Assembly (NCBI GenBank): GCA_013289145.1
Contig: JABDAM010000002.1
Coordinates: 7,653 to 71,652 of the forward strand
Source of the DNA: Alphaproteobacteria bacterium
GTDB taxonomy: Bacteria; Pseudomonadota; Alphaproteobacteria; UBA11073
Length of the DNA stretch: 64,000 nucleotides
Direction of reading: 5' to 3'
Part shown: piece by piece, positions 1 to 64,000 of the stretch
Position numbering within the stretch: the stretch's first letter is position 1
Layout: every line of letters starts with the position of its first letter
Made by a program: the position numbers and the translations under genes
The notes under the pieces: model-generated
Database searches by the model: none
What the model saw: the letters and a program-made list of their open reading frames with translations, nothing else
What the model was told of the DNA's origin: nothing

Positions 1-145
1 CGGCCTGCCCAAAACCCGCAGCGGCAAAATCATGCGCCGCATTTTGCGCAAGATCGCGGAGGGGGATACGAGCAACCTGGGCGATATCTCGACACTGGCT
101 GATCCGGGTGTGGTGGAACAGATTATAAAAGCGGCTAGCCAATAG
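1..145 (+). CDS. acs: Acetyl-CoA synthetase, C-terminal end (gene runs off left edge)
   Basis: From nt 2 the frame reads [47 protein letters not shown], with stop TAG at 143-145. [11 protein letters not shown] is the conserved C-terminal motif of AMP-forming acetyl-CoA synthetases. Confidence 0.75.
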
Positions 146-194
146 TTACGCGGCGTGCCACATTCCGGCCTCAAGAAAATCAAAGAGGAAAAAT

Positions 195-659
195 ATGTCA
201 GACCTGCGCAGCAAAATTAACGATGAAGTCAAAACGTCCATGAAAGCTGGCGATGCCGCGCGCACGAGCACGCTGCGCATGATCAACGCCGCCATCAAAC
301 AAAAAGACATCGACACGCGCACGGATACGAATAAAGATCCCATCGCCGACGCCGCGATTTTATCCCTGCTGCAAAGCATGATCAAACAGCGGCGCGAGAG
401 CATCGCGCTGTACGAACAAGGCAACCGCGCGGAATTGGCGGCGAAAGAAGCCGAAGAAATCAAAGTGATTGAATCTTTCTTGCCCGCCCAGGTGAGCGAA
501 GCTGAAGCGCGCAAAATCATCGGCGACATCATCGCGTCATCCGGCGCCGCCGGCATCAAAGACATGGGCAAGGTCATGGGCGCCGTCAAAGAAAAACTGT
601 CGGGCCAGTATGATACGGCGGAGGCGTCGAAGCTGGTAAAAGAGTTGCTGAGCGCTTAA
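195..659 (+). CDS. GatB/YqeY domain protein
   Basis: 154-aa ORF with a GAGGAA RBS upstream. MSDLRSKINDEVKTSMKAGD...STLRMINAAIKQKDID and AAKEAEEIKVIESFLP are typical of the YqeY family. Confidence 0.8.
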   Translation: MSDLRSKINDEVKTSMKAGDAARTSTLRMINAAIKQKDIDTRTDTNKDPIADAAILSLLQSMIKQRRESIALYEQGNRAELAAKEAEEIKVIESFLPAQVSEAEARKIIGDIIASSGAAGIKDMGKVMGAVKEKLSGQYDTAEASKLVKELLSA

Positions 660-1501
660 ATTTCAAACGTTATTTTTCTTGGTGCACGGGGAAACAAATT
701 GTGTCTTTTTCTAGCTTCAGGCAAGACTTCCAGTACGATATCCATGACCTGACTTGCCGTATATCTTTCTAGAACTTTGCAAATAGGTGGACTCCAGGTT
801 GCAAGGGCTTCTGCTTGCCTAAATCTTTCCATATCTTCCGGACGCCCCTTCTCACGAATGTTTTCACAATGGATGGAAACCACTAATAAATTGCCATCTT
901 CTTTCAAACCTTGAATAAGGATTGGCAAATGCCCCCTGCCTACAGCGCCATAGAAACCACCCTTAGTTGCCAACTCTCTTAAGCTCCTGAGCATTTCATA
1001 CTCTCGCAACATAAAATTTGCATCCGTCATATTCGGTGCATTATCCCCGTCATTTATTCTGAAGTGGGGGTCAAAAGCGTGCACTTCCGCATCATCTAAT
1101 AATTGCAAAAACCACAAATAATTCGCGTTTTCCGCCCCATCATCCAATTGAGAGTATTCGTTAAACACTGAAGGCAATTTTTTCATCGCCCTTTTTCTTT
1201 CGCTTGGTTTGGCACAGTTAAAACCTGGAAGTAAATAGGATAAAACTTCTTCTGTTGCTTTTTTAAAATCCTCTAATTCAGGCTGATCACATTCTACAGC
1301 GGCTCTTGGAATTCCTAGGTCACAAAAGGCAAAAGCAATCATCAATTCAATCGCCAAGGCGTGACGCGATGTATGAGAATCCCCAATCATCAAAACCAGA
1401 TTTTTCTCAAGCTTATCCGCTTTACGTGCATGCTCAACTGTCAACGTATAGGCATAGTGCAAATCTTTTTTAATTTGGATGTCTTTGTCTTTTGGCGGCA
1501 T
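656..1501 (-). CDS. Hypothetical protein, possibly TraB/GumN/Tiki-superfamily-like; AT-rich orphan
   Basis: 281-aa ORF in a visibly AT-richer patch. MIGDSHTSRHALAIE near the N-terminus and FYGAVGRGHLPILIQGLKEDG near the C-terminus resemble the GxxH and VGxxHL motifs of the TraB/GumN/ChaN/Tiki fold. The assignment is tentative. Confidence 0.5.
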   Translation of the reverse strand: MPPKDKDIQIKKDLHYAYTLTVEHARKADKLEKNLVLMIGDSHTSRHALAIELMIAFAFCDLGIPRAAVECDQPELEDFKKATEEVLSYLLPGFNCAKPSERKRAMKKLPSVFNEYSQLDDGAENANYLWFLQLLDDAEVHAFDPHFRINDGDNAPNMTDANFMLREYEMLRSLRELATKGGFYGAVGRGHLPILIQGLKEDGNLLVVSIHCENIREKGRPEDMERFRQAEALATWSPPICKVLERYTASQVMDIVLEVLPEARKRHNLFPRAPRKITFEI

Positions 1502-1624
1502 GGCTTCTCTCGATTGGCATCCTAACTTCTTTCAAAGCGGAAATTCAAGAAATTTATTGGAATTTTTCTTAAAAAATAGCTTTTTTAGCTGCCATATCAC
1601 GCCTTCTTACGCTAGCAATATCTG

Positions 1625-3313
1625 ATGTCCACCTTTCCCCCGCAATTCCTCGATGAGCTTCGCTTGCGCTTGCCGCTGGCGGATTTTTTGGGACGACGCG
1701 TGCGGCTGGTGAAATCGGGCATTCACACCAAGGCGCTGTGCCCGTTCCATCAGGAAAAATCGCCGTCGTTTGTTTTGTATAACGATCATTATCATTGCTT
1801 CGGCTGCGGCGCGCATGGCGACATTATCAACTTCACCATGCAGGCGGAGCGCCTGTCCTTTCCCGACGCGGTGGAAAAACTGGCGGGTGAAGCGGGCCTG
1901 CCCGTGCCCACGACTTCGCCGCAAGAACGCGAGGCGGCGGCGGCCCAAGCGCGCGGGTTTGATGCGCTGCTGGCGGCGCTGGAATTTTTCCGCGCGCAGT
2001 TGCGCGGCACGGCGCTGCAATACCTGCGCGATCGCGGGTTGGATGATGAAACGATTGAGCGTTTTATGCTCGGCTATTCGCCCGCGGACAGTCAGGCATT
2101 GATCACGCATTTGCGCGGGCAAGGGTTTGCGGAGGATCTTCTGATCCAATTCGGCCTCGCGAAAAAATCCGAACGCGACGGGAAATTATTTTCCTTCTTC
2201 CGCGACCGCGTGATGTTTCCCGTCACGGACCGCCACGGCCGCACCGTCGCATTCGGCGCACGCATTCTGCCGGGCCATGGCGACGGGCCGAAGTATATTA
2301 ACTCAGGCGATCACCCGTTATTTACGAAGGGTAAGTTACTTTATAACCTGCCCGCCGCGCGCCAAGCTGCGCTGGACGGCCAGCCGATTATCGTCACTGA
2401 AGGTTATCTGGACGTGATTTCCTGCGCCGCCGCCGGATTGCCGGGAGCCGTCGCGCCGCTCGGCACGGCGATGACGGAAATACAATTGCAATTGCTGTGG
2501 CGGTTATTGCCCGCGCATGGCGGACGCCATGTGGTGCCGTTGATTTGCTTTGACGGCGACAGCGCGGGACGCACGGCGGCATCACGCGCGCTGGATCGGT
2601 TATTGCCGCATTTGTCGCCCGAACAATCCGCGCGGTTTGCGTTTTTGCCGGAGGGGCAAGATCCGGACAGCCTTATCCGCACGGGCGGCCTCGCAGGTTT
2701 TCAGGACATTTTGCATCAGGCCATCGGCCCCGCCGAATGGCTATGGCAACGCGCGACGGCGCAGCAGAATTTTTCCTCGCCTGAGGAACGCGCGGCGCTG
2801 CGCCGCCGCCTGCGCCAGGAAGTCGCCGAGATCCGCGACGGCGATACGCGCCAGCAATATGAAAACGATTTGAATGCAAGGTTTGAAAAAGCATTTCCAT
2901 CGGCGTCGATGCAGCCTGAACGCAGCGGCTGGCAAAAAAACTTTGGGGCGAAAAATTCCGGCCCTTTGGTTCGGCCTTCAGCGGCGCCTTCGCAATCTCA
3001 TGCGGATTTGCGCAAACAAAAATTATTATTAATGACGCTGATCACCCATCCGCACTTGCTGGACGATGCGCAGGAATTCTTGGCGCACCTGGAAATCGCC
3101 GACCCCATCCTCGCCGCGCTGCAACAATCCCTGGCCGCAACGCCGACGCGGGAGCGCGAACATCTGTGGGAAGAATTGCGCGCAACCGGCCAAGCCGAAA
3201 CGCTCGACACGCTATGGCACGATGCGCAATTACGCCTGACGAAATTCGCCTTCGACCCCGCGCGAGATGAGGATGCGGCGGCGTTTGTGGTGGAGATGAA
3301 GGGGATGGCATAA
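1625..3313 (+). CDS. dnaG: DNA primase
   Basis: CHC2 zinc finger CPFHQEKSPSFVLYNDHYHCFGCGAHGD, Toprim segment IIVTEGYLDVIS...FDGDSAGR. Gene sits directly upstream of rpoD. Confidence 0.95.
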   Translation: MSTFPPQFLDELRLRLPLADFLGRRVRLVKSGIHTKALCPFHQEKSPSFVLYNDHYHCFGCGAHGDIINFTMQAERLSFPDAVEKLAGEAGLPVPTTSPQEREAAAAQARGFDALLAALEFFRAQLRGTALQYLRDRGLDDETIERFMLGYSPADSQALITHLRGQGFAEDLLIQFGLAKKSERDGKLFSFFRDRVMFPVTDRHGRTVAFGARILPGHGDGPKYINSGDHPLFTKGKLLYNLPAARQAALDGQPIIVTEGYLDVISCAAAGLPGAVAPLGTAMTEIQLQLLWRLLPAHGGRHVVPLICFDGDSAGRTAASRALDRLLPHLSPEQSARFAFLPEGQDPDSLIRTGGLAGFQDILHQAIGPAEWLWQRATAQQNFSSPEERAALRRRLRQEVAEIRDGDTRQQYENDLNARFEKAFPSASMQPERSGWQKNFGAKNSGPLVRPSAAPSQSHADLRKQKLLLMTLITHPHLLDDAQEFLAHLEIADPILAALQQSLAATPTREREHLWEELRATGQAETLDTLWHDAQLRLTKFAFDPARDEDAAAFVVEMKGMA

Positions 3314-3320
3314 TAATATC

Positions 3321-3362
3321 ATTCCGGGCGGGGTGCCGCAGGTGCATAGATTCGGGATGACA
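3321..3362. repeat. Solo arm of the 135-bp TTGTCATCCCGG palindromic element
   Basis: attccgggcggggtgccgcaggtgcatagattcgggatgaca aligns with one arm of the elements at 5467-5601 and 49213-49347. It lies 8 nt after the dnaG stop. Confidence 0.4.
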
Positions 3363-3540
3363 GTTTATATAACCTATTGAAATATCGAAATAATTCCAGA
3401 AGCTGGTAATTTTATGCTTGTATTCCTGGTCTTTCCGCGCTATAAACCGCCGCTTGTTTCCGGGCCTGGCAACCCCTAGATATGATTCGCCCCCAGTAAG
3501 ATGAAATAACATAGACAACCCTTAGGAATCTTCGCCGACG

Positions 3541-5466
3541 ATGGCTACTAAACCGACAAAGCCCGCCGCCCCCGCCAAAAAACCCGCATCCAAAGCCGCC
3601 GCCCCCGCGCGGGAAGGCGATGCGCCGCTGCTCGACAACCAGAATGCCAATCTGAAAAAATTATTGGCCAAGGGGAAAACGCGCGGCTTTGTCACCTATG
3701 ACGAATTAAACGCCGCCTTGCCGCCCGAAGAATTTTCGTCCGAACAAATCGAAGACATGATGGGCAAGCTGTCCGAAATGGGCATCAACATCATCGAAGC
3801 CAGCGAGGACGACGAGGAAGAAGAAAAAGAAGGCGGCAATATTTCCGATAGCGAAGTATCGCGCACCGACGACCCCGTGCGCATGTATCTGCGCGAGATG
3901 GGCAACGTTGAATTGCTGTCGCGTGAAGGCGAAATTGCGATCGCGAAACGTATTGAGGCCGGCCGCGAGATGACCATTTCGGGCATCTGCGAAAGCCCGA
4001 TTTCGATTAAGGCTGTGATTGACTGGCATGATGCGCTGGAAGAAGGCCGTTTGTATTTGCGTGACATTATTGATTTGGACGCGAGTTACGGCGCAGGGCC
4101 GGATAATAAAGAGCTGGCGGCCGTCGAACGCGGCGATAAAGACGAAGACGAAGACGAGAAAGAAAAAGAAGGCGGCAGCGACGACGGCGGTTTTGACGAT
4201 GAGGCCGCGATCACCCTGACCGCGATGGAAGCCAGCCTGAAGCCACAGGTGATGGAACATTTGGGCGCGATTAAAGATACCTATAAAGAATTGTCCAAGG
4301 TGCAAAACCAGCGTTTGGTGACGTTGCGCCAGGGCAAGAAACCGACCGACCAGAACAATAAAAAATACGACGAATTAAAACGCAAAATGGTGGAGCAAAT
4401 TGCGCTCGTGCGGTTCAACAATGCGCGGATTGAACAATTGCTGGAAAGTTTGTATTCGCAAAATCGTAAATTGATCGCGGCGGAAGGTAAATTGCTGCGC
4501 ATGGCGATCGACAGCGGCGTATCGCGTGATGAATTCCTGGGCAATTATTACGGTCATGAACTCGACCCGAATTGGCTGGATAGTCTGAGCGGCAAAAGCG
4601 CGGGCTGGAAAAAATTCAAAACCCGTGAAGACCGCATCAACGAAATCCGCGTTGAGATTGAAAAAATCAGCCACGACAACGCCCTGCCGATTTCCGAATT
4701 CCGCCGCATCGTTGGCACCGTGCAAAAAGGCGAAAAAGAAGCCGCCCGCGCGAAAAAGGAAATGGTCGAAGCCAACCTGCGTTTGGTGATTTCGATCGCG
4801 AAAAAATATACCAATCGCGGTTTGCAATTCCTGGATCTGATTCAGGAAGGCAACATCGGCCTGATGAAGGCCGTCGATAAATTCGAATACCGCCGCGGTT
4901 ATAAATTCAGTACCTATGCCACCTGGTGGATCCGCCAGGCGATTACGCGCTCGATCGCCGATCAGGCGCGCACCATCCGTATCCCCGTTCACATGATCGA
5001 GACGATCAACAAACTGGTGCGCACGTCGCGCCAGATGATGAACGAGATCGGCCGCGAACCGACGCCTGAAGAATTGGCTGAGAAGTTGCACATGCCTTTG
5101 GACAAAGTCCGCAAGGTTTTGAAGATTGCCAAAGAACCCGTGTCATTGGAAACGCCTGTTGGTGATGAAGAAGACTCGTCACTCGGTGATTTCATCGAAG
5201 ATAAAAACGCAGTGATCCCCGTCGACGCCGCCGTCCTCGCGAATTTGCGCGAGAGCACTACGCGCGTGTTATCGTCACTGACCCCGCGTGAAGAACGCGT
5301 CCTCCGCATGCGCTTTGGCATCGGCATGAACAGCGACCACACCCTTGAAGAAGTCGGCCAGCAATTCAACGTCACGCGCGAACGTATCCGCCAGATTGAG
5401 GCGAAAGCATTGCGCAAGTTGAAACATCCGAGCAGGTCGCGGAAGCTCAGAAGCTTTTTGGATTAA
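3541..5466 (+). CDS. rpoD: RNA polymerase primary sigma factor sigma-70
   Basis: Acidic region 1, region 2 ([59 protein letters not shown]), and region 4 ([30 protein letters not shown]). Confidence 0.97.
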
Positions 5467-5601
5467 TTGTCATCCCGGCCAAGCCTGCAGGGCGCAGAGC
5501 CGGGATCCCCGGAAGAATAAGGAATGACCGTTGGGAGATTCCGGATAGCAGCTGCGCTAAGACGCTCCGCGTCTAAGCTTCGCTAGCTTCCGGGATGACA
5601 A
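5467..5601 (+). repeat. 135-bp MITE-like palindromic element, copy A
   Basis: Starts TTGTCATCCCGG immediately after the rpoD TAA and ends CCGGGATGACAA. Internal arms also carry CCGGGATCCCC / GGAGATTCCGG. It matches 49213-49347 in reverse orientation. Confidence 0.7.
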
Positions 5602-5628
5602 TCAAAAGCAACGTCTCTATAAAAACGT

Positions 5629-6600
5629 ATGCGCCCCTTCGCCTCCCTCACCGAGCAGGAAATTCTCGCCCTCGCGATTTCGAATGAGGAGGACGATGCG
5701 CGGATTTATCAGTCTTTTGCGGAGCATGTGCGCGGGGATTATCCGGAAACGGCCAAGGTCCTGGACGGCATGGCAGGCGAAGAGGCCGGGCACCGCAATA
5801 TGTTATTTGATTTGTACCGCGAAAAATTCGGCGAGTTTTTACCGCTGATCCGCCGCGCGGACGTGCGCGGTTTTATCAAGCGCGATCCGATCTGGCTGGT
5901 GAAGACCACCAGCCTTGAAACAATCAGTGATTGCGTCGCGCGCATGGAACAGGAAGCGGGCGCGTTTTATCAAAAGGCGGCGGAAATTACGCGGGACGCT
6001 TCCATCCGCAAATTATTAAACGAATTGGCAGATGTTGAACTGCAACATGAAGATACCGCGCATAAACTCAGCGCGAAACATTTGAACGAAAACGCGCGCA
6101 CGTCGGAGAAGCAGACGCACAAGAAAAAATTTATCCTGCAATATATCCAGCCGGGTTTGATGGGCTTGATGGACGGATCGGTTTCCACCCTCGCGCCGTT
6201 ATTCGCGGCGGCATTCGCGACGCATCACAACTGGGAAACTTTCCTGATCGGTCTGGCGGCCGCGATCGGTGCCGGGATTTCCATGGGCTTTGCCGAAGCG
6301 CTGGCGGATGACGGTGAAATTTCCGGGCGCGGCAATCCGATTATTCGCGGCGTTTCATGCGGCGTGATGACGGCGATCGGCGGCCTGGGCCATACCTTGC
6401 CCTACCTGATCCCGGATGACGTGCCGAATGCTTTTGCGCTTGCGACAGGTATCGCCAGCGTTGTTGTGGCGATTGAACTCGGCGTCATCGCCTGGATCAA
6501 GGCGAAGTATATGGAAACCCCGTTCTGGCGCGCGGCGGTGCAGGTGGTGCTGGGCGGGCTGCTGGTATTCGCCGTGGGAATTTTAATCGGCAGCAGTTAA
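5629..6600 (+). CDS. mbfA: Erythrin-VIT1 membrane-bound ferritin-like iron exporter
   Basis: N-terminal rubrerythrin/ferritin-like half (EEAGH, ELQHE metal ligand motifs) fused to a C-terminal multi-TM VIT1/CCC1-like half. This is the architecture of MbfA in rhizobia. Confidence 0.8.
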   Translation: MRPFASLTEQEILALAISNEEDDARIYQSFAEHVRGDYPETAKVLDGMAGEEAGHRNMLFDLYREKFGEFLPLIRRADVRGFIKRDPIWLVKTTSLETISDCVARMEQEAGAFYQKAAEITRDASIRKLLNELADVELQHEDTAHKLSAKHLNENARTSEKQTHKKKFILQYIQPGLMGLMDGSVSTLAPLFAAAFATHHNWETFLIGLAAAIGAGISMGFAEALADDGEISGRGNPIIRGVSCGVMTAIGGLGHTLPYLIPDDVPNAFALATGIASVVVAIELGVIAWIKAKYMETPFWRAAVQVVLGGLLVFAVGILIGSS

Positions 6601-7689
6601 AAACTTTTCCCATTCCGCCGCGCGCGCGGTCCAAGTGTAATTTTCATTCGCCCATCGCACTTGCGCAGACAAACGCTGCTCAAGTTCGCCGCCGCGCCAC
6701 TGGCTTTGTAATTCCGTTATAATGCGTGTGAGCACAGCAGCGTATTCAGCGGCATGCGTATGAGCATCAGAAATGGCGGGCAATAAATGCCCATGACCGT
6801 TCAAAGTTTCCGGCAGCGCGCCGAGATCGGACGTCACCACGATGCATCCGGCGGCGAGGGCCTCCATCACCGCGATACAGGCGGTTTCAGCGAAGGTGTT
6901 GGGATAGGCCAAAATCAACGTCGCGCGCAAAGCTTCGGCCAAATCGGGTTGCGGCACGCTGCCGACATGCGTTACGCCGGACGACGCACGGGCGTTCGTA
7001 AGCAGGCGCGTGATCGTTTCGGGATTTTCCATTTCATATAACTTCATATCCGAAAAGATTTGCAGTTCGATGGAAGGATGCGCGGCGTGGATGGCGGGCC
7101 AGGCGAGCATCAGGCGGTCGAGGCCGCGAAAGGGCGTCGACGTATAGGCCAGGCGCGGCGCCGTGGATTTGCAGGCAAGGATAGGCAGGCCGTCAAACAG
7201 ATTTTCAAACGCGGGTGAAATCGCGTTGCGCAGAACCATGCGCGGCGTGGCGGTGAGCGCTGGGAAGGTTTTCAGATATTCCTCTTCCTGCCATTGACTG
7301 ACGAAAATCATGGCATCCCATGTTTTCAAAGTTTCCAAATCATGCAGCGGCTGGGCGGCGGGCTGGTCGGGCGCAAAATGCTGCCACAAAATCTTTTTCG
7401 CCTGCGGCGCGGCGGCGGCGAGTTGCAGGGGATATTCCACCGTCGAATTATTTAAATGCACAAAGGCATCTGCATCCGCAATCGCAGCAGCGGGAACATG
7501 ATTGCCAAGAGCATGTACGCCCGCGACTTCGTGCGGTTCGGCATTGTTGATGAAACTGACGCGCACGCCGCGCGCGGCCAGGGCCATCATCAGGTAACAG
7601 ACCGCCGATTGCGTCCCGCCGATCGGCCGATGCAGCGGCGCATCCACGCGGTAAGGCCAAGGCACTTGATCGATGAAAACGATATGCAT
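6583..7689 (-). CDS. Glycosyltransferase family 4 (Glycos_transf_1 type)
   Basis: C-terminal FAETACIAVMEALAAGCIVVTSDLGALPE matches the GT-B EX7E-type motif region. Confidence 0.8.
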   Translation of the reverse strand: MHIVFIDQVPWPYRVDAPLHRPIGGTQSAVCYLMMALAARGVRVSFINNAEPHEVAGVHALGNHVPAAAIADADAFVHLNNSTVEYPLQLAAAAPQAKKILWQHFAPDQPAAQPLHDLETLKTWDAMIFVSQWQEEEYLKTFPALTATPRMVLRNAISPAFENLFDGLPILACKSTAPRLAYTSTPFRGLDRLMLAWPAIHAAHPSIELQIFSDMKLYEMENPETITRLLTNARASSGVTHVGSVPQPDLAEALRATLILAYPNTFAETACIAVMEALAAGCIVVTSDLGALPETLNGHGHLLPAISDAHTHAAEYAAVLTRIITELQSQWRGGELEQRLSAQVRWANENYTWTARAAEWEKFLTAAD

Positions 7690-7701
7690 TCAAAGAGATT
7701 A

Positions 7702-7725
7702 GCAGACTGGCGGACTGGTAGACTA
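7702..7725. repeat. Three tandem degenerate octamers (GCAGACTG GCGGACTG GTAGACTA)
   Basis: Read directly in the 48-nt spacer between the GT4 start codon and the stop of the next gene. Confidence 0.6.
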
Positions 7726-7737
7726 GTTATCCTGCGG

Positions 7738-8904
7738 CTAAATCTGCTTTAGCGCTTGCGCGATATCGGCCTGCAAATCATTGACCGCCTCAATCCCGGC
7801 GGAAAAACGCACCAAGCTGTCGGTGATACCGATTTGCGCGCGGCGGTCGGGCGGGATGGAAGCATGTGTCATAATGCCAGGGTGGTTGATAAGGCTTTCA
7901 ACGCCGCCCAGGGATTCCGCCAGGGTGAAAATTTTCAACGCCTCCATAAAACGGCGCGTGCCCGCGAGGTCGGCGTTCAGCTCCGCTAAGATCATGCCGC
8001 CAAAACCGGACATCTGCCGGCGCGCCAGTTCATGCTGTGGATGCGTTTTCAAACCGGGATAGTGCACGGCCTTGATCTGGGGTTGCGCCGCCAGGAATTC
8101 CGCCAGAACGGCGGCATTGGCGCAATGTTTTTCCATGCGCACGGCCAGCGTCTTTACGCCGCGCAGGACAAGGAAAGCGTCAAAAGGCCCGGGCACTGAA
8201 CCGATGGAATTTTGCAAAAACGGCAAGCGTTCCAACAGTTCCGCATTGTCGCCGATCACCACCGCGCCGCCGACGACATCGGAATGACCGTTGATGTATT
8301 TCGTCGTGGAATGCAGCACGAGATCAAAACCGTATTTCAACGGCTGCTGAAGCATCGGCGTGGCGAAGGTGTTATCGCAGATCGAAATCAAATTGTGCTT
8401 TTTGGCAAAGGCGGCGATTTTTTCCAGATCGACCAAACGCATCATCGGATTGGTCGGCGTTTCCGCCCAGATCAATTTGGTATTGGGCCGCACAGCCGCC
8501 GCCAGCGCCGCATCGTCATTCAAATCCACATACGTAAAATCCAAACCGGCGCTGTGGCGGCGCACGCGTTCAAACAGGCGGTATGTGCCGCCATACATAT
8601 CATCCATCGCGATGACGTGACTGCCGGATGGCAATAATTCCAACACCGTGGATTCCGCGCCTTGGCCGGATGAAAAAGCCAGCGCGCGCTGGCCGCCTTC
8701 CAGATCCGCCAGACAGCGTTCCAAAGCCTGGCGCGTTGGATTATGTCCGCGCGAATAAACGTAACCTTTATGCACGCCGGGGCTTTCCTGAGCATAGGTT
8801 GAAGTCGCGTAAATCGGCATCATCACCGCGCCGGTGGTGGGATCGGGCGATTGCCCGGCATGGATGACGCGCGTAGCGGGGTGTAAATGTTTTGTATCCA
8901 TCAT
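7738..8904 (-). CDS. Cystathionine gamma-lyase/gamma-synthase family PLP enzyme
   Basis: Cys/Met-metabolism PLP family. HSTTKYINGHSDVVGG contains the PLP-lysine motif, and the 388-aa length is typical. Confidence 0.85.
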   Translation of the reverse strand: MMDTKHLHPATRVIHAGQSPDPTTGAVMMPIYATSTYAQESPGVHKGYVYSRGHNPTRQALERCLADLEGGQRALAFSSGQGAESTVLELLPSGSHVIAMDDMYGGTYRLFERVRRHSAGLDFTYVDLNDDAALAAAVRPNTKLIWAETPTNPMMRLVDLEKIAAFAKKHNLISICDNTFATPMLQQPLKYGFDLVLHSTTKYINGHSDVVGGAVVIGDNAELLERLPFLQNSIGSVPGPFDAFLVLRGVKTLAVRMEKHCANAAVLAEFLAAQPQIKAVHYPGLKTHPQHELARRQMSGFGGMILAELNADLAGTRRFMEALKIFTLAESLGGVESLINHPGIMTHASIPPDRRAQIGITDSLVRFSAGIEAVNDLQADIAQALKQI

Positions 8905-8906
8905 GA

Positions 8907-9866
8907 TTAATCCTTAAGCAGTTTGGATAAATATTTCACGCCCGCGTCCTGGACGATCGTGACAATGCGCGCGGGACCAGGGATACGGTCCATCAGCCAT
9001 TGCACGCCCGCCAGATTTCCGCCCGCGGATAGGCCCGGCAAAATGCCTTCGAGCCGAGCGCAGGCGCGGCAAAGACCGAAAGCATCGGCGTCGGAATATT
9101 GCATGCTTTCATCCACAACCGTGATGTCTATGGCATCCGTCAGGCATTCTTTACCGACGCCTTCGACTTGATAGGGGCCAAGGTCTTCCTCGCGGCTCAC
9201 GCCGGTTTTGGCGATGTGATAAAGAGCGGAACCTTTGGGATCGGGCAGCAAAACTTTTAATGCCGGATTTTGTTCTTTCAAATATTTCGCCGCGCCTGTG
9301 ATCGTGCCGCCCGTGGAACCGCCGGTGACGAGCCAATCGACCCGGCCATCCATCTGGCGCCAGATTTCGGGACCGGTGGTAAGATAATGCGCTTCGGTAT
9401 TCAGCGGATTATCATATTGATTGACGTGAAAGCTGTTAGGCGTTTCGCGCGCGATTTGCGCCGCGCGGTTGATGTAATGTTCCGGACTGTCATGGTGCAC
9501 ATCGGTCGGGCAAACAATGACCTCCGCGCCCAACATGCGCATGTGGTTTTTCTTTTCTTCAGAAACCTTGGTCATCGTGGTCAGGATCAATTTGTATCCC
9601 AGGCGTGCGCAAAAAAACGCCAGCGCCGCGCCGGTATTGCCCGATGAAGCCTCCACCACCGTCATGCCGGGCCGGAGTTTGCCGGTTTTTTCCGCATCGC
9701 GCAGGATATGCACAACGATGCGGTCTTTTACGCTGCCAGATGGATTGTAGTATTCGAGTTTGGCAAAAACCTCGATGCCCTTGTTATTGGCGAAAAGGCG
9801 GTGGAGCGGCACCATCGGCGTATTGCCGACAAGATGAAAAGCGGGATCAGATTCCAGATGAGGCAT
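8907..9866 (-). CDS. Cysteine synthase / cystathionine beta-synthase-like PLP enzyme (no CBS domains)
   Basis: NPSGSVKDR PLP-lysine motif and GSTGGTITG loop. It lies 2 nt upstream of the gamma-lyase-family gene, suggesting a transsulfuration pair. Confidence 0.85.
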   Translation of the reverse strand: MPHLESDPAFHLVGNTPMVPLHRLFANNKGIEVFAKLEYYNPSGSVKDRIVVHILRDAEKTGKLRPGMTVVEASSGNTGAALAFFCARLGYKLILTTMTKVSEEKKNHMRMLGAEVIVCPTDVHHDSPEHYINRAAQIARETPNSFHVNQYDNPLNTEAHYLTTGPEIWRQMDGRVDWLVTGGSTGGTITGAAKYLKEQNPALKVLLPDPKGSALYHIAKTGVSREEDLGPYQVEGVGKECLTDAIDITVVDESMQYSDADAFGLCRACARLEGILPGLSAGGNLAGVQWLMDRIPGPARIVTIVQDAGVKYLSKLLKD

Positions 9867-10110
9867 GGTTTAACGTAACGGTTTGCGGTTGCGGAAAAAA
9901 TGGAAAAATTAAGCGCAGCACGAACGATAATTTTTGCAACAGCATGCTGCGCCGGTGATCATAATTCGGATGCAAGCGGCGGTAAAGGTTGCTGTTGAAA
10001 CCATGGTATTAAGCCTATCAAATTCGCATGGGATGTCAAAGGGGAAATCGCGCCCGCGTAAAAGCTTGCAAAGCCGGGCGATACGAGGCAAAATTTTATT
10101 TGGGATTCGA

Positions 10111-11409
10111 ATGTTCAATAAACTTTTCCGCTGTTTGATCGTCATAGGGCTTTGGGCCGCCGCAATCTTGGAATGTCCGACGGCCGGCGCGCAAAACAAT
10201 GCCGAAATTCGCGCCGACCGTTATGGCGCCATCGTGGTGGAAGCCAAAACGGGCAAGATTTTAATGGCGGAACATGCGGATAGGTTGTTGCATCCTGCCT
10301 CTCTCACCAAATTGATGACGCTTTATCTGACGTTCGCCGCGATGCGCGCGGGGAAGATTGATGAAGATACGGAATTGAATGTTTCCGCCTATGCCGCCAA
10401 TGCCTCGCCGACCAAGTTGGGTTTGCAGGCCGGGGATACGGTGACGGTGCATAATGCCGTGCTGGGCGTGATTACGCGCTCGGCCAATGATGCGGCGCGC
10501 GTGCTGGCGGAAAATATCGGCGGTAACGAAGACCGTTTCGCCGCCATTATGACCGCCACCGCGCACCGTTTAGGCATGCGCAATACGACGTTCCGAAACG
10601 CTTCGGGCCTGCCCAATCCGGGCCAGATTTCAACGCCCAAGGATATGGCCATTCTGGCGCGCGCGATTATTACGCATTTTCCGGAATATTATCATTTGTT
10701 CTCGACGCAGAATTTTGTCTTTCGCGGCCAGGAAATCACCAATCATAACCATTTGATGGAACGCTACCCCGGTATGGATGGCATGAAAACGGGATACGTC
10801 GCAGCGAGCGGATTTAATCTCGTCGCCAGCGCGGTGCAGAATAACATCCGTTTGATCGGCGTGGTTTACGGCGGCCGCACGGCTTTGCTGCGCGATAATT
10901 ATATGACGGATATGCTCGACCATTCCTTTGCCACAGCAATGAACGATGCGGCTCATGCCTCACCCAAATATGCGGGAACAGTCATGCAACCGACTACGGC
11001 CAATCTGACGCCGCAACCGCCGCCGACGGTGCAATCGTCACAAAATACTCCCGCTGAAGTCACCGCCGCGCAGGCGCCCAACACGGATGGCGGCATCACG
11101 CCGCCCCCCGCCACGGAAACCAAACGCGAAGACACGGTGGCCCAGGATAAAATCCAGATCAGCAAACAATGGGGCGTGCAAATCGGCGCTTTCCGCACGC
11201 GCAGCCAGGCGCAGCGCATGCTGCAACACGTCAAAAGCAGTTATCATAACCTGCGGGACGGCGAGCCTTTGATCGCTACCGTCAAAGTACGCGGCGCGCG
11301 CATGTATCAAGCGCGTCTGACGGGCCTGACGCAGCCCGGCGCGGCAGGCGCTTGCGCCGCACTACAAGCGCGCGGACATGCTTGTGTTACGGTGAAGCCG
11401 ACGGGTTAA
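10111..11409 (+). CDS. D-alanyl-D-alanine carboxypeptidase (S11) with C-terminal SPOR domain
   Basis: Signal-peptide-like start MFNKLFRCLIVIGLWAAAILECPTAGA. SLTKLMT (SxxK), SANDAA (SxN) and KTGY (KTG) motifs are present. The C-terminus WGVQIGAFRTRSQAQRMLQHV...YQARLTGL is SPOR-like. The ORF-track start at 9934 is judged too far upstream. Confidence 0.8.
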   Translation: MFNKLFRCLIVIGLWAAAILECPTAGAQNNAEIRADRYGAIVVEAKTGKILMAEHADRLLHPASLTKLMTLYLTFAAMRAGKIDEDTELNVSAYAANASPTKLGLQAGDTVTVHNAVLGVITRSANDAARVLAENIGGNEDRFAAIMTATAHRLGMRNTTFRNASGLPNPGQISTPKDMAILARAIITHFPEYYHLFSTQNFVFRGQEITNHNHLMERYPGMDGMKTGYVAASGFNLVASAVQNNIRLIGVVYGGRTALLRDNYMTDMLDHSFATAMNDAAHASPKYAGTVMQPTTANLTPQPPPTVQSSQNTPAEVTAAQAPNTDGGITPPPATETKREDTVAQDKIQISKQWGVQIGAFRTRSQAQRMLQHVKSSYHNLRDGEPLIATVKVRGARMYQARLTGLTQPGAAGACAALQARGHACVTVKPTG

Positions 11410-11417
11410 TAATCCAA

Positions 11418-12797
11418 TCAATGCCAGCTCAAAATAAACTCCACCCCGCTGAGGGATAGCTGGTCTTTAAGCAATCCGGTCAGACGTTCAAGACTGGCTT
11501 CGTCGCGGCCTTCCGCGCGGCCAACCAAGGCGGCTTGGGTGTTTGAAGCGCGCAGGAGCCACCAGCCGTCGGGCGTGGTGACGCGTACGCCGTCGACGTC
11601 ATTCACGTTCAATCCGGCGGCTTTCACGCGCGCGGTGATTTCATCCATGATGGCGAATTTGCGCTCTTCGGATACGGTGATGCGCATTTCGGGTGTGTTG
11701 ATTACGCGCGGCAAAGCGTCAAGCAGCGCAGCTAAATCCTGCTGCGTCGATGCGAGGTAATTCAGCAGACGCACCCCGCAATACAAACCATCGTCAAAAC
11801 CGTAATAACCATCGGCGAAAAACATATGGCCGGACATTTCGCCCGCGATCGGCGCGCCGGTTTCTTTCATCTTGGCTTTGATCAGCGAATGACCCGTGCG
11901 CCACATGAGCGGCTGGCCGCCCAGGCGCGTGACTTCGTCAAACAAAACTTGGCTGGCCTTGACGTCCGCGATGATCGTCGCGCCGGGATGACGCGCCAAA
12001 ACATCGCGCGATAAAATCGCCAGCAATTGATCGCCCCAAACGATGCGCCCGCGCCGATCGATCACACCAATGCGGTCGCCATCGCCGTCAAATGCGATAC
12101 CGAGATCAGCTTTTTTCTCAGCCACCACACGCTGTAAATCTTTCAGATTTTCCGGCACCGTCGGATCGGGATGGTGGTTTGGGAATTGGCCGTCCACGTC
12201 AGCGAATAATAACGTATGCTCACCCGGCAGGCGGTCTGTGATGTTTTTCAGCACCGCGCCCGCCGCGCCGTTGCCCGCGTCCCAGACGACTTTCAAACTG
12301 TTTTTGCTTTTGTAATCGGCGGCCAGACGCGCGGCGTAATCGTTTTTGATGTTATGCACGGTCAGCGTGCCTTTGCCCTCAATCACTTCCCCCACCGCAG
12401 CAGAGCGGCCGAGGGCGAGAATATCTTCACCGTAAAACGGCTTATCCATCATCACCATTTTAAAACCGTTATGCGTCGGCGGATTGTGCGAACCTGTTAC
12501 CATCACGCCTGCATCAAGACCCAAATGTTTCACCGCAAAATAAAGCATCGGCGTGGGGCCGAGGCCGATTTGATGCACATCCGCGCCGCTTTCCATCAAG
12601 CCGCGCACCAGTGCGGCTTCGAGTTCCGGCGAAGACACGCGCCCATCGCGCCCAATGGCGACGGATTTTCCGCCCGCTTTGTGCAGCGTTGTGGCAAAAA
12701 CGCGGCCCAGAATATACGCGTCATGCGGCGTTAAGGTTTCATTGAAAATCCCGCGAATATCATAAGCGCGGAGGATGGAGGCGTGAAATTGATGCAT
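11418..12797 (-). CDS. Phosphoglucomutase/phosphomannomutase
   Basis: Active-site loop TGSHNPPTHNGFK, metal site FDGDGDR, sugar-binding GEMSGH. Confidence 0.9.
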   Translation of the reverse strand: MHQFHASILRAYDIRGIFNETLTPHDAYILGRVFATTLHKAGGKSVAIGRDGRVSSPELEAALVRGLMESGADVHQIGLGPTPMLYFAVKHLGLDAGVMVTGSHNPPTHNGFKMVMMDKPFYGEDILALGRSAAVGEVIEGKGTLTVHNIKNDYAARLAADYKSKNSLKVVWDAGNGAAGAVLKNITDRLPGEHTLLFADVDGQFPNHHPDPTVPENLKDLQRVVAEKKADLGIAFDGDGDRIGVIDRRGRIVWGDQLLAILSRDVLARHPGATIIADVKASQVLFDEVTRLGGQPLMWRTGHSLIKAKMKETGAPIAGEMSGHMFFADGYYGFDDGLYCGVRLLNYLASTQQDLAALLDALPRVINTPEMRITVSEERKFAIMDEITARVKAAGLNVNDVDGVRVTTPDGWWLLRASNTQAALVGRAEGRDEASLERLTGLLKDQLSLSGVEFILSWH

Positions 12798-12800
12798 GGT

Positions 12801-13676
12801 TTAACCTAAGAGTTTTTTTAATTCGCTGCGCAGATTTGTGCCCAGATCGGAACGTTCCAGACCAAAAGCGACATTGGCCATCAGGAAGCCGAGTTTATCA
12901 CCGCAATCATAACGCGTACCCTGGTAACGGTAACCGTGAAAATCCTGCCCCGCCGCGATCATTTTTTGCAAGGCGTCGGTGAGCTGGATCTCGCCGCCCG
13001 CGCCGACGACTTTTTGTTCCAGGAAATCCAGCACCTGCGGCTGGACGATGTAACGGCCGATGATGGAAAGTGTGGAAGGCGCCTTATCCGGCGCGGGTTT
13101 TTCCACGACGCCTTTCATTTTCGCCAGGCGGCCATCATCGTTTGCCACATCCAGAATACCGTAACGGTTGGTATGTTCACGCGGAACTTCGGTCACCGCC
13201 ACAACGTTGCCGCCGATTTCGTTGTAAACTTCCATCATTTGCTTCAGGCAGGGCACGCCGTTCAGCACGACATCGTCCGGCAGCAAAATCGCAAAGGGTT
13301 CGTCGCCGATCACATGGCGCGCGCACCAGATGGCGTGGCCGAGGCCGAGCGGCTGATGCTGGCGCGTGAAATATAAATGGCCGGAAGGAATATCAGCGGC
13401 CTGCACAGCGGCCAGCGATTCCTTTTTGCCCTTTTCTTCCAGCGTATCATACAATTCCGGATGCTGATCGAAATGATCCTCTAGAACATCCTTGCCGCGC
13501 GAGGTGACGAAAACGAATTCCTCAATCCCTGCCGCGCGCGCTTCCTCCACCGCATATTGAATAAGGGGTTTATCCACCAGCGGCAGCATTTCCTTTGGCA
13601 TGGTCTTAGTCTGGGGCAAAAAGCGCGTGCCCAGCCCGGCGACGGGAAAAACGGCTTTACGAACAGGTTTTTTCAT
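12801..13676 (-). CDS. galU: UTP-glucose-1-phosphate uridylyltransferase
   Basis: KAVFPVAGLGTRFLPQTKTMPKEMLPLVDKPLIQY is the canonical GalU N-terminus. It lies 3 nt downstream of pgm/pmm. Confidence 0.9.
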   Translation of the reverse strand: MKKPVRKAVFPVAGLGTRFLPQTKTMPKEMLPLVDKPLIQYAVEEARAAGIEEFVFVTSRGKDVLEDHFDQHPELYDTLEEKGKKESLAAVQAADIPSGHLYFTRQHQPLGLGHAIWCARHVIGDEPFAILLPDDVVLNGVPCLKQMMEVYNEIGGNVVAVTEVPREHTNRYGILDVANDDGRLAKMKGVVEKPAPDKAPSTLSIIGRYIVQPQVLDFLEQKVVGAGGEIQLTDALQKMIAAGQDFHGYRYQGTRYDCGDKLGFLMANVAFGLERSDLGTNLRSELKKLLG

Positions 13677-13707
13677 GCCCGCTTTGTGTCACATCACGCG
13701 GGTGCGC

Positions 13708-14436
13708 TCAAGATGGCAGGAGCAAATCCTTCGCCATATTCACCTTTGCCGCCAGGTAATCCGAGCCGCCCATGTCGGGGTGGAGGCGGCCCATGAGGCG
13801 GCGGTAGGCGGTTTTGATATCCTCTTCCGACGCGCCCTCCTTTAATCCCAGGATTTGCAAGGCTTCCTCGCGCGCCATCTGTTCTTTGGATTTGATGAAT
13901 TTCGCGCGGTAGCGGGCGCGCCAATCGTCGAGCTGGGTGTGATCCAGATAGGTCATTAAAATATCGGCGGAGCGTTTATCCGTGCGGCGAAACTCCGCCA
14001 AAAGGTCGAGCAAATCTTCGCTGGCGAGTTGTTCCAAATGCCGCCCGGTAAAAGTGCCGCCGCGCACCTCGCCGTTCATGGCGCGGGTGTTGGCGTTGAC
14101 GCGCAAAATGATATAGGCGGTTTCCAGTTTATTCGTGGCCGCCGTGACGCTTTGCTGTTGCGCACGGCGTTGCGCCAGGTCGGTATTCTGCGCGAGGCGC
14201 ATCAGCATCGGCAGCGTCAAGACGCCGAGGCCAAAGGCCGCGGGCGGTTCATGAATAAAAAAGACCAGGTAGTATTGCGCCGCAAGCAATATCACCCAGG
14301 CCAGACCGCGCAGCAGTAATTGCCCTTGATAATGGCGGCGCCACGGAATGCCCTTTACGATCAAATAACCCGACACCGCCTGGATCAGCAGCAGCGGCAA
14401 AAGCATATCCCAATGTTGCGCCAGAATCGCGGACAT
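13708..14436 (-). CDS. Membrane-anchored J-domain protein (DjlA/Tim14-Pam18-like)
   Basis: Hydrophobic N-terminal segments. C-terminal J domain REEALQILGLKEGASEEDIKTAYRRLMGRLHPDMGGSDYLAAKVNMAKDLL carries the HPD motif. Confidence 0.7.
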   Translation of the reverse strand: MSAILAQHWDMLLPLLLIQAVSGYLIVKGIPWRRHYQGQLLLRGLAWVILLAAQYYLVFFIHEPPAAFGLGVLTLPMLMRLAQNTDLAQRRAQQQSVTAATNKLETAYIILRVNANTRAMNGEVRGGTFTGRHLEQLASEDLLDLLAEFRRTDKRSADILMTYLDHTQLDDWRARYRAKFIKSKEQMAREEALQILGLKEGASEEDIKTAYRRLMGRLHPDMGGSDYLAAKVNMAKDLLLPS

Positions 14437-14496
14437 TGCTATTTATCGCGCGGCGCGGCGCGCCTGTCACCCAAAAAGCCGGACAAAACCGCAAAC

Positions 14497-15303
14497 TTAG
14501 GTCCTGATGTTAACCGACGGGGCTGCGAATTTGTTCAAACTGTCGTTTGTATCCGCCAGGGCTTTTTCCGCGCGTTGAATATCCGGGTTAAAGCCGCTGT
14601 GTGTTTTCTGTTCAAGTTTGTGCTTGGCCATCTGGATGATGGATTTTAGCTCATCCTTCAAACGCCTTGCTTCATCGGCAAAGGTTTTATCTTGATCGGC
14701 GCTATTTTGATTATTCGCTGCCGTGGCTGTGGTGCGATAAGATGAAGTTTGATTACTAGCAACTGCCTGTGCCGCCGCTGGGTTTGCCGGATCAGAGGCT
14801 GCATTTTGCGTATTGGCGTTTGGAGCCGTCGCCGTGACCGCGGCGGCATTATTCGCGCTGGAAACCGCTGCCGGGGCTGGGGATGCGCCGCCAGCCGTTG
14901 CGGCATCCGGAGCGGCGGACCCGCCGGAACTGTCGCCGCTGGCGGCGGCATATTCTTTTACGGCATCGGCCAGTTCTTTTGCCAGGCGGGCGGCTTCACG
15001 CGCGGTGGCCTTGGGGTTCAGGCCGCCCATCATGTGCAGGGCCTGAATTTCAGCTTTTAATCTGGCGATTTTTTGCTGGGCGGCGGCCTTGTTTTGCTGG
15101 CTCAGGGTCGTTTTGGAAGACTTCAGCTGGTTTAAAATCTGGCTGAGTTTATCCTGTTCGGCGTAAAAGGCCTTGACCTTATCCGGGTCGCCTTTGTTGA
15201 TTTCAGCCGTCAGCTGATCCGCCGAAATAGGCGAATTTTTTACCGCTTTCGACGCGGGCGCCGCGGTGCTTTGAAAAGAGCTGTTATTTACGACATTCAT
15301 CAA
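14497..15303 (-). CDS. Hypothetical Ala/Asn/Gln-rich low-complexity protein with coiled-coil-like ends
   Basis: 268-aa ORF. N- and C-terminal heptad-like segments (QQKIARLKAEIQALH; RRLKDELKSIIQMAKHKLEQK) flank a long A/S/N/P/T-rich centre. I recognise no family. Confidence 0.5.
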   Translation of the reverse strand: MMNVVNNSSFQSTAAPASKAVKNSPISADQLTAEINKGDPDKVKAFYAEQDKLSQILNQLKSSKTTLSQQNKAAAQQKIARLKAEIQALHMMGGLNPKATAREAARLAKELADAVKEYAAASGDSSGGSAAPDAATAGGASPAPAAVSSANNAAAVTATAPNANTQNAASDPANPAAAQAVASNQTSSYRTTATAANNQNSADQDKTFADEARRLKDELKSIIQMAKHKLEQKTHSGFNPDIQRAEKALADTNDSLNKFAAPSVNIRT

Positions 15304-15368
15304 AAGTTCCCAAGTATCCAGAAATTATAACACAAATATATGGGCGAATGATGACAACTTTGTAAAAT

Positions 15369-16256
15369 CTACGCGGCCGTTTGCTTGCCTGGCGGGCCCA
15401 TATCATTCGCAATCGCGGGGGCCATGCGCTGCATTATTGGTGTGACGTTCAGCGCGTCCATCAATTGCCGCACTTCCTGGCGGGCGGCGATGTGGGACAT
15501 GGAAACAGGGATATCGCCGGAATCTTCAAAGGTATCGATCATGGTCAGACCCTGGAGGAACAATTCGCGGTAAACCACGCGTTCCGCGAAACCGCCCGCG
15601 ATGCGGAAACCGATTTTTTCCGCCAGGGCGAAAAGCGCCTCTTCCATATCCTTTTTATTGCGCGATTGCAACGGCGAAAGGCGGTTGCGCAGCACGATCC
15701 AATCAATCGTCCCGCCATCGCGCAGTTCCCGCCGGCGGCGCTGTTCGTTGACCATATCGGCGTAAATCGACGAGCGAATGACGCGCCGCGTTTCGGGATC
15801 CATTGAACCCAGCAAAACAAAATCCACGAAACTGTCATTCATCGGCGTGATCAGCGTATCGGCATAGCTATGCGCTTCACGCGATAAAAAATTGTCCGTG
15901 CCGGGCGTATCCATGACGATAAAATCATGATCGAAACGCAATCGGCCGATGAGTTCGCCCAAACGCCAAGCCTCATCCGCATTGGCTTCGGATTGGCTGT
16001 CGAATTTGGATTTTGCGATGCTGTGATGTTCCGGTTGCGGCAATTCGTGGCCGGTTTTCATCACGCGTTTATTGCGGTGATAAAAATAGCGCGTGAGCGT
16101 GCCCTGGCGGCTGTCCAGATCGATCGTGGCGACACGAAAGCCAAGACGCAATAACCCGACCGCAATATGCATCGCCACCGTGGATTTGCCCGAGCCGCCC
16201 TTTTCATTACCCAGGGTAATGATATGCGCGGGTTTAGGCAGAGCGAAAGGCGACAT
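15369..16256 (-). CDS. mipZ: Division-plane positioning ParA-like ATPase MipZ
   Basis: ITLGNEKGGSGKSTVAMHIAVGLL...IDLDSRQGTL, PMNDSFVDF, WIVLRNRL and YRELF follow Caulobacter MipZ almost motif by motif. Confidence 0.8.
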   Translation of the reverse strand: MSPFALPKPAHIITLGNEKGGSGKSTVAMHIAVGLLRLGFRVATIDLDSRQGTLTRYFYHRNKRVMKTGHELPQPEHHSIAKSKFDSQSEANADEAWRLGELIGRLRFDHDFIVMDTPGTDNFLSREAHSYADTLITPMNDSFVDFVLLGSMDPETRRVIRSSIYADMVNEQRRRRELRDGGTIDWIVLRNRLSPLQSRNKKDMEEALFALAEKIGFRIAGGFAERVVYRELFLQGLTMIDTFEDSGDIPVSMSHIAARQEVRQLMDALNVTPIMQRMAPAIANDMGPPGKQTAA

Positions 16257-16351
16257 ATGATTCTTTTAGCACGCGCATGACGTGCGGCAAAATAAAAAAG
16301 CTAAACATTCTTTCACTTGCTCTTGTTTCAATTCATCCCTAGGGTTTTCCG

Positions 16352-16984
16352 ATGTCAGACGGCATCGAAAATTCCGACACGCGCCGCACCAGCACACTGC
16401 TGCGTGAGTTAATTTTGGATAATCCCGCGGATCACATTACGCTGGGCGAAGTTCTAACGCATCTGGGCGATCGCGCGTTTGGTTTTATGATTTTTCTATT
16501 GGCCTTCCCCAATTGCCTGCCCGTGCCGCCGGGATTTTCCACCTTTACCGGCGCGCTGATTTTACCTCTGGCTTTTCAATTTTTGCTGGGTGAAACCCTG
16601 CCCCGCCTGCCTCGCGGCGTGCGCGAGAAAAAACTCAGCCGCGCGCTTCTGGCCAAAGCGGTGAAAATCATTATGCGCCCGCTGATCTGGTTTGAACGCC
16701 TGTTCCAGCCGCGCTGGCTGTTTTTGACGCAAGGCACGGGCGAAAAAATCATCGGCGTTTTGATGATTACCCTTGCATTCGTCATGCTCGTACCCTTGCC
16801 GCCGCCGCTGCATTTTTTGCCGGGCGCCAGCCTTGCCTTGCTCGCTCTCGGCACGATGGAACGTGACGGCGCGATTATCACGGCGGGGATTCTGGTTTGG
16901 CTCGGCGCTTTCAGTTCGTTAATTCTGGTCGGTGAAGTCATAACGAAATTTGTTCTTCACCTCATCCACCACGTAACGCCGTAA
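16352..16984 (+). CDS. exoD: ExoD family exopolysaccharide synthesis membrane protein
   Basis: 210 aa. LGDRAFGFMIFLLAFPNCLPVPPGFSTFTGALILPLAFQ is the ExoD family signature region. Confidence 0.7.
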   Translation: MSDGIENSDTRRTSTLLRELILDNPADHITLGEVLTHLGDRAFGFMIFLLAFPNCLPVPPGFSTFTGALILPLAFQFLLGETLPRLPRGVREKKLSRALLAKAVKIIMRPLIWFERLFQPRWLFLTQGTGEKIIGVLMITLAFVMLVPLPPPLHFLPGASLALLALGTMERDGAIITAGILVWLGAFSSLILVGEVITKFVLHLIHHVTP

Positions 16985-18753
16985 TGACAAATGCCGCGCC
17001 CATGCCGGAGCTGCGCGGCAATCCCTATTTATTCATGATCAGCCAGGCCTGGCGGTTCGGCGCTGGGCAACGCAGGCGCATGATCACATTTTATTGCCTG
17101 TGCTTTTGCGCCAATATGGCGATTATCGCGCAGCCTTGGATTTTCGGACAAACCTTGAACGTCCTGCAATCCGGCGGCGCGGATTTGTTCCAGCGCGTCT
17201 GGCCATGGTTTTTATTTTACGGCAGCATGATGGTGGTCTTCTGGACGTTTCACGGCCCTGGCCGCGTGATTGAACGCAATTTCGCCTTTTATGTCAAAAG
17301 GCAATTTTTCGACCAGCATTACCGCGCAGTGACGGAACTGCCCATGTCGTGGCACAGCGACCATCATTCCGGCGAAATCATCAACCGCATTCAAAAGGCC
17401 GGCATGGGCCTGTATAATTTCACGCAAACACAGTTTATGTATCTGGAAACTATCGTGCGGTTTTGCGGCGCGATTATTATGCTGTCGCTGGTATCCCCCA
17501 CGGTGGCGGCGCTGGCGATTTCGGGCGCGATTTTAGTCATGACCCTTATCCGCGGATTCGACAAAAAATTGATTATGCTGATCCGCGGCGAGAACCAGGC
17601 GGATCATTTTTTCGCTTCGGGACTGTTTGATTTTATTAGCAATATCAATACATTGATCACGCTGCGCCTTGCGCCGCTGACACAGCATGAACTGTCGCGA
17701 CGCCTGCTAGGTATTTTTGTGCCGCTGAAGGAATCCATCAAACTGAATGAACTGAAATGGTTCAGTTTTATGATCATGGTGGTGACGCTGGAAGCCACCA
17801 TTATGCTGACTTTCATCCACCATCAGATCGCCATCCGCAATGCCGTGATGGTGGGCACCTTGGTGACGGTCTTTCAATATTTCCGCCAGATCAACGACGT
17901 TTTCGTGCGTTTCGCGATTTATTATCAGGAACTGATCCGCGCGCGCGTGGATTTGCATACCGTCGCGCCGATTACCGAAGCTGCTGAGGCCTTGCAAAAA
18001 AATCACGCGCCGCCGATACCACCCGCGTGGCAACGCATTGAACTGCGCGAACTGCATTTTAGTTATGACGAAGGCGAGCGTAAAACCTTGGCCGACGTAA
18101 ATGTAACGCTGCCGCGCGGCGCGCGTATTGCGCTGGTGGGTGAAAGCGGCGCGGGGAAATCATCTTTGCTGTCGGTTCTGCGCGGCATTTATCCGGCGGA
18201 CGCGCAAGTCACGGTGGACGACGCGGCGGGCGACATCACCATGCTGGCTGATTGTGCAACGCTGATCCCCCAGGATGCCGAAATTTTCGAAAGCACCATC
18301 GCGCAGAACATCACCATGGGCGTGGGCGATCAGGAAACCCGCATGCTGCGCGCGGCGGAGATCGCGGAATTCGCGCCGGTCGCGGCGATGCTGCCGGTCG
18401 GTTTCGACACCGATATCCGCGAAAAAGGCGTGAACCTGTCCGGCGGGCAGAAACAGCGCCTGGCCCTCACGCGCGGATTATTCAGCGCCGCCGATAGTTC
18501 GATTTTACTGCTGGATGAGCCGACGTCGTCCGTCGATGCCGCGACGGAATTGAAAATTTTTACGAATTTATTCGCCGCCTATCCACAAACGACCATCGTC
18601 GCCTCGCTCCACCGCCTGCATTTGCTGCCGCGTTTTGATTACATTTATGTGCTGGACGCCGGCCGCGTGGTGGAAGAAGGCGCCTTTGCAACCCTCATTG
18701 CCCGCGGCGGCACGTTGAAAAAATTGTGGGATAAATACGAGCAGACGGCTTGA
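16984..18753 (+). CDS. ABC exporter, fused permease/ATPase (MsbA-like type)
   Basis: N-terminal 6-TM-like half. Walker A GESGAGKSS, signature LSGGQKQR, Walker B ILLLDEPTS. The start overlaps the exoD stop (TAATG). Confidence 0.9.
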   Translation: MTNAAPMPELRGNPYLFMISQAWRFGAGQRRRMITFYCLCFCANMAIIAQPWIFGQTLNVLQSGGADLFQRVWPWFLFYGSMMVVFWTFHGPGRVIERNFAFYVKRQFFDQHYRAVTELPMSWHSDHHSGEIINRIQKAGMGLYNFTQTQFMYLETIVRFCGAIIMLSLVSPTVAALAISGAILVMTLIRGFDKKLIMLIRGENQADHFFASGLFDFISNINTLITLRLAPLTQHELSRRLLGIFVPLKESIKLNELKWFSFMIMVVTLEATIMLTFIHHQIAIRNAVMVGTLVTVFQYFRQINDVFVRFAIYYQELIRARVDLHTVAPITEAAEALQKNHAPPIPPAWQRIELRELHFSYDEGERKTLADVNVTLPRGARIALVGESGAGKSSLLSVLRGIYPADAQVTVDDAAGDITMLADCATLIPQDAEIFESTIAQNITMGVGDQETRMLRAAEIAEFAPVAAMLPVGFDTDIREKGVNLSGGQKQRLALTRGLFSAADSSILLLDEPTSSVDAATELKIFTNLFAAYPQTTIVASLHRLHLLPRFDYIYVLDAGRVVEEGAFATLIARGGTLKKLWDKYEQTA

Positions 18754-18804
18754 TTGCTTATCTCCGTGCGGCTAAAAACAAGCGCATAACCTACGGAGTT
18801 TCCC

Positions 18805-19509
18805 ATGTCCTTTGCCGCTGAACTGAAAACCGCCCTTCAACCTCGCCACCTGTTGAACCACCCATTTTACCAGGCCTGGAATGAAGGCAAATTGTCGCGC
18901 GAAACCATCCGGGATTATGCCGAACAATACGCGCATCACGTCGATGCTTTCCCGCGTTACATTTCCGCGACGCACAGCATTTGCATGGATGCCGATGCGC
19001 GCCAACTGTTGCTGGAAAATCTGTGCGAAGAAGAAGGCATATATGGCGAGGAGCGCCGCGATAATCACCCCACCCTGTGGCGCAAATTCGCCAAGGGCAT
19101 GGGCGCGACGGATGAAACCATTGATAATGCCGTGCTGGCGGACTGCACGAAAAACCTGATTGAAACCCTGATGGAAAATGCGCGTTCTTCTTATGCCGAG
19201 GGCCTGTGCAGCCTTTACACCTATGAACAGCAAGTGCCGGAGATTGCGGAAACGAAAATCAAAGGCTTGAAACAGTTTTATGACGGCGACCAGAAAGACA
19301 CGTTGAAATTTTTCCAAGTGCATTTGGAAGCCGACATCATCCACCGCGCGCAATGCGAAAAACTGATCGACGCTCTGCCCGCTGAAACGCACAAGGAAGC
19401 CAAAGCCGCCGCGATGAGCGCCGCCGACGCCCTGTGGGATTTCCTGACCGGCATGATGAAACGCGCCCAGGCGCGGGGTGAAATTACGGATATGGCCTGC
19501 GCGGCTTAG
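18805..19509 (+). CDS. CADD / PqqC-TenA-like haem-oxygenase-fold di-iron protein
   Basis: LLNHPFYQAWNEGKLSRETIRDYAEQYAHHVDAFPRYIS and FFQVHLEADIIH resemble Chlamydia CADD (CT610) family proteins. Confidence 0.7.
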   Translation: MSFAAELKTALQPRHLLNHPFYQAWNEGKLSRETIRDYAEQYAHHVDAFPRYISATHSICMDADARQLLLENLCEEEGIYGEERRDNHPTLWRKFAKGMGATDETIDNAVLADCTKNLIETLMENARSSYAEGLCSLYTYEQQVPEIAETKIKGLKQFYDGDQKDTLKFFQVHLEADIIHRAQCEKLIDALPAETHKEAKAAAMSAADALWDFLTGMMKRAQARGEITDMACAA

Positions 19510-20708
19510 TTTTTCTGTAATACCGCCGCAAAAAACCCATCCGCGCCGCCAAATTCGGTTGGCAGAATGCGTTTTTGTTCGATCAGCCTGAAATCATCAT
19601 CGGATTTTAAAAACGCAGCTGTCTGATTTTCGCCTTCTTCGCGCTGTAAAGAACAAACGCAATAAAGTAACCACCCGCCGGGTTTTACCCATGTGGCCGC
19701 GCGGTCCAGCATCTGAGCTTGCAGCGCAGCAAGGCGTTTTACGTCATCCGCACTGCGGTGAATTAAAATTTCCGGATGGCGGCGGATGGTGCCGGTCGCG
19801 CTGCAAGGCGCATCGAGCAGCACGATATCAAACTCCCGCGCCGGCTCAAATTTCATCGCGTCCGCGCATTGCACGTCGGCAGTAAATTTCATGCGCGTGA
19901 GGTTTTCATTTAATCGTGTCAGACGCTGGGCCGAACTATCCACCGCCGTCACGCGCGCGCCGCTTGCCAGTAGTTGCATGGTCTTCCCGCCCGGCGCAGC
20001 ACAGAGATCAAGCACATCCAATCCTGCAATATCACCCAGCATTTGCACCGGCGCGGCGGCCGCAACGTCTTGCACCCACCAGGCACCTTCGGCGTAACCG
20101 GGCAGACTTGCCACGTCGGTCGATTTTTCCAGCCGTATTGTTTGCGGCACAATGATCTTGCCATCCAGTTTTTCCGCCCAGCCCGCAGTATCGCGCGGCG
20201 CTGTGATATCCAGCGGCGGTTCGGACAATAAAATTTCCAGCCATAGGTTGTGACCGTCAAAATTTTTCCAACTTTCGAGTAACCATGATGGAAAATTTTC
20301 ACTACGCGGGATTTTTTCGAACTGATGCCGCCCTTCGCGGTCGCAGCGGCGCAGCACGGCGTTTAATAAACCCTTCAAGCCCGCCATATTTTCGCGCACG
20401 GCGAGTTCCAGGGTTTCATTCACCGCTGCATGCGGCGGCGTTTTCAAAATCAGCAATTGCGCCGTGCCCAGCAACAGCATCGCCCAAATTTCCGGCGGCA
20501 CGTTATTGGGGTCTTTCAGCCAGGGCAAAATTAATTTTTTCAGCCGCCCGTAATCGCGCAGTACCGCCATGAGCAGCACGCGCACAAAGGCACGATCGCG
20601 CGCCGCCAGACTGGAGAGGCGCGATTCCTGCAGCGCTTCGTCAGTCATTTGGCCAGCCTCCAACACCTGGCGCAGCGCGCGATAAGCGATGTATCTTGTA
20701 GTGCTCAT
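19506..20708 (-). CDS. rsmB: 16S rRNA m5C methyltransferase RsmB/Sun family
   Basis: SAM site LDLCAAPGGKT, catalytic region LLDAPCSATGTIRRHPE, and YCVCS with the second catalytic Cys. Confidence 0.85.
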   Translation of the reverse strand: MSTTRYIAYRALRQVLEAGQMTDEALQESRLSSLAARDRAFVRVLLMAVLRDYGRLKKLILPWLKDPNNVPPEIWAMLLLGTAQLLILKTPPHAAVNETLELAVRENMAGLKGLLNAVLRRCDREGRHQFEKIPRSENFPSWLLESWKNFDGHNLWLEILLSEPPLDITAPRDTAGWAEKLDGKIIVPQTIRLEKSTDVASLPGYAEGAWWVQDVAAAAPVQMLGDIAGLDVLDLCAAPGGKTMQLLASGARVTAVDSSAQRLTRLNENLTRMKFTADVQCADAMKFEPAREFDIVLLDAPCSATGTIRRHPEILIHRSADDVKRLAALQAQMLDRAATWVKPGGWLLYCVCSLQREEGENQTAAFLKSDDDFRLIEQKRILPTEFGGADGFFAAVLQKN

Positions 20709-20749
20709 GCCTACTTGTAAGCATAAGCGCCGCGGACTAGCTATAGGTT

Positions 20750-20962
20750 ATGGAAAAATTGTCGGAAGAAAATGGGGAATTAGAAGTTAGGAATTTAGGA
20801 ACTAGGAATGATCAATCTTTGGAGAAACCCACATCTCCTGATGATCCAACTCCTAAAATCCCAATTCCTAAACTCCTAGTTCCTGAAATCGGCGGTCCCG
20901 CCGGCCCCGAACCCACCCGCTATGGCGATTGGGAAGTCGGCGGGCGTTGCAGCGATTTTTAA
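20750..20962 (+). CDS. DUF1674 / SDHAF4-like small protein
   Basis: The C-terminus PTRYGDWEVGGRCSDF is the DUF1674 signature. The N-terminal two thirds are occupied by the palindromic repeat listed next, so the true start is uncertain. Confidence 0.65.
   Translation: MEKLSEENGELEVRNLGTRNDQSLEKPTSPDDPTPKIPIPKLLVPEIGGPAGPEPTRYGDWEVGGRCSDF
20776..20886. repeat. About 110-nt imperfect palindrome built from TTAGGAA / TTCCTAA heptamer units
   Basis: Left arm ggaattagaagttaggaatttaggaactaggaatgatc. Right arm gatccaactcctaaaatcccaattcctaaactcctagttcc. The reverse complement of the right arm aligns unit by unit with the left arm. Confidence 0.65.
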
Positions 20963-21394
20963 TCACGGATGGCCGAAGGTTTCGCGGGCATAACGGCACA
21001 ATTCATCTGGATTTCGTAATTTTTTCGCTTCGGCCCGCGACAAAGCACCAGCATGAACCAATTGCCCGAGTAACTGGCCATCCTGCTTTGACCATCTGGT
21101 AACGGGCCGTGCATCTATCGACGATTTAACGGGGGCCATATTGGGCTCTTGCTGGATAGGGATGATTACAGGACAACTATCATTAGGATTGCTTAAAGAA
21201 CTACGACGGGAACGCATGGGGTTTTTCCTTGTGTTAAACGTTGGACTACATTTCATAATCGTTTCCGATTTTTCTGACCGGATTGCGCGGCTCCAAATTA
21301 CGGCCGGAGCGATCCGCCGCGATTGAATCTTCTTGGAAACGATATAAATTTTCGCCGCATTGCAAGGCGCGGTCTTCGGCGATTCCGATGTCAC
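20963..21394 (-). CDS. Hypothetical protein (AT-rich patch; start uncertain, possibly MKCSPTF...)
   Basis: ORF only. The C-terminal WSKQDGQLLGQLVHAGALSRAEAKKL is faintly GcrA/Myb-like HTH. It overlaps the next ORF in another frame. Confidence 0.3.
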   Translation of the reverse strand: MTSESPKTAPCNAAKIYIVSKKIQSRRIAPAVIWSRAIRSEKSETIMKCSPTFNTRKNPMRSRRSSLSNPNDSCPVIIPIQQEPNMAPVKSSIDARPVTRWSKQDGQLLGQLVHAGALSRAEAKKLRNPDELCRYARETFGHP

Positions 21395-21563
21395 GCGCCA
21401 GCTGAAGCCAGGCCGACCGCGAAAAGTGCGTGTAAATCCGTCGTGGATTTTGGGGATGATGGGAATAATAAACTCCCATCGCTTCGCCTGCAGATTGCGA
21501 AATTTGGCCGCGCAGACACGGCCCCTGCTGCGATTGGCAGCAGCGTTTATAAAAAACGAGCAT
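21246..21563 (-). CDS. Hypothetical protein, possibly the upstream half of a frameshifted gene
   Basis: 105-aa ORF overlapping 20963-21394 by about 150 nt in a different frame. No recognisable motif. Confidence 0.25.
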   Translation of the reverse strand: MLVFYKRCCQSQQGPCLRGQISQSAGEAMGVYYSHHPQNPRRIYTHFSRSAWLQLARDIGIAEDRALQCGENLYRFQEDSIAADRSGRNLEPRNPVRKIGNDYEM

Positions 21564-21757
21564 GATATACCACCAGGTAAAGAGGTTGGAAAAAACAGCG
21601 ATTTAAGGAGTGAAAATGTCTATGGCCCGGTTAGAACCGGGTGGTGGTCGCGGTGATGATGCGAATGAAAGACATTGTGGTTAGGGTAATTGATGACGAG
21701 GCGGTAAGTCAAGTAAAAAGCGACAAACAAAACGAAGAATAAAAAATTTCTTGTCAC

Positions 21758-22618
21758 TCACTCCAATTCCGGCGCGGCGATCTGGCTTTCGCCGCGTTCT
21801 TGCGCGACAAGCAAAGCATCCATGGCGCGCTGTACCAGATCTCCGGCAGGCTGATTGTAATCCACGCCCACAAGGCCGATGGAAATGGAAACTGCCTCCG
21901 CCGTGCCATCCGGGAATTCCACCGGTAAAATGTTAATTTTGCGCCGTACGCGGTCGGCGGCTTTTACGGCATCATCAATTTTCGCCTGCTGCAAAAACCA
22001 AACGCTATAAGCTTCCTCAAGACGGAAAACGTCATCGAAGGGACGCAGGTTATGGCCGATACGCCCGGTAACCTCCGCCACAGCGAAATCAATTGCCGCG
22101 CCGCCCAGGCGTTTTTTCAGCACATCAAAATGATCAATACTGGCAACGGCGATACTGGCAACGACGCCCTTGCTCTCCGCGCGTTGCATGAGTTCGGAAA
22201 TTTCCTGCAAAATCGCGGCCATTGCCTTGCCCGATTGCAAGGCCGCCAAACCGCCCGCGCGTGCGGCGGATGCCAATAATCTTTCCGCGCGCCGCACCTG
22301 CGCGATGAAGCTATCGAAATTGCGCAGCATGTCATCGTAATTTTCAAACGGCGGACGCGAACGCGGCGCGACCTTGCCCAGTTCATAGGCTTGATCATGC
22401 AATTCGTCGTGCAAATCTTGCAGGCGGCGGATGATAGGCTGTTCCAAAATATTTTGCTGTTCCGGCTCCGACAACCAGCGGATCAGCGTGTCAGGGCCAT
22501 AGGGATTGGTTTCATCAACCTTATCCGGAAACATGATCGCGCATTGCCAGCGGCCCAGCCAATGCACGTGATCATCCATCACGGTGGCAAGCGATGCGGG
22601 TGAAGTACGGCGATTCAT
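21758..22618 (-). CDS. GGDEF-fold protein with degenerate active site
   Basis: The C-terminal domain has GGDEF-domain spacing (SIDHFDVLKKRLGG...RLEEAYSVWF...VSISIGLV...RAMDALLVAQERG), but RxGGDEF is replaced by RLEEAYS. I chose the start at MNRRTS (22618) because the 22669 start would overlap the divergent GT gene. Confidence 0.65.
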   Translation of the reverse strand: MNRRTSPASLATVMDDHVHWLGRWQCAIMFPDKVDETNPYGPDTLIRWLSEPEQQNILEQPIIRRLQDLHDELHDQAYELGKVAPRSRPPFENYDDMLRNFDSFIAQVRRAERLLASAARAGGLAALQSGKAMAAILQEISELMQRAESKGVVASIAVASIDHFDVLKKRLGGAAIDFAVAEVTGRIGHNLRPFDDVFRLEEAYSVWFLQQAKIDDAVKAADRVRRKINILPVEFPDGTAEAVSISIGLVGVDYNQPAGDLVQRAMDALLVAQERGESQIAAPELE

Positions 22619-22667
22619 AAGGGTGATTTTACCTTTGCCGATGCGAGTTGAACAGGCATGATGGCGC

Positions 22668-23813
22668 ATGGATTCTATGACGGTCGTGCATGTGCTGGAG
22701 CCCGGCGGCGGCGGCGCAATGCGCCATGTGCTGGATCTGGCCGCGGCCCAGGCGCGCGCGGGCTGGCGCGTGCATATCGTCTATTCGCCTATACGCATGG
22801 AGGCGTTGTTTGAACCGCAATTACTGGCGCTGTCGCGGGATTGGCCGAATATCACGTTACACTCTTTGCCGATGCACCGCGCGCCGCATGTGAGCGATGC
22901 GAAAAATCTTTTCGATCTAGTAAAATTATTGCGCGTCGCGCGGCCGGATATTTTGCATGCCCACAGCACCAAGGCCGGAATGTTGGCGCGCATGGCGAGC
23001 GCGGTGGTAAAGGTGCCAGTGATCTATACACCCCATGCGCTGATGACATTAAATCCCAAAACGCCGCCATGGAAGAAAATGATTTACGGTTGGTACGAAC
23101 AGTTATTGTCGCCCGTCATGCAGCGCATGATTTTTTTGTCGCAAGAGGAACAGGCGCATGCGGTTAGTTTGGGCATGCCTGCGAATAAAATGGTGATGGG
23201 ATTGAATGGTATCACACCTTTTACGTTGGGTGATCGTAAGGCATTACGCACCACATTAAAAATTGCGGGTGATGAGGTAGTAGTGGGGTTTGTCGGACGT
23301 TTGGCGCCGCAGAAAAATCCGCAACTGGCAATTCGCGCTTTCGCGCAGGCGGCGACGAAAAATGAAAAATTAAAATTGCTATTGATTGGTGGTGGAGATT
23401 TGCGTGGTGAATGCGAACAGTTGGCGCAGAATTTAGGTGTGATGGATCGCATTTTATGGCTCGGCGCGGCCAATGCGCGTGAATGGTATGGCGCGATGGA
23501 TCTGCTCCTCATTACCAGCCGATATGAAGTCATGGCCTATATTTTTGTTGAAGCGCTACATGCCGGTCTGCCGATTATCGCAACACCGGCGGGCGGCAGC
23601 GATAGTTGTGTGATCACTGGTCAAACTGGGTTTACCGTTGCGCCGGATGAGACAGAGATCGCAGAAAAGATTTTACAACTGGCCGAGGATGCGCCGCTGC
23701 GCGACGCCATGCATTTCGCCGCGCGCGCGCATAGTCAGAATTTTACCATTCCGAATATGTTCGAATTGCATGCGAAGATTTACCGCGATGCTTTAGGCGC
23801 GCCAAAAGCGTGA
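22668..23813 (+). CDS. Glycosyltransferase family 4
   Basis: VVHVLEPGGGGAMRHVLDLA N-terminus. GT-B C-terminal region VGRLAPQKN...SRYEVMAYIFVEALHAGLPIIATPAGG. Confidence 0.85.
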   Translation: MDSMTVVHVLEPGGGGAMRHVLDLAAAQARAGWRVHIVYSPIRMEALFEPQLLALSRDWPNITLHSLPMHRAPHVSDAKNLFDLVKLLRVARPDILHAHSTKAGMLARMASAVVKVPVIYTPHALMTLNPKTPPWKKMIYGWYEQLLSPVMQRMIFLSQEEQAHAVSLGMPANKMVMGLNGITPFTLGDRKALRTTLKIAGDEVVVGFVGRLAPQKNPQLAIRAFAQAATKNEKLKLLLIGGGDLRGECEQLAQNLGVMDRILWLGAANAREWYGAMDLLLITSRYEVMAYIFVEALHAGLPIIATPAGGSDSCVITGQTGFTVAPDETEIAEKILQLAEDAPLRDAMHFAARAHSQNFTIPNMFELHAKIYRDALGAPKA

Positions 23814-24587
23814 CTTGAATTTCAGCAAAAGTTTATAAGGCAGGCAGATTAAAATCATCGTGCGTAACAATCCCCACCAGGACAGCCAATCGCGCGCATC
23901 AAAAAGCCGCCATTGGATTTTCAGGCGGCTAAATAATTGCCGCTGGCGTTTTTGATAGGAGATGGATGGCACGCCCGCAGCGACTTCATAACGCAGCCAA
24001 ACGGCAGGCAGGTTTGCGGCCTTGCCGAGTTTAAGTAGGCGTGAAAAGAATTCATAATCCTCCGCCGCTGGAAATTGATTGGAATAGCCGTCCGCTGCCT
24101 GCACCGCCGCGGCGCGCAGCATCACAGCCGGATGGCAAAAGGCGCTATTGATGTGCAAGTAGCGCCGAATTTCCGCATCGTTGCACGGATAACGCAAAGT
24201 GAACCGATCGCCTTCGGCTTCATTAAACGATGTCGCCCAAGAGCCCACCATAACATGATCCGGATGCGCCAATAAAAAATCGCGTTGTGCCGCCAAGCGG
24301 CCCGGCAGCCATAAATCACCCGCGTCTATGCGCGCGATGAATTTATGGCCGTCTGTTAGAATTTTTGCGATGCCTGCATTCAGCGCGCCTTCGATACCGG
24401 AATTTGTTTCCAGGCGGATTAGGTGAACGGGAAAATCATACGCCACCGGATGCAGCAGCAAAGCCGGGTCGGAACCATCGTCAACCAGATAGAGTTCAAA
24501 GGCTTCACGTTCGCCGCGCAAACTCTCCAGCGTGCGCGCCAGACCCGCGGGATAATTATAATAAGGCATCAGGATGGCAACCGTCAC
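23793..24587 (-). CDS. Glycosyltransferase family 2
   Basis: VTVAILMPYYNYPAGLARTLESL...YLVDDGSD. The GTG start at 24587 overlaps the upstream TGA as GTGA, consistent with translational coupling. The ORF-track ATG at 24632 would overlap the upstream gene by 49 nt. Confidence 0.8.
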   Translation of the reverse strand: MTVAILMPYYNYPAGLARTLESLRGEREAFELYLVDDGSDPALLLHPVAYDFPVHLIRLETNSGIEGALNAGIAKILTDGHKFIARIDAGDLWLPGRLAAQRDFLLAHPDHVMVGSWATSFNEAEGDRFTLRYPCNDAEIRRYLHINSAFCHPAVMLRAAAVQAADGYSNQFPAAEDYEFFSRLLKLGKAANLPAVWLRYEVAAGVPSISYQKRQRQLFSRLKIQWRLFDARDWLSWWGLLRTMILICLPYKLLLKFKSRFWRA

Positions 24588-25762
24588 GCGGCAGCCGTTT
24601 CCCGCCGCGCGTGCCAAACCAGCCCCAGGCACAAAAAGGCAAAGGGATCATAAGCGCGGAATTGCAAAAAGCCGAGCAGAAAATATAGTGCGATGACCAG
24701 CCATAATGAATGCGCCATTTTCGCAACCCAGGCGCGGCGCCAGATTTGCGCCCACATGATCAGATAAGCAAAAAAACCAAAAATCCCCAGATCAAGCAAA
24801 ATTTGCAGCATGATATTATGCATATTATCTTCGTTCAGCGCGACGCCGAGCAAACTGCTGACCTGCGCAATGGCATTGCCCGCGCCGACGCCGAAAGGAT
24901 GCAACAGGAAAACTTGCGGCGCGGCTTGCCACATGGCGATGCGGCCTTCAGAACCGGGTTCGTAACCGACATCTTCAAACCGCTGCAACGCGAATTGCGC
25001 AATGGGCGTGGCGAAGAGCGTGATCACAGCACCCAACGCGACCAAAGCCAATAAGGCGATGCGGATTTGACGGAAGAGTAAATTACGTTGTTCTTTCGGT
25101 GCAATGAAGAATTCAAACATAAATAACACCGCCGCACCAAGCAAGCCCGCACGGCTGCTGTAGAGGATGGATAAAAACAATGCGTAAAGAAACGCGGGCC
25201 AATACAGGCGGCGTCCGTGCAGCAGCGCCGCGGCAAAGACGGCAAACGTTGCCTCTACGTTCGTGCCGCCCGCGACGACGGTGGGAATAAACACGCGGCC
25301 TTGGAGCGTGGCAAGGGTATCCATAATACGGCCAAAGAAGAAAACATTTTTAATTGTGATAGCCGTCAAAATAATGATCGCTGCGCGCCCTAGTGCGCGC
25401 GATAAAAGATCGGGCGGCATTATTTGCGTGAGCGCTAAGCCGAGCAGAAGCAAATAAAAACAATAAACCACATTCGCGAGCGCGAGGTTAAAGCCGAATT
25501 CAATGTCTGCCAGCAATGAAATCACCAATGCCGCCGCAAAGAATAGCGCAAAGGATCCATGCGGGATCACCAGCCTGCCATGGGTTAGAAAAATGAATAA
25601 TCCCAATACCGCCCAGATATGATGCAGGTTAATCGCGCGTTCGGGCACTTCATCGGGCTGGAAAATATCCAGCAATCCGGTAAGCGCCAGCAGCACAACC
25701 AATATCGTTACGTACCAACCAAGCCAGGCGCGCGGTGCGGAAGGGAAAGCGGTGTTAATCAT
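24584..25762 (-). CDS. O-antigen ligase/polymerase-like (Wzy_C-type) polytopic membrane protein
   Basis: 392 aa, about 10 hydrophobic segments, with a periplasmic-loop region EDVGYEPGSEGRIAMWQAA...HPFGVGAGN...HNIMLQILLDLG typical of the O-antigen ligase family. Confidence 0.7.
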   Translation of the reverse strand: MINTAFPSAPRAWLGWYVTILVVLLALTGLLDIFQPDEVPERAINLHHIWAVLGLFIFLTHGRLVIPHGSFALFFAAALVISLLADIEFGFNLALANVVYCFYLLLLGLALTQIMPPDLLSRALGRAAIIILTAITIKNVFFFGRIMDTLATLQGRVFIPTVVAGGTNVEATFAVFAAALLHGRRLYWPAFLYALFLSILYSSRAGLLGAAVLFMFEFFIAPKEQRNLLFRQIRIALLALVALGAVITLFATPIAQFALQRFEDVGYEPGSEGRIAMWQAAPQVFLLHPFGVGAGNAIAQVSSLLGVALNEDNMHNIMLQILLDLGIFGFFAYLIMWAQIWRRAWVAKMAHSLWLVIALYFLLGFLQFRAYDPFAFLCLGLVWHARRETAAA

Positions 25763-26363
25763 GTGGACGCAAATTCTTTGGCCAACAAATTGCCATAATC
25801 ACGCCTGCGGTAAAACCCGCCAGATGGGCAACCCAGGCGATTTCGCCGCCCAGTGACGTACCCGCCGCCAAGGCCATTACAGGCTGCACCACTGCCATCA
25901 AAATAAATAACTGCACGCGCATTTTCGGGCGATGTATGACCCGCCACAGAACAAATCCCATTGCGCCGCTGATGGCGCCTGATGCGCCGAGCATCGCGCC
26001 CATACTGTCCGGCGCGGCGGCGGCCTGTGCCAGCGCGGCGAGGGCACCGCAAATTAAATACAAAATGGGAAACCATACGGGGCCGGTCATGCGCTCCATC
26101 GCGCTGCCGAAGGCGAGCAGCATGCCCACGTTCACCGCCAGATGCAGCCAAGAAGCGTGAAAGAACTGATAAGTCATCAGCGTGAACAAATGCTGCGGGG
26201 CAAATGACGCGGACCAAAAGACAGCGGGTTGCACCAAGAACGGCGTGATATCAAAATTCGTCAGCGCCACCGCCACATGCAGCGCGATCAAAAGCAGCAA
26301 TAAAATCAATGTCGCCGGCGGCAAATTAAAAACAGGTTCGCGCGCAATATTTTCCATGGCCAA
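25755..26363 (-). CDS. Rhomboid family intramembrane serine protease
   Basis: FFHASWLHLAVNVGMLLAFG (HxxxxHxxxN), catalytic GASGAISG, and the histidine in VAHLAGFTAG. Confidence 0.85.
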   Translation of the reverse strand: MAMENIAREPVFNLPPATLILLLLLIALHVAVALTNFDITPFLVQPAVFWSASFAPQHLFTLMTYQFFHASWLHLAVNVGMLLAFGSAMERMTGPVWFPILYLICGALAALAQAAAAPDSMGAMLGASGAISGAMGFVLWRVIHRPKMRVQLFILMAVVQPVMALAAGTSLGGEIAWVAHLAGFTAGVIMAICWPKNLRPHD

Positions 26364-26403
26364 GGCATGAAGGAAATACCGTGAAAAAGCAATTTATTTC
26401 GGC

Positions 26404-26829
26404 TTAGATGATTTCGCAAAAGCGCGACAGGATTTGCTTGGCGCGCGCGAAATCCCTGCTGCGCAGCAAAATATGATCAGCGTTATAGGAACCAACGATA
26501 TAAATCGACAGCGCGTCATCGGCCAATGGCTGGGCCAAGCGTGAATACAAACCGTGCATTGCCCAATCGCGCGGTTGCTCCACACGCAAGACGCGCCATT
26601 CCGGTATGCGCTCCCCTTCAAAGGCGCCGGGCACCCAAACATCGGGGCAGATAATGGAAAATCCGTATTTGCTTTGCGTCAGTGACACCAGGCCATCAGG
26701 ATTTTGCCGCAAGGCCCAGGCCGGAATATCCGCATCAAACGGCAGATTAATCAGACTATATGTGCCGATCAGCGCCCGCAAAACAATTTGCGGCAGGTCA
26801 TCAGGCGCGGACTGGGCAGAGCCGATCAT
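26404..26829 (-). CDS. ACT-domain-like small protein
   Basis: 141 aa. The C-terminal half (MHGLYSRLAQPLADDALSIYIVGSYNADHILLRSRDFARAKQIL) resembles ACT_7-type regulatory domains. Tentative. Confidence 0.5.
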   Translation of the reverse strand: MIGSAQSAPDDLPQIVLRALIGTYSLINLPFDADIPAWALRQNPDGLVSLTQSKYGFSIICPDVWVPGAFEGERIPEWRVLRVEQPRDWAMHGLYSRLAQPLADDALSIYIVGSYNADHILLRSRDFARAKQILSRFCEII

Positions 26830-26984
26830 CCCTATATTCTATACCACTTTTTTGAAATTTCCATAACCGGAATCAATCGTTTTATTACGCCCAAAGGTTT
26901 AAATGAGAATTAATACGGCTTTTGGTTGCCATTTCAATCGGCCTGTGAGATGATTTTCGCCCCTAAAAACTCACGGAGAATGCT

Positions 26985-28775
26985 ATGTCAGCCCCCGCTT
27001 CTGCCCCACACTTCTTGTCTGCGCCCGCAGGCAGCGTGCTGCTGGGTGCGGAAATTGTGGTGCGGGCGCTGCGGGATCAGGGCGTGGAGCATATTTTCGG
27101 TTATCCCGGCGGGGCGATTTTGCCGGTTTACGATGCGATTTTCCAACAGGATGAATTGCATCATATTCTGGTGCGGCATGAACAAGGCGCAGGACATGCG
27201 GCCGAAGGTTACGCGCGGTCGACCGGCAAGGTTGGCTGTGTGTTGGTCACTTCGGGCCCCGGCATGACCAATGTCGTCACGCCCATGACGGATGCGATGA
27301 TGGACGCCATTCCGATGATCATTATTTCCGGCCAAGTGCCGACGCATCTGATCGGCACGGATGCATTCCAGGAGGCCGATACCACCGGCATCACACGAAA
27401 CTGCACCAAACATAACGTGCTGGTGAAAGACGTGAATGAATTGGCGGAAACTATTCACAAATGTTTTCACATCGCGCGTTCGGGCAAACCGGGGCCGGTA
27501 TTAATCGACATCCCAAAAGACGTGCAGTTCGGCAAAGGCGTGTATGTCGCGCCGGATGAAGTGACGAAATATAAAACTTATCCTTACGCAATTGCCGCGT
27601 CCGATCCGAAAATCGCGGCGGCGGTGGATTTGATGCAAGGCGCAAAACGTGCGGTGTTTTATACCGGTGGCGGCGTTATCAACGCCAATGCGGCGAATGA
27701 TTTGCGCGCGTTGGTACATGCGACAGGGTTTCCCATCACGCAAACGCTGATGGGTCTGGGCGCTTTTCCGGCGGATGATCCGCTGAATTTGGGCATGCTG
27801 GGCATGCACGGCACCTATGAAGCCAATCTGGCGATGTATCATTGCGACGTGATGATCTGCATCGGCGCGCGGTTTGACGACCGCATCACGGGCAAGCTGG
27901 CGGAATTTTCGCCCAATTCGAAAAAAATCCATGTCGATGTCGATGCGGCCTCCATCAACAAAAACGTGCGCGTGGATGTCGGTATCGTCGCCGATGCGGG
28001 CGAGGCCATTCGCGCGATGCTGGCGGAATGGCAGCGCCGGAATGCGAAAGCGGATAGTGCCGGCCTGGCAAAATGGCTACAAAAGATTCAAGAATGGCGC
28101 GCGAAAGATTCCCTGGCCTATGAACATTCGGAGACCATCATCAAACCGCAGTACGCGATTGAACGTCTCGCGCATTTTACGGCATCGCAAAACCCCATTA
28201 TCTCAACCGAAGTCGGCCAGCATCAAATGTGGGCGGCGCAGCATTTCCCGTTTTACGCGCCGAACCGCTGGCTCACCTCCGGCGGCCTCGGCACCATGGG
28301 TTATGGTCTGCCCGCCGCGATTGGCGCGCAGGTTGCCCATCCCGATGCGCTGGTGATCGATATCGCGGGCGAAGCCTCCATTCAAATGAACATCCAGGAA
28401 TTATCCACGGCGGTGCAATATAACCTGCCGGTCAAGGTTTTCATCATCAATAATGAATGGATGGGCATGGTGCGGCAATGGCAACAGCTTATTCATGGAG
28501 AGCGTTATTCACATTCCTATTCCGAGGCCTTGCCGGATTTTGTCAAGCTAGCGGAGGCGTACGGCGCCCTCGGCCTGCGCGCGACGAGGCCGGATGAACT
28601 CGACAGCGTCATCGCGCAAATGATCGCGCATCCAGGCCCTGTCATGGCGGATATCCGCGTGGATCCCAAGGAAAACTGCTTCCCCATGATCCCATCCGGC
28701 GCGCCGCATTACGCGATGATTTTAAAAGACGGCGATATCGCTCCGGTGTCGCCCGAAGGCTTGATGATGGTGTAA
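26985..28775 (+). CDS. ilvB: Acetolactate synthase large subunit
   Basis: ThDP enzyme: GYPGGAILPVYDA, HEQGAGHAAEGYAR, GGLGTMGYGLPAAIGA...GEASIQMNIQEL. Confidence 0.95.
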   Translation: MSAPASAPHFLSAPAGSVLLGAEIVVRALRDQGVEHIFGYPGGAILPVYDAIFQQDELHHILVRHEQGAGHAAEGYARSTGKVGCVLVTSGPGMTNVVTPMTDAMMDAIPMIIISGQVPTHLIGTDAFQEADTTGITRNCTKHNVLVKDVNELAETIHKCFHIARSGKPGPVLIDIPKDVQFGKGVYVAPDEVTKYKTYPYAIAASDPKIAAAVDLMQGAKRAVFYTGGGVINANAANDLRALVHATGFPITQTLMGLGAFPADDPLNLGMLGMHGTYEANLAMYHCDVMICIGARFDDRITGKLAEFSPNSKKIHVDVDAASINKNVRVDVGIVADAGEAIRAMLAEWQRRNAKADSAGLAKWLQKIQEWRAKDSLAYEHSETIIKPQYAIERLAHFTASQNPIISTEVGQHQMWAAQHFPFYAPNRWLTSGGLGTMGYGLPAAIGAQVAHPDALVIDIAGEASIQMNIQELSTAVQYNLPVKVFIINNEWMGMVRQWQQLIHGERYSHSYSEALPDFVKLAEAYGALGLRATRPDELDSVIAQMIAHPGPVMADIRVDPKENCFPMIPSGAPHYAMILKDGDIAPVSPEGLMMV

Positions 28776-28778
28776 AAC

Positions 28779-29279
28779 ATGAGCGAAAATAAACTCCACA
28801 CCCTCTTTATTTTGTCAGACAACGAGCGCGGCGTGCTCGCGCGCGTGACAGCGTTGTTTTCCGCGCGCGGATATCAAATCCAAAACATCACAGCGGGCGA
28901 GATCAACGAAGCGCAGCATCTGTCATGCATCGCCATCACAACCGAAGGCACGGCGGAAACCATCGCGCAAATCAAAGCTCAGGTGGAAAAAATCGTCGCC
29001 GTGCGTAGTGTCGTGAACCTGACCGAGGCCCAAGGCGCGGTGCAGCGCGAATTAATGATCGTGCGCGTGCGGCGCGACGCTCCAAAGCATGACGCATTGG
29101 TAGACACACTAAATGAATTGGATGCGCGCCAAATCGCGGCGGACGAAGAATCCACATCTTTTGAACTGACGGGCGATACACGCGCAATCAATCAATACAT
29201 CGCGCGATTGAACGCTTTGGGAGCGGTTGAAATCGCACGCTCCGGCATCGTCGGCATGGCGCCCGTCAAACTGCATTAA
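28779..29279 (+). CDS. ilvH: Acetolactate synthase small (regulatory) subunit
   Basis: HTLFILSDNERGVLARVTALFSARGYQIQNITAG is the ACT domain of IlvH/IlvN. It starts 3 nt after ilvB. Confidence 0.9.
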   Translation: MSENKLHTLFILSDNERGVLARVTALFSARGYQIQNITAGEINEAQHLSCIAITTEGTAETIAQIKAQVEKIVAVRSVVNLTEAQGAVQRELMIVRVRRDAPKHDALVDTLNELDARQIAADEESTSFELTGDTRAINQYIARLNALGAVEIARSGIVGMAPVKLH

Positions 29280-30101
29280 ATGCCCGAACTGCCCGAAGTT
29301 GAAACGACCCGCCGCGGGTTATTGAAAATCTTGCCCGGCAAAAAAATTCTGCGCGCGGAAATTCATACGGAAAAATTGCGCCTACCGATTCCGCCGGAAA
29401 TCTCCGCCGCGATTAAAAGCGCACACGTGACCGATATCACCCGCCGCGCAAAGTATATGATCTGGCGCCTGTCAAACGGACGCGATCTGTTGGTGCATCT
29501 GGGCATGTCGGGCCGGTTCCGTCACAGCGCGAAAAAAGATTTTGAAAAAACCAAACATGATCATTTTATCCTTTATCTGTCCGATAATACTGTGCTCGCC
29601 TATCACGACCCGCGCCGGTTCGGTTTGATCGACTGGGCGAAACAAGGGACAGCCGATCATTCCTGGCTGGGCAATATCGGCGTTGATCCGCTCTCACGCG
29701 ACTTGAATGCTGATTGGCTTTATGAAAACCTGCGCGGGCGCAAGACAACCATGAAAGCGGCCCTGCTCGACCAGAAGATGATTAATGGTCTGGGTAATAT
29801 CTATGTCTCCGAAGCGCTGTTTTACGCTGGCATCCGCCCCACGCGCATTGCGGCAAAGGTGACGAAGCTTGAAGCCGCCCGCCTGGTGCCTGCAATCAAA
29901 AAAGTCCTGAACGCCGCGATCAAATCCGGCGGCAGCTCCCTGCGCGATTACCGGGACGTGGACGGCCAGGTTGGTTTTTTCCAGGAGCGTTTTACCGTTT
30001 ATGACCGCGCGGGCGAGCCATGCCGGACATGCGCCACCCCCATCCGCCAGATCACGCAAAACGGCCGTAGCAGCTATTTTTGTTCCCATTGTCAGAAATA
30101 A
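29280..30101 (+). CDS. mutM: Formamidopyrimidine-DNA glycosylase
   Basis: MPELPEVETTRRGL N-terminus, H2TH region, and C-terminal zinc finger CRTC...CSHCQ. Confidence 0.95.
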   Translation: MPELPEVETTRRGLLKILPGKKILRAEIHTEKLRLPIPPEISAAIKSAHVTDITRRAKYMIWRLSNGRDLLVHLGMSGRFRHSAKKDFEKTKHDHFILYLSDNTVLAYHDPRRFGLIDWAKQGTADHSWLGNIGVDPLSRDLNADWLYENLRGRKTTMKAALLDQKMINGLGNIYVSEALFYAGIRPTRIAAKVTKLEAARLVPAIKKVLNAAIKSGGSSLRDYRDVDGQVGFFQERFTVYDRAGEPCRTCATPIRQITQNGRSSYFCSHCQK

Positions 30102-30300
30102 TACTTCCGCGTAAAGAAATAATATTGCTTTTTTGTGTCTGATATAAAATTTTTCTTGCAACTTTGATCTGATTTATACTATTAAATTATCCAAATGAGG
30201 TTTCCAGCTATCCGATTGCTACTCCTACTGGCCTAGCGCCAGTGATCTCTTATTTCCCAACCTTAACCTAAACGCCATCACACAACCCAAAGAGCTTCCC

Positions 30301-30498
30301 ATGTCATCTTCTTCGTTTATTTCTGCCATTTCTCAGGCACAAACCAGCCAAGAACCCGTGAAACGCGCGGCCGCAATCAGCATAACACCCGGCATCAATA
30401 GCCCGAAACAAGCCGCTCCTGTTGCTGATACAGCAAAACCGGTTTCTGCTCATTCTGGACAATCAGCGATTCTCGGCTTGATTAATTCGATTTACTAA
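30301..30498 (+). CDS. Hypothetical 65-aa ORF (weak call)
   Basis: ORF only, low-complexity S/A/P-rich, no clear RBS. It lies in an AT-rich spacer that also has a TTGCAA...TATTAA promoter-like pair near 30160-30190. Confidence 0.2.
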   Translation: MSSSSFISAISQAQTSQEPVKRAAAISITPGINSPKQAAPVADTAKPVSAHSGQSAILGLINSIY

Positions 30499-30561
30499 CC
30501 GCTTTTCTCTTGACTTTAGCAGGGTTTTTGGCCTAAAAACCGCGCTCACAAAGGAAAAAGA

Positions 30562-30834
30562 ATGCCTCAGCATAAATCCGCCAAGACCCGTTTGCGCCGC
30601 AACGCCCGCCGCAAAGTTATCAATACCTCGCGCACCAGCGCGATCCGCACCGCCGTCCGCGCAGCGCGTGAAGCCATTGCCAAGGGTGATGTGCAAGCAG
30701 CCGAAGCGCAATTGAGCAAAACGACCTCAGCCGTACAAAAGGGTGTTGGCAAAGGCGTGGTCAAGAAAAACACCGCCGCGCGCACGATTTCGCGTTTGAC
30801 GAAGGCGTTGAAGAAAACAACAAAAGCCGCTTAA
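30562..30834 (+). CDS. rpsT: 30S ribosomal protein S20
   Basis: MPQHKSAKTRLRRNARRKVINTSRTSAIRT is the canonical S20 N-terminus. An AAGGAAAAAG RBS lies upstream. Confidence 0.95.
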   Translation: MPQHKSAKTRLRRNARRKVINTSRTSAIRTAVRAAREAIAKGDVQAAEAQLSKTTSAVQKGVGKGVVKKNTAARTISRLTKALKKTTKAA

Positions 30835-30854
30835 GAGTTAGCGCAAATTAAAAC

Positions 30855-30886
30855 AAAAAGGCCGGAAGTTCCGGCCTTTTATTTTG
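30855..30886. terminator. Bidirectional rho-independent terminator between rpsT and cpoB
   Basis: aaaaaGGCCGGaagttCCGGCCttttatttt: a perfect 6-bp GC stem flanked by A-run and T-run. Confidence 0.7.
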
Positions 30887-30901
30887 TCCCTTTAAAATTC
30901 T

Positions 30902-31828
30902 CTAGGAGCACTTTAATTTCTTCAGCTCTGCCTCCGTGCGCGTCGCGATAGAACCGGACGCCGTCGGATATTCCTTGGTCAATTGACGGAAGACAGTGCA
31001 TGCATCCTTGGTACGGTTTTGCTGTCCGAGCGACAAGCCGAGTTTCAGCAAACTATCCGGCGCCTTAATCGCCTTAGGATATTTTTGATAGCTTTCGGCG
31101 AAAACCGCGCTGGCGGCTTTGTAATTCTGGCGCGCAAAATAACTTTCACCCAGCCAATATTCCGCATTCGGCGCGAGTTTATGATTGCCGTTTTGCGCCA
31201 GAAAAGCGCGGAAATCTTTTTCCGCCGCGCCGTACTGTTTTTGCTGTAATTCACCGAAAGCGCGGTTGTATAATTCTTCCGGCGTTGCAGACGCTGCATC
31301 TGCCGTATCGGCTGCATCATCCGCATCCGGCGGCGTAGCCGCAGTTTTGTCATTTAAATTGCCTGCCGTATCCGGGCTGGAAGCGGCAGGCACCGCCGCG
31401 ACGCCGGGCGCCGTGGAGGCAGTCGCTTGTTGTTGTAGCTGTTGGAAACGCACATCCAAATCGGATTTCAATTTATCCAGATTGGCATTGGCTTGCTGTG
31501 CGTTGAAATTCGCACGTTCCACCTGGCCGGTCAGATCTCGGATTTGCGTCTCGAGCGCGGAAACGCGCGTTTCCATATTGGCGGAAACAGCGGGCACCAT
31601 CGCCCCGCCCGCGCCGCCGCTGGTGGAAACCTGGCCGGGCACATAGCCGCCGCCATAGGATTTGCGCGATAAATCTTGAACCTGGTTTTCCAATTGGTTA
31701 ATGCGTTCTTGCAGCGCCCGGTTGCTGTCATCATCCTGCGCGCGCGCCAGAACCGGCCCAAAAAACATAAGAGAAAAAAGAGCGAGGGCAAAGACTGCCC
31801 CCACTCCGTATTTCAACTGGCGTTTCAT
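30902..31828 (-). CDS. cpoB: Tol-Pal system protein CpoB/YbgF (coiled coil + TPR)
   Basis: Signal peptide, coiled-coil segment (LENQVQDL, LETQIRDLTGQVE), and C-terminal TPR block YWLGESYFARQNYKAASAVFAESYQKYPKAIKAPDSLLKLG. It is the last gene of the tol-pal cluster. Confidence 0.8.
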   Translation of the reverse strand: MKRQLKYGVGAVFALALFSLMFFGPVLARAQDDDSNRALQERINQLENQVQDLSRKSYGGGYVPGQVSTSGGAGGAMVPAVSANMETRVSALETQIRDLTGQVERANFNAQQANANLDKLKSDLDVRFQQLQQQATASTAPGVAAVPAASSPDTAGNLNDKTAATPPDADDAADTADAASATPEELYNRAFGELQQKQYGAAEKDFRAFLAQNGNHKLAPNAEYWLGESYFARQNYKAASAVFAESYQKYPKAIKAPDSLLKLGLSLGQQNRTKDACTVFRQLTKEYPTASGSIATRTEAELKKLKCS

Positions 31829-31846
31829 CGCGAAGCGCCCAAGAAT

Positions 31847-32374
31847 TTACTGAACTACCGTTACACCACGGCGGTTTTGCGCCCAGGCAGCTTCGTCATG
31901 GCCGTCAACCGCCGGACGTTCTTTGCCGTAGCTGATCGTGTTGATTTTCGCCTCAGATACGCCCAATGACACGAGATAATTTTTCACAGCCGTCGCGCGG
32001 CGCTCACCCAGCGCCAAGTTGTATTCACGCGTACCGCGCTCATCGCAATGGCCTTCAACCGTAATGTTCAGGTTCGGACGCGATTTCAGCCATTCCGCCT
32101 GTTTGCCCAGGGTCGCGCGACCATCAGCGGAGATTTCGCTGCTGTCCAGCGCGAAGAACACGCGGTCCGGCACATCCTGTGCCAATTGGCCGGTTGTTGT
32201 TCCGCCATTGTCAAAGGAAAACGGTGCCGTCGCTGCGCCGGTATTGGCGCCCGTGCCGTTGGCGTTCGCGTCATTTGCCTTGTCAGCCGTGCTGTCGCAC
32301 GCCGTCAGCAAAAAGCCGGTTGTCAATAACACCGCCAGGGCGGTGAGCCAGGATTTACGCCAAGATTGGTACAT
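31847..32374 (-). CDS. pal: Peptidoglycan-associated lipoprotein
   Basis: Lipobox LLTAC. OmpA-like domain VEGHCDERGTREYNLALGERRA. Confidence 0.9.
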   Translation of the reverse strand: MYQSWRKSWLTALAVLLTTGFLLTACDSTADKANDANANGTGANTGAATAPFSFDNGGTTTGQLAQDVPDRVFFALDSSEISADGRATLGKQAEWLKSRPNLNITVEGHCDERGTREYNLALGERRATAVKNYLVSLGVSEAKINTISYGKERPAVDGHDEAAWAQNRRGVTVVQ

Positions 32375-32493
32375 GTCAAAACTCCAGATTTAGTTTGGTG
32401 AATTCCATGTTTTTCATAGGACGGATTCCCCAGGGTCGCAATATGCAAAATCCCTTCACCGCGTTAAAAATGCATTACGATTGCGTAATCTTT

Positions 32494-33834
32494 TTAAGGC
32501 AATAACGGCGACCAAGCGGGGTCTGAGGCATCCAGCGGCGTGACAGCTTGGCGTTCGTTCATGCCGGTCAGGTCGATAGAATACATTTTGGTGTGGCCGT
32601 CAGCGCCTTCTTTAAAGTACATCAGCACGCGGCCGTTGGGCGCCCAGGTGGGACCCTCGATGTGCCAGGCTTGGGAAATCAGGCGTTCGCCGCTGCCGTC
32701 GGGGCGCATCACGCCTAAATAAAACTGGTTACCCAAAATTTTCGTGAAGGCGATCAAATCGCCGCGCGGCGACCAAACCGGCGTGCCGTAACGGCCATCA
32801 CCGAATGAAATACGGTGCGGGTTCACGCCATCGGCATCCATCACATAAATCTGCTGATGCGCGCTGCGGTCGGATTCAAAGGCAACTTGGCGGCCGTCGG
32901 GCGAATAGCTGCCGCCGGTGTTAATCGCTGGGAAATTCGTGAGTTGCTTCACATGGCGCGAAGCCAGATCCATATTGAAAATATCCGAATTGCTGCCGCC
33001 GCGGATCAAAGAGAACACCACACTCCGCCCATCCGGCGCAAAGCGCGGCGCGAAAGTCATACCGGGGAATTCACCCATGATACGTTGTTGGCCGGTTTCA
33101 AGATTATATAAATAAACACGCGGACGGCCGTTGCGGAAAGACATAAAGGTAATTTCCTGCGCCGCCGGATTGAAACGCGGCGTTAAAACCAGATCGCTGC
33201 CGTCGGTTAAAAACTTATGGTTCGCGCCGTCTTGATCCATGATGGCAAGACGTTTCACGCGGTGTGTTGCCGGACCGCTTTCAGCCACGTAAACAATGCG
33301 CGTGTCGAAATAACCAGTCTCACCCGTGACGCGGTTATAAATCACGTCGGCGATTTTATGCGCGATGCGGCGCCAATTATCCGCCGTCGTTGTATAGGCC
33401 AGACCCGCCATTTGATTCCCAGCCAAAACATCCCACAAACGGAATTCCACGCGCAGCATGCCGCCGGACGCGGGTGTTACCGTGCCCGCCACCAACGCCT
33501 GTGCGCCAATCGTTTTCCAGTCCGCCATGCGCGGTCCCTGCGCCAGAATTTGATCGGCGGGCTGAATAAAGCTGGCCGGGTTCAGCTGGCGGAATAGCCC
33601 GCTGCGTTCCAAATCCGCCGTAACGACACCGGCAATCTGCGGCCCGGTTTGACCGCCGCTGGAATCGGCAAAGTTCGTGATGGCGACGGGAATGGGCTCA
33701 CTAATCCCGCGCGTGATGTCGACGTGGATGTCGGCGCGCGCAACGCCAGAGGCGAAAGGCGAGAGACTGGAAGCAAGAACAATCGCCCAAAGCGTAAGGC
33801 ATTTTGCAAATGAAGTGGTCATGTTTTTTCTCAT
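32494..33834 (-). CDS. tolB: Tol-Pal system beta-propeller protein TolB
   Basis: 446 aa with signal peptide and repeated propeller blades (PRFAPDGRSVVFS, GSYSPDGRQVAFES, PVWSPRGDLIAF, PTWAPNGRVLMY). Confidence 0.95.
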   Translation of the reverse strand: MRKNMTTSFAKCLTLWAIVLASSLSPFASGVARADIHVDITRGISEPIPVAITNFADSSGGQTGPQIAGVVTADLERSGLFRQLNPASFIQPADQILAQGPRMADWKTIGAQALVAGTVTPASGGMLRVEFRLWDVLAGNQMAGLAYTTTADNWRRIAHKIADVIYNRVTGETGYFDTRIVYVAESGPATHRVKRLAIMDQDGANHKFLTDGSDLVLTPRFNPAAQEITFMSFRNGRPRVYLYNLETGQQRIMGEFPGMTFAPRFAPDGRSVVFSLIRGGSNSDIFNMDLASRHVKQLTNFPAINTGGSYSPDGRQVAFESDRSAHQQIYVMDADGVNPHRISFGDGRYGTPVWSPRGDLIAFTKILGNQFYLGVMRPDGSGERLISQAWHIEGPTWAPNGRVLMYFKEGADGHTKMYSIDLTGMNERQAVTPLDASDPAWSPLLP

Positions 33835-33835
33835 C

Positions 33836-33863
33836 TCTCGCCTCTAGCTTCTCGCCTCTAAAT
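33836..33863. repeat. Four tandem heptamers TCTCGCC TCTAGCT TCTCGCC TCTAAAT
   Basis: Read directly. They fill the 29-nt tolA-tolB spacer. The same family occurs at 42035-42062 (reverse orientation) and 45305-45339. Confidence 0.7.
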
Positions 33864-34694
33864 TTACAATACGTCCTTCGGATTAAAACGCAAGGTCATG
33901 TCATGCCAGTCCGCCGCGCGGTCGGGCGGCAGGTTCAGTGGTGAACATTTGGGATTCAAAATCGCGCGCTGAGCGCTTTCGGCGGCCGCACGGAAATAGG
34001 GATCGGACATTTTATCCGTGTTCATGATATCTGCCGATTGCACTGTGCGGTCGGGATTCACCACCACATGAATTTCCACAATCAAATCCCCCGCATCCTT
34101 GGAACCCGTGGGCACGTTCCAGCATTGTTCAATCTGGCGGCGCAATGCGTCGGTTTCGCTGATGGTCAGTTTATCGGATTGGATTCCCGGCGCGCCCGCA
34201 GCAGGGCCCGCGGTTTTCACGGGCGGCGCGTTGGTTTGCTGGGTTTGATCCTGCGCCTTGGATAAATTTTTCAGCAGTGAATCAAATTGCTGCGGATCCG
34301 CCTGTGCCGGTTTCGGCGCGGGTTTGGGTTTATTCTGATCCGCTTTTTTCGCTTCTGTGCCGATTAAATCATCTAAGGCTTTGCGCTGATCCGCAGGATT
34401 TTCCTTGGCGGGTACAGGTTTGACGGGTTCCGGCGCAGCTTGTTTGGGCGGCGGCGGGAGCGGCGCAGGCTTATTGTCATTTTGTTTCGCGACCTGTCCC
34501 ATGCCCTGCACTTGCGTCGTCGTGACTGGGCCGACATCGACGATATCAATCGCAATCGGTTGCGACAGTTCCAAAGGCGGCGGTTTCAAATGCGGCAAGC
34601 CGATAATCAGCGCCGCCAAAAGCACCACATGAAAAATGAATGAGGTGGTAATGGCCCCGTTAAATTCTTTGTCCGATGAAATTGCCGCCGCCAT
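33864..34694 (-). CDS. tolA: TolA-like protein (TM anchor, Pro/Lys/Ala-rich spacer, TonB_C-like domain)
   Basis: N-terminal anchor [17 protein letters not shown] and a [20 protein letters not shown] spacer. Position between tolR and tolB; the start overlaps the tolR stop (TAATG). Confidence 0.7.
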
Positions 34695-35137
34695 TACTGC
34701 GGCTGCTCCGTCACCAGCGCGAGTTTGGTAAAGCCCGCGCCGCGCACCGCCGCGATGACCTGCATCACGTCTTGATAAGGCAATTGCCGGTCGGCACGCA
34801 GATGCACGGGCGTGTCGGTTTTATTCTGCGCAATCGCCGTCAGGCGCGCGGCGAGTTCGTTTAATTTAACCGGCTGGTCTTGCAATAAAATTTTGTCGCC
34901 GGGCAAAACGCGCACCTCCAGCGGCTGCACTTTTTCATCCAACGAAGGCGCGCCCGCCTTGGGCAATTGCACTTTTACACCCGTCGAAAGCATCGGCGCG
35001 GAAATCATAAAGATGATCAACAACACCAGCATGACATCAATAAACGGCGTCATATTGATTTCATTAATCGGACGGCGCGATCCGCCGCGTCCGTAACGGC
35101 TGCGCGTGGTGTCGCCCGAGATAAGGTTAAGTCCCAT
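34694..35137 (-). CDS. tolR: Tol-Pal system protein TolR (ExbD family)
   Basis: INMTPFIDVMLVLLIIFMI is the ExbD/TolR TM motif. I chose the start at MGLNLIS (35137); the longer ORF-track start lies deep inside tolQ. Confidence 0.85.
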   Translation of the reverse strand: MGLNLISGDTTRSRYGRGGSRRPINEINMTPFIDVMLVLLIIFMISAPMLSTGVKVQLPKAGAPSLDEKVQPLEVRVLPGDKILLQDQPVKLNELAARLTAIAQNKTDTPVHLRADRQLPYQDVMQVIAAVRGAGFTKLALVTEQPQ

Positions 35138-35975
35138 AGCGCTTATCCTGAGCCTGGGGGTTATTAGGGGGCTTTGGGAAGCTGGCGGGCCCCGGCAAAG
35201 ATTGCACCGCACCTTCAGAAATATTGCGCGAGAGGATGATCTGGAAATCCGTCACAAAATTTTCGAGACGTGAAGCGTATTTGCCGAAATCACTGGCGAA
35301 TTTGTTATAGGCCAAAACCGCCGGAATAGCCGCGATCAACCCGCAACCGGTGGCGAACAGCGCTTCCGCAATCGCGGGCGCGACGACGTTGAGCGAGGTA
35401 TTTTCCGCCGCCGAAATGGCGATAAAGCTGCGCATAATTCCCCACACAGTCCCGAACAATCCGATAAACGGCGCGGCGGAACCGAGTGAAGCCAAAAACG
35501 TCATACGCTTTTCCAGCTTCGCCACTTCGCGGTTGATGGTGTTATGCATCGTTTGCGTCACACGCTGTTGCAAGGCATCAGCAATCGAAGGCGCGGTCAG
35601 CGGCAGATTTTTCTGCACCGCTGTCTGCCATTCGCGCATGCCCGCGACAAAAACCGCGATCATCGGGTCCGTCACGCGGCGCTGCACGCGTTCGTATAAT
35701 TTTTCCAGCGAACCGCCGGACCAAAACGTTTCCTCAAACACCTTCGCCGCTTTGTTGATGCGCCCGATGGTGCCGAGTTTTTCAAAAATAATCGCCCAAG
35801 ACCAGACCGAGGCCAAAATCAGCCCCGCCATGACCAGCTGCACGACGATATCGGCCTGGGTAAAAAGGCCCAGAAAACTCATGTCGTGCGGATTGGTGGT
35901 GCCAGCCAGCCTGGCGGCATCCACGGCGGTGGTGGCGGTATCGGCGCCGGTCAGCGCGATTAAAAATGTCAGCAC
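35127..35975 (-). CDS. tolQ: Tol-Pal system protein TolQ (MotA/TolQ/ExbB family)
   Basis: FLASLGSAAPFIGLFGTVWGIMRSF and AIAEALFATGCGLIAAIPA motifs. The GTG start at 35975 is preceded by cAGGAGaaaaac. The ORF-track start at 36107 has no RBS. Confidence 0.85.
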   Translation of the reverse strand: MLTFLIALTGADTATTAVDAARLAGTTNPHDMSFLGLFTQADIVVQLVMAGLILASVWSWAIIFEKLGTIGRINKAAKVFEETFWSGGSLEKLYERVQRRVTDPMIAVFVAGMREWQTAVQKNLPLTAPSIADALQQRVTQTMHNTINREVAKLEKRMTFLASLGSAAPFIGLFGTVWGIMRSFIAISAAENTSLNVVAPAIAEALFATGCGLIAAIPAVLAYNKFASDFGKYASRLENFVTDFQIILSRNISEGAVQSLPGPASFPKPPNNPQAQDKRYGT

Positions 35976-36122
35976 GTTTTTCTCCTGAACTAAGGCGGAA
36001 TCTTGCGGGAATCCTATTTCTAATATGACGCGCCGCACGCCGCGCCGCAAGTAAATGATTGGTAATTTTCTTGATTTTGGTTGAGAAATCGAGGTAATAT
36101 AACCCATACACTTGAGGAAACC

Positions 36123-36665
36123 ATGCTGATCATTTTAAGCTCCCAATCCGCCGTTAAAATCCAAGCCGTGAAAGAGGCCTGCGCCGCCCTGAACATCGAA
36201 GCGGAAGTTATAGGCGTAAAGGCAGCCTCGGGCGTGCCGGAACAACCGATGAACGTGGAAACAGCCCAAGGCGCATGGAACCGCATTATGTCCGCGCGGA
36301 AGATTAATCCGGACGGCAATTTATATCTGTCGATTGAAAACGGTATTTTCGAAAAGGATGGCGGTTATTATGATAAAGCCGTCATTGCTGCGCAAACCTC
36401 CAAAGGCGTTAAATTCACGGCCTTTTCGGACGGTGTTCAATTTCCAGCGGCTTGCGTTGAAGAAGCGCGCCAGCGGGGATTTGATAAAGTAACAGTGGGC
36501 AAAGTCATGGCGGAAAAAGGAATTGTCGCGCAGCACGATGATCCGCACCTTACCCTGACTGGCAAAAGCCGCGCGGAGTTTTTGCGGGAGACGGTGACGC
36601 GGGTTCTCAAGACTATATTCCACGCGCAAATCGCCCGTAACCCCAGCCCCGGCGCAGTGCTTTAG
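36123..36665 (+). CDS. Inosine/xanthosine triphosphatase (YjjX/DUF84 family)
   Basis: MLIILSSQSAVKIQAVKEA...ASGVPEQPMNVETAQGAWNR parallels E. coli YjjX (NPAKIQA...SGVPEQP). A GAGGAA RBS precedes 36123. Confidence 0.7.
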   Translation: MLIILSSQSAVKIQAVKEACAALNIEAEVIGVKAASGVPEQPMNVETAQGAWNRIMSARKINPDGNLYLSIENGIFEKDGGYYDKAVIAAQTSKGVKFTAFSDGVQFPAACVEEARQRGFDKVTVGKVMAEKGIVAQHDDPHLTLTGKSRAEFLRETVTRVLKTIFHAQIARNPSPGAVL

Positions 36666-37045
36666 TTCAAAGCAACCGGTATTTCCGCCAGCGCGCCCGT
36701 CGCCGCATTCACCGCGACCAGTTCCACGTCCAGTTCCGCGCAAATATCCGCGTCCCGCGTAACGATCTGGCGCAGCTGGATTTTATGGCGCATGGATTTC
36801 ACCGCTTCCACCGAAACCCCCAGCATATCATCCAGCCGCGCGGGCGCACGGTAACGCACGCGGCATTCGCGCACGACAAAAACCACGCCAAGTTTTTCGC
36901 GCAGTTCGCCCTGATCGTGCCCCAGCGCCCGCAACCATTCCGTGCGCGCCCGTTCTGCGAATTTCAAATAGTTCGCGTAATAAACAATTCCGCCCCCGTC
37001 GGTGTCTTCCCAATAGACGCGGATAGAATGGGTAAAGGAATTCAC
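36662..37045 (-). CDS. ybgC: Tol-Pal-associated acyl-CoA thioesterase (4HBT family)
   Basis: HSIRVYWEDTDGGGIVYYANYLKFAERARTEWLRALG is the YbgC hot-dog N-terminus with the catalytic Asp. Confidence 0.85.
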   Translation of the reverse strand: MNSFTHSIRVYWEDTDGGGIVYYANYLKFAERARTEWLRALGHDQGELREKLGVVFVVRECRVRYRAPARLDDMLGVSVEAVKSMRHKIQLRQIVTRDADICAELDVELVAVNAATGALAEIPVALN

Positions 37046-37842
37046 GGCGATGGCGTCAAACTGGTTTGTTCCATTGGATAAATCCGGTTTTTATTTTTTA
37101 AAATTTCTATTATCCCAGCCCTGGTATTCTTTAACAAATAACGGCCGGCAACGATATGATCCGAATTAACCATAAAATTGCTAACTAGAAATTCTATCGC
37201 TTGCCTTAATAATCCTTTATTCTCCATCGCATTTTCGGTTACCTCAATTACGACTGATCGGCCTGATGCCTCAAACGTTATATTGCGGTGTCCCTCTTGT
37301 AAAATTTGGTGCGGAATGTCTTGAATTTGGTCACGGGAAAGCTTTAAATAACTTAATGCGTGCACAACACCGGATTTGAGTTTGGCTGCCGCCTCCGCCC
37401 TGGACATCCACGCACAGATGATGGGTTGATCCGCCCGAAGATCAATAAAAAATTGTTCCCGGTCTTCGTGTAAGATATAACTTTTTATAGTCGCCGCATG
37501 CTTTTGCAATTTCCGCGCATTTTCTTCCGGTTTTTCATTCGCCAGCAAAATTACGCCGTGGCATCTGGCGGGCAATGTATCATCATCCAAACAAAATCCC
37601 TTGCCGTCCGATTTTCCGGAATCATAAGTCACAATTAGAAATTTTTCCTCATAGGCATAACCTTGAACCGTCAAATCCGGCTTACCATAAAGTTCTTGCG
37701 GCAATTGGGTAACAGGCAATTCCGATGGAGGCAAAAGCCGCCAATGATTAGGCAGCCTCAAAGAATGCAAAAAAGGCAAAATACCTATTGCGCATTCGTC
37801 CAGCAGAATTCCCGCGACTTTGTAATCCGGTTTTTTGACCAT
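37042..37842 (-). CDS. Hypothetical protein, AT-rich orphan upstream of ybgC
   Basis: 266-aa ORF whose stop overlaps the ybgC start by 4 nt. It is visibly more AT-rich than its neighbours. I recognise no motif. Confidence 0.5.
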   Translation of the reverse strand: MVKKPDYKVAGILLDECAIGILPFLHSLRLPNHWRLLPPSELPVTQLPQELYGKPDLTVQGYAYEEKFLIVTYDSGKSDGKGFCLDDDTLPARCHGVILLANEKPEENARKLQKHAATIKSYILHEDREQFFIDLRADQPIICAWMSRAEAAAKLKSGVVHALSYLKLSRDQIQDIPHQILQEGHRNITFEASGRSVVIEVTENAMENKGLLRQAIEFLVSNFMVNSDHIVAGRYLLKNTRAGIIEILKNKNRIYPMEQTSLTPSP

Positions 37843-37887
37843 TGCCCATTTTACCGCACAGGCAAGTCAATTAACAAGAGATTTCTG

Positions 37888-39372
<1,485 letters not shown>

Positions 39373-39414
39373 CTATAATCGAATGCCCTGAAAAAGGGAA
39401 GGGATTTTTTACTT

Positions 39415-40977
39415 TCAATAAATCCCTTCAATTTCCGGCATCAGGATAGGCGCGCGGTCGAGCGGCGGAGTGAGAGCGACAAGGCCGTCGCAGCCCAAGC
39501 TTTCCAAATCCGCCGCTGCCGCCAAAAACGCTTCCCGCAATTCCGGCGAAATCATCGCGCGGGTGAGTTTATCAAATTTGCCGATGTAATTTTCACGTCC
39601 CCAGGGCGTGGCGCCATAACAATGGGCGTTAGCGCGTTCCTTCGTCACCTCGATATCCGGCGTGCCGTCGGTGAAAGAAAAAATGAGGCGCCCGCCCATC
39701 GCCTGTTCACGCGGATCCGTTGAGTGATATTTGCGTTCCCATTCAGCATCGAATTTCGTTTCGACCTTGAGCATCAATTCGCGCAGTTCGGATTTTTCGT
39801 TTTCCGGAATATCATAAACATCCTCATCCCACCGCCCGAGTTGCAGCGCGCGCGCAATCGCGAACATAATGGAATGGTCGAGCGTCCCGCGCGGTGCATC
39901 GGGATCGACCTTTTGCGGATCTTTCGCGTCCGTGCCGATGACGTGGTGCGTGTGGTGCGATGTTTCCAGCACGACTTTTTTAATCTTGGTCAAATCCTGC
40001 GGCAGTTTTAATTTCACTTCCAATACAGCATCAATAATCGCCTGGCCTTGATATTCAAAGGCATGCTCTTTGGGATAAGTCATCAGGATGTTTTTAAATT
40101 TCCCTTTGCCCGGCGCGGCCAATTCCACCTGATATTCCGCCTTGGGATCATCGCGGCCATTCAGAAACCGGCGAATTAAACTGTCCTCGCCTTCATAAAC
40201 CGGATTGGGGCCGATCAGACCGTGCATTGCGTTATTTACCGCTTCAATTGAAATTTCCGCCGAATACCCCGGCACGAATTCTTTTTGCGCGCCGATTTCG
40301 CCCTTGCGCGATTGGCGCGACGAGACCGAATTATGCACCGCGAAATTCACCGCGTGATAAATCTGCTCGACAGGCAAATTCAGCATCGCGCCGATCCCCG
40401 ACGCCGATGCCGCCGCGATATGGGTCATGTGATCGACTTTATGTTTATGCAATGAAATCCCCGTGCCGCCGCCCGTGCCGACCAGCGCGACATGAATTTC
40501 ATAAGCCACCGCGATGCCGCGCATCAGGTCTGCACCACTAGCGCCGCATTGCTGCGCCACCGCCAGGAGCGGCGAAATATTATCATCCGGATGCGAATAT
40601 TCCGCCGCCAAATAGGTATCGTCCTGGTCCCGGAACCGCACCGCCGCCGCATTGTGAAACGCCGCCTGCGAAACACCGTATTCGCCGCCTATGCCGTAAA
40701 GTGTCGCAGCGCCCGTCCCCTTGCTCGCCACCGCTTTTTGCCGCGCGACCTGGATGGGGATTTCATTAATCGCGGCCAAGGCAATCGCCGCGTTGTCAAT
40801 GATGCGGTTGATAACCATGTCTTTCACATCATCCGGCAAAGTTATTTCACCCGCCCGCGCCGCGACCTCCGCGATTTTCCACGCGAGTTGTTCCTCGCGC
40901 GCTAATTGTCCGCCTGCGGAAACCGCTTTTACGATATGTATTTTTGTCATCATCCGATGCATACAAGATTCAAACAA
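39415..40977 (-). CDS. MmgE/PrpD family protein (2-methylcitrate dehydratase-like)
   Basis: Size and motifs are typical of PrpD (AAFHNAAAVRFRDQDDTYL...HPDDNISPLLAVAQ). Several in-frame Met codons (M1, M6, M9, M10) leave the start uncertain by up to 27 nt. Confidence 0.8.
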   Translation of the reverse strand: MFESCMHRMMTKIHIVKAVSAGGQLAREEQLAWKIAEVAARAGEITLPDDVKDMVINRIIDNAAIALAAINEIPIQVARQKAVASKGTGAATLYGIGGEYGVSQAAFHNAAAVRFRDQDDTYLAAEYSHPDDNISPLLAVAQQCGASGADLMRGIAVAYEIHVALVGTGGGTGISLHKHKVDHMTHIAAASASGIGAMLNLPVEQIYHAVNFAVHNSVSSRQSRKGEIGAQKEFVPGYSAEISIEAVNNAMHGLIGPNPVYEGEDSLIRRFLNGRDDPKAEYQVELAAPGKGKFKNILMTYPKEHAFEYQGQAIIDAVLEVKLKLPQDLTKIKKVVLETSHHTHHVIGTDAKDPQKVDPDAPRGTLDHSIMFAIARALQLGRWDEDVYDIPENEKSELRELMLKVETKFDAEWERKYHSTDPREQAMGGRLIFSFTDGTPDIEVTKERANAHCYGATPWGRENYIGKFDKLTRAMISPELREAFLAAAADLESLGCDGLVALTPPLDRAPILMPEIEGIY

Positions 40978-41041
40978 ATTTTACCATGCAAACAGACTGT
41001 TACCCCGGCCTTCGACATAATCACGGTGCTTGAGAATGCGG

Positions 41042-41743
41042 TTAAGCACGAAACCCAGTCGCCACCAAATACATCTCCGCACTATCCTTGCGGCTGGCGG
41101 GAGGCTTGATATGCCGCACTTTTTCGAATTGCTGTTTTAATGGCGTCAGGATTTTATGATCCGCGCCGCCCTGGAAAACTTTACAAACGAAGGCGCCGCC
41201 GGGGGCCAGGACTTGGCGCGCGAAAACATAAGCTTCCTCCGCCAAAGCCATAATCCGCAAATGGTCCGTGCGGCCGTGACCGATGGTGTTAGGCGCGATG
41301 TCGGACATGACCAAATTCACTTTGCGGCCGCCGATCATGGCAAGTAATTTTTGCTGTATTTCTTCATCCGAAAAATCACCCTGCAAAAATTCCACATCGG
41401 GCAGCGGCTTCATTTCCAGAATATCCATCGCGATAATGGTGCCTTTTTTGCCGAGTTTTTGCGCCGCGATTTGCGACCAGCCGCCGGGCGCCGCGCCCAA
41501 ATCCACCACCACCGCGCCGGGACGGAAAAAATGACACTTTTCATCCAGCTGCAAAATCTTAAAAGCCGCGCGTGACCGATACCCCAGCCGCTGCGCCTCC
41601 GCCACATAAGGATCGTTCAACTGCCGCTGCACCCAGGCGCGAGAGGACTTGGACAGGCTTTTGTTCTTCGCTGTCTGCTTTTGCTGGCGGCCGCGTATTT
41701 GTTTTGCGGACGTCCGCCCGTGGGGTGGTTGTGTAATCGCCAT
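41042..41743 (-). CDS. rlmE: 23S rRNA 2'-O-ribose U2552 methyltransferase RlmE/FtsJ
   Basis: SSRAWVQRQLNDPYV, YRSRAAFKILQLDEK, VVDLGAAPGGWSQ, and DIAPNTIGH. Confidence 0.9.
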   Translation of the reverse strand: MAITQPPHGRTSAKQIRGRQQKQTAKNKSLSKSSRAWVQRQLNDPYVAEAQRLGYRSRAAFKILQLDEKCHFFRPGAVVVDLGAAPGGWSQIAAQKLGKKGTIIAMDILEMKPLPDVEFLQGDFSDEEIQQKLLAMIGGRKVNLVMSDIAPNTIGHGRTDHLRIMALAEEAYVFARQVLAPGGAFVCKVFQGGADHKILTPLKQQFEKVRHIKPPASRKDSAEMYLVATGFRA

Positions 41744-41817
41744 ACATTCACCTATACAATTTTATCAAAAATTGCTAAAGTTATTTCCCTTTACCCGCAT
41801 CTTTTGAGACCGCCCCA

Positions 41818-44712
41818 ATGACGACCGCACCCGCCCTGAACGCCTCCAACATTGCATATATCGCTGGCCTCTACGAAAAGTATCAGCATAATCCGCAAAG
41901 CATCGACACCAGCTGGTCGGAATATTTCGACGCGCTGCGCGAGGATGAGATTGCCATGCTGGCAGAGGTAACCGGCGCGAGCTGGACGCCACGGCGCGCG
42001 AAGTTGCCGGATGAGATTGCGCTGCCGGAAAAAAAGCGAGAGGCAAGAGGCGAGAAGCGAGAAAGTGCGTCGCCGACGGCGGATCTGCAACAGGCGTTAT
42101 TGGATTCCATCCGCGTGCGTTCGCTGGTGCGCGCTTTCCGCACGAATGGCCATTTCGCCGCGAACCTCGATCCGCTGGGCATTGAGAAGCCGAAAGATCT
42201 ACCGGATCTGAAACCGGAATTTTACGGCTTTACCAGCGCGGATTACGACCGCCCGATTTTCGTCAACGGTCTGTTCGGCAATCAGCACATGACCGTGCGC
42301 GCCCTGGTGGCGACGTTGCGCGAAACCTATTGCGGCGACCTTGGCGTGGAGTTTGAACATATTCAGGATCACGCCCAGCGCGACTGGTTGAAAGCGCGCA
42401 TGGAAGCCACGCATAACCATCCGAAATTTTCTAAAGAAGAAAAACAGCAAATCCTGGAAGAAGTCACGGCGGCGGAAGGCCTGGAAAAATTCCTGGGCAA
42501 AAAATTCGTCGGCACCAAGCGTTTCGGGCTGGACGGCGGCGAGAGCACCATTGCGGCGATTGAAGAAATCCTGCGCACCGGCGCAAAGATGGGCGTGGCC
42601 GAGGCGATTTTCGGCATGGCGCACCGCGGGCGCTTGAACGTCCTTACCAACGTCATGAAAAAACCTTACAAAGCCCTGTTTTCGGAATTCCAGGGCACAC
42701 CGCCTGTCCCCACTGACATGATCGGCGCGGGCGACGTGAAATATCACATGGGCGCATCGGCAGACCGCAACATCGCTGGCAATGCAGTACACCTGTCGCT
42801 CACCGCCAACCCGTCGCATTTGGAAGCGGTCAATCCGCTCGTCCACGGCAAAACACGCGCGAAACAAAGCCTGCGCGGCGATATCGAACGCAAACAAGTT
42901 TTGGGCATCTTGCTCCACGGCGACGCGGCAATCGCGGGCCAGGGCATGGTGGCGGAATGTTTGATGCTGGCGGAACTCAAAGGCTACCGCGTCGGCGGCA
43001 CGGTGCATATCGTGATCAATAACCAGATCGGCTTCACCACTTCGCCTGGTTATTCGCGTTCATCGCCTTATCCCACCGACATCACCAAAATGGTCGCGCC
43101 GCCGATTTTCCACGTCAACGGCGACAATCCCGAAGCCGTCGTGCACGCCGCGCGCCTGGCGATTGAATTCCGCCAGACGTTTAATAAAGACGCGGTGCTG
43201 GATATCTTCTGTTACCGCCGTTTCGGTCATAATGAGAGCGACGAGCCGGCCTTCACACAGCCCATTATGTATTCGATCATCCGCGACAAAAAATCCGTAC
43301 GCGCGATGTATGCCGAACGCCTGAATGCCGAAGGCGCATTGACGGCGGATGAAACCGCGAAGATCGATAACGATTTCCAGAACCTTTTGGAAAACGAATT
43401 CGAAGCCGCGAAAAATTATAAACCCAACAAAGCCGACTGGCTGGAAGGCGCCTGGACAGGCTTTGCCGCCGCGCCGAACGAAGCGCCGCGCCGCGGCACG
43501 ACGGGCGTGAGCAAAGACGCCGCCGAACGCGTCGCCAAAGCCATTACGCAAGTGCCGTCCGATTTCAACATCAACGCCAAAATCGCGCGCCAGCTCCAGG
43601 CCAAAGCCGAAATGTTCAAGAGCGGTGAAGGTTTTGATTGGGCCACCGCCGAGGCACTCGCGTTCGGCACGTTACTCGACGAAGGTTTCCCCGTCCGCCT
43701 GTCCGGCCAGGATGCGGGGCGCGGAACCTTTTCGCAACGCCACGCGGTTTTAACGGATCAGATGAGCGAGGCGCGCTACGTCCCGCTCGACCACATCCGC
43801 CCGAGCCAGGCAAAGGCCGAAATCATCGACAGCCCATTATCCGAAGCCGCCGTACTGGGTTTTGAATACGGTTACACCATGGCATCACCCAAAGCGCTCG
43901 TGCTGTGGGAAGGCCAGTTCGGCGATTTCGTCAATGGCGCGCAGGTCATCATCGACCAGTTCATTGCCAGCGCGGAAAGCAAATGGCTGCGCATGTCAGG
44001 CATCGTCATGCTCCTGCCGCACGGTTACGAAGGCCAGGGGCCGGAGCATTCCTCCGCGCGAATGGAGCGCTTCCTGCAACTTTGCGCCGAAGACAATATG
44101 CAGGTCGCAAACTGCACCACGCCTGCAAGTTATTTTCACATCCTGCGCCGCCAGATGCACCGGAATTTCCGCAAACCGCTGGTCATTATGACGCCGAAAT
44201 CTTTGCTGCGTCACAAGCTGGCCGTATCACCGCTGAAAATGATGCTGGAGCCGGAAACCTTCCACCGCGTGCTGCATGATGATGTTTTGCCGAAAGATCC
44301 CAAGGCGATCCGCCGCGTGGTTTTATGCAGCGGCAAGGTTTATTACGACCTGCTCGAAGCCCAACAGGAAAGCGGCGCGTCGGATGTAACTTTCCTGCGC
44401 CTGGAACAAATCTATCCTTTCCCGGCCGACGTGCTGGCGATCGAACTGGCGAAATATCCCAACGCCGAAATCGTCTGGTGCCAGGAAGAGCCCGCGAACA
44501 TGGGTGCCTGGACGTTTGTGGATCGCCGCATCGAAGCCGTGCTGGAAGAAATCAATCACCCCACCTCAAGCCGCCCCCGCTACATCGGCCGCCCCGACGC
44601 CGCATCGCCCGCGACGGGTTATGCAAAACGGCATGAAATGGAACAAAAAGCGTTGGTTGCCGCGGCGCTGGACACCGGCAGCGTGAAAAGCAAAAAAGCG
44701 GCGAAGGCGTAA
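41818..44712 (+). CDS. sucA: 2-oxoglutarate dehydrogenase E1 component
   Basis: 964 aa with canonical blocks (NGHFAANLDPLG, RFGLDGGES, GMAHRGRLNVL, LHGDAAIAGQG, RRFGHNESDEP, HGYEGQGPEHSSAR). Confidence 0.97.
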   Translation: MTTAPALNASNIAYIAGLYEKYQHNPQSIDTSWSEYFDALREDEIAMLAEVTGASWTPRRAKLPDEIALPEKKREARGEKRESASPTADLQQALLDSIRVRSLVRAFRTNGHFAANLDPLGIEKPKDLPDLKPEFYGFTSADYDRPIFVNGLFGNQHMTVRALVATLRETYCGDLGVEFEHIQDHAQRDWLKARMEATHNHPKFSKEEKQQILEEVTAAEGLEKFLGKKFVGTKRFGLDGGESTIAAIEEILRTGAKMGVAEAIFGMAHRGRLNVLTNVMKKPYKALFSEFQGTPPVPTDMIGAGDVKYHMGASADRNIAGNAVHLSLTANPSHLEAVNPLVHGKTRAKQSLRGDIERKQVLGILLHGDAAIAGQGMVAECLMLAELKGYRVGGTVHIVINNQIGFTTSPGYSRSSPYPTDITKMVAPPIFHVNGDNPEAVVHAARLAIEFRQTFNKDAVLDIFCYRRFGHNESDEPAFTQPIMYSIIRDKKSVRAMYAERLNAEGALTADETAKIDNDFQNLLENEFEAAKNYKPNKADWLEGAWTGFAAAPNEAPRRGTTGVSKDAAERVAKAITQVPSDFNINAKIARQLQAKAEMFKSGEGFDWATAEALAFGTLLDEGFPVRLSGQDAGRGTFSQRHAVLTDQMSEARYVPLDHIRPSQAKAEIIDSPLSEAAVLGFEYGYTMASPKALVLWEGQFGDFVNGAQVIIDQFIASAESKWLRMSGIVMLLPHGYEGQGPEHSSARMERFLQLCAEDNMQVANCTTPASYFHILRRQMHRNFRKPLVIMTPKSLLRHKLAVSPLKMMLEPETFHRVLHDDVLPKDPKAIRRVVLCSGKVYYDLLEAQQESGASDVTFLRLEQIYPFPADVLAIELAKYPNAEIVWCQEEPANMGAWTFVDRRIEAVLEEINHPTSSRPRYIGRPDAASPATGYAKRHEMEQKALVAAALDTGSVKSKKAAKA
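42035..42062. repeat. Four tandem heptamers AGCGAGA GGCAAGA GGCGAGA AGCGAGA inside sucA (reverse complement of the TCTCGCC family)
   Basis: Read directly. They encode ..KREARGEKRE.. in the sucA frame. There is a 12-nt exact match (gaggcgagaagc, 42047-42058) to the reverse complement of 33847-33858. Confidence 0.7.
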
Positions 44713-44720
44713 TGGTAAAA

Positions 44721-44794
44721 GGGAGTCCGGGGAGTATGCGTGAGTTTCCTCTCACATTTTCTCCCGCGCGTAGCGCGCACTCCCTTTACTCCCC
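44721..44794. repeat. Nested palindromes in the sucA-sucB spacer (GGGAGT/GGGGAGT ... ACTCCC/ACTCCCC)
   Basis: gggagtccggggagt at 44721-35 faces actccctttactcccc at 44779-94. Inner hairpins are gtgag-tttcct-ctcac and gcgcg-tag-cgcgc. Confidence 0.55.
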
Positions 44795-44843
44795 GGCCTA
44801 TCTGCGCCAAATTACGGACACGAAATCACAATAAAGGTATCAC

Positions 44844-46046
44844 ATGGCTGAAGCGTTGAAAGTTCCCGCACTTGGAGAATCCGTCTCCGAGGCAACCGTA
44901 TCCAAATGGCTGAAAAAGGTTGGAGATGCGGTGAAGCGTGATGAACCGCTGGTGGAGCTGGAAACCGACAAAGTCACCGTTGAAGTCAACGCGCCGTCCG
45001 ACGGCGTTCTGGCTGAAATCAGCGCCGCCGAAGGCGCGCAGGTTGAGCCCGGCGCAACCATCGGCCAGATTTCCGCCGATGCCAAAGGCGTGAGCAAAGC
45101 CGCTGCGCCGCAGGCTACGGCACCCATTGCCAAAGCCGCGCCTGTCGCGAACGATCCACAACCTGGCCCCGCCGCGCGCAAAGCGTTGGACGAAGCCAAC
45201 CTGAAAGCCAGCAATGTCCCCGGCACCGGCAAAGACGGCCGCGTGACCAAAGGCGATATTTCAGCTTATCAATCAACGCCGCAGCAGCCGCAAACACCGC
45301 AAAATCTCCCCTCTCCCCTCTCCCCTCTCGCTTCTGCGCCGAAAGGCGCCCGCGAAGAACGCGTAAAAATGACCCGCCTGCGCCAGACCATCGCCGCGCG
45401 CCTGAAGGAATCCCAAAACACCGCCGCGATGCTGACCACATTCAACGAAATTGATATGTCAGCCGCCATGGCGATGCGCAAAACCTACGGCGAGAAATTC
45501 GCTGAAACGCACGGCGTGAAACTCGGCTTTATGTCCCTATTCACCAAAGCCGCGGTGAAAGCATTGCAAGAATTCCCCGCCGTGAATGCGGAAATCTCCG
45601 GCGATGAAATCATTTACAAAAACCATTACGATATTTCCGTCGCCGTTTCGACGCCAGCGGGACTGGTTGTTCCCGTCATCCGCGATGCCGACCAGCTGTC
45701 ATTGGCAGGCATTGAAAAAACCATCGTCGACCTCGGCACGCGCGCGCGCGACGGCAAGCTTGCCATCGCGGATATGCAGGGCGGCACATTTACGATTACC
45801 AACGGCGGCATTTTCGGCTCACTGTTATCCACACCCATCATCAACGCGCCGCAAACCGGCATCCTGGGCCTGCATAAAATCGAAGAACGCGCGGTCGTGC
45901 AAAACGGCCAGATCGTCGCGCGTCCGATGATGTATGTCGCGCTGTCCTATGATCACCGCCTGATCGACGGGCGCGAAGCCGTCTCCTTTCTCGTGCGCAT
46001 TAAAGAAGCGCTGGAAGATCCCGCGCGCATGCTGCTGGAAATCTGA
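44844..46046 (+). CDS. sucB: Dihydrolipoamide succinyltransferase (E2 of 2-oxoglutarate dehydrogenase)
   Basis: Lipoyl domain [17 protein letters not shown]3-binding [13 protein letters not shown], and catalytic [14 protein letters not shown]. Confidence 0.95.
45305..45339. repeat. Five tandem heptamers TCTCCCC x3, TCTCGCT, TCTGCGC inside the sucB linker
   Basis: Read directly. They encode ..[12 protein letters not shown].. between the E3-binding and catalytic domains. Confidence 0.7.
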
Positions 46047-46256
46047 TCGCGGCAAAAATTGCCGGGCATTGGGCCTCAGATTTTTCCGGCGGCGAAAATA
46101 ACGTCTCTTCCCATGCGTCCGCATGAATGGAATTAACGCAATAGCAAGGAATTACCGCGGAAATCCGCCAAAAATTTAAAATAAATTCACCGCGAATTAT
46201 TCATAAATCCGTAATTTTTCCCTGTTGTAATGAACTTGTAACAGGAGGAGAACCCT

Positions 46257-46586
46257 ATGTCTTTTATCACTCTGCACCAGGAAAACGGTTTGTGCGGCTA
46301 TGAAATGAGCCTGATCAATACCGAGCAAGTCGCATCCGTCAGCCCCATTATGGGCGCGAATAAATGGTTCGTACAAACCTCGCACGCATGTGTGCGTCTG
46401 ACTAACGGCACCGCCATCAACGTGCGCGAAACGGTCGAAGCCGTTATCAAAATTCTGGAAGATTCCAAATTGCTGCACAAACACGCGCCAGAGAAAACCC
46501 ACGAAAAAACTCAGGCTGAAGTCAGCCTGCCCCACGCGGCGCTGGCCATCCACGAACTGGCGCAAAAAGCCGCCGCGGCATGGTAG
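46257..46586 (+). CDS. Hypothetical 109-aa protein
   Basis: ORF preceded by a strong RBS (cAGGAGGAGaaccctATG). No motif recognised. Confidence 0.45.
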   Translation: MSFITLHQENGLCGYEMSLINTEQVASVSPIMGANKWFVQTSHACVRLTNGTAINVRETVEAVIKILEDSKLLHKHAPEKTHEKTQAEVSLPHAALAIHELAQKAAAAW

Positions 46587-49202
46587 TCACCCCGTAACAA
46601 CCGGCGCAATGGCTGGATAGTCATTGCGCGCGGCGGGCAGGATGTTGGCCACCGCCATAAGCGTAGCCGCAGCATAGGGCAAAGCCTGCACCAGCAAGAG
46701 CACGCTCCAGGTCACCGCCTGCATATTCGCCCAGGTGGCCGCCGTCGGCACGGCAATGGCAAGCACAACGAGCGCAACCAGCAAAATAATCTCATTCCGC
46801 GCCATCAGCCAAACCTGTTGCAACATCGGCTGACCCTCAAGTTTCGGCGTGCGGATAAAGGGTTTATCCTTGCTCCACAATCCCGCCAAAATCGCGCGCC
46901 CGACGGTGAATGACAACGACATCCCCGCAATCGCCGCGCCGATGCGTTCGGATAATCTGCATTTCACCAAGCGGCTATAAAGCCAGAATGAAAAGACCAG
47001 TTTCGCCGCGAACGCCGCGATAGTCGGCACCATAAACATCGTCGGCGGGAAACCGAAAATCTTGGGAATAATCAAATCGCCGATCGACCAGAAAATACTT
47101 GCCAGCACAAAAATCAAATGCGCCCCATCCGCCAGCCACGGCAGCCAGCCCGCGACGAAATGATATTTCTGCCCCAGCGTCAATTTATTATGCCCGGGCA
47201 AAAATTCGCGCCAATGTTTTTTGATGATCTGCATCGCGCCGTAAGCCCAGCGGAAACGCTGAGACTTATAGGCCGCAAAAGTATCCGGTGTCAGGCCCCG
47301 CCCAAAGGGTTCCGGACAATAAACCGCATCCAAACCATCCTGGAACAAACGCAAGCCAAGCTCCGCATCCTCCGTAATGCACCATTCCGCCCAGCCATAA
47401 GTATGTTGCAGCGCGGTTTTGCGGATCATCGTCATCGTGCCGTGCTGAATGATCGCGTTACGTTCATTGCGCTGCACCATGCCGATTTTGAAAAAGCCTT
47501 CGTATTCCCAGTTGCACATCGTCTTAAACGCATTGCCGCGCCAGTCACGGTAAGCCTGCGGCGATTGCACCACACCAACCTTGTCATCATGAAAATACGG
47601 CACCATGGACGCGAGCCAATCGGGCTCCACCGCGTAATCGCTGTCGATCACCGCGATGATTTCCGCATCCGCCGCCGTGTGTGACAGCGCGTAATTCAGC
47701 GCGCCCGCTTTAAAACCCGGCCAGGACGGCAGGTGATAAAAATGAAACCGCGCGCCGAGCTGCTTGCAATGTTCTTCCAGCGGCCGCCAAATGGCTTCGT
47801 CCCGGGTGTTGTTATCAATGACCAAGACTTCAAAATTCGGATAATTTAACGCGGCGAGATGATTAAGCGTATTAATCACCATCTCCGGCGGTTCGTTATA
47901 ACAGGGCACATGGATGGAAACCTTGGGCGCATTCGCCAGATCCGCGCCGCGCAGGGGCTCGAACTTGCGCAAGAATTTTTGTTTCCACAGCATCTCTGTC
48001 ATTTCAAAACCGTCGAACAGCGTGACCGCCACCATGATAACCTGCGCGAACACCAACAACGACCAGGCAATGCCGATAGATAATAACAATGCCTCCGTTA
48101 CAACTTCCGCCACGGTTAAAACGATCAATGATGAAAATGCCATAATCAGCATACAATAAAATATCTGACCCCACACACGCACATCCTGGCGGCGGCCGAG
48201 GAAGAACAGCATAAAGGGCAAGGCCAGAAACGCGGAAAAAGCGAATAACCGCTGCCAATGTTCGTTTTCGTGAATGGCGCCTTCCATTGAAAATTTCAAC
48301 ACGCGGTCGGAATTGAAAATACCCCACGCCGTTCCCACAGGCCCTTCCAGCGCGTATTTCCACGGCTGATCAAAGGCTTCCATAATCGTGTAATCGATGC
48401 CGCGGCGATGCGCTTCGTTTAAAAATTCACGGATAAAACGCGCCTGGTTCACCAGGCTGGGCTCCGCGCCCATCATCCATGGGCCGGTGGATGGCCAGCC
48501 GACCTCCGCCAATAAAATCTTTTTATCCGGATAAGCGGCTTTCAGTTCATCATAACGGCGGAAGACGTGGTCCACCGCATGATCAATCGGCACGCCTTCC
48601 CAATAAGGCAAAACGTGCACCGCGATGAAATCAGAAGCCTTCACCAATTCCGGATGCGCGAGCCAGGTTTGCCAAACCTCCGCCGTTGAAATGGGTTGGC
48701 GCACCTGCTTTTTCACGCTCTTGATAATATCAACCATCTCCGCCGCGGTTTTATCGCCGCGCAAAATTGCTTCGTTGCCGATAAAACCTGCCGTCACCGT
48801 ACCGCGGTTTTCCTTCATCACTTTAACGAACTCGGCCAATTCCTGTTGATTGCGGTCTTCGCGTTTATCAATCCAGGCGCCCAGCGTGACTTTTAAATCA
48901 TATTCCTTGGCCAATTTTGGAATAACATCCAAACCATCCAGCACCGAATAAGTCCGCACGCCGTAGCCGTAATCGGAAATAAATTCCAAATCGCGGCGGA
49001 TCTCATCCTCGGTCGGAAACTTTCCCGTTATCGGATTTTCGTTTTTCTGATAAGGCGCGAATGAAAACGATTTCACCACGCCGCCTTCCCACGCCATTTC
49101 CTTGATCGCCGGATTGCCGACCCACCAGGCGAGATAAGCCACCACCAAAACCCCTGCCACCACCATCATGGCGCTCGACATTTGTCCTAATTTTTTGATC
49201 AT
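46587..49202 (-). CDS. Bifunctional GH17 glucan hydrolase/transglycosylase + processive GT2 glucan synthase (NdvB-like)
   Basis: The N-terminal half has GH17 motifs (FIGNEAIL and LLAEVGWPSTG). The TM region is followed by GT2 motifs (VSIHVPCYNEP, VIDSDY, QRFRWAYG). P. aeruginosa/Bradyrhizobium NdvB has the same two-domain layout. Confidence 0.8.
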   Translation of the reverse strand: MIKKLGQMSSAMMVVAGVLVVAYLAWWVGNPAIKEMAWEGGVVKSFSFAPYQKNENPITGKFPTEDEIRRDLEFISDYGYGVRTYSVLDGLDVIPKLAKEYDLKVTLGAWIDKREDRNQQELAEFVKVMKENRGTVTAGFIGNEAILRGDKTAAEMVDIIKSVKKQVRQPISTAEVWQTWLAHPELVKASDFIAVHVLPYWEGVPIDHAVDHVFRRYDELKAAYPDKKILLAEVGWPSTGPWMMGAEPSLVNQARFIREFLNEAHRRGIDYTIMEAFDQPWKYALEGPVGTAWGIFNSDRVLKFSMEGAIHENEHWQRLFAFSAFLALPFMLFFLGRRQDVRVWGQIFYCMLIMAFSSLIVLTVAEVVTEALLLSIGIAWSLLVFAQVIMVAVTLFDGFEMTEMLWKQKFLRKFEPLRGADLANAPKVSIHVPCYNEPPEMVINTLNHLAALNYPNFEVLVIDNNTRDEAIWRPLEEHCKQLGARFHFYHLPSWPGFKAGALNYALSHTAADAEIIAVIDSDYAVEPDWLASMVPYFHDDKVGVVQSPQAYRDWRGNAFKTMCNWEYEGFFKIGMVQRNERNAIIQHGTMTMIRKTALQHTYGWAEWCITEDAELGLRLFQDGLDAVYCPEPFGRGLTPDTFAAYKSQRFRWAYGAMQIIKKHWREFLPGHNKLTLGQKYHFVAGWLPWLADGAHLIFVLASIFWSIGDLIIPKIFGFPPTMFMVPTIAAFAAKLVFSFWLYSRLVKCRLSERIGAAIAGMSLSFTVGRAILAGLWSKDKPFIRTPKLEGQPMLQQVWLMARNEIILLVALVVLAIAVPTAATWANMQAVTWSVLLLVQALPYAAATLMAVANILPAARNDYPAIAPVVTG

Positions 49203-49212
49203 ACTTTTTCCT

Positions 49213-49347
49213 TTGTCATCCCGGAAACTAGCGCAGCTTGGCGCTTGCGCCTAGCAGAGCTGTTATCCGGGATCCCGTGACAATTAATTTCTCAACTTTC
49301 ATGGGATCCCGGATCTTCGTGCTAACGCACTTCGTCCGGGATGACAA
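49213..49347 (-). repeat. 135-bp MITE-like palindromic element, copy B (inverted relative to copy A)
   Basis: TTGTCATCCCGG...CCGGGATGACAA. Its first half aligns with the reverse complement of the second half of copy A, and its second half with the reverse complement of the first half. It abuts the GH13 stop codon. Confidence 0.7.
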
Positions 49348-50838
49348 TCACGCAACCAAAGCCGGTTCGGGCGGCGCTTCGCCTTTAAGGGCGGCGACAT
49401 TGGACGGATTGTGATGACGCTGCATCTTCAGGCCGCCGGGCACGAGCAGCAGCGCGACGCCGGAAATCTGTTCGCGGTGATTGCGGTCCGCGCCGAATTG
49501 GAATCGCAGCGCGCCGGTTTCGCTGCCTTTAAATTCTTTCCACCATTCTTCAGGGAACTTTACCGCGCCCTTTTCCGGCGCGATGTTCAGCAGCATGATG
49601 ATTGATGTCGCCGGGGTCTTGCCGCCCGCAGGCGTATAGTCACACTGCATCGCCGTCAGGCCCTCATGCCCCGCGATGTGAACGCGCGAAAATTCCACGG
49701 TTACGCTGGGCGGCAATTGCGAACGGATGCGATGCATTTCCGCGATGGACGGCCCCAGCGTGAATGCGCTTTTCGTATGTTTGCGATCCAGCTTCAAAGC
49801 CTTGTAAAATTCCGCATTCACCTGTTCGCGGAACGGTCCCACGTGATCTTCCACGCACCATTGATAACCGCGCGGCAGCATCACGCTGTCGTTCGTAAAA
49901 CAAGCCACCGCGTAATCGCGTAAACAGATCGCGGCGATTTTCGCATCAGCCTCAGCGCCCGCCCCATATTGCTTTCGCAATTCCGCCGCGCGCGGCTTGA
50001 AATCATGGCTATCAACAAAACCCATCGCACCATCGCGCGCGGCTACATCCATGCGGCCTTTGCGGCTGTTTTTTAATGCCGGAATATCACGATTGTCCCA
50101 CGTGCGGCCGACGTCATCATAACAAATATCGTAAACCAAGCGCGCATCAGACTCGCGCAAAGTCTCCGACATCAATTCCGCATCCTGCCCCGATAAGCCC
50201 AACGTTTCCGCCAAAATCAGCGTATCAGGCGAGCGCACGAGCGCGTGGTTCAACGCCCGCTCCCAAACCAGTTGCGGCAGCCAGTATACCGCATCGCACC
50301 GGAAGCCGCTGAAACCGATATCCAGATATTCATCAATCAAACGCAGCCAGTAACCGCTCTCGCCCAGAAAATAATTCCAGGCTTCGGCATTGTTGTAATC
50401 AATCTGCGCGATATCCGTCCAGGGATCATCCGCCGGACCCGGCACATGCAATTTGCCATCCGCATCGTGGCGAAAAAAATTCGCATGCGCCGCGACCAAG
50501 GGATGATCGATTGCGACATGATTGAAAACCAGATCCGCCAGGACGCGCATTTTCTTCGCGCGCGCCATGCGCATGAAATCGCGCAATTGATAAAAAGCCT
50601 GAACCTGGCTCAAGCCGCCGCAAAATTCTTCATTGATCGTGAAATGATCGCGGATGGCGTATAAACTGCCGGATACCTGCGCGCCGTGATAATTCTTGCT
50701 CGCCGCCGTAACCGGATGAAACGGATTCAGGTGAATGGCATTGCAACCGAGTTTTTCGGCTTCCATCAGCGCGACCGTCCACTCCGGCAAGGTGCCGAGC
50801 GAGCGCGGATTGACGCTGTAAAGAATTAAGCCAGCCAT
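49348..50838 (-). CDS. GH13 alpha-amylase-family enzyme
   Basis: GH13 regions I-IV: LADLVFNHVAIDH, GFRCDAVYWL, ILAETLG, FVDSHD. I chose the start at MAGLILYSV (50838); the ORF-track start at 51078 runs into the tRNA gene. Confidence 0.8.
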   Translation of the reverse strand: MAGLILYSVNPRSLGTLPEWTVALMEAEKLGCNAIHLNPFHPVTAASKNYHGAQVSGSLYAIRDHFTINEEFCGGLSQVQAFYQLRDFMRMARAKKMRVLADLVFNHVAIDHPLVAAHANFFRHDADGKLHVPGPADDPWTDIAQIDYNNAEAWNYFLGESGYWLRLIDEYLDIGFSGFRCDAVYWLPQLVWERALNHALVRSPDTLILAETLGLSGQDAELMSETLRESDARLVYDICYDDVGRTWDNRDIPALKNSRKGRMDVAARDGAMGFVDSHDFKPRAAELRKQYGAGAEADAKIAAICLRDYAVACFTNDSVMLPRGYQWCVEDHVGPFREQVNAEFYKALKLDRKHTKSAFTLGPSIAEMHRIRSQLPPSVTVEFSRVHIAGHEGLTAMQCDYTPAGGKTPATSIIMLLNIAPEKGAVKFPEEWWKEFKGSETGALRFQFGADRNHREQISGVALLLVPGGLKMQRHHNPSNVAALKGEAPPEPALVA

Positions 50839-51042
50839 AAGATAAGCATCCCATAAATAGGTGTGTAATTTCAAGAGGCCTTGGCCATTCCCGCACCGGT
50901 TTCTAATAAAGATTGACCCAAGGAGGCCGGATAGGCTATGAAGCCCGGTCGGTGCGCCCTCGTGGTGGAATGTCCTCCGTGCGAAGCACGGCAAATATAA
51001 GGCTACCATTCCACCCGGGAGTTGTGTAAGGAAAATATCGAG

Positions 51043-51126
51043 GCCCTCGTGGTGGAATGGTAGACGCGGTAGACTCAAAATCTATTGCCGCAAGGCGTGG
51101 GGGTTCAAGTCCCTCCGGGGGCACCA
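51043..51126 (+). tRNA. tRNA-Leu (anticodon CAA)
   Basis: Acceptor GCCCTCG/CGGGGGC, 3-bp D stem, anticodon stem GTAGA/TCTAT with loop CTCAAAA, long variable arm TGCCGCAAGGCGTG, T arm GGGGG-TTCAAGT-CCCTC, discriminator A, and encoded CCA. Confidence 0.9.
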
Positions 51127-51231
51127 AATTGAAGTTTTAGGACATCCGGTAAAATCCGGGATACCCGCAGAAAACCAAAAGAAATAACCGTTTTCTCTTC
51201 CTACACCGTCCGACGAAATCCGTTGACAGCC

Positions 51232-51290
51232 TGGGGCACAATGGGGCACATTTCAGCCTATGTGCCCCACCCGTAGCAAAATGTGCCCCA
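51232..51290. promoter_or_regulatory. Cluster of four GGGGCACA(T) motifs (two direct, two inverted) upstream of the integrase: putative arm-type sites
   Basis: tGGGGCACAatGGGGCACAT ... ATGTGCCCCa ... ATGTGCCCCa read directly. The same motif recurs at 57949-57969 and 58154-58181. Confidence 0.45.
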
Positions 51291-51291
51291 C

Positions 51292-52512
51292 ATGGCAAAA
51301 ACTGCCTCTTTAACGCAAGTTAAGATAAAAGCCGCTAAACCCAAGGCCACGCCTTACAAGTTGTATGATGCAAACGGGCTGTATGTTCAGATTCATCCCA
51401 ATGGCAGCAAATACTGGCGCTGGCGGTATCGCTTTAATGATGCAGAAAAAAAGATGGCCTTGGGCGTTTTTCCCGAAGTCAGCCTGACCGAAGCCCGCGA
51501 CAGGCGCGATGATGCCCGTCGCCTGTTACGCAGCGGTGTTGACCCTATGGCACAGAAACAAGCCATTAAGCGGGAAGCCCTCATTAACGCCGAAAACAAT
51601 TTTGAAGCCCTTGCCCGCGAATGGCATGACAAATTCCGCCAACGCTGGACGCCCGACCACGCCAGCCGCATTTTAATTTCATTGGAAAAGGATGTCTTTC
51701 CCTACATTGGAAAGCGGCCTATCGCCGAAATTGACACCCCAGAAATTATTACCGTGCTTCGCAAAGTGGAAAGCCGCGATGCATTGGATGTGGCTAAACG
51801 CATCCGCCAACGTATTGCCGCCGTTTTCACCTATGCCAAACAGACTAGCCGCGTGCGCGATAACCCTGCCCGCGATTTGGGCGGCGTGTTGAAAACCCGC
51901 AAACAACAACACCGCCTTGCGATTAAGCAGGATGAATTGCCGGAATTTCTAAAAGCCGTTGAAAATTATCAGGGTGATATTGTCACACGGCTGGCATTGC
52001 AATTTATGGTTTTGACTTTCGTCCGTACCAAAGAACTGTTGGGCGCCCGGTGGGATGAAATTGATTGGAAAGCAAAAATCTGGCGCGTCCCAGCCGAACG
52101 CATGAAAGTGCGCGAACCTCATATTGTCCCGCTGTGCAAACAGGCCATCACCATTTTGGAAGAAATAAAATCCCTGACTGGTGACTATGATTATATTTTT
52201 GCTTCCCGCACAGGTAAAACCTTATCCACCGGCACAATGATTTACGCCGTGTACCGCATGGGATTCCATAGTCGCGCCACCGTGCATGGCTTGCGCGGCA
52301 CCGCCAGCACAATCCTGAATGAAAACGGCTTCAACCCTGATGTAATTGAACGCCAACTTGCCCACCGTCCTGGCAATGAAGTCCGCGCAGCATATAACAG
52401 TGCCGAATATCTGCCTGAACGCCATAAAATGATGGCTTGGTGGGGAGAATATCTGAGAAAAGTATCTAGTAAAATCGAACCAACAACTGGAAAACAACGC
52501 AAAGGGGGTTAA
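51292..52512 (+). CDS. int: Tyrosine integrase, P4/CP4-57 type (DUF4102 N-terminus)
   Basis: YKLYDANGLYVQIHPNGSKYWRWRYRF...KKMALGVFPEVSLTEARDRRDDARRLL, catalytic region HGLRGTAST...ERQLAH...AYN. It lies directly 3' of the tRNA-Leu gene. Confidence 0.9.
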   Translation: MAKTASLTQVKIKAAKPKATPYKLYDANGLYVQIHPNGSKYWRWRYRFNDAEKKMALGVFPEVSLTEARDRRDDARRLLRSGVDPMAQKQAIKREALINAENNFEALAREWHDKFRQRWTPDHASRILISLEKDVFPYIGKRPIAEIDTPEIITVLRKVESRDALDVAKRIRQRIAAVFTYAKQTSRVRDNPARDLGGVLKTRKQQHRLAIKQDELPEFLKAVENYQGDIVTRLALQFMVLTFVRTKELLGARWDEIDWKAKIWRVPAERMKVREPHIVPLCKQAITILEEIKSLTGDYDYIFASRTGKTLSTGTMIYAVYRMGFHSRATVHGLRGTASTILNENGFNPDVIERQLAHRPGNEVRAAYNSAEYLPERHKMMAWWGEYLRKVSSKIEPTTGKQRKGG

Positions 52513-52520
52513 GAGGCACC

Positions 52521-53159
52521 ATGGATTTAACAGACTTTGAACTAGACTCGATGGATTATTGGCGGCTTTGTGATGAAGTTTCAGTTATACAAGCTATTCT
52601 TCTGCTGCTGGGTCATGACCCTGCGGGAAAATATAAATGGGCTGATGGCGATAGCAACAAGCGTCCCATAGGATATGATGCAGTTTCAGCCGCATTAAAA
52701 AATGCAATAATGTCAAAAACGCTTCCGGCAATTGAAGTGCCTATTGCTTATGATGCACACAATGAATTTTTTAATCCGGGTCCGTCCGACTTAATCAATT
52801 GGCATGAAACTAGGGTAAATATAATAGACTTAAAGACGTGGCTCTCTAATAGAGGAGTTAAATCAGGCTTTTTCTTTCCTGACAGTAAAAATATTCCAGA
52901 TTATCTGGACCCTAATAATCCATATTACGCTCCCAAATTAGCTGCTGCTGTAAAGGCGTGGCAAGCCGTTACCATAGATGAAGATAAATTGAAGGGGAAA
53001 ACACCCAAACAGGCAATGGATAAATGGCTTCGTGAAAATGGTAGTCATTACGGACTAACAAAAGACGAAGATGGTAGTCCTAACGAGCAAGGCATTGAAG
53101 ATGTATCCAAAATCGCAAATTGGAATACTAAGGGTGGCGCGCCTAAAACCCCTGGGTGA
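52521..53159 (+). CDS. Hypothetical island protein
   Basis: 212-aa AT-rich ORF 8 nt after int. The C-terminal KTPKQAMDKWLRENGSHYGLTKDEDGSPNEQGIEDVSKIANWNTKGGAPKTPG looks like a segment I associate with integrase-adjacent genes, but I cannot name a family. Confidence 0.5.
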   Translation: MDLTDFELDSMDYWRLCDEVSVIQAILLLLGHDPAGKYKWADGDSNKRPIGYDAVSAALKNAIMSKTLPAIEVPIAYDAHNEFFNPGPSDLINWHETRVNIIDLKTWLSNRGVKSGFFFPDSKNIPDYLDPNNPYYAPKLAAAVKAWQAVTIDEDKLKGKTPKQAMDKWLRENGSHYGLTKDEDGSPNEQGIEDVSKIANWNTKGGAPKTPG

Positions 53160-53364
53160 GTTATGCCAACCCGCCCACCTATTAAAAATAACTGAATTAT
53201 CAGTGTTTTTTTATGAACTATGCTGCGTTATCTGTTCAGGTCCTAAAAAAACCATAGGTAAGGTTACCAAATTTTAGGGATAAGTTTTCGTAACTTACCC
53301 ATCAATCTTCGCAAAAAAAATCGTGTCCTAATCCTTCCAGCATAACTCTGGAAAGGACGAAGAC

Positions 53365-53568
53365 ATGCAAAGCAATCCGAATACAAAAATCTTGCGCTTA
53401 CGGGAGGTTTTATCTCGCACCGGATTAAGTCGCAGCACAATTTATGAAATAGTCGGCAAGGGTACATTCCCCAAACCTATTAATCTTGCGCCGCGGGCGG
53501 TGGGATGGCTGGAATCTGAAATTGACACCTGGATTGCTGAACGCATTGCGGCCAGCCGCAGCAAATAG
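53365..53568 (+). CDS. alpA: AlpA family transcriptional regulator / excisionase-like HTH
   Basis: ILRLREVLSRTGLSRSTIYEIVGKGTFPKPINLAPRAVGWLESEIDTWI is the AlpA (prophage CP4-57 regulatory) signature. Confidence 0.8.
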   Translation: MQSNPNTKILRLREVLSRTGLSRSTIYEIVGKGTFPKPINLAPRAVGWLESEIDTWIAERIAASRSK

Positions 53569-53580
53569 ACACTTAGCACT

Positions 53581-54060
53581 ATGGGTCAGAAATTCCCCAA
53601 TCCGCGTTTGTTTAAGGTGAATTGGAATTACACCGTGGCGGATGCCGTCCGTTGCGCGAAAGTTCACGAAAACACCATCCGTAATTGGATAAAATGGGGA
53701 TTAAAGCCAATTGATAATAATCGCCCTATGCTGATTACAGGTGCCGAATTTATCAGGTTCTTAACGCAACAACGCGCCGCCAGAAAACGACCCTGCCAGC
53801 CGCACGAACTTTATTGCCTCCGCTGCCGCAAGCCGCAACGCCCGGCGGGCGATATGGCCGATTATTTGTACACCGCCCCAAATCGCGGTTGCCTGACAGC
53901 TATTTGTCCCGGCTGTGACGGGATGCTGAACAAACGAATGTCACCGTCTGACCTGCCCGCTGTTAAAGCTATTTTGAACATTTCTGAGCAACGTCATGAA
54001 CCACACATAGATGACCGTTCAACCCCTAGTCTGAATTGTAACTTCGAAAGGAAAAGATAA
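53581..54060 (+). CDS. HTH (excisionase/MerR-like) + Cys4 zinc-ribbon protein
   Basis: YTVADAVRCAKVHENTIRNWIKWGL is HTH-like. CLRC...CPGC gives four cysteines. The stop overlaps the next start (TAATG). Confidence 0.5.
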   Translation: MGQKFPNPRLFKVNWNYTVADAVRCAKVHENTIRNWIKWGLKPIDNNRPMLITGAEFIRFLTQQRAARKRPCQPHELYCLRCRKPQRPAGDMADYLYTAPNRGCLTAICPGCDGMLNKRMSPSDLPAVKAILNISEQRHEPHIDDRSTPSLNCNFERKR

Positions 54061-55097
54061 TGGCTCCGAAATACAACCCGCAGAACGAGCGCATTAAGCG
54101 CGAATATATGGAACATTTACGCCACGCCAAACGGCTAAGTGACCCCACCATTGATGGTGTTCTGAAATCCATACGGCGGTTTGAAGAATATACGGGGTTT
54201 AAGGATTTCAAACAATTTACTCGGCATCAGGCCATGAACTTTGTCCGTGACCTGCCCGAAACGCCCAATGCACGAGGCAATGGCGTTTTAAGTCGCCCCA
54301 CCGTCTATACAACCCTCATACAGTTGCGGACATTTTTTATCTGGCTGGCAGGAAAGCCAGGATATAAATCGCGTTTTGTATATTCGGATGCCGATTATTT
54401 TAACCTGACAGAAAAACAGGCGCGTATGGCAAAGGCTCCGCGTATGCAGCGCCAGCCGACGATGGAGCAGATTACCGCCGTGGTGCAATCTATCACGCCC
54501 GCCACCGATTTTGACCGCCGTGACCAGGCACTAATTGCTTTTGCGATTTTGACAGGTGCGCGGGATGGCGCACTGGCATCCATAAAACTGCGGCATGTGG
54601 ATTTGGAGCAAAGGCTGCTTTACCAAGATGCACGCGACGTCAAAACCAAGAATAGCAAAACCATCCCGACGTTCTTTTTCCCCATCGGCGGAGTTTTTGA
54701 ACAGATTGTCGTGGATTATATAGCATACCTGAAAAAAGATCGGTTGTGGGGTATGGATGACCCGTTATTCCCGGCCACCAAAATGGCAGTCGGTGAAAGC
54801 GGTGGGTTTGCAGCAGCAGGTTTTGACCGTCGGCATTGGACAACGGCCAGCCCCATTCGGGATATTTTCAAGAAACGCTTTGCTGGGGCGGGATTGCCTT
54901 ATTACAAGCCGCATACTTTCCGGCGTACGCTGGTGTTGTTAGGTGAAAAAATCTGCAAATCACCGGAAGAGTTTAAGGCATGGTCGCAAAACATCGGTCA
55001 CGACCATGTTTCCACGACCTTTAACAGTTACGGGAATATCGGCATGAACCGACAGGGAGAAATTATGCAGCAGCTTGGAAGTAATATCAGGATATAA
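54060..55097 (+). CDS. Tyrosine recombinase / site-specific integrase (second one on the island)
   Basis: Catalytic residues are in the expected order: TGARDGAL (R), HTFRRTL (HxxR), GHDHVSTTFNSYG (H...Y). Confidence 0.8.
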   Translation: MAPKYNPQNERIKREYMEHLRHAKRLSDPTIDGVLKSIRRFEEYTGFKDFKQFTRHQAMNFVRDLPETPNARGNGVLSRPTVYTTLIQLRTFFIWLAGKPGYKSRFVYSDADYFNLTEKQARMAKAPRMQRQPTMEQITAVVQSITPATDFDRRDQALIAFAILTGARDGALASIKLRHVDLEQRLLYQDARDVKTKNSKTIPTFFFPIGGVFEQIVVDYIAYLKKDRLWGMDDPLFPATKMAVGESGGFAAAGFDRRHWTTASPIRDIFKKRFAGAGLPYYKPHTFRRTLVLLGEKICKSPEEFKAWSQNIGHDHVSTTFNSYGNIGMNRQGEIMQQLGSNIRI

Positions 55098-55110
55098 ATC
55101 TAAGTTTAGA

Positions 55111-55140
55111 AAAATCAGGTGATTTGCACCACCTGATTTT
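55111..55140. terminator. Bidirectional hairpin terminator between convergent genes
   Basis: aaaATCAGGTGatttgcacCACCTGATttt: an 8-bp perfect stem with flanking A/T runs. Confidence 0.55.
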
Positions 55141-55165
55141 ATCACCCAATTTTAATGATGAATGA

Positions 55166-55369
55166 TTAATGTTTAAACCATTCGCTGTTATTAATGTGAA
55201 AGGCAGCTCTTACCAATTCAAATCTTGGATGATTTCCACAATGATTACATGGGGGAAAACGTTTTCCCTTAATCACGGTAACCTCATGCTCTTGTGTGTG
55301 ACGCCTATCATGAATAACTTTGTAAATACCTGACCTTGGTACCTCATCTCCTGGTTTATATTGAGCCAT
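55166..55369 (-). CDS. Small hypothetical protein (67 aa) with CxxC
   Basis: Start MAQYKPGDEVPRSGIYKV is preceded by AAGGAGAAGCT. The sequence contains PPCNHCG. The longer ORF-track start lacks an RBS. Confidence 0.5.
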   Translation of the reverse strand: MAQYKPGDEVPRSGIYKVIHDRRHTQEHEVTVIKGKRFPPCNHCGNHPRFELVRAAFHINNSEWFKH

Positions 55370-55691
55370 AGCTTCTCCTTTCCCGGAATCCGGGTTGTTA
55401 AGAAAGTAATTGGCTTGACTGGGAAGGCACACATTCGATAGAATATGAGTCTGAACTGGATACGCAGCCAATTACGATGATGCGTGTCTAAAGGAACGCT
55501 CCCCTGGCCTGCAAAGTTTTGGGGGGCTTTTCTTTATCAGCAGATAAAATAACATACCTTGTTATGCTTATGCAATAAAAAACGTTTCGAATCAGTGGGT
55601 TAGTGATTCGTTAAGTGTTTAAATAATCCCCTTCCCTCTTTCTAATTTCCAAGTAGACTACGCATGTCATTCACCCATTTGGGCGAGTGAT

Positions 55692-55898
55692 GGGGCGTAG
55701 TAACCCCTTGTCATAGCGGTTGGCACAACCGCATTGGTGCCGTTCCTAAACAGACTGGCATCAGAGTGCCGCTTCTCAGCTTTGGCTGGGGAGCGGTGGT
55801 GTATGTCCAGCCCGCAAGGGTAAAGGCCATCGCGCCGTTTTCTATGACAACGGTTACTAATCCCCAGTCGCCAGAGTGGACACTTTGGCGGCTTTTTT
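55692..55898 (+). promoter_or_regulatory. Candidate structured 5' leader / cis-regulatory RNA ending in an intrinsic terminator
   Basis: 55692-55716 (ggggcgtagtaaccccttgtcatag) pairs with 55842-55865 (ctatgacaacggttactaatcccc), enclosing GC-rich local hairpins that include a GCAA-capped stem. It ends with the stem cgccagag/ctttggcg plus gcttttttc at 55869-55898, 25 nt before the OMP start. Confidence 0.3.
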
Positions 55899-55922
55899 CT
55901 TATCAACCTTGGGGGAAAACCG

Positions 55923-56564
55923 ATGAATAAAATTTACTCACTGGCGTTTGTAGCCGCCTTGTTGGCTGTCACCACTGCCACAGCACACGCAGACGATTGG
56001 ACAACCAATCTGCGTCCTTATGTGGGCGCTGATTATCAATTCACTCACCTGAAATACAATAATGATTATGGGGTTGGTGGCGGCTTGGCACTAGACGGCA
56101 ATACGATTTTAGAACGTGGCCTGAACGGCGGCAATGTTCACGTAGGCGTGCGCCCGGCGCAGTATTGGGGCGCAGAGTTGGGTTATTTTGACACTACGAA
56201 TGAAAGCAAAAATATCGCCGCTGGGACGACGGTTGGACCCGGCACGGTTGCCTTGGTGCCACTGACAGGCAAAGTGCAAATGCATGGCGCAACGCTGGAT
56301 GCGATGGGCTACCTGCCTGTGATTGCCAACCGGGTTGATTTAATCGCCACCACCGGGCTTGCATGGGACCATATTAAAGCGGGCTTTGGTGGCCTCGGCA
56401 GCGTCAGCAAAAGTGAGATTGATTGGCGGATTGGTGGCGGCGCGCAGGTGAATTTATTACCCAATTTGAATCTGCGCGGTCTGGTGCGTTACCAAACGGC
56501 GGATTTCAAAAACATCGCCGATAGCGCGTGGGTTTACACCGCCGGGCTAAATTACAGTTTTTAA
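55923..56564 (+). CDS. Outer-membrane beta-barrel protein (OMP_b-brl / Omp25-like)
   Basis: Signal peptide MNKIYSLAFVAALLAVTTATAHA, alternating-hydrophobicity strands, and the C-terminal signature GLNYSF. Confidence 0.75.
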   Translation: MNKIYSLAFVAALLAVTTATAHADDWTTNLRPYVGADYQFTHLKYNNDYGVGGGLALDGNTILERGLNGGNVHVGVRPAQYWGAELGYFDTTNESKNIAAGTTVGPGTVALVPLTGKVQMHGATLDAMGYLPVIANRVDLIATTGLAWDHIKAGFGGLGSVSKSEIDWRIGGGAQVNLLPNLNLRGLVRYQTADFKNIADSAWVYTAGLNYSF

Positions 56565-56573
56565 TTTTCTTCA

Positions 56574-56606
56574 CCGCCGCCAGTCAAAAGCTGGCGGCTT
56601 TTCTTT
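56574..56606 (+). terminator. Rho-independent terminator after the OMP gene
   Basis: CCGCCAGtcaaaagCTGGCGG followed by cttttcttt. Confidence 0.6.
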
Positions 56607-56630
56607 CCCATCAAACCAAGAAGCAAAACC

Positions 56631-57017
56631 ATGCGCATTATCTCTATTATCGGCCTCGTAGCCCTTGGCGGCTGCATTACCGCCTGTTCCAGCATTATTG
56701 AGGGACGTACTCAGCAGATTGTCATTAATACCAATCCGCCCGGCGCAAGCTGCCAGTTAGTCCGCAATGGCGCGACTATCGCCACCGTTATTGATACTCC
56801 CAGCGGCGTGAATGTGGACAAAACAAAATACGATATTGAGATTAGATGCAACAAACGCGGCTATCAACAAGCTACTTACCTAAACCATTCCGGTACGGCG
56901 GGTGCGACGGTTGGCAACATTATTCTTGGTGGCGGCATCGGTTGGGCAATCGACTCTGCTTCTGGCGCCGACAATAAATACGACAGTCCAGTGAATATCA
57001 CGCTGGCTAAAAAGTAA
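56631..57017 (+). CDS. Lipoprotein with PEGA-like domain
   Basis: Lipobox LGGC in MRIISIIGLVALGGCITAC. INTNPPGASCQLVRNG resembles a PEGA domain, and the C-terminus is Gly-rich. Confidence 0.6.
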   Translation: MRIISIIGLVALGGCITACSSIIEGRTQQIVINTNPPGASCQLVRNGATIATVIDTPSGVNVDKTKYDIEIRCNKRGYQQATYLNHSGTAGATVGNIILGGGIGWAIDSASGADNKYDSPVNITLAKK

Positions 57018-57038
57018 ACAAGTTTTGAAAAAGGGATG

Positions 57039-57605
57039 CTACCGGATATTTATACCTGAAACAATTTCATTGCCGATAGAATCAAACGCCTTTGAAAGAG
57101 TTGTTTGAAGGTCTCGGCAGAAAAGAACCAGCGAGATATGATGCACTGTTTCGAGAAAAATATCTGGCGCGCTCGTAAAGGGACACGAAAAATCCATAAC
57201 CTTATATAATTCTATTAATGATGTAAGTTTCTGGCAATCTGTTTCTATTAACTTATGCGTGAAATCTATATTATGGAGGGAGTGAGCAAAAACATTGCGG
57301 ATGTCCTTTATAAGAAGAAGGTCTCTATAAACTGCGCCCTCAATAAGCGACATTGCATAAGCAATTCTGATTTTTGCAGAGAATGTGGCTAAAACTGCAT
57401 TGCCGCCGTCAAATATATTTTTGCTATCATCCTTATTTAGGTCACGGAAATGTGTACGCAAAAGTTGTTCGAGGCCATATTCTAGATATGAGGCACCCAT
57501 TATGGTGACGGTTCTGGCATCTTTTCCTTTAAGGTCATAAATAATCGCTGTCATTTCCTCCGATGTAGGAAAATTTTTAAGAAGCGTTTTTGATGAAGTA
57601 GTCAT
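57039..57605 (-). CDS. Hypothetical protein, MtlR/MltR-like helical domain
   Basis: IMGASYLEYGLEQLL...FDGGNAVLATFSAKIRIAYAMSLIEGAVYRDLLLIKDIRNVFAHS resembles the mannitol-repressor-like family (IRNxFAH). Tentative. Confidence 0.5.
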   Translation of the reverse strand: MTTSSKTLLKNFPTSEEMTAIIYDLKGKDARTVTIMGASYLEYGLEQLLRTHFRDLNKDDSKNIFDGGNAVLATFSAKIRIAYAMSLIEGAVYRDLLLIKDIRNVFAHSLHNIDFTHKLIETDCQKLTSLIELYKVMDFSCPFTSAPDIFLETVHHISLVLFCRDLQTTLSKAFDSIGNEIVSGINIR

Positions 57606-57613
57606 TGGTTTTT

Positions 57614-57814
57614 TTACATATTTCCTGGCTTACTATCGACTAATTTAAAATCGAAGTAATCTATACAGCCGTCCCACGAACGAGCCTCTTTCCCGCATTT
57701 CTCACAATTAAAACTGCCTTTATCTCTGGCAGGGAAATTCATATAGGTACATTCATATTTCTCCCCACAATGAGGACATTCAAATTCGGTTTTTCCTTTT
57801 TCCCAGGTAGCCAT
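57614..57814 (-). CDS. Small zinc-ribbon protein
   Basis: CPHCGEKY...CEKCGKE are two CxxC pairs. It ends 8 nt upstream of the MtlR-like gene. The start is either 57814 (MATWEKG) or 57847. Confidence 0.45.
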   Translation of the reverse strand: MATWEKGKTEFECPHCGEKYECTYMNFPARDKGSFNCEKCGKEARSWDGCIDYFDFKLVDSKPGNM

Positions 57815-57948
57815 CCTATCAATATGGCATAGAGCAATTATTGGCACCAGTATCTCCTAATTTAAACATACTTTTCAATATGATTAGAATGAGATAGATT
57901 CATATTTCGGTGCGCGTCTGGCCTCAAATTCACTTTGCCAAACTTGGT

Positions 57949-57969
57949 GGGGCACATTTGGGGGCACAT
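57949..57969. promoter_or_regulatory. Two direct GGGGCACAT motifs at the right end of island 1
   Basis: gGGGGCACATttgGGGGCACATt read directly, about 55 nt before the degenerate tRNA 3' remnant. Confidence 0.45.
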
Positions 57970-58024
57970 TAGAAATCTATATTATAAAAAGTCAAGGAAA
58001 TGCTATGTTTCCGGCTTTAATATA

Positions 58025-58043
58025 GGTTCCTCCGGGCCAAATT
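58025..58043 (+). repeat. Degenerate copy of the tRNA-Leu 3' end (attR of island 1 / attL of island 2)
   Basis: ggttcctccgggccaaatt versus tRNA ggttcaagtccctccgggggcaccaaatt. Similarity then continues through 58230 with the sequence downstream of the intact tRNA (ttttaggacatcc..., ccgtccgac.aaatcc.ttga.agcctg). Confidence 0.65.
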
Positions 58044-58183
58044 AAGGTTTTAGGACATCCCGTGAAGTCCGGAATACCCGCCGCAAACGGATAAGAACCA
58101 GCATTTTCTTTTCCGATACCGTCCGACAAAATCCATTGATAGCCTGAAGCACAATGGGGCACATCTTGGACCATGTGCCCCGC

Positions 58184-58230
58184 CTGACAAAAACCACCTA
58201 TTTAACGCAAGTTAAAATAACAGCGGCTAA
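58184..58230 (+). pseudogene. 5' remnant of a second P4-type integrase (start codon mutated, truncated after about 15 codons)
   Basis: ctgacaaaaaccacctatttaacgcaagttaaaataacagcggctaa parallels int1 atggcaaaaactgcctctttaacgcaagttaagataaaagccgctaaa (LTKTTYLTQVKITAAK versus MAKTASLTQVKIKAAK). Similarity stops at 58230. Confidence 0.6.
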
Positions 58231-58296
58231 GGTATTTTGGATGCCCACAGCGGCGATATAATCTGCCTCATATTCGTTGAATATCGGGAGCGCAAA

Positions 58297-60933
58297 ATGA
58301 TACTTAAAACGATTACGCCTGAATTAATTACGGCTTATTGGTTTTGCCCGCGCAAGGCTTTTTTGTTAATGCGCGGCGAAAAAGGCGCGGCCAGGCATGA
58401 ATATGTGGAAGTGATGGAGCGGCAGGCCTTGGCAAACCGTAAAAAAAATTTGGAAATTTCTAAAACTGGCGCGCCGGGAATCTGCGAACTTTTTTTGGCA
58501 ACCAGTACCCACAACATCGGCAAAGATCAAAAAATCCAATTGGCGGCGATGGCATATCTGCTGACGAAATCATCGGGCAAAACGATTACATCCGGCACAA
58601 TCATGAATGCGGCCGGCACGTTTTTTCAGGTTAAATTAACGGCCTTGATCGCGGAAATCGCGCCGCTGGTTGAAACGCTGGAAAGCTGGGTGAAAAAACC
58701 GCCACTCGAAGCGCCAGGAATTATTCTGATACGGCATTGCCAGATTTGCCCTTTCCGTCAGGCTTGTTTCGACCAGGCAAAAATCGAAGATAATCTCAGC
58801 CTGCTCGACCGCGTCACGCCCAAGGTGATGAAAAAATATAAAAAGCAAGGCATCTTTACCGTTCGCCAGTTATCTTATCTTTACCGCCCGCGGCGCGAGC
58901 GCAAAAGAAGCAAACCGGCGCCGGTGAAATTTGACGTGACGTTACAGGCTTTGGCGTTGCGGGAGCAGAAAATCTATGTGCAGGAAACGCCCATTATTCC
59001 GGCGCATCCGGTTGAAATCTTCATTGATTTCGAAGGCTTGCCCGATCAGGAATATGATTATCTCATCGGCATGATGGTTTCTGAAAACGGGCGCGCGGAA
59101 TGTCATTCTTTCTGGGCGGATACGGCGCAGGATGAAAAAACCATGTTTGAAAATTTCTTACATGCCGCCGCAAAATATCCTGATGCGCCCATTTATCATT
59201 ACGGACATTATGAATTCAAAAGCCTCATTCGAATTGGGAAGAAATATAACCTGGATATTGAAACGGTCAAAAAGCGGTTGATGAACGTCAGCTTTTTTGT
59301 ATTCGGCAAGATTTACTTCCCGGCGCGTTCCAACAACCTGAAAGATATCGGTAACATCATCAGCGCTGTGTGGACAGAACCAGGGGCTTCGGGACTGCAT
59401 AGCATTGCCTGGCGGATGCAGTGGGACGTATCGCAAAATGTCCGGTTCAAACAAAAATTGCTGACTTATAATGCGGAGGATTGCGCTGCGCTGCGTATTT
59501 TGCTCGTCGAACTGCGCAGCATCAGCGCGGCCGCTGAAACCCGCGCGGACGTGGATTTTGCGGGGCGCATCAAGCCAACCGCCAGTCCGGCGGGTCAGGC
59601 TATTCATCATTCACTGGAGCAAATTCTGCGTTCCGCCCATGCGGAATATCACAAAAACCGCATCGGCATCCGGCAGCGGGACAAGGATGACAAACCCGTT
59701 CATATCGGCGGCACGTTTGGCCACACAGGTGTGCGGCGGATCATTCCCAAACCGGACAGAGTTGTTCATGTCAAACCCATAACCCGCTGCCCCAAGCATC
59801 CAAATGAAATTCTGCAACCGGATGAAGATTGCAGTCATACCGTGATCGATCTGGAAATGATGCCGCATGGTTTTCAAAAAGTGATTACAAAATATACCGG
59901 CAAATCCGGCTATTGCGGCCGGTGTTACCGCCGTTACTTGCCACCGCGGATTAAGCAACTGTCCAACCAGCTGTTCGGCCACAACATGCGCGCCTGGGTG
60001 GTGTTTCAGCGGGTTGTCCTGCGCCTGTCCTACAGCGCGATATCGCAGGTTTGCGAAGAATTGTTCCGCGAACCTGTCACCGACGGCACCATTGGAAATT
60101 TCATGAAAGATTTCGGCAATCATTATGCCAAAACCGAAGAGATTTTGTTTCAGAAAATCTTCGCCAGCCCTTTTATGCATGTCGATGAAACCCGCATCAG
60201 CGTTCAGGGCGCGGATCATTATGTCTGGGTTTTCACCAATGGCACGCACGTCGTTTTTCGTCTGACAGAAACGCGCGAATCCGGCGTCATCCAAGAATTA
60301 CTGAAAAATTATAAAGGTATTTTGATTTCCGATTTTTACGGCGGCTATGATGCCTTTGCCTGCCGCCAGCAAAAGTGCCTGGTGCACCTTATCCGCGATT
60401 TGAACGATGAATTATGGAAAAACCCGCATCATCCGGCGCTTGAGGCTTTTGTGGGCGCGGTGAAAGAATTGTTGACGCCCTTGATGCAGGATGTACAAAC
60501 CCACGGCTTGCGCCGCCGCCATTTGCGCCGGCATGAAAAACGCGTGGCGGCATTCTATCAAAACACCATTGATAACCAAACCTATAAAGACGAAACGCTC
60601 GGGCGCTATCAAAAGCGCTTTTCGCGTTACCGCGACAGCCTGTTCCGCTTTTTGCAGGAAGATCATATCCCCTGGAACAATAACATGGCTGAGCGCGCCA
60701 TTCGCCATCTGGCGATCCAGCGCAAGATTTCGGGGAGTTTTTATAAAGGCCCCATGATTTCCTATCTGCGTCTGCTCGGCATCGCGCAGTCGTGCCGGTT
60801 TCAGAAAAAGTCATTTCTGGGCTTTATGCTTTCCGGCAAAAAAGACGTAGATGAATTCCATCCACCCCGGCGGCAGCCCATTTCCGAACCGGCTGGCGGC
60901 GGCGTTAATGCCGTTACTGCCCAGCAGGGGTAA
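58297..60933 (+). CDS. Fusion protein: Cas4/RecB-like (TM0106-type) nuclease + RNase H-like domain + IS66-type zinc-ribbon/DDE transposase
   Basis: N-terminal part: WFCPRK...HCQICPFRQAC (C...CX2CX5C), IDFEGLPDQEYDYLIG, YHYGHYE, YNAEDCAAL. C-terminal part: RCPKHP...CGRCYRRY, HVDETRISV, ISDFYGGYDAF, WNNNMAERAIRH. It is one uninterrupted frame, with gggagcgcaaaATG at 58297. Confidence 0.75.
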   Translation: MILKTITPELITAYWFCPRKAFLLMRGEKGAARHEYVEVMERQALANRKKNLEISKTGAPGICELFLATSTHNIGKDQKIQLAAMAYLLTKSSGKTITSGTIMNAAGTFFQVKLTALIAEIAPLVETLESWVKKPPLEAPGIILIRHCQICPFRQACFDQAKIEDNLSLLDRVTPKVMKKYKKQGIFTVRQLSYLYRPRRERKRSKPAPVKFDVTLQALALREQKIYVQETPIIPAHPVEIFIDFEGLPDQEYDYLIGMMVSENGRAECHSFWADTAQDEKTMFENFLHAAAKYPDAPIYHYGHYEFKSLIRIGKKYNLDIETVKKRLMNVSFFVFGKIYFPARSNNLKDIGNIISAVWTEPGASGLHSIAWRMQWDVSQNVRFKQKLLTYNAEDCAALRILLVELRSISAAAETRADVDFAGRIKPTASPAGQAIHHSLEQILRSAHAEYHKNRIGIRQRDKDDKPVHIGGTFGHTGVRRIIPKPDRVVHVKPITRCPKHPNEILQPDEDCSHTVIDLEMMPHGFQKVITKYTGKSGYCGRCYRRYLPPRIKQLSNQLFGHNMRAWVVFQRVVLRLSYSAISQVCEELFREPVTDGTIGNFMKDFGNHYAKTEEILFQKIFASPFMHVDETRISVQGADHYVWVFTNGTHVVFRLTETRESGVIQELLKNYKGILISDFYGGYDAFACRQQKCLVHLIRDLNDELWKNPHHPALEAFVGAVKELLTPLMQDVQTHGLRRRHLRRHEKRVAAFYQNTIDNQTYKDETLGRYQKRFSRYRDSLFRFLQEDHIPWNNNMAERAIRHLAIQRKISGSFYKGPMISYLRLLGIAQSCRFQKKSFLGFMLSGKKDVDEFHPPRRQPISEPAGGGVNAVTAQQG

Positions 60934-61132
60934 AAAAGCGGCTTAAAGCGGCGTAAAAATCACCCGCGGCGCACGCCAAACCGGCTTAATAGCCGTCAAA
61001 AACAATTTTAAATTGTATTGCAGTTCTGAAACCACGCGCGGCGGTGGGTATTTGCGCGTTTTATTTTAACCCAGCTGGGCAGTTACTGGTTTTTGTTTCT
61101 GCAAGTATTTGCGAATCTCTTACGCTTAAAGA

Positions 61133-62593
61133 ATGGACTTAAAAATATTTTTTATTTTATGCGCGAATACAACGGAACTTTGCCGTCAGCTGGAGGAGTC
61201 GCAAGCGATTATCCACTCGCAGCAAGTAAAACTCGTGCATCAGGATATGGTAATCCAGGATCTGGCCGAACAGATCAAAAAACTGAAACGCAGCCAGGAA
61301 TTAACCAGCGCGATCAGCAGCAAACCGCCTTCCAGCGACGGTTTGAAAAAACCCGTCCGCGTCATGAGCCTGCGCCGCACCGAACACAATGCCAACGGCG
61401 GCCAAACGGGCCACAGGGGCGAAACCCTGCGCCAGGTTGAAACACCGGATATCATCCAGCAACATTGCGCCGAACAATGCGCCCATTGTCAGGCCAAACT
61501 GACCGAGGCCATGGTGACCAGCCATGAAGCGCGCCAGGTTTTTGATATTCCCAAACCCCGATTGGAAGTCACGGAACATCAGGCGATGATTTACGCCTGC
61601 GCATCCTGCCGCCGCGTGACCAAGGGTGTTTTCCCCATGGACGTGACCGCGCCCGCGCAATATGGCCCGCGGGTGCGGGCGGCGGCGGTTTATTTGAACG
61701 CTGGACAATTAATTCCGGAAGACCGCGTGGCGGAAACCATGCGCGATCTCATGAACATCAACCTGTGCCCCGCAACCATTGCCGCGATGGGTACGCGCAA
61801 AGCAGATGAATTCCGGCCGCTTGCCGATTATATCGCAGCGCGGGTTGCGGCGGCGCCCGTCCGGCATCTTGACGAAACGGGTTTCCGGATCGGCGGCAAA
61901 ACGCAATGGCTGCATGTGGCGGCGACTGCGGATCTGACGGCTTACCGTATTTCCATGCATCGCGGAACGTTGCCGCAGAATATTAAAAGCGGCGTAGTCG
62001 TACACGATCATTGGAAACCTTATTATACCATGGAAGGCGTAACGCATGCCTTATGCAATGCCCATCACCTGCGCGAACTCAAAGCCCTGATCGAGATCGA
62101 AAAAGAATCCTGGGCACGGCATATGGAGCGGTTATTGCTCTATGCCCACCGTGTCGTCCGCCTGGCGCAAGAGAAAAACCAGATTACACTACCCGATCCG
62201 ATTTACCGGCGTATCTCGCGAATCTATGACCGGATTGTTGAATACGGCCTGACCTTCCATGAACGGCAAGAAGCGTTATTCCAAAAGGGAAGCCGCGGGA
62301 AAAAGCCGCGCCGGATCGGGCATAACCTGTTACTGCGTTTCCGTGACTATAAAGCTGACGTTCTGCGCTTTGCGGCGGATTTCAATATTCCCTTTACGAA
62401 TAATCAGGCTGAGCGTGATATCCGGATGATGAAGGTGAAGCAAAAAATCTCCGGCGGTTTCCGCTGCCGCGCGGGCGCGCAGAGTTTTATCACCCTTAAA
62501 TCCGTGATGGCCACGGCGCGGAAACAATCCTGGAATATGCTTGAAACCCTAAGCCAGTCGCTTTTGGAACTGATGCCACGCCTTGCGAGCTGA
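61133..62593 (+). mobile_element. IS66-family transposase gene (single-ORF, ISBst12-like subgroup); element ends not resolved
   Basis: Coiled-coil N-terminus, SSKPPSSDGLKKP, zinc ribbon CAHC...CASC, and DDE core HLDETGFRIGG / VHDHWKPY / TNNQAERDIRMMK. No tnpA/tnpB-like ORFs lie upstream. Confidence 0.85.
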
Positions 62594-62687
62594 TTTTAAT
62601 GAGTTGAATTTGAGTAGGATCAATATACGCGCCTGGGTGTTGCTACAATTGAATATTTCATGATTATACACCCTACCATATTATCTT

Positions 62688-62718
62688 CCGGCTGGGATTT
62701 TAAAAGCTTCCCAGCCGG
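62688..62718. terminator. Perfect 10-bp hairpin downstream of the minus-strand orphan gene
   Basis: CCGGCTGGGAttttaaaagctTCCCAGCCGG. It lacks a clear U-tract on either strand, so terminator function is uncertain. Confidence 0.35.
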
Positions 62719-62727
62719 GTTTCCAAA

Positions 62728-63162
62728 TTACATGCCCGGAGTATGAACACCTGTTTGATTCAATTCAGACGGCAAAACAAATTTTGCCTCGCCCTTCCAT
62801 AAATTAACGGCTTTAATATTGCCGAATTCAATTTGTTTGTCTTTGGAAAAGCCAGCAACATTTAAGCGCACATGATCGATCATGCCGACCTCTGCAATGG
62901 ACAGGACATGAGTGCCAAGTATGGCATAGGTATCAAATCCTCCCACATAGGCTGAATTTATTTTTTCTATTGCGGCTTCCAAGCTTTCCAAACCCTGTTT
63001 GAAAGACATGCCCAACGCATAGTTGCGCGAACCATCATCCGTTTCCTGGATGGAAATCTTAAAAATCATGGGAACATAAGTACGGTTTGATTGGTTATAA
63101 GCGACTGCGGCGAAATGCCGCGGCGCTGCCAAAAGTTCTTGCAATTCTCCGGGTTTTACCAT
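62728..63162 (-). CDS. Hypothetical protein (island 2 cargo)
   Basis: AT-rich ORF. I chose the start at MVKPGELQELL; the longer ORF-track N-terminus looks non-coding. No motif recognised. Confidence 0.4.
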   Translation of the reverse strand: MVKPGELQELLAAPRHFAAVAYNQSNRTYVPMIFKISIQETDDGSRNYALGMSFKQGLESLEAAIEKINSAYVGGFDTYAILGTHVLSIAEVGMIDHVRLNVAGFSKDKQIEFGNIKAVNLWKGEAKFVLPSELNQTGVHTPGM

Positions 63163-63486
63163 TGTGCCCGTCTGGTCCAGGCAGGGGGGCATGATTAAAA
63201 GAAATAGGGTGGTAACGGCCGGATGAGGTATCGTAAGCGATAAGAGCAAACATTTTAAGTTTCCCTATTTGGTGTGGGATTGAAAATGGTGTCATATTAA
63301 TAGCCTTGCGAACTGGATTGCAAGGAAAATGAATACTTGCAAGACGGGCGCTTGGCGAAATCCCCCTTTTCGGGTCCGGGGAAGGGGAATTTTTTCATGC
63401 AAGTATTTTTTTTCTTTACTTTCAGAAATATTTTCTTTTATGCTGAATGCCTATAATCAAACCAACACTTAAGACAGGGATACAAT

Positions 63487-63807
63487 ATGTTAACGCAGGC
63501 AAAACGTAAAATTTTCAAGACGAATGGCAACGAGTTCCACCTTAGATTAGTTGAGGTGAAGTCAGGCAGTGAATTGGACAAGATTCGTCAGGAATTGATT
63601 GAAAAGGGTGCAGACTTTGAAAAAGAAGATTTTCTGCATTTAGCAAATCGGAGCTTTCCTAGTTTAGTTACTAAAAGTGGTAGCCATTATGGACTTGTCG
63701 AGAATATTTCAAAAGCTCTTGAGATTTTAGATGATGTGAAACAGCCCATGACGAAAGACGATTGGCTCTATAAGTTTAATCTTGATAATAAGATTATTCT
63801 ACATTAG
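63487..63807 (+). CDS. Hypothetical 106-aa protein (island 2 cargo)
   Basis: AT-rich ORF with agggatacaatATG upstream. No motif recognised. Confidence 0.4.
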   Translation: MLTQAKRKIFKTNGNEFHLRLVEVKSGSELDKIRQELIEKGADFEKEDFLHLANRSFPSLVTKSGSHYGLVENISKALEILDDVKQPMTKDDWLYKFNLDNKIILH

Positions 63808-63884
63808 AAAGAACCTTAGAACTTAACCCGAAGGCGCTTGAGCACATTTTCAAGCCCAGCCGTTGGGTCGGGCATACCGATGAA

Positions 63885-64000
63885 ATGAAAGAAGTATGGG
63901 CGCATGTGCCGAAGAACCATAAAAATGGATTTGATTTTGATGATGCTTATGAAGAGGCCCAGATAGAGACAATCTTGCCGGCGGCAAAGAAAGAGATTTT
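63885..64000 (+). CDS. Possible partial ORF running off the right edge
   Basis: The frame is open from 63792 to the window end (..MKEVWAHVPKNHKNGFDFDDAYEEAQIETILPAAKKEI). The first ATG is at 63885, with no convincing RBS. Confidence 0.2.
   Translation, partial: MKEVWAHVPKNHKNGFDFDDAYEEAQIETILPAAKKEI

Follow-up and report, generated by a model that had tools for sequence, protein, structure and literature searches.

The tRNA-Leu(CAA) gene in the stretch of DNA analyzed here (64,000 nt, hereafter referred to as the window) very probably carries, at its 3' end, two related integrative islands in tandem, which arrived by serial integration. Serial integration of two related islands had already been proposed in the initial annotation of this region, and three results now argue for it: the make-up of the junction between the islands, a third copy of the tRNA core next to dsbB, and stacked islands of the same family at the same tRNA in a relative (G002, a complete genome from the same family). 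Three att copies in one orientation delimit the units (51110-51133, 58011-58045, and contig C2 75334-75363, which corresponds to window 67682-67711 and L009 5335-5364). Of the extent originally assigned to the array, 51043-58230, the tandem layout stood, while the end at 58230 did not, as the array reaches the third att copy beyond the window. The region had also been described as richer in AT than the core, in agreement with a G+C content of 0.46 in island 1 and 0.49 in island 2, versus 0.545 in both flanks. The features of the array are listed in Table 1.

Table 1. Features of the island array at tRNA-Leu(CAA), in window coordinates unless a contig is named
Feature	Position	Strand	Evidence or remark
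tRNA-Leu(CAA), intact	51043..51126	+	ARAGORN; Rfam tRNA, 52.7 bits
Integrase-side arm, island 1	51233..51289	.	four GGGGCACA sites, two direct and two inverted
Island 1 integrase, 406 aa, P4/CP4-57 type	51292..52512	+	Pfam Arm-DNA-bind_3, Phage_int_M and Phage_integrase, all over cut-off
212-aa protein, family without assignment	52521..53159	+	53% identity to integrase neighbor in G002 (tblastn)
AlpA-family small DNA-binding protein	53365..53568	+	Pfam Phage_AlpA, E 1.7e-21
Second recombination module: 159-aa HTH_17 protein and abutting 345-aa tyrosine recombinase	53581..55097	+	Pfam
Cargo module: OMP_b-brl beta-barrel (55923-56564) and 128-aa protein (56631-57017)	55661..57018	+	Pfam OMP_b-brl
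Two cargo genes: 188 aa (weakly MtlR-like) and 77-aa zinc ribbon	57039..57847	-	weak Pfam, below cut-offs
Far arm, island 1	57949..57968	+	two direct GGGGCACA sites, ~60-90 nt before core
Junction: attR of island 1 and attL remnant of island 2	58011..58045	+	sequence, alignment, blastn-short
Island 2 integrase-side arm and integrase remnant	58046..58231	+	alignment, repeat search, motif scan
IS66-type block	58232..62731	+	Pfam and NCBIfam, both families over cut-off; inverted ends
RecB/TM0106-nuclease-IS66 fusion gene	58297-60933		Pfam, NCBIfam
Repeat of about 170-190 bp with inverted ends	60905-61093		second copy on contig C4
Single-ORF IS66 transposase	61133-62593		Pfam, NCBIfam
Island 2 cargo	62732..64000, on past the window to C2 about 75330	.	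ORFs, Pfam

An intact tRNA gene followed by a complete-looking island

As had been reported from the outset, an intact tRNA-Leu gene is followed at once by a P4-type integrase, the former identified by ARAGORN and the latter by its three Pfam domains. This tRNA gene is the single CAA tRNA-Leu in the whole assembly, and its 3' part, from about 51110, constitutes the attL core; an Rfam search with a hairpin located upstream of the gene gave no match. Island 1 extends from 51127 to about 58040 (~6.9 kb) and shows the features for which Islander tests: an intact tDNA and a co-oriented, displaced 3' fragment, a tyrosine integrase in between, and arm-type sites on both arms. With its P4/CP4-57-type integrase, AlpA, second recombinase module, cargo, and GGGGCACA sites on both arms, the island looks complete, and it may still be mobile.

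The integrase scored 308 bits against NCBIfam PRK09692, and the R, K, HxxR, H, and Y motifs are present in its translation. The two integrases at this tRNA, here and in G002, share 83% identity, and an exact look-up of the present one across assemblies returned the source sample only. The neighboring 212-aa protein had no match in Pfam, NCBIfam, or PHROG, and the AlpA-family protein is likely an excision factor or a regulator. In the second recombination module, the RxxxK...HxxR...Y motifs of the 345-aa tyrosine recombinase are visible; homologues of the module were found in G002 (48%) and on contig C4 of the same assembly (40%), with a patchy distribution (5 of the 31 genomes searched). The cargo module recurs in the tRNA-Glu (contig C4) and tRNA-Met islands of this genome, with blastn identities over about 1.36 kb of 86% for the C4 copy and 80% for the C32 copy, and in the public run, raised depth and contig breaks were observed at this module.

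A motif scan returned nine occurrences of GGGGCACA in the window, against 2.0 expected, and eight of these nine fall into three clusters (51233-51289, 57949-57968, and 58156-58181); at the density of the first two, none would be expected by chance. The last site of the integrase-side arm of island 1 stops 3 nt ahead of the integrase ATG. Judging by their arrangement, these are putative arm-type integrase binding sites, in the layout of a heterobivalent integrase: the geometry is attP-like, with two direct sites before the core and, in the intact arm after it, two direct and two inverted sites. The same four-site arm layout is present at the tRNA-Glu island and in G002, where, in addition, a pair nearly identical to the far-arm sites of island 1 precedes the third att copy.

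The junction between the islands

The roughly 230 nt that follow 51109, comprising the tRNA 3' end, the arm region, and the first integrase codons, are repeated at 58026-58230, bearing out the original description of a second, diverged tRNA 3' end with tRNA-proximal sequence. Within the genome, blastn found only two such copies (E 1e-34 to 7e-33), and a MAFFT alignment of the pair had a mean column identity of 82% over 264 columns. A repeat search resolved the pair into two ungapped blocks, one with 79% identity over 148 nt (51124-51271 versus 58037-58184) and one with 84% over 58 nt (51281-51338 versus 58173-58230). The similarity between the two copies ends at 58231.

The junction itself reads from the end of the island 1 arm into a core copy, CCTCCGGG, followed by a 4-nt gap (GGCA is missing) and CCAAATT. 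It connects the far arm of island 1, with its two arm-type sites, to the tRNA-core copy and on to the integrase-side arm of island 2, and the displaced fragment (CCTCCGGG/CCA, 58028-58040) lies on the same strand as tRNA-Leu(CAA).

Between its left and right parts, island 1 passes through the three-copy 1.36-kb module at which the public-run contigs break, and the join therefore rests on the MAG assembly. An assembly chimera, in which islands of other loci or strains were joined across the repeated cargo module, would fit the presence of three copies of that module in the genome, as well as the breaks in the source-run Logan contigs, which fall between 55817 and 56738, where variant contigs are also found. 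We nevertheless consider a chimera barely credible: GGGGCACA is used on both sides of the module, whereas the tRNA-Glu island uses GGGGGCA; the junction bears the tRNA-Leu core; depth is alike on the two sides (92 versus 80); and the source run also yielded an independent Logan contig, 4260 nt long, that covers the junction and spans the IS border.

Island 2 and the loss of its integrase

In the integrase-side arm of island 2, which contains a 21-nt deletion, two of the four arm sites remain, one direct and one inverted. The integrase remnant (58184-58231) is 16 codons long and consists of a CTG in place of the ATG plus 15 further codons, just as the initial annotation had it (about 15 codons, ATG changed to CTG); the remnant peptide is LTKTTYLTQVKITAAK, compared with MAKTASLTQVKIKAAK in the intact integrase of island 1. 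The remnant stops exactly where the IS66-like end starts, at 58232, which agrees with the earlier proposal that this integrase was destroyed by IS66-type DNA. By tblastn, the remainder of the gene is absent from the assembly, with nothing further downstream, and the loss of the integrase required a deletion in addition to an insertion.

Both DDE_Tnp_IS66 genes in the block were readily recognized (Pfam E 1.5e-37 and 9.7e-41; NCBIfam transpos_IS66, 195 and 274 bits versus a cut-off of 180), and the RecB/TM0106-nuclease-IS66 fusion architecture is common to >2000 homologues. At its two ends, the block carries GTATTTTGGA (58232) and TCCAAATTAC (62722-62731), which match at 9 of 10 positions and, when extended, at 14 of 22. 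No 8-bp target duplication is present at the block, its flanks, CGGCTAAG and ATGCCCGG, being different, and no shared terminal motif was found upstream or downstream of homologues of the fusion gene (~50% identity). Since the homologous loci lack such a motif, the ends of the block are defined solely by the inverted match within the window. The weakness of these ends, combined with the missing target duplication, points to deletion or rearrangement after insertion.

Following the IS66-type block, the cargo of island 2 comprises a 173-aa ORF (- strand), a 106-aa ORF (+ strand), and a gene encoding a 1174-aa repeat protein, which was not found among 30 relatives; next come the third att copy, dsbB, and COQ7. 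This att copy, located just upstream of dsbB, closes island 2 at about 9.6 kb, lies on the tRNA strand, has the same 4-nt gap, and borders the core genes dsbB and COQ7. As it is only 30 nt long, with 90% identity and a genome-wide E value of 0.35-0.4 (blastn-short), its weight comes from position and strand, which we estimate at roughly 6e-4 for that spacer. No arm-type sites were found within 150 nt in the far arm of island 2 before dsbB. Taken as a whole, island 2 fits an integrase-less remnant of the cis-mobilizable-element (CIME) kind.

The two islands might also have been acquired in a single step, as a pair already stacked in a donor, from which they were excised together via the outer att sites to be integrated as a unit. 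Such a scenario is allowed for tandem structures, and transfer of such tandems has been observed (PMC5704250); moreover, the two displaced copies have in common the 4-nt gap and some 20 nt of the arm, as if they had a shared history. Still, we regard one-step acquisition as unlikely, given that it explains nothing beyond what serial integration explains and that the integrase-side arms differ by about 20%, which dates the divergence of the two units to well before, or to long after, any joint transfer.

Order of events under serial integration

From the repeats, arm sites, domains, breakpoints, and the stacked layout in the relative, all of which were observed directly, we infer the order of events and the position of the crossover as follows. 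The P4/CP4-57-type integrase would bind the arm-type GGGGCACA sites on both arms and recombine at the boundary of the T and acceptor stems in the tRNA gene; an incoming island would thereby bring a new tRNA 3' end, with the former 3' end being displaced to the far side. Island 2 would have integrated first, directly after the tRNA, its far end being the short att copy before dsbB, and island 1 would then have entered the regenerated tRNA gene, producing the junction at 58011-58045. The distal island 2 is, on this order, presumably the older of the two. Subsequently, an IS66-type element would have inserted after codon 16 of the island 2 integrase, and a later deletion would have removed the remainder of that gene. 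In the standard model, an incoming element accretes beside a decayed one (PMC5704250), and tandem arrays at tDNAs are a recorded class (PMC4383910). Excised circles, an empty site, or alternative joints were not seen in the assembled Logan contigs of one run, a kind of contig from which rare variants are dropped.

Related islands in a relative and elsewhere in the genome

In G002, the tRNA-Leu(CAA) gene is likewise accompanied by the related integrase and by the same four-gene module, and two more att copies, each with arm sites ahead of it, are located 7 and 16.4 kb downstream. Both the second and third units of G002 start with kdpA, from which we conclude that segmental duplication plays a part in that genome. 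A search of genome contigs with the integrase yielded matches only in G002 and in one distant fragment. The tRNA-Leu(CAA) gene of a second relative (G003) has no integrase after it, and in a third (G001), the contig ends inside the core; no relative was found with a demonstrably empty tRNA-Leu(CAA) site and the same flanks. Compared with relatives, the flanks of the tRNA-plus-islands block are swapped, so that the locus has also been rearranged, and the whole block appears to have been inverted in place. A search beside the amylase-like gene for a remnant of the original tRNA 3' end, as a scar of such an inversion, gave no convincing match.

At least five tRNA genes of the present genome have islands carrying related integrases, so that these small elements form one of the main paths by which the lineage gains genes. 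These islands, three of which share the 1.36-kb module, are also substrates for exchange, and together with the kdpA repeats in G002, they lend some plausibility to a different origin of the second copy, namely, that the attL region underwent a local segmental duplication or that paralogous islands recombined homologously. However, the second copy starts exactly at the tRNA core and has an island far arm with arm-type sites ahead of it, and the same far-arm-plus-core sequence recurs at the dsbB border; a random duplication would ignore such borders, making this origin very improbable here.

A recurrent gap in displaced tRNA ends

In every displaced copy, in this genome and in G002, the gap starts 3 bp before the discriminator base (two copies here and two in G002, plus the tRNA-Glu island of this genome). 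The tRNA 3' end that was first called decayed is thus indeed a displaced and gapped copy, though random decay does not describe it, as the break recurs at one and the same place. The observation of such damage reportedly goes back to Williams in 2003. In the Islander data, displaced fragments with a small deletion 3 bp ahead of the discriminator form a "damaged" class, comprising 148 of 3919 islands (PMC4383910). A crossover to the right of CCA, with the gapped core belonging to the island arm, was set aside because the three sites have nothing but CCA in common there and because Islander places the damage beside a crossover at the T-stem/acceptor junction (PMC4383910).

Since both displaced copies lack GGCA, core excision, whether of island 1 or of the whole array, would be expected to rebuild the tRNA gene with a 4-nt gap, and the tRNA-Leu(CAA) of the cell would consequently now depend on the copy of the 3' end supplied by island 1. 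We tentatively speculate, while considering it rather doubtful, that this integrase family systematically produces or selects the gap, creating a ratchet by which the host tRNA is tied to the newest island and arrays grow only on the tRNA side; if true, once an island is in, core excision would rebuild a broken tRNA gene. The constant break point may aid the study of why some islands damage the displaced fragment.

Comparison with known systems

The IS66-type block resembles the single-ORF (ISBst12-like) members of the IS66 family in that both of its genes have DDE_Tnp_IS66 and its ends begin with GTA, but one of these genes is fused to a TM0106/RecB-like nuclease and an RNase H-like exonuclease module. 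Unlike the IS66 family, the block has neither tnpA nor tnpB, has weak inverted ends, and lacks an 8-bp target duplication.

As for the islands themselves, the array shares with the Islander collection of tRNA islands with P4/CP4-57-type integrases (PMC4383910) an intact tDNA at one end with a co-oriented, displaced 3' fragment at the opposite one, an integrase gene that adjoins the tDNA, an AlpA-type partner, the T-stem/acceptor crossover region, and a displaced fragment with a small deletion 3 bp before the discriminator. It differs in that island 1 is very small (6.9 kb), lacks phage and conjugation genes, and carries a second tyrosine-recombinase module, and in that the host belongs to an uncultured soil lineage with a small genome and at least five such islands. 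Furthermore, the strict Islander rule for tandem arrays wants an integrase in each unit, whereas unit 2 here has 16 codons of one.

Tandem accretion and CIMEs at tRNA genes have been described before (Pavlovic 2004; Bellanger 2011; reviewed in PMC5704250), and the present array resembles those systems in combining an intact element with a decayed relative that has lost its integrase while keeping att-like borders, with three att copies in one orientation. What this example adds is a cleanly dissected case, from a small-genome lineage of uncultured soil bacteria, of islands stacked at a tRNA gene: the sequence reveals the three att copies, both arms with their putative sites, the decayed unit, and the event by which its integrase was lost. 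The stacked islands at tRNA-Leu(CAA) leave current understanding unchanged: the array is a clear but ordinary case of the well-known way in which bacteria collect foreign genes.

Two related islands at tRNA-Leu(CAA)

The sole tRNA gene of the window (ARAGORN, 51043-51126) encodes tRNA-Leu(CAA), for which no second gene was seen in the assembly, and it is followed by an integrase of the P4/CP4-57 type (NCBIfam PRK09692, 308 bits) in which the catalytic motifs R, K, HxxR, H, and Y were all found. The stretch 51109-51338 is repeated at 58026-58230, with 82% column identity in a MAFFT alignment, ungapped blocks of 79% over 148 nt and 84% over 58 nt, and E values of 1e-34 to 7e-33 in a blastn search within the genome, which returned no further copies from the assembly. 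The second copy consists of a shortened tRNA end, an arm region from which 21 nt have been deleted, and the first 16 codons of an integrase, 12 of which encode the residue found in the intact gene. The initial annotation, which described an intact tRNA-Leu with a P4-type integrase and a diverged second copy of the tRNA end, arm, and integrase start, its ATG turned into CTG, is thus borne out, the similarity being significant beyond short motifs.

Island 1, the nearer unit, extends from 51127 to about 58040 (6.9 kb) and is, as had been claimed, AT-richer than its surroundings (G+C of 0.46; flanks, 0.545). Across the window, the octamer GGGGCACA was counted nine times, with two occurrences expected, and eight of the nine lie in three clusters. 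The first, of four sites, separates the tRNA from the integrase start; two of its sites are direct and two inverted, and the final one stops 3 nt short of the ATG. The second consists of two direct sites, 60-80 nt ahead of the junction core, and the third of two sites in the remnant arm of the outer unit, island 2. The sites, putatively arm-type, are arranged as they are around an attP whose integrase has an arm-binding domain. A sister island on contig C4, at tRNA-Glu, is flanked by the same layout in the motif variant GGGGGCA, and a near-identical pair of direct sites lies ahead of an att copy in the relative G002, a complete genome of the same family.

The window was drawn from contig C2 (7653-71652) of a MAG (1.42 Mb, 60 contigs, ~70% complete); C2 runs 20 kb beyond the window end, a stretch read as locus L009. 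The public source of the locus is one soil-metagenome run, in whose contigs from an independent assembler 50500-55817 is found in a single piece, while the island junction and the IS border both lie inside one 4260-nt contig, which matches 56738-58500 and whose other ~2.5 kb reaches beyond 58500, to about 61000 by arithmetic. The two contigs are similar in depth (92 versus 80). Interruption occurs only at the three-copy cargo module, across which the join rests on the MAG assembly and is supported by the arm-site motif, which is the same to the left and right. Among the source-run contigs, in which rare forms are invisible, no joint skipping or circularizing island 1 was found.

Features of the tandem array and of related islands (window positions unless a contig is named)
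Feature	Position	Remarks
Copies of tRNA 5' end: direct, 17 nt; exact inverted, 13 nt; degenerate inverted	50956-50972; 51003-51015; 50884-50899	In spacer 50839-51042 (204 nt)
Integrase, island 1	51292-52512	406 codons; after tRNA-Leu(CAA); Arm-DNA-bind_3, central, and catalytic domains
Conserved 212-aa protein		Island 1 gene 2, follows integrase; family unassigned
AlpA	53365-53568	Pfam E 1.7e-21
HTH protein and abutting second tyrosine recombinase	53581-55097	
Cargo module, 1.36 kb	55661-57018	Outer-membrane beta-barrel protein and 128-aa protein
Two small genes		Minus strand; end of island 1, after cargo module
Integrase remnant, island 2	58184-58231	16 codons; CTG replaces ATG
Fusion gene	58297-60933	878 codons; TM0106/RecB-like nuclease, RNase H-like exonuclease domain, IS66 transposase
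Repeat, ~170-190 bp	60905-61093	Between two IS66 genes; 23-nt inverted ends GTTACTGCCCAGC...GCTGGGCAGTTAC
Second IS66 gene		Single-ORF transposase; after repeat in 58232-62731 block
tRNA-Gln island integrase region	C4 50699-52132	Perfect 20-bp repeat 11.4 kb away
tRNA-Glu island	C4 68856-82014	Module order as in island 1; "damaged" displaced fragment
tRNA-Asp integrase region	C9 41194-42614	
tRNA-Met integrase region	C32 5066-6474	

Displaced tRNA ends

The intact tRNA-Leu(CAA) ends in ...TCCCTCCGGGGGCACCA, and both displaced copies read CCTCCGGG-CCA, so that GGCA is missing from each. In G002, two more att copies, 7 and 16.4 kb downstream, both read GTCCCTCCG(G/T)GCACCA, without GG, and the displaced copy of the tRNA-Glu island follows its tRNA as far as TAGGG and diverges after that. 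All five displaced copies lose identity beyond tRNA position 69, three bases short of the discriminator. In the Islander survey of tRNA islands, 148 of 3919 islands fall into such a "damaged" class, and many crossovers are put where the T stem meets the acceptor stem (PMC4383910). Given this class and the break shared by five copies, the gap is a feature that recurs in such islands; of the "decayed" tRNA end described initially, the second, shortened copy is therefore real, but random decay is not its cause. By contrast, the tRNA-Gln island of the same genome has a perfect repeat. If attL recombined with either displaced copy at their shared core, the resulting tRNA gene would be without GGCA, and since no other tRNA-Leu(CAA) gene was seen in the assembly, the tRNA would rely on the 3' end supplied by island 1.

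The outer unit and its far end

Similarity to island 1 ends at 58232, where GTATTTTGGA starts. Its best inverted partner, TCCAAATTAC (62722-62731; 9/10 bases, 14/22 when extended), sits 129 nt after the stop codon of the single-ORF IS66 transposase gene. No target duplication was found at the ends of the block (58232 and 62731), and a tblastn search of the whole assembly returned no further pieces of the island 2 integrase; hence, IS66-type DNA would have struck the gene, the body of which was then deleted. The destruction of the second integrase by such DNA, as proposed initially, is upheld, with a deletion needed in addition.

Within the block, both NCBIfam models exceed their cutoffs in the fusion gene, an architecture shared by >2000 bacterial and archaeal homologues (900-950 aa), many of which lie on 3-4 kb contigs; IS66 transposases also carry the RecB-nuclease COG in the Solibacter usitatus annotation table (PMC3469429). 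The final codons and stop of the gene come from the first arm of the adjacent repeat, which is also found alone at C4 65698-65865 (88-94% identity) and looks like a miniature inverted-repeat element.

Past the IS66 block lie three ORFs without known families. One of them encodes a 1174-aa repeat protein of island 2 (window 63487 to past the window end; L009 1140-5062), which was not found among 30 relatives. It holds about five internal copies of a ~95-aa unit, to which the product of a free-standing 106-aa gene immediately ahead of it also corresponds (37-42% identity), and its C-terminal half gives a weak match to beta-keto-acid-cleavage enzymes. The ORFs are followed by a 320-nt AT-rich spacer and the core genes dsbB and COQ7. 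In the spacer, 15-35 nt ahead of dsbB, lies ccggctttaatattagatccctccgggcca, the counterpart of ccggctttaatataggttcctccgggcca at the junction (58011-58039). This 30-nt match has a genome-wide E of about 0.4, with about five matches of such score in 2.8 Mb on both strands; by our own estimate, the chance of one in the 330-nt spacer on the right strand is roughly 6e-4. We take it as the putative att site at the far end of island 2, whose length would then be about 9.6 kb.

Probable rearrangement of the locus

In G002 (C1 443500-445000), COQ7 and dsbB are on the minus strand, followed by the tRNA on the plus strand and then the islands. In G001, which belongs to the same genus, the final 24 nt of the tRNA are matched perfectly at the end of contig C82, 52 nt ahead of an amylase-like gene and on the strand of that gene. 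In the window, the amylase-like gene, of which no orthologue was found in G002 or in another relative, G003, points away from the 5' end of the tRNA, with dsbB placed after the last att copy. From the segments compared (window 49348-51126 and C2 75334-76500, i.e., L009 5335-6499), the simplest reading, drawn from two relatives only, would be that the tRNA, the islands, and the last att copy were inverted in place between their flanks, with implied break points no more than about 200 nt from the tRNA 5' end on one side and about 25 nt from the last att copy on the other. The spacer ahead of the tRNA contains fragments of the tRNA 5' end, which may be scars of such a rearrangement. The direct and exact inverted copies pair as a hairpin (CCGTGC-GAA-GCACGG stem, -31.7 kcal/mol, z -2.5), for which no Rfam family was matched; the degenerate copy, at about 50884-50899, agrees at 11/16 bases by eye.

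Probable accretion and related islands

Four more P4-type integrases, 44-50% identical, are present in the genome (~2 Mb), each adjoining a tRNA gene. The 1.36-kb cargo module, which comprises a structured leader and the beta-barrel and 128-aa genes, is shared by three tRNA islands at 80-86% identity (further copies at C4 76761-78121 and C32 10349-11708), suggesting cargo exchange between islands of the genome. In G002, the tRNA is followed by an 83%-identical integrase and the same four-gene module. Further along (L022/L023, G002 C1 443500-483499, positions 8152-20150), unit 2 lacks an integrase and carries a complete kdpABCDE potassium-uptake operon, a housekeeping-type operon riding in an integrase-less unit; at the start of unit 3 are another kdpA and a kdpB that is truncated. 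Stacking, as G002 shows, is habitual in this island family.

The array fits the standard accretion model (PMC5704250), and the serial integration of two related islands into one tRNA, as first read, agrees with this model and with the stacking in G002. An island of the present family would have inserted at the tRNA, a second, related island (arms about 80% identical) would have entered the regenerated tRNA and shifted the first outward, and the outer unit would then have decayed. This order of arrival is inferred, and the stacked pair might conceivably have been taken up whole in one step. The array belongs to the class of islands inserted at tRNA genes and bearing P4-type integrases, here in tandem with a decayed unit. 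The first reading was correct, and the phenomenon is an ordinary one, in a class already well described; the array departs only from the strict tandem rule of Islander, by which every unit has its own integrase, and because the outer unit lacks one, it is better called a remnant.

What the first reader, a model, noticed from the sequence alone, without database searches (positions are those of the whole stretch)
55692..55922. Strongly structured GC-rich element with a terminator immediately upstream of an island-borne OMP gene
Within an AT-rich spacer sits a GC-rich block of about 200 nt. A roughly 24-bp long-range helix (55692-55716 with 55842-55865; 21 of about 26 positions complementary) encloses several local hairpins. 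These are gcggtt-ggcac-aaccgc, ggtgcc/ggcatc, ccgcttc/ggagcgg, and a GCAA-capped stem. It is followed by a good intrinsic terminator (55869-55898) only 25 nt before the OMP start codon. Aptamer-like domain, then terminator, then RBS is the layout of a riboswitch or attenuator, and I cannot match it to any riboswitch class I know. An alternative reading treats the 24-bp arms as DNA inverted repeats of an invertible or mobile segment. A tyrosine recombinase gene lies about 600 nt upstream. I see no promoter-like hexamers inside the segment, which weakens that alternative.
Basis: partly seen in the sequence, partly recalled or inferred. Interest (0 to 1): 0.6.

Follow-up and report, generated by a model that had tools for sequence, protein, structure and literature searches.

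The report
Self-masked C4/sRNA-Xcc1-type leader RNA
The flagged GC-rich block is a real, tightly folded leader RNA in front of an outer-membrane-protein gene. It belongs to a large uncatalogued family distantly related to the phage C4 / sRNA-Xcc1 antisense RNAs, so it is a new variant of a known kind of regulator and probably not a metabolite riboswitch or an invertible DNA switch.

Summary

The element has three diverged copies in this genome, each before a paralogous OMP gene. A covariance model built from it finds full-length relatives in 18 of 151 sampled genomes of the class (one of them, G043, unpublished), with 1-8 copies each. It also finds relatives in other classes of the phylum. In 46 members, 62 of 65 base pairs show compensatory changes.

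Every member has the same layout: promoter-like boxes, a 5' hairpin, a closed multi-helix fold, RCCA, a hairpin (a terminator in about half), a Shine-Dalgarno site, then a co-oriented ORF. The ORFs have unrelated functions.

No Rfam family reaches threshold. The 3' half matches sRNA-Xcc1 (RF02221) end to end, below threshold, in 22 of the 30 relatives' loci scanned and in the window itself. True RF02221 loci also carry the same 5' arm.

A second, mutually exclusive C4-like fold also covaries. It shows RNase P signals: A(-2) U(-1) | G(+1), a stem, then RCCA.

Best reading: a self-masked C4-type leader/antisense RNA that gates the OMP gene by termination and processing. The family assignment is firm; the mechanism is inferred.

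This scan reached the same reading for the family in other genomes.

The parts
55631..55661 (+). Promoter-like boxes: a weak -35 (TTCCCT) and a -10 (TAGACT at 55656-55661). The inferred start is about 55667.
   Evidence: The -10 box is aligned in the three in-genome copies as TAGACT / TAATAT / TAAAAT. In many relatives a TTGAC(N)-N17-TAnnnT box ends 24-31 nt before the model start. No transcript data are available.
55666..55691 (+). P0: 5'-terminal hairpin directly abutting the closed fold.
   Evidence: Present in the minimum-free-energy fold. Compensatory changes appear among 4 copies. 33 of 46 relatives have a hairpin of -6 kcal/mol or better at this position.
55692..55715 (+). 5' masking arm (5' strand of long-range helix P1). 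It has three parts: GGGG, an a1-like segment (tagtaacc), and a hypervariable b1-like segment (ttgtcata). It can also fold locally as a GGGG-N8-CCCC hairpin.
   Evidence: Pairs with 55843-55865. All 21 P1 pairs hold across 46 members, and 20 of them show compensatory changes. The inner part differs at 60-67% of positions between in-genome paralogues, against 34-41% at four-fold degenerate sites of the adjoining gene. The local hairpin pattern occurs in 38 of 46 members and covaries.
55716..55732 (+). P2 hairpin. Its loop, GGCAC (55722-55726), is complementary to GUGCC at 55766-55770 (the 5' base of P4) and at 55737-55741, which makes a pseudoknot candidate.
   Evidence: Loop-to-junction complementarity of 5 nt or more is found in 25 of 46 members, against 6.9% for mismatched member pairs. 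Many sequence types covary.
55735..55763 (+). P3: an optional hairpin.
   Evidence: Present in the fold. Only about 13 of 46 members have it.
55768..55797 (+). P4 hairpin. Its 3' strand (GGCTGGGGA, 55784-55792) is also the 5' strand of the alternative C4-like outer stem. The inferred RNase P-type cut lies between 55783 and 55784 (uuU|GG).
   Evidence: All 14 P4 pairs covary. The alternative pairing with 55861-55869 is 86.7% canonical against 78.8 +/- 1.4 when shuffled, with CG/UA and GC/AU exchanges. Across the family, N(-1) = U in 30 of 41, N(-2) = A in 24 of 41 and N(+1) = G in 38 of 41.
55798..55836 (+). P5 hairpin with conserved internal loops (GUAUGUCCA / UAAAGG) and a GCAA-capped tip. 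It corresponds to hairpin 1 of the sRNA-Xcc1 model.
   Evidence: Covariation. Aligned to the sRNA-Xcc1 and C4 consensus.
55837..55865 (+). 3' strand of P1. In the alternative fold it becomes hairpin 2 (CCGTT...AACGG, with the b'-like loop tttctatgaca), a junction, and the anti-SD-like tail UCCCC.
   Evidence: Hairpin 2 pairs are 80.7% canonical against 68 +/- 2 when shuffled.
55866..55900 (+). Hairpin T, an intrinsic terminator: a 12-bp stem plus TTTTTTCTT. Its first 4 nt (AGTC) belong to the alternative outer stem, and the next 4 (GCCA) are the conserved RCCA.
   Evidence: Terminator scan. A hairpin is present in 39 of 46 members, a U-rich tail in 21 of 46, and RCCA in 34 of 46.
55910..55925 (+). 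Translation-initiation region of the OMP gene: SD GGGGG, then AAAACCG, then ATG. It is complementary to UCCCC and CGGUU of the RNA's 3' part, and in the fold it pairs with the terminator's U tract.
   Evidence: The AACCG-ATG motif is kept in 6 of 6 OMP-linked leaders, with one AACCU/AGGUU exchange. It is not general in the family: 8 of 42 against 13% background.
55923..56564 (+). The regulated gene: a 213-aa 8-stranded-type outer-membrane beta-barrel protein, followed by its own terminator at 56576-56598.
   Evidence: Pfam OMP_b-brl, E = 1.3e-12. Terminator. Homologues are annotated as porin family or opacity-like proteins of Alphaproteobacteria.

Best explanation
Window 55666-55900 (+) encodes the promoter-proximal leader of the OMP mRNA. 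It belongs to a widespread, uncatalogued family of leaders of roughly 150-240 nt (about 235 nt here). This family is an extended, distant relative of the sRNA-Xcc1 / phage C4 antisense RNAs.

The RNA has two mutually exclusive folds.
A 5' arm pairs with the 3' part of the RNA. This masks the C4-like core's variable loop, its junction and its CUCCCC-type anti-SD tail. Hairpin P4 hides the 5' strand of the C4-like outer stem. The intrinsic terminator that follows stops most transcripts before the OMP gene, so OMP is made only by read-through.
- Alternative state. The P4 3' strand pairs with the tail to give the C4/sRNA-Xcc1 fold. Its outer stem looks like a tRNA acceptor end: A(-2) U(-1) | G(+1) ... 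C, then RCCA. By analogy with C4, RNase P would release an sRNA of about 90 nt.

The hypervariable but always complementary b1:b' helix is the address. It makes each copy specific for its own leader.

Shown here: the structure, both folds, family membership, the cis linkage to the downstream ORF, and the RNase P-like signals.
Inferred: transcription, termination efficiency, processing, and whether the released RNA represses or activates the OMP translation start.
For: Structure and stability:
- z = -7.6 on the + strand.
- 19 compensated pairs among only 4 copies.
- 62 of 65 pairs compensated in 46 members; 91.5% of cells paired against 70% when shuffled and about 40% when the pairing is slid.

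The RNA is on the + strand: many positions have G-U as the commonest pair, and reverse-strand scores are about 20 bits against about 190.

Cis role:
- A co-oriented ORF with an SD lies within 8-55 nt of the model's end in 40 of the 46 members; two more have one further off and four have none that passed the filter.
- Upstream neighbours are 23 on the same strand and 20 on the opposite strand, and are unrelated to each other.
- Four OMP homologues at 51-62% identity, from unrelated metagenomes, all carry the element.

Relation to sRNA-Xcc1/C4:
- End-to-end (positions 1-87) RF02221 matches on the 3' half, at 25-48 bits, in 22 of 30 loci scanned plus the window at 30.8 bits.
- My model finds 9 of 12 true RF02221 loci at E < 0.01, and these fold closed with the same 5' arm.
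- 9 of 12 true RF02221 loci have a covarying complement of the loop at the downstream gene's RBS, which is the C4 a'/b' to a2/b2 logic.

Alternative fold covaries.

RNase P signals:
- The genome has a type A RNase P RNA, and its tRNA-Leu gene encodes ACCA.
- C4 is processed by RNase P at the 5' end of its outer stem, at a GGW motif (PMC5320573).
- U(-1), A(-2) and RCCA are bacterial RNase P determinants (PMC4919922).
- The sRNA-Xcc1 5' end mapped in Xanthomonas gives an 88-nt RNA of the length of the 87-position Rfam model, whose first position aligns to this boundary here (PMC2996969).

The hypervariable helix evolves faster than four-fold degenerate sites.
Against: - No transcript data exist for this uncultured organism; only DNA contigs could be laid.
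- The closed state is on average 12.9 kcal/mol more stable than the C4-like state. Nothing identified here would trigger the switch.
- In the closed state, and with hairpin T formed, the RCCA is base-paired.
- Unlike true sRNA-Xcc1 loci, most members of this branch, including the window copy, have no evident b2-like target at the RBS: 10 of 42 have a match of 7 nt or more, against 10.4% in controls.
- Rfam scores are below every gathering threshold. The c4-a1b1 model (RF03163) does not hit the 5' arm at all.
- The -35 box of the window copy is weak.
Confidence: 0.6

Rival explanations
1. A ligand-sensing riboswitch of a new class. The multi-helix junction with its pseudoknot is an aptamer, and ligand binding decides between the closed fold plus terminator and an antiterminated fold.
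For: - A complex, strongly covarying junction with a pseudoknot and highly conserved internal loops.
- Two mutually exclusive folds that touch the terminator.
- Always a 5' leader.
- A second-messenger ligand could explain the heterogeneous downstream genes.
Against: - The downstream genes share no pathway.
- The element is homologous to antisense RNAs.
- One helix is hypervariable and evolves faster than synonymous sites, which is unlike an aptamer.
- Only about half of the members have a terminator-like hairpin T.
- True relatives carry covarying RBS targets.
Confidence: 0.12
2. A free-standing trans-acting sRNA gene with its own promoter and terminator. The downstream gene is incidental and is expressed independently.
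For: - It has its own promoter-like boxes and a strong terminator.
- sRNA-Xcc1 is described as a trans-acting sRNA (PMC12189769).
- There is no cognate target in the flanks.
Against: - There are only about 22 nt between the U tract and the ATG, leaving no room for a separate promoter.
- Co-orientation and spacing are constant across the family, while upstream neighbours are random.
- The leader-OMP linkage is kept down to 51% protein identity.
- Members without hairpin T run straight into the SD.
Confidence: 0.15
3. A purely cis-acting translational or transcriptional leader with no processing and no released sRNA. For example, it could be an RNA thermometer or a protein-binding leader in which the P1 outer helix merely sequesters the anti-SD tail.
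For: - The tail CUCCCC is complementary to the 5' GGGG, to the P4 3' strand and to the G-rich SD. In members without hairpin T the tail and the SD can form a local hairpin.
- The closed state is by far the more stable.
Against: - The conserved A(-2) U(-1) | G(+1) and RCCA signals, and the covarying acceptor-like stem, would be unexplained.
- The mapped 88-nt sRNA-Xcc1 has the length of the Rfam model, whose first position aligns to the predicted processing site.
Confidence: 0.1
4. A DNA-level element: the 24-bp arms are inverted repeats of a segment that the nearby tyrosine recombinase inverts or mobilises.
For: A tyrosine recombinase gene (54060-55097) lies about 600 nt upstream, inside a tRNA-Leu island.
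Against: - Pairing relies on G-U pairs, which are valid on one strand only.
- The two other copies in this genome, and 40 of 42 relatives' upstream neighbour ORFs, are not recombinases.
- Several nested helices and a pseudoknot covary.
- No inverted joint appears in the available contigs.
Confidence: 0.02

Closest known systems
sRNA-Xcc1 (Rfam RF02221), an 88-nt sRNA of Xanthomonas campestris. It is found in integron cassettes upstream of symE (PMC2996969; bioRxiv 10.1101/2025.06.18.660453).
   Same: - The 3' 94 nt (55784-55877) align end to end to the model: outer stem, a hairpin with a GNRA-type tip, a second hairpin, and a tail of the CCCCRG-YC-RCC type.
- It lies directly upstream of a co-oriented ORF.
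- True RF02221 loci also carry the 5' arm and the closed fold.
   Different: - The score is 30.8 bits against a gathering score of 53.
- The conserved internal loop differs: GUAUGUCCA/UAAAGG here against AAUACAA/GAAU in the model.
- The window copy shows no covarying target at the RBS, whereas 9 of 12 true members do.
- The published and Rfam unit covers only the 87-nt 3' half.
c4 antisense RNA of phages P1/P7 with its a1/b1 and a2/b2 sites (Rfam RF01695 and RF03163; Citron & Schuster 1990; Weinberg 2010, PMC2864571).
   Same: - The layout: an upstream decoy (a1/b1), a folded antisense RNA in the leader, then the regulated gene.
- Two adjacent 5' hairpins, the second presenting a1 in its loop, with b1 just 3' of it.
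- The outer stem overlaps a terminator hairpin, as Weinberg noted for some c4 RNAs.
- An RNase P-type processing site that begins with GG.
- A hypervariable specificity determinant.
   Different: - C4 scores 23.5 bits against a gathering score of 45.
- RF03163 gives no match on the element.
- An extra masking hairpin (P4) and a pseudoknot are present.
- There is no a2/b2 site in most members.
- The regulated genes are OMPs, lipoproteins and assorted accessory genes, not an antirepressor operon. One member does precede an AntA gene.
Multi-copy C4-like 'Group 1' sRNAs of Acinetobacter baumannii (PMC5320573).
   Same: - Many diverged chromosomal copies per genome.
- Processed from longer transcripts that have an upstream region.
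- Variation is concentrated in the specificity region.
   Different: - Those sRNAs reach the Rfam C4 motif.
- They are not described as leaders abutting the start codon of a downstream gene, nor as having a closed self-masked fold.

Membership tests
sRNA-Xcc1 (RF02221) | Score at or above Rfam's gathering threshold (53 bits). | tested here: not met
   The window element scores 30.8 bits (E = 0.0024 in the local scan, 1.2e-3 genome-wide). Relatives score 25-48 bits.
sRNA-Xcc1 (RF02221) | Full-length architecture: a 9-bp outer stem enclosing two hairpins, then an RCC tail. | tested here: met
   The alignment covers model positions 1-87 of 87 in the window and in 22 of 30 relatives' loci. The outer stem and hairpin 2 covary in 46 members.
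sRNA-Xcc1 (RF02221) | Reciprocal recognition: a model built from this family finds true members. | tested here: met
   Model R1 finds 9 of 12 loci holding RF02221 matches of 53 bits or more, at E < 0.01 and at the same place and strand. These loci fold with the same 5' arm.
C4 antisense RNA (RF01695) | Score at or above the gathering threshold (45 bits). | tested here: not met
   23.5 bits, E = 0.049.
C4 antisense RNA system (P1/P7 immI) | An upstream a1/b1 decoy complementary to the RNA's variable regions. | tested here: met
   The 5' arm at 55692-55715 pairs with 55843-55865. The pairing covaries and is hypervariable. The local a1-type hairpin pattern occurs in 38 of 46 members.
C4 antisense RNA system (P1/P7 immI) | A downstream a2/b2 target overlapping the RBS of the regulated gene. 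| tested here: inconclusive
   There is no cognate match for the variable loop in the window copy. Across the family, 10 of 42 have a match of 7 nt or more against 10.4% in controls. Only the constant UCCCC and CGGUU segments match the OMP start region.
C4 antisense RNA system (P1/P7 immI) | 5' maturation by RNase P. | not testable with these tools
   Only the sequence signals are present: A(-2) U(-1) | G(+1), an acceptor-like stem and RCCA. The host has a type A RNase P RNA and CCA-encoding tRNA genes.
c4-a1b1 motif (RF03163) | A match to the Rfam model (gathering score 46.7 bits). | tested here: not met
   There is no match on the element even at E <= 10. The best match anywhere in the genome is 16.4 bits, elsewhere.
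Riboswitch (any Rfam class) | A match to a known aptamer model, or downstream genes of one pathway. | tested here: not met
   There is no aptamer match at gathering threshold. The only weak hit, preQ1-II at 21.1 bits, lies outside the element on the other strand. The downstream genes are heterogeneous.
Invertible DNA switch | Inverted repeats beside a recombinase, with both orientations present in reads. | tested here: inconclusive
   A recombinase is adjacent in only 2 of 42 members. Pairing is strand-specific because of G-U pairs. No inverted joints were seen, but only contigs were available.

The most novel reading that the evidence does not exclude
The published 87-nt sRNA-Xcc1 may be only the processed 3' half of a conserved, bistable, self-masked 'pro-sRNA' leader of roughly 150-240 nt, found across Pseudomonadota. 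In the alphaproteobacterial branch the RBS target has been lost. There the fast-evolving b1:b' helix would act as a private address: each copy's released sRNA feeds back only on nascent leaders of its own locus. That would be an immunity-like, copy-specific autoregulatory circuit placed in front of OMP, lipoprotein and other accessory genes.
Probability: 0.3. Interest if true: 0.7.

Novelty: new variant of a known kind. Interest (0 to 1): 0.5.

Why it matters
If the reading is right, three things follow.
- Gene regulation: many accessory and surface-protein genes in uncultured Alphaproteobacteria, and in other Pseudomonadota, would be gated by a phage-type antisense-RNA leader that current annotation misses entirely. 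No Rfam hit reaches threshold.
- Scope of a known family: the sRNA-Xcc1 family would be much wider and longer than catalogued. Its function is still unknown, although it has been linked to virulence regulators in Xanthomonas and Xylella.
- RNA biology: the two covarying folds, the RNase P-like signals and a helix that evolves faster than synonymous sites make a directly testable model of a self-masked, locus-specific regulatory RNA.

Tried and rejected
- Rfam at gathering threshold, on the window and on 20 relatives' loci: only tRNA and rRNA.
- BLAST of the element against the phage and plasmid collections: no match.
I used the core instead.
- A search for a C4-style a2/b2 target. RNAduplex of the variable 3' segment against each member's own flanks gave a fractional rank of 0.49, which is no signal. 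The exact-complement test gave only weak enrichment. The b1 word occurs nowhere else in the window.
- AACC upstream of the ATG as a general second target: not general, 8 of 42 against 13% background.
- A kissing interaction between the P5 loop (UGUCCA) and the T loop (UGGACA) of the window copy: the T loops of the two paralogous copies lack UGGACA, so I dropped it.
- Integron attC site: rejected. The copies are dispersed rather than in arrays, and the internal hairpins are conserved.
- RNA-seq support: no RNA run holds the locus.
- Hartmann 1995 and Chen 2011 are not held in the library.

Full report
**Observation.** The region 55660-55925 folds on the + strand at -126.8 kcal/mol, against -88.6 +/- 5 for dinucleotide shuffles (z = -7.6). 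The - strand gives z = -4.1. The helices are these:
- P0: 55666-55691.
- Long-range helix P1: 55692-55715 with 55843-55865, 20 pairs.
- P2: 55716-55732.
- P3: 55735-55763.
- P4: 55768-55797.
- P5: 55798-55836, with a GCAA tip.
- A 12-bp terminator stem at 55866-55893, followed by TTTTTTCTT.

The OMP gene (Pfam OMP_b-brl) starts at 55923. It missed only the 5' hairpin.

**Conservation and covariation.**
- The genome is a 1.4-Mb, 70%-complete MAG, which earlier notes of this scan call an uncultured soil alphaproteobacterium. OMP homologues are annotated as Alphaproteobacteria.
- It holds three copies of the element at 82-83% identity. Each precedes a paralogous 213-aa OMP gene and a 128-aa ORF.
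- With a fourth copy from a family relative, RNAalifold recovers the same structure, with 19 compensated pairs.
- A covariance model of the core (R1) finds full-length matches in 18 of 151 genomes sampled across the class, with 1-8 copies each. One of these genomes, G043, is unpublished. Only that tally and the first alignment (A6) include it; every statistic quoted below comes from A7, which leaves it out.
- R1 also finds matches in other classes of the phylum.
- In a 46-member alignment, 62 of 65 pairs show changes on both sides. 91.5% of cells are paired, against 70% in shuffles and 37-49% when the partners are slid.
- G-U is the commonest pair at several positions, and reverse-strand hits score about 20 bits against about 190. 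The functional molecule is therefore + strand RNA, not duplex DNA.

**Context.** All members share one layout:
- Promoter-like boxes. Where a good box is found it is TTGAC(N)-N17-TAnnnT, ending 24-31 nt before the model start in most members.
- A 5' hairpin, then the closed fold, then RCCA.
- A hairpin T in 39 of 46 members, with a U-rich tail in 21 of 46.
- An SD and a co-oriented ORF, which begins within 8-55 nt of the model's end in 40 of the 46.

The downstream ORFs are unrelated to each other: OMPs, lipoproteins, an Mrr_cat_2/ResIII enzyme, AntA, GIY-YIG, DUF4268, Cache, an Fe-hydrogenase and many small proteins with no Pfam family. Upstream neighbours are 23 on the same strand and 20 on the opposite strand. 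They range from housekeeping to defence genes, and only 2 of 42 are integrases. OMP homologues at 51-62% identity, from four unrelated metagenomes, all carry the element 35-55 nt upstream. So the element is a 5' leader module. It is neither a pathway-specific riboswitch nor a recombinase-linked DNA site.

**What it is related to.**
- No Rfam family reaches its threshold.
- In permissive mode the 3' half (55784-55877) aligns end to end to sRNA-Xcc1 (30.8 bits, gathering score 53). It also aligns to C4 antisense RNA over 55778-55875 (23.5 bits, gathering score 45).
- The same end-to-end sRNA-Xcc1 match, at 25-48 bits, recurs at the same relative position in 13 of 20 and in 9 of 10 other loci.
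- Conversely, R1 finds 9 of 12 loci that hold true RF02221 matches (53 bits or more) at E < 0.01. Those loci fold with the same 5' arm closing on the sRNA.
- In 9 of those 12, the loop of the sRNA's second hairpin has a complement of 7 nt or more between the SD and the ATG of the downstream gene, against 13.6% for mismatched pairs of loci.
- That is the C4 logic of a'/b' pairing with a1/b1 upstream and a2/b2 at the RBS, as described in Weinberg 2010's supplement. The supplement also notes that the c4 outer stem often overlaps a terminator hairpin.
- The Rfam c4-a1b1 model (RF03163) does not recognise the 5' arm. That resemblance is therefore architectural only: two adjacent hairpins, the second (GGGG-N8-CCYY, 38 of 46 members, covarying) presenting an a1-like loop, with the b1-like segment just 3' of it.

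**Two folds.**
- The 3' strand of P4 is complementary to its P4 partner. It is also complementary to the tail (the 3' strand of outer P1 plus the first 4 nt of hairpin T).
- This alternative stem is 86.7% canonical against 78.8 +/- 1.4 when rows are shuffled, with CG/UA and GC/AU exchanges. The hairpin it encloses is 80.7% canonical against 68 +/- 2.
- This alternative is the fold that Rfam's model sees.
- Its 5' boundary reads A(-2) in 24 of 41 members, U(-1) in 30 of 41, and G(+1) in 38 of 41. RCCA follows its 3' strand in 34 of 46.
- These are the determinants of bacterial RNase P (PMC4919922). C4 is cut by RNase P at exactly this kind of site (PMC5320573).
- The mapped sRNA-Xcc1 is 88 nt long, the length of the 87-position Rfam model, whose first position aligns to this boundary.
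- The genome has a type A RNase P RNA, and its tRNA-Leu gene ends in ACCA.
- The closed fold is more stable by 12.9 kcal/mol on average, in 36 of 42 members. The C4-like fold therefore needs the 5' arm to be displaced or removed.
- A further pairing, between the P2 loop and the 5' base of P4, is supported by own-versus-cross complementarity (25 of 46 against 6.9%) with many covarying sequence types. It overlaps the bottom of P4, so it may belong to the open state.

**Specificity helix.**
- The inner part of P1 (the b1-like 5' segment with the loop of hairpin 2) has 1.75 bits of column entropy, against 0.65-1.3 bits in the other regions.
- Between the three in-genome paralogues it differs at 60-67% of positions yet stays complementary. 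P4, P5, the tail and outer P1 differ at 0-20%. Four-fold degenerate sites of the adjoining OMP genes differ at 34-41%.
- With only about 15 positions this is suggestive rather than proven. It is the pattern expected of an address under diversifying selection, as with the P1/P7 c4 heteroimmunity determinants.
- No cognate site exists in the flanks of the window copy. The only known partner of this loop is therefore the 5' arm of its own leader.

**Mechanism (inferred).**
- Transcription from about 55667 gives a leader that folds closed.
- The terminator at 55866-55900 then stops most polymerases, so OMP synthesis depends on read-through.
- In read-through RNA, the SD (GGGGG) can pair with the terminator's U/C tract or with the UCCCC tail.
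- Opening of the 5' arm allows the C4-like fold and RNase P-type release of an sRNA of about 90 nt. The constant UCCCC and CGGUU segments of that sRNA match the OMP start region (GGGGG...AACCG-ATG). This motif is kept in 6 of 6 OMP leaders, with one AACCU/AGGUU exchange, but it is not general in the family.
- What opens the arm, and the sign of regulation, are unknown.

**Rivals.**
- A second-messenger riboswitch cannot be excluded, but it fits the homology and the hypervariable helix poorly.
- A free-standing sRNA does not explain the constant fusion to a start codon.
- A DNA inversion switch is contradicted by the strand-specific G-U pairs and by the lack of recombinase linkage. The contigs that could be laid show no inverted joint, and they break at the repeat because of the three paralogues.

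**Earlier work of this scan.** After I had reached this reading, a word search of the scan's notes showed that other agents had filed the same family in other genomes as a self-masked, C4/sRNA-Xcc1-like leader RNA. Their cases lie in front of OMP, lipoprotein or XRE genes. These are unchecked AI notes and not independent evidence. The RF03163 accession came from them, and I tested it.

Noticed in passing
window 55415-55538 (+), opposite the 5' end of the minus-strand ORF 55166-55471: A promoter-like site (TTGACT-18-TAGAAT, 10 of 12 matches) is followed about 50 nt later by a terminator-like hairpin with a U tract. That hairpin gives a weak ctRNA_p42d-like hit of 21.9 bits. Together they could encode an RNA of about 85 nt. 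Its first ~20 nt would be antisense to the start of a YjzC-like 101-aa ORF.
   Followed up: no
window 56576-56598 and 56631-57017 (+): The OMP gene has its own intrinsic terminator. The 128-aa ORF after it has no Pfam family. That ORF travels with the leader-OMP module in all three in-genome copies.
   Followed up: partly
G000 contig C15:4147-4233 (+): This is the best sRNA-Xcc1-like match in this genome (42.1 bits, still below the threshold of 53). My model R1 did not pick it up, so the genome holds at least one further, different branch of the superfamily.
   Followed up: no
L008 (G002:C1:1199533-1199772, -): The copy in the family relative carries an insertion of about 50 nt that extends the tip of P4. 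It precedes a different gene, a small ORF whose N-terminus looks like a signal peptide.
   Followed up: partly
L065, L068, L074-L076 (true RF02221 loci in other classes): The 5' arm of several true sRNA-Xcc1 loci contains an internal hairpin followed by a U run. It looks like a terminator inside the leader, upstream of the sRNA part.
   Followed up: no
window 55765-55920, run X1: The contigs of the source soil metagenome break inside the element. Summed depth also rises from 92 to about 150-380 over the conserved core. This is consistent with the three paralogous copies collapsing in assembly.
   Followed up: partly
window 58237-60933 (+): An 898-aa ORF joins a Cas4-like domain, an RNase H-like domain and an IS66 DDE domain. 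This scan has already filed it separately.
   Followed up: no
window 55660-55925; RNA runs X3 (aquatic) and X4 (peat): Two metatranscriptome runs hold 8% of the element's sampled 31-mers. This hints that relatives are transcribed.
   Followed up: no

Follow-up and report, generated by a model that had tools for sequence, protein, structure and literature searches.

The window analysed here, a 64,000-nucleotide stretch of an alphaproteobacterial contig, carries a single uninterrupted reading frame that joins a nuclease-like module to a transposase (Table 1). Translation from the ATG at 58297, which is preceded by a GGGAG Shine-Dalgarno-like motif, yields a product of 878 aa; an alternative TTG start is available at 58237. 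The encoded protein opens with a Cas4-like Fe-S domain and a PolB/DnaQ-like 3'-5' exonuclease domain, which together constitute the TM0106/TIGR03491 module, and continues through a family-specific linker and a predicted zinc ribbon into an IS66-type DDE core. The gene is present as a solitary copy in a tRNA-Leu-associated island. The tRNA-Leu gene maps to 51043-51126, and the segment spanning its 3' end and the start of an integrase gene (51109-51338) recurs upstream of the fusion gene. The second P4-type integrase initiated in this repeat was described in the first-pass annotation of this DNA as truncated near 58230, and tblastn bears this out: the first 19 residues are encoded at 58175-58231, and at that last position, following codon 19, the gene breaks off. 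This cut defines the left limit of the inserted unit. At the other end of the gene, the left arm of an inverted repeat coincides with the last seven codons and the stop codon of the fusion ORF, and a conventional IS66-family transposase directly adjoins the fusion gene without being part of it.

Table 1. Features of the fusion gene and its surroundings, in window coordinates.
Feature	Position	Strand	Basis
tRNA-Leu 3' end repeat and start of P4-type integrase gene	58026..58230	+	72.6% identical to 51109-51338
TM0106-module/IS66-transposase fusion protein ORF	58297..60933	+	878 codons including stop (as listed)
Cas4-like Fe-S domain, predicted catalytically dead, internally deleted	58297..58875	+	PADLOC, AF2/Foldseek of canonical homolog, residue census, comparison with helicase-linked TM0106 proteins
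Deletion junction I62/C63	58480..58485	+	Alignment, residue census, structure models
PolB/DnaQ-like 3'-5' exonuclease domain (Pfam RNase_H_2)	59002..59526	+	Pfam E 2.7e-21, conservation, Foldseek
Linker specific to the fused family (DVDFA..P...IH..LE.IL.SAHAEY.KNRI), then disordered stretch 452-481	59527..59751	+	Outside both NCBIfam models
Predicted zinc ribbon (C498, H501, C540, C543) upstream of DDE core	59752..59940	+	Invariant Cys, structure model, NF033517 coverage
IS66-type DDE catalytic core with helical insertion domain	59971..60801	+	Pfam E 1.4e-37, conservation, alignment to neighbour
23-nt inverted repeat pair, 128-bp spacer	60913-60935 and 61064-61086 (60913..61086)	.	2 matches vs 0.01 expected by chance
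Neighbouring conventional single-ORF IS66-family transposase (DUF6444 + zf-IS66 + DDE_Tnp_IS66)	61133..62593	+	

Profile searches matched both halves of the protein in one chain, confirming the original proposal of a single-ORF fusion between a Cas4/RecB-like nuclease module and an IS66 DDE transposase, and every motif quoted in that proposal is present in the 878-aa product. The NCBIfam model for the TM0106 family (TIGR03491) scored 190.4 bits against a cut-off of 97.45, aligning over positions 120-457 of its 462 only, and the model for IS66 transposases (NF033517) scored 195.3 bits against a cut-off of 180, with coverage starting at residue 475. Among the Pfam domains that had been expected in the chain, RNase_H_2 (PF13482) was detected at residues 241-405 with the E-value listed in Table 1 and DDE_Tnp_IS66 (PF03050) at residues 559-815 (130 bits, cut-off 23.1), Cas_Cas4 matched weakly and below threshold (E 4e-3; 17.6 bits, cut-off 22.7), and zf-IS66 returned no match. 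The Cas4 models of PADLOC also recognized the protein (E 4e-8), with no PADLOC matches beyond these generic models, and the Cas4 model TIGR00372 reached 24 bits, under its curated cut-off of 65. TnsA and rve profiles from Pfam and NCBIfam gave no matches.

A chain of this composition could also arise as an artefact, if an assembly chimera, a sequencing frameshift or the loss of a stop codon had brought adjacent genes for a TM0106 nuclease and an IS66 transposase into one frame. Apart from prior suspicion, the one feature compatible with such an origin is the disordered stretch between the two halves, where residues 452-481 show pLDDT values <50 in the structure model. However, an identical gene is present in the independent Logan assembly of run SRR8427201, and both Pfam domains (PF03050 and PF13482) were found in 120/120 of the matches listed for the fusion protein, most of which cover 90-99% of the query and a few 79-88%. 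A junction-based query further retrieved 134 clusters at the 50% identity level, the long ones all presenting the junction at approximately residues 430-610 of ~900, so that junction and linker are conserved at one family-wide position, and the linker/zinc-ribbon region is itself under constraint (dN/dS 0.16-0.42). On the basis of the independent assembly, the two-domain homologs and the constant junction, a chimera or frameshift was rejected, and the probability of an artefact appears negligible.

The exonuclease domain contains the motifs IDFEG (D244, E246), YHYGHYE (E306) and YNAEDC (Y391, D395), which supply a candidate set of DEDDy residues: D244 (59026), E246 (59032), E306 (59212), Y391 (59467) and D395 (59479). 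In a residue census of 115 homologs all five positions were 100% conserved, and Foldseek matched the domain to the exonuclease domains of family-B polymerases with probability 1.0. The PF13482 domain of COG2251 proteins has been assigned to a clade of 3'-5' exonucleases (Majorek 2014, PMC3985635). This region had been read in the first pass as the RNase H-like module of TM0106-family RecB-like nucleases. The family assignment and the RNase H fold stand, and the domain itself is better described as a PolB/DnaQ-type 3'-5' exonuclease, not an RNase H. Judging from its residues, the exonuclease of the fused clade looks intact.

The N-terminal domain presents a different picture. Its four putative Fe-S ligands, C17 (58345-58347, in WFCPRK), C148 (58738-58740), C151 (58747-58749) and C157 (58765-58767; the last three in HCQICPFRQAC), are invariant or nearly so in the census. 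A sequence-profile search of this domain against PDB chains returned nothing meaningful, and its fold was hence addressed through structure prediction. Foldseek searches with an AF2 model of the N-terminal domain of a canonical homolog matched Cas4 and Dna2 in the PDB (7mi5, 8d3l and 4r5q; E ~1e-6, TM 0.56-0.64). The motif I His (H34 in the window protein) is kept in 103/109 homologs, the motif II Asp is found in 71% and absent in 29%, and a Glu is present in 86%. Helicase-linked TM0106 proteins display the motifs GxxDF, YEVxDTK and QLxxY, whereas the fused clade shows YEPxLVV and no Tyr: in 115/115 fused homologs the D-x-K of motif III has been replaced by hydrophobic residues of the Leu/Val type, with the Lys-equivalent position never occupied by Lys, and the Tyr of QxxxY is gone. 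These substitutions indicate that the PD-(D/E)xK active site is dead across the fused clade, which retains the Fe-S cysteines.

The window copy has, in addition, lost ~45 residues at I62/C63 that are present in all 114 other full-length homologs. The possibility that this difference represents an insertion in all other members was considered and rejected; the missing segment corresponds to strands beta1-beta2 of the Cas4-fold core, together with the motif II Asp, and in alignments its counterpart in helicase-linked TM0106 proteins is the motif II region, and the gap was therefore interpreted as a deletion in the window copy. In keeping with this, the model of the window domain contains three core strands and that of the canonical homolog six. 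The caveat raised in the first pass, that no D...ExK triad could be located between the cysteines, was thus correct, reflecting the clade-wide loss of D-x-K and QxxxY and, in the window protein, the loss of motif II as well. This deletion may have inactivated the window copy, the exonuclease and DDE residues of which are intact.

These observations bear directly on an analogy that had been drawn with TnsA and TnsB of Tn7, under which the PD-(D/E)xK domain would cut the 5' non-transferred strands while the DDE core cuts and joins the 3' ends in a cut-and-paste reaction. Tn7-like elements do pair or fuse a PD-(D/E)xK nuclease with a DDE transposase, and both TnsA-TnsB (as separate or fused proteins) and the protein studied here combine these two folds. 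The Cas4/Dna2-like fold of canonical members and their frequent retention of the motif I His, the motif II Asp and a Glu are in line with the analogy. Nevertheless, TnsA is a catalytically active endonuclease resembling restriction enzymes and TnsB a Mu/rve-type DDE enzyme, whereas in the fusion protein the DDE core is of the IS66 type, no TnsC/D/E-like partners were found, and the PD-(D/E)xK site appears dead, with motif III and the QxxxY Tyr missing from every fused homolog and kept in the helicase-linked proteins, motif II lacking in over a quarter of homologs and the strands that bear it deleted in the window protein. Second-strand cleavage by the nuclease domain is hence largely refuted by the catalytic residues, and we regard a TnsA/TnsB-like mechanism as highly improbable.

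In the C-terminal half, a zinc ribbon had been placed at about nt 59790 in the same frame, and its motif (RCPKHP...CGRCYRRY) indeed begins at nt 59788. The candidate zinc-ribbon residues C498, H501, C540 and C543 are invariant in the census, and the structure model shows beta-hairpins at residues 507-540. The DDE triad consists of D630 (60184, HVDETR), D679 (60331, ISDFYGGYD) and E799 (60691, NNNMAERAIRH), all 100% conserved in the 115 homologs. As had been noted motif by motif, this core parallels that of the adjacent conventional transposase: the two align with 22% identity over 302 aa (E 2e-10), and the triad falls on the neighbour's HLDET, VHDHW and NNQAER. The closest solved fold identified by Foldseek was the transposase of ISCth4, from the IS256 family (E 2.5e-7).

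This architecture is not peculiar to the window: databases already contain a large family of such proteins. The fusion protein matches 1,455 protein clusters at the 90% identity level, and the joint occurrence of both Pfam domains in the listed matches, described above, answers the question of whether database proteins share its domain order. A genome-contig search with an alignment, covering 185,579 species genomes, located the same fusion in bacteria and archaea at a total of 369 loci (a single-protein query of genome contigs had returned none), and 2 of 72,556 plasmids carry it. Canonical members include a copy on a Calothrix PCC 7716 plasmid (AP025022, 27502-30207) and one in Methanoperedens. 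Its distribution is patchy and rare, with hosts that include anammox bacteria, ANME and Methanoperedens archaea, and cyanobacteria. The fusion is real and ancient, with a single constant junction across many bacterial and archaeal phyla. Pooled dN/dS values were contaminated by frameshifted pairs, and for this reason only ten intact close pairs were used; these gave 0.23-0.47 for the Cas4-like domain, 0.10-0.28 for the exonuclease, 0.16-0.42 for the linker and zinc ribbon and 0.16-0.25 for the DDE domain. Purifying selection therefore acts on all domains of the fused clade.

Some database entries call these proteins 'TM0106 family RecB-like putative nuclease' and others 'IS66 family transposase', an inconsistency that hides the family from mobile-element surveys. 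The statement in the first-pass annotation that no described IS66 subgroup with this architecture was known agrees with the searchable literature, in which no description of an IS66 subgroup with a TM0106 module was found beyond a single table entry, listed once and without comment (PMC3469429, 2012); two further reports (PMC3985635, PMC3424549) provide general classifications of COG2251.

Comparison of related loci provides evidence that these genes move. Pairs from different taxa share 87-94% nucleotide identity that extends no further than 14-125 nt upstream and 25-170 nt downstream of the ORF, with unrelated flanks; a proteobacterial MAG and the complete Brocadia pituitae genome, for instance, are 89% identical in this segment, and Ignavibacteriales and Brocadia 87%. 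The fused clade hence moves horizontally between phyla as a unit of ~2.75-2.95 kb, barely more than the ORF. Fused genes, the window copy included, tend to sit in islands or beside other IS66 elements. Internal stops or frameshifts were detected in at least 7/80 loci, about one in ten, and the protein clusters are rich in fragments, the contigs of which are mostly 3-4 kb long.

IS66 family elements typically end in terminal inverted repeats of ~20-30 bp starting with GTAA and generate an 8-bp target duplication. To locate element ends, the best local match between the upstream and the reverse-complemented downstream sequence was sought at all loci, and ends were aligned within subgroups. No GTAA-type pair of 20-30 bp terminal inverted repeats or 8-bp duplication was found flanking 58231-60970, and an exhaustive scan of ~80 loci for 8-bp duplications beside inverted ends produced three weak matches, at chance level. 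The subgroup alignments provided some boundaries and short cores and no general rule: across the family just 7-9 nt cores were seen, or inverted repeats of 26-33 nt that are imperfect and partly subterminal. Members of the P0041/P0055 subfamily share a fixed right end, ...CCGGAAGG(A/G)CAC, which three distinct flanks follow, and the right end of one subgroup reads GTAAGCG on the complementary strand. The alignment of genomic copies suggested in the first pass as a means to define terminal inverted repeats and target-site duplications thus yielded no canonical IS66 ends. Multiple near-identical copies were not found in any genome; four proteins recovered in identical form from several contigs (P0115, P0009, P0163 and P0149) were considered as multicopy candidates and rejected, each representing the same locus in different samples. 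Four copies are reported for Ca. Solibacter usitatus Ellin6076.

The absence of target duplications and of clear terminal repeats, together with the single-copy state at one locus across samples, also suits a domesticated or exapted gene, the product of which would serve the host or the island in DNA processing or defence and employ its DDE core for nuclease or integrase activity. Such a role would fit the strong purifying selection on all domains, the frequent presence of defence-like or island genes among the neighbours (SNF2 helicase, DUF3670, ATPase_2, primase-helicase) and the occurrence of the parent TM0106 module in helicase-nucleases encoded beside TIR, WYL and AAA genes. It is, however, difficult to reconcile with an identity of 87-94% between phyla that stops at the ORF and less than ~130 nt to either side amid unrelated surroundings, with the patchy and rare distribution, with the interruption of roughly one locus in ten and with the position of the window copy, which interrupts an integrase gene; moreover, the only PADLOC matches were to generic Cas4 models. 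We consider domestication unlikely, albeit the most serious of the alternatives.

The closest relatives of the two halves help to delimit the clade. Elements of the classical IS66 group encode accessory tnpA and tnpB genes upstream of tnpC. Single-ORF (ISBst12-type) IS66 elements, exemplified by the neighbouring transposase, resemble the fusion in several respects: the DDE core is of the IS66 type, contains a helical insertion domain and displays the HxDET / D / NNxAER motifs, tnpA and tnpB are lacking, and the score exceeds the NF033517 cut-off. In the fusion, a predicted zinc ribbon lies ahead of the core. No tnpA or tnpB ORFs were found beside the fusion gene in the window or at related loci, a layout that resembles this subgroup. 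The fusion differs in the weak identity of its core to that of the neighbour, in lacking a Pfam zf-IS66 match and detectable GTAA-type 20-30 bp repeats or 8-bp duplication, and above all at the N-terminus, where, in accordance with the first-pass reading, the nuclease module and linker, ~470 residues in total, replace the usual DUF6444/leucine-zipper region. On the nuclease side, helicase-linked TM0106 proteins (TIGR03491/COG2251), such as WP_150345624 of P. luteola and WP_163897287 of R. daejeonense, present the same order of Cas4-like Fe-S and exonuclease domains, with matching DxEG, HYxxYE and YNxxD motifs. These proteins are ~1,100 aa long, have a gene context like that of defence loci and keep the D, D-T-K and QLxxY motifs, whereas in the fused clade the PD-(D/E)xK site appears dead and the C-terminal half is a DDE transposase. 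COG2251 proteins contain tandem AAA/helicase domains (Majorek 2014, PMC3985635) and, by analogy, the C-terminal halves of WP_150345624 and WP_163897287 should hold such domains.

Taken as a whole, the data suggest that the gene is probably a member of a distinct, widespread and uncharacterised clade of single-ORF IS66 transposases that uses the TM0106 module as an accessory in transposition. In such a transposase, the DDE core would carry out the cleavage and strand-transfer chemistry, and the TM0106 module would act as a built-in accessory, filling the place that the accessory proteins TnpA and TnpB and an N-terminal zipper occupy in classical IS66 elements. The Fe-S domain could clamp single-stranded DNA or DNA ends without catalytic activity of its own and, more conjecturally, might hand a 3' end to the 3'-5' exonuclease for trimming or processing of a transposition intermediate. 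To our knowledge, no DDE transposase requires a 3'-5' exonuclease.

A bolder version of this idea draws on CRISPR adaptation, where a Cas4-fold Fe-S domain (Cas4-Cas1 fusions and complexes) or a DnaQ-fold exonuclease (Cas2-DnaQ) is likewise coupled to an integrase. Structural neighbours found for the fused proteins include the DnaQ domain of S. thermophilus and the Cas4 subunit of Cas4-Cas1-Cas2 complexes. The likeness would be functional only: the integrase is here a DDE transposase, not Cas1, and the Cas4-like domain appears catalytically dead. No cas genes were found at positions 52000-64000 or among six proteins profiled with NCBIfam. Under this analogy the fused proteins would constitute a new kind of transposase, one that couples its integrase chemistry with trimming of the ends by its own domains, much as Cas4 and DnaQ serve Cas1-Cas2. 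The role of the dead Cas4-like Fe-S domain would be to guide a 3' single-stranded tail into the live 3'-5' exonuclease, and the element ends would be set by trimming to a protein-protected boundary, not by precise cleavage at long terminal repeats. Trimming of this sort could explain the near-absence of non-coding ends, long terminal repeats and detectable target duplications. We rate this scenario as improbable.

Taken on its own, the window is of modest significance, with a single copy that is partly deleted and lies in a tRNA-Leu-associated island. The wider interest lies in the clade to which this copy belongs. IS66 is a large family with a poorly understood transposition mechanism, and we know of no DDE transposase with a covalently attached 3'-5' exonuclease and a degenerate Cas4-like Fe-S domain. 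With hundreds of members, the fused clade offers a natural experiment on the accessory DNA-processing activities that DDE transposases can recruit, and one that parallels the end-processing of CRISPR adaptation by Cas4 and DnaQ.

Profile searches with Pfam, NCBIfam and PADLOC models supported the domain order that the first-pass annotation had proposed for the fusion protein, and every motif it had listed was located at its assigned place in the 878-residue translation, which begins at an ATG seven bases after GGGAG. Significant matches were obtained with Pfam RNase_H_2 (residues 241-405, E 2.7e-21) and DDE_Tnp_IS66 (559-815, E 1.4e-37) and with the PADLOC Cas4 models (7-157, E 4e-8); Pfam Cas_Cas4 scored under threshold. 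The protein also exceeded the NCBIfam cut-offs for TIGR03491 (TM0106 family RecB-like putative nuclease; 190 bits, cut-off 97) and NF033517 (IS66 family transposase; 195 bits, cut-off 180). The whole-protein AlphaFold2 model (mean pLDDT 82.5) presents three folded regions with a disordered stretch (452-481) between them, and its Foldseek neighbours in the PDB include Cas4 of Cas4-Cas1-Cas2 complexes (probability 1.0), family-B DNA polymerases over the exonuclease region (probability 1.0) and the IS256-family ISCth4 transposase (E 2.5e-7). Alignment of the DDE core with the adjoining conventional IS66 transposase (22% identity over 302 residues) placed the three catalytic motifs in register, in agreement with the match initially noted.

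Profile and catalytic triad assign the protein to the IS66 transposase family, and profile likewise assigns it to TIGR03491. The fusion element differs from the former in its ends, accessory genes and N-terminal region, none of which match the usual IS66 organization, and from the latter in lacking the catalytic PD-(D/E)xK motifs and in having a DDE core where that family has its long C-terminal half.

An identical gene was recovered in an independent Logan assembly (run SRR8427201), indicating that the fusion is no assembly artefact. Among the 5.8 billion protein clusters searched, 1,455 matched; both Pfam domains were present in all 120 of the matches listed, most of which cover 90-99% of the query (a few, 79-88%) at 42-56% identity, the closest relative among them being 52-56% identical. 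A scan of 185,579 species, each represented by a single genome, yielded 369 confirmed fusion loci. The bacterial carriers include Deltaproteobacteria, Planctomycetota (including the complete Ca. Brocadia pituitae genome), Cyanobacteria, Acidobacteriota, Chloroflexota, Nitrospirota and Ignavibacteria, and the archaeal ones include Methanoperedens, ANME-1 and Thermoplasmatota. Database names vary among 'predicted RecB family nuclease', 'TM0106 family RecB-like putative nuclease' and 'IS66 family transposase'. A query restricted to the junction (residues 395-560) matched 134 clusters at the 50% identity level, and in every long protein among them the junction falls at about 430-610 of some 900 residues; this constant position is consistent with one fusion event.

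To perform a census of key residues, 115 full-length homologs were aligned. Virtually no variation is seen at the four Fe-S cysteines, and the exonuclease residues D244, E246, E306 (E or D), Y391 and D395 and the DDE residues D630, D679 and E799 are 100% conserved. In the zinc ribbon, C498, C540 and C543 are invariant, with position 501 being His in 92 homologs and Cys in 10. At the PD-(D/E)xK site, the candidate motif II Asp is found in only 71% of homologs and the expected catalytic Lys in none. General surveys describe COG2251 as a PD-(D/E)xK domain with a 3'-5' exonuclease-like domain (PMC3985635, PMC3424549). The ancestral state was read from two plasmid-borne long-form TM0106 proteins, of Pseudomonas luteola (1,136 aa) and Rhizobium daejeonense (1,097 aa), termed helicase-linked here after the tandem AAA domains reported for COG2251 (Majorek 2014, PMC3985635). 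GxxDF, YEVxDTK and QLxxY, the classical motifs, are present in both. In the fused clade YEPxLVV aligns with YEVxDTK, so that hydrophobic residues stand in for both the motif Asp and the motif Lys; the Gln/Tyr motif has disappeared. The canonical N-terminal domain model (pLDDT 86.5) matches Cas4 and Dna2 (E ~1e-6, TM 0.56-0.64), and the Cas4/Dna2-like fold is thus predicted to be retained in canonical members. Since the motif residues have been lost while fold and Fe-S cysteines persist, the Cas4-like domain is predicted to be a catalytically dead Fe-S domain across the clade; activity appears to be retained in the exonuclease and the DDE core. Purifying selection acts on all parts of the protein: across ten intact pairs of close relatives, dN/dS was 0.23-0.47 for the Cas4-like domain, 0.10-0.28 for the exonuclease, 0.16-0.42 for the linker and zinc ribbon and 0.16-0.25 for the DDE core.

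A stretch of about 45 residues that all 114 other full-length homologs possess is additionally missing from the window protein, between I62 and C63. In alignment with helicase-linked TM0106 proteins this segment falls on their motif II region, and in the canonical model it corresponds to strands beta1 and beta2 with the motif II Asp; the sheet of the window model retains three of six strands. The first-pass annotation had been unable to locate a D...ExK triad; it was right, because the window copy is missing the segment holding the motif II Asp, in addition to the clade-wide motif loss.

All-against-all nucleotide comparison of the fetched loci revealed pairs from different taxa sharing 87-94% identity over only 2.75-2.95 kb, encompassing the ORF with 14-125 nt upstream and 25-170 nt downstream, in unrelated flanks. 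The soil subfamily (P0041/P0055 proteins) has a fixed right end, ...CCGGAAGG(A/G)CAC, past which three unlike sequences follow. An internal stop or frameshift occurs in at least 7 of 80 loci, and fragments, on 3-4 kb contigs, are many among the protein clusters. Given these ORF-sized similarities, the fixed right end, the broken copies and the fragments, the family behaves as a mobile element, with horizontal mobility of an ORF-sized unit; that the fusion gene instead serves a domesticated, non-transposing role appears unlikely. Copy number seems low, since the same protein on several contigs represents one locus in different samples and only two PLSDB plasmids carry the fusion.

Classical IS66 ends were not found at the fetched family loci, and a systematic scan of the loci for 8-bp duplications beside the inverted ends returned chance-level matches only. 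Short inverted cores were detected in cyanobacterial (ATTTTGT...ACAAAAT) and archaeal (ATTGCTTG...CAAGCAGAT) members. Inverted repeats of 26-33 nt were also seen; these are imperfect and in part subterminal. In one subgroup the right end is GTAAGCG on the complementary strand, and both ends are abutted by fragments resembling the opposite end. Such fragments adjoin each end in a proteobacterial MAG (locus L010, ~3910-3960 and 6800-6870) and in Ca. Brocadia pituitae (L014, ~3900-3960 and 6800-6860), where CAGCCGAC...spacer...GTCGGCTGAAACC forms hairpin-like junctions at either side of the element. These could be tandem or circle-junction remnants, or insertions into the element's own ends.

Several neighbourhoods were also recorded. 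A Syntrophobacteraceae contig (L026) carries two divergent family members head to tail (1009-3507 and 3929-6685; 34% and 48% identical to protein P0002). In the soil subfamily the fusion gene adjoins another IS66-type element, just as it does in the window: the opposite-strand gene directly upstream in locus L103 (3-761, minus strand) is fragmentary, encoding a zinc ribbon and the beginning of DDE_Tnp_IS66 (a weak match, E 0.009), and likewise in L104-L107, L112, L133, L140 and L144. One family gene, P0115, lies in a conserved mobile-element backbone (AEP-type primase-helicase, TraI_2, DUF3987) recovered in seven contigs from different metagenome samples (L082-L088). On the R. daejeonense plasmid (L151; NZ_CP048424, 113925-120875), the gene for the 1,097-aa TM0106 protein, with nuclease motifs intact, adjoins TIR-domain, WYL-domain and AAA ATPase genes in what looks like an anti-phage defence locus.

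Features surrounding the fusion gene in the window
Feature	Position	Strand	Remarks
tRNA-Leu	51043-51126		
Two apparent tandem islands	51043-58230		tRNA 3' end and integrase start repeated ~7 kb on
P4-type integrase	51283-52512		downstream of tRNA-Leu
Second tyrosine recombinase	54060-55097		first-island cargo, with small regulators and outer-membrane-like ORFs
Repeat	58026-58230		72.6% copy of 51109-51338 (tRNA 3' end, first 19 integrase codons)
Fusion ORF	start 58237 (TTG) or 58297 (ATG); stop 60931-60933	+	single open frame
Pentamer ATGCC	60908-60912; 62727-62731		both sides of IS66 element; may be a duplication remnant
Inverted repeats, 23 nt	60913-60935 / 61064-61086		GTTACTGCCCAGCAGGGGTAAAA / TTTTAACCCAGCTGGGCAGTTAC; bound 174-bp unit
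Direct repeat, 12 nt, three copies	60934-60988		AAAAGCGGCTTA / TAAAGCGGCGTA / CAAACCGGCTTA; right behind stop codon
Conventional IS66 element	61004-62657		weak candidate ends AATTTTAAATTGTA / TACAATTGAATATT
IS66 transposase	61133-62593		
Palindrome	62689-62726		CCGGCTGGGA...TCCCAGCCGG; ends ...AAATTAC, resembling 23-nt arms

The window has a chromosomal setting, with rpoD, sucA and ilvI-type genes identified by NCBIfam profiles. Truncation of a second integrase shortly before the fusion gene, as originally described, was borne out: similarity to the first integrase ends at 58231, the fusion gene starts 66 nt beyond, and the remainder of the second integrase was not found within the window. The fusion unit therefore probably caused or accompanied truncation of the second island's integrase gene. 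At the other end, the left 23-nt arm encodes the last seven codons and stop of the fusion ORF (two matches to the arm were found, 0.01 being expected by chance). The 174-bp unit (60913-61086) may represent what is left of a MITE-like element, or else the ends of the adjacent IS, in which case the native C-terminus of the fusion protein may have been replaced. Next downstream lies the conventional single-ORF IS66 element; the Logan contig breaks at 60997, which fits a repeat beginning there.

Searches of the literature (ISfinder being outside this scope) yielded no description of an IS66 subgroup with this architecture, as first surmised, except for one table listing, without comment, four 'transposase IS66: pfam03050 + COG2251' genes in Ca. 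Solibacter usitatus (PMC3469429). The DDE core, whose closest solved relative is the copy-out-paste-in enzyme ISCth4, would carry out cleavage and strand transfer, with the TM0106 module as a built-in DNA-end processor in which the dead Fe-S domain may hold single-stranded DNA and the exonuclease trim a 3' end. TnsA-like second-strand cleavage, the role suggested in the first-pass annotation, finds no support, since the PD-(D/E)xK site is predicted to be dead clade-wide. The nearest functional analogies would be Cas4-Cas1 and Cas2-DnaQ, in which end-trimming domains are joined to an integrase. Since the parent module usually heads long (~1,100 aa) TM0106 proteins, here beside TIR, WYL and AAA genes, the TM0106 module may be regarded as a portable DNA-end-handling unit. 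The interest of the finding lies in the family, of which the window copy is one solitary, partly deleted example.
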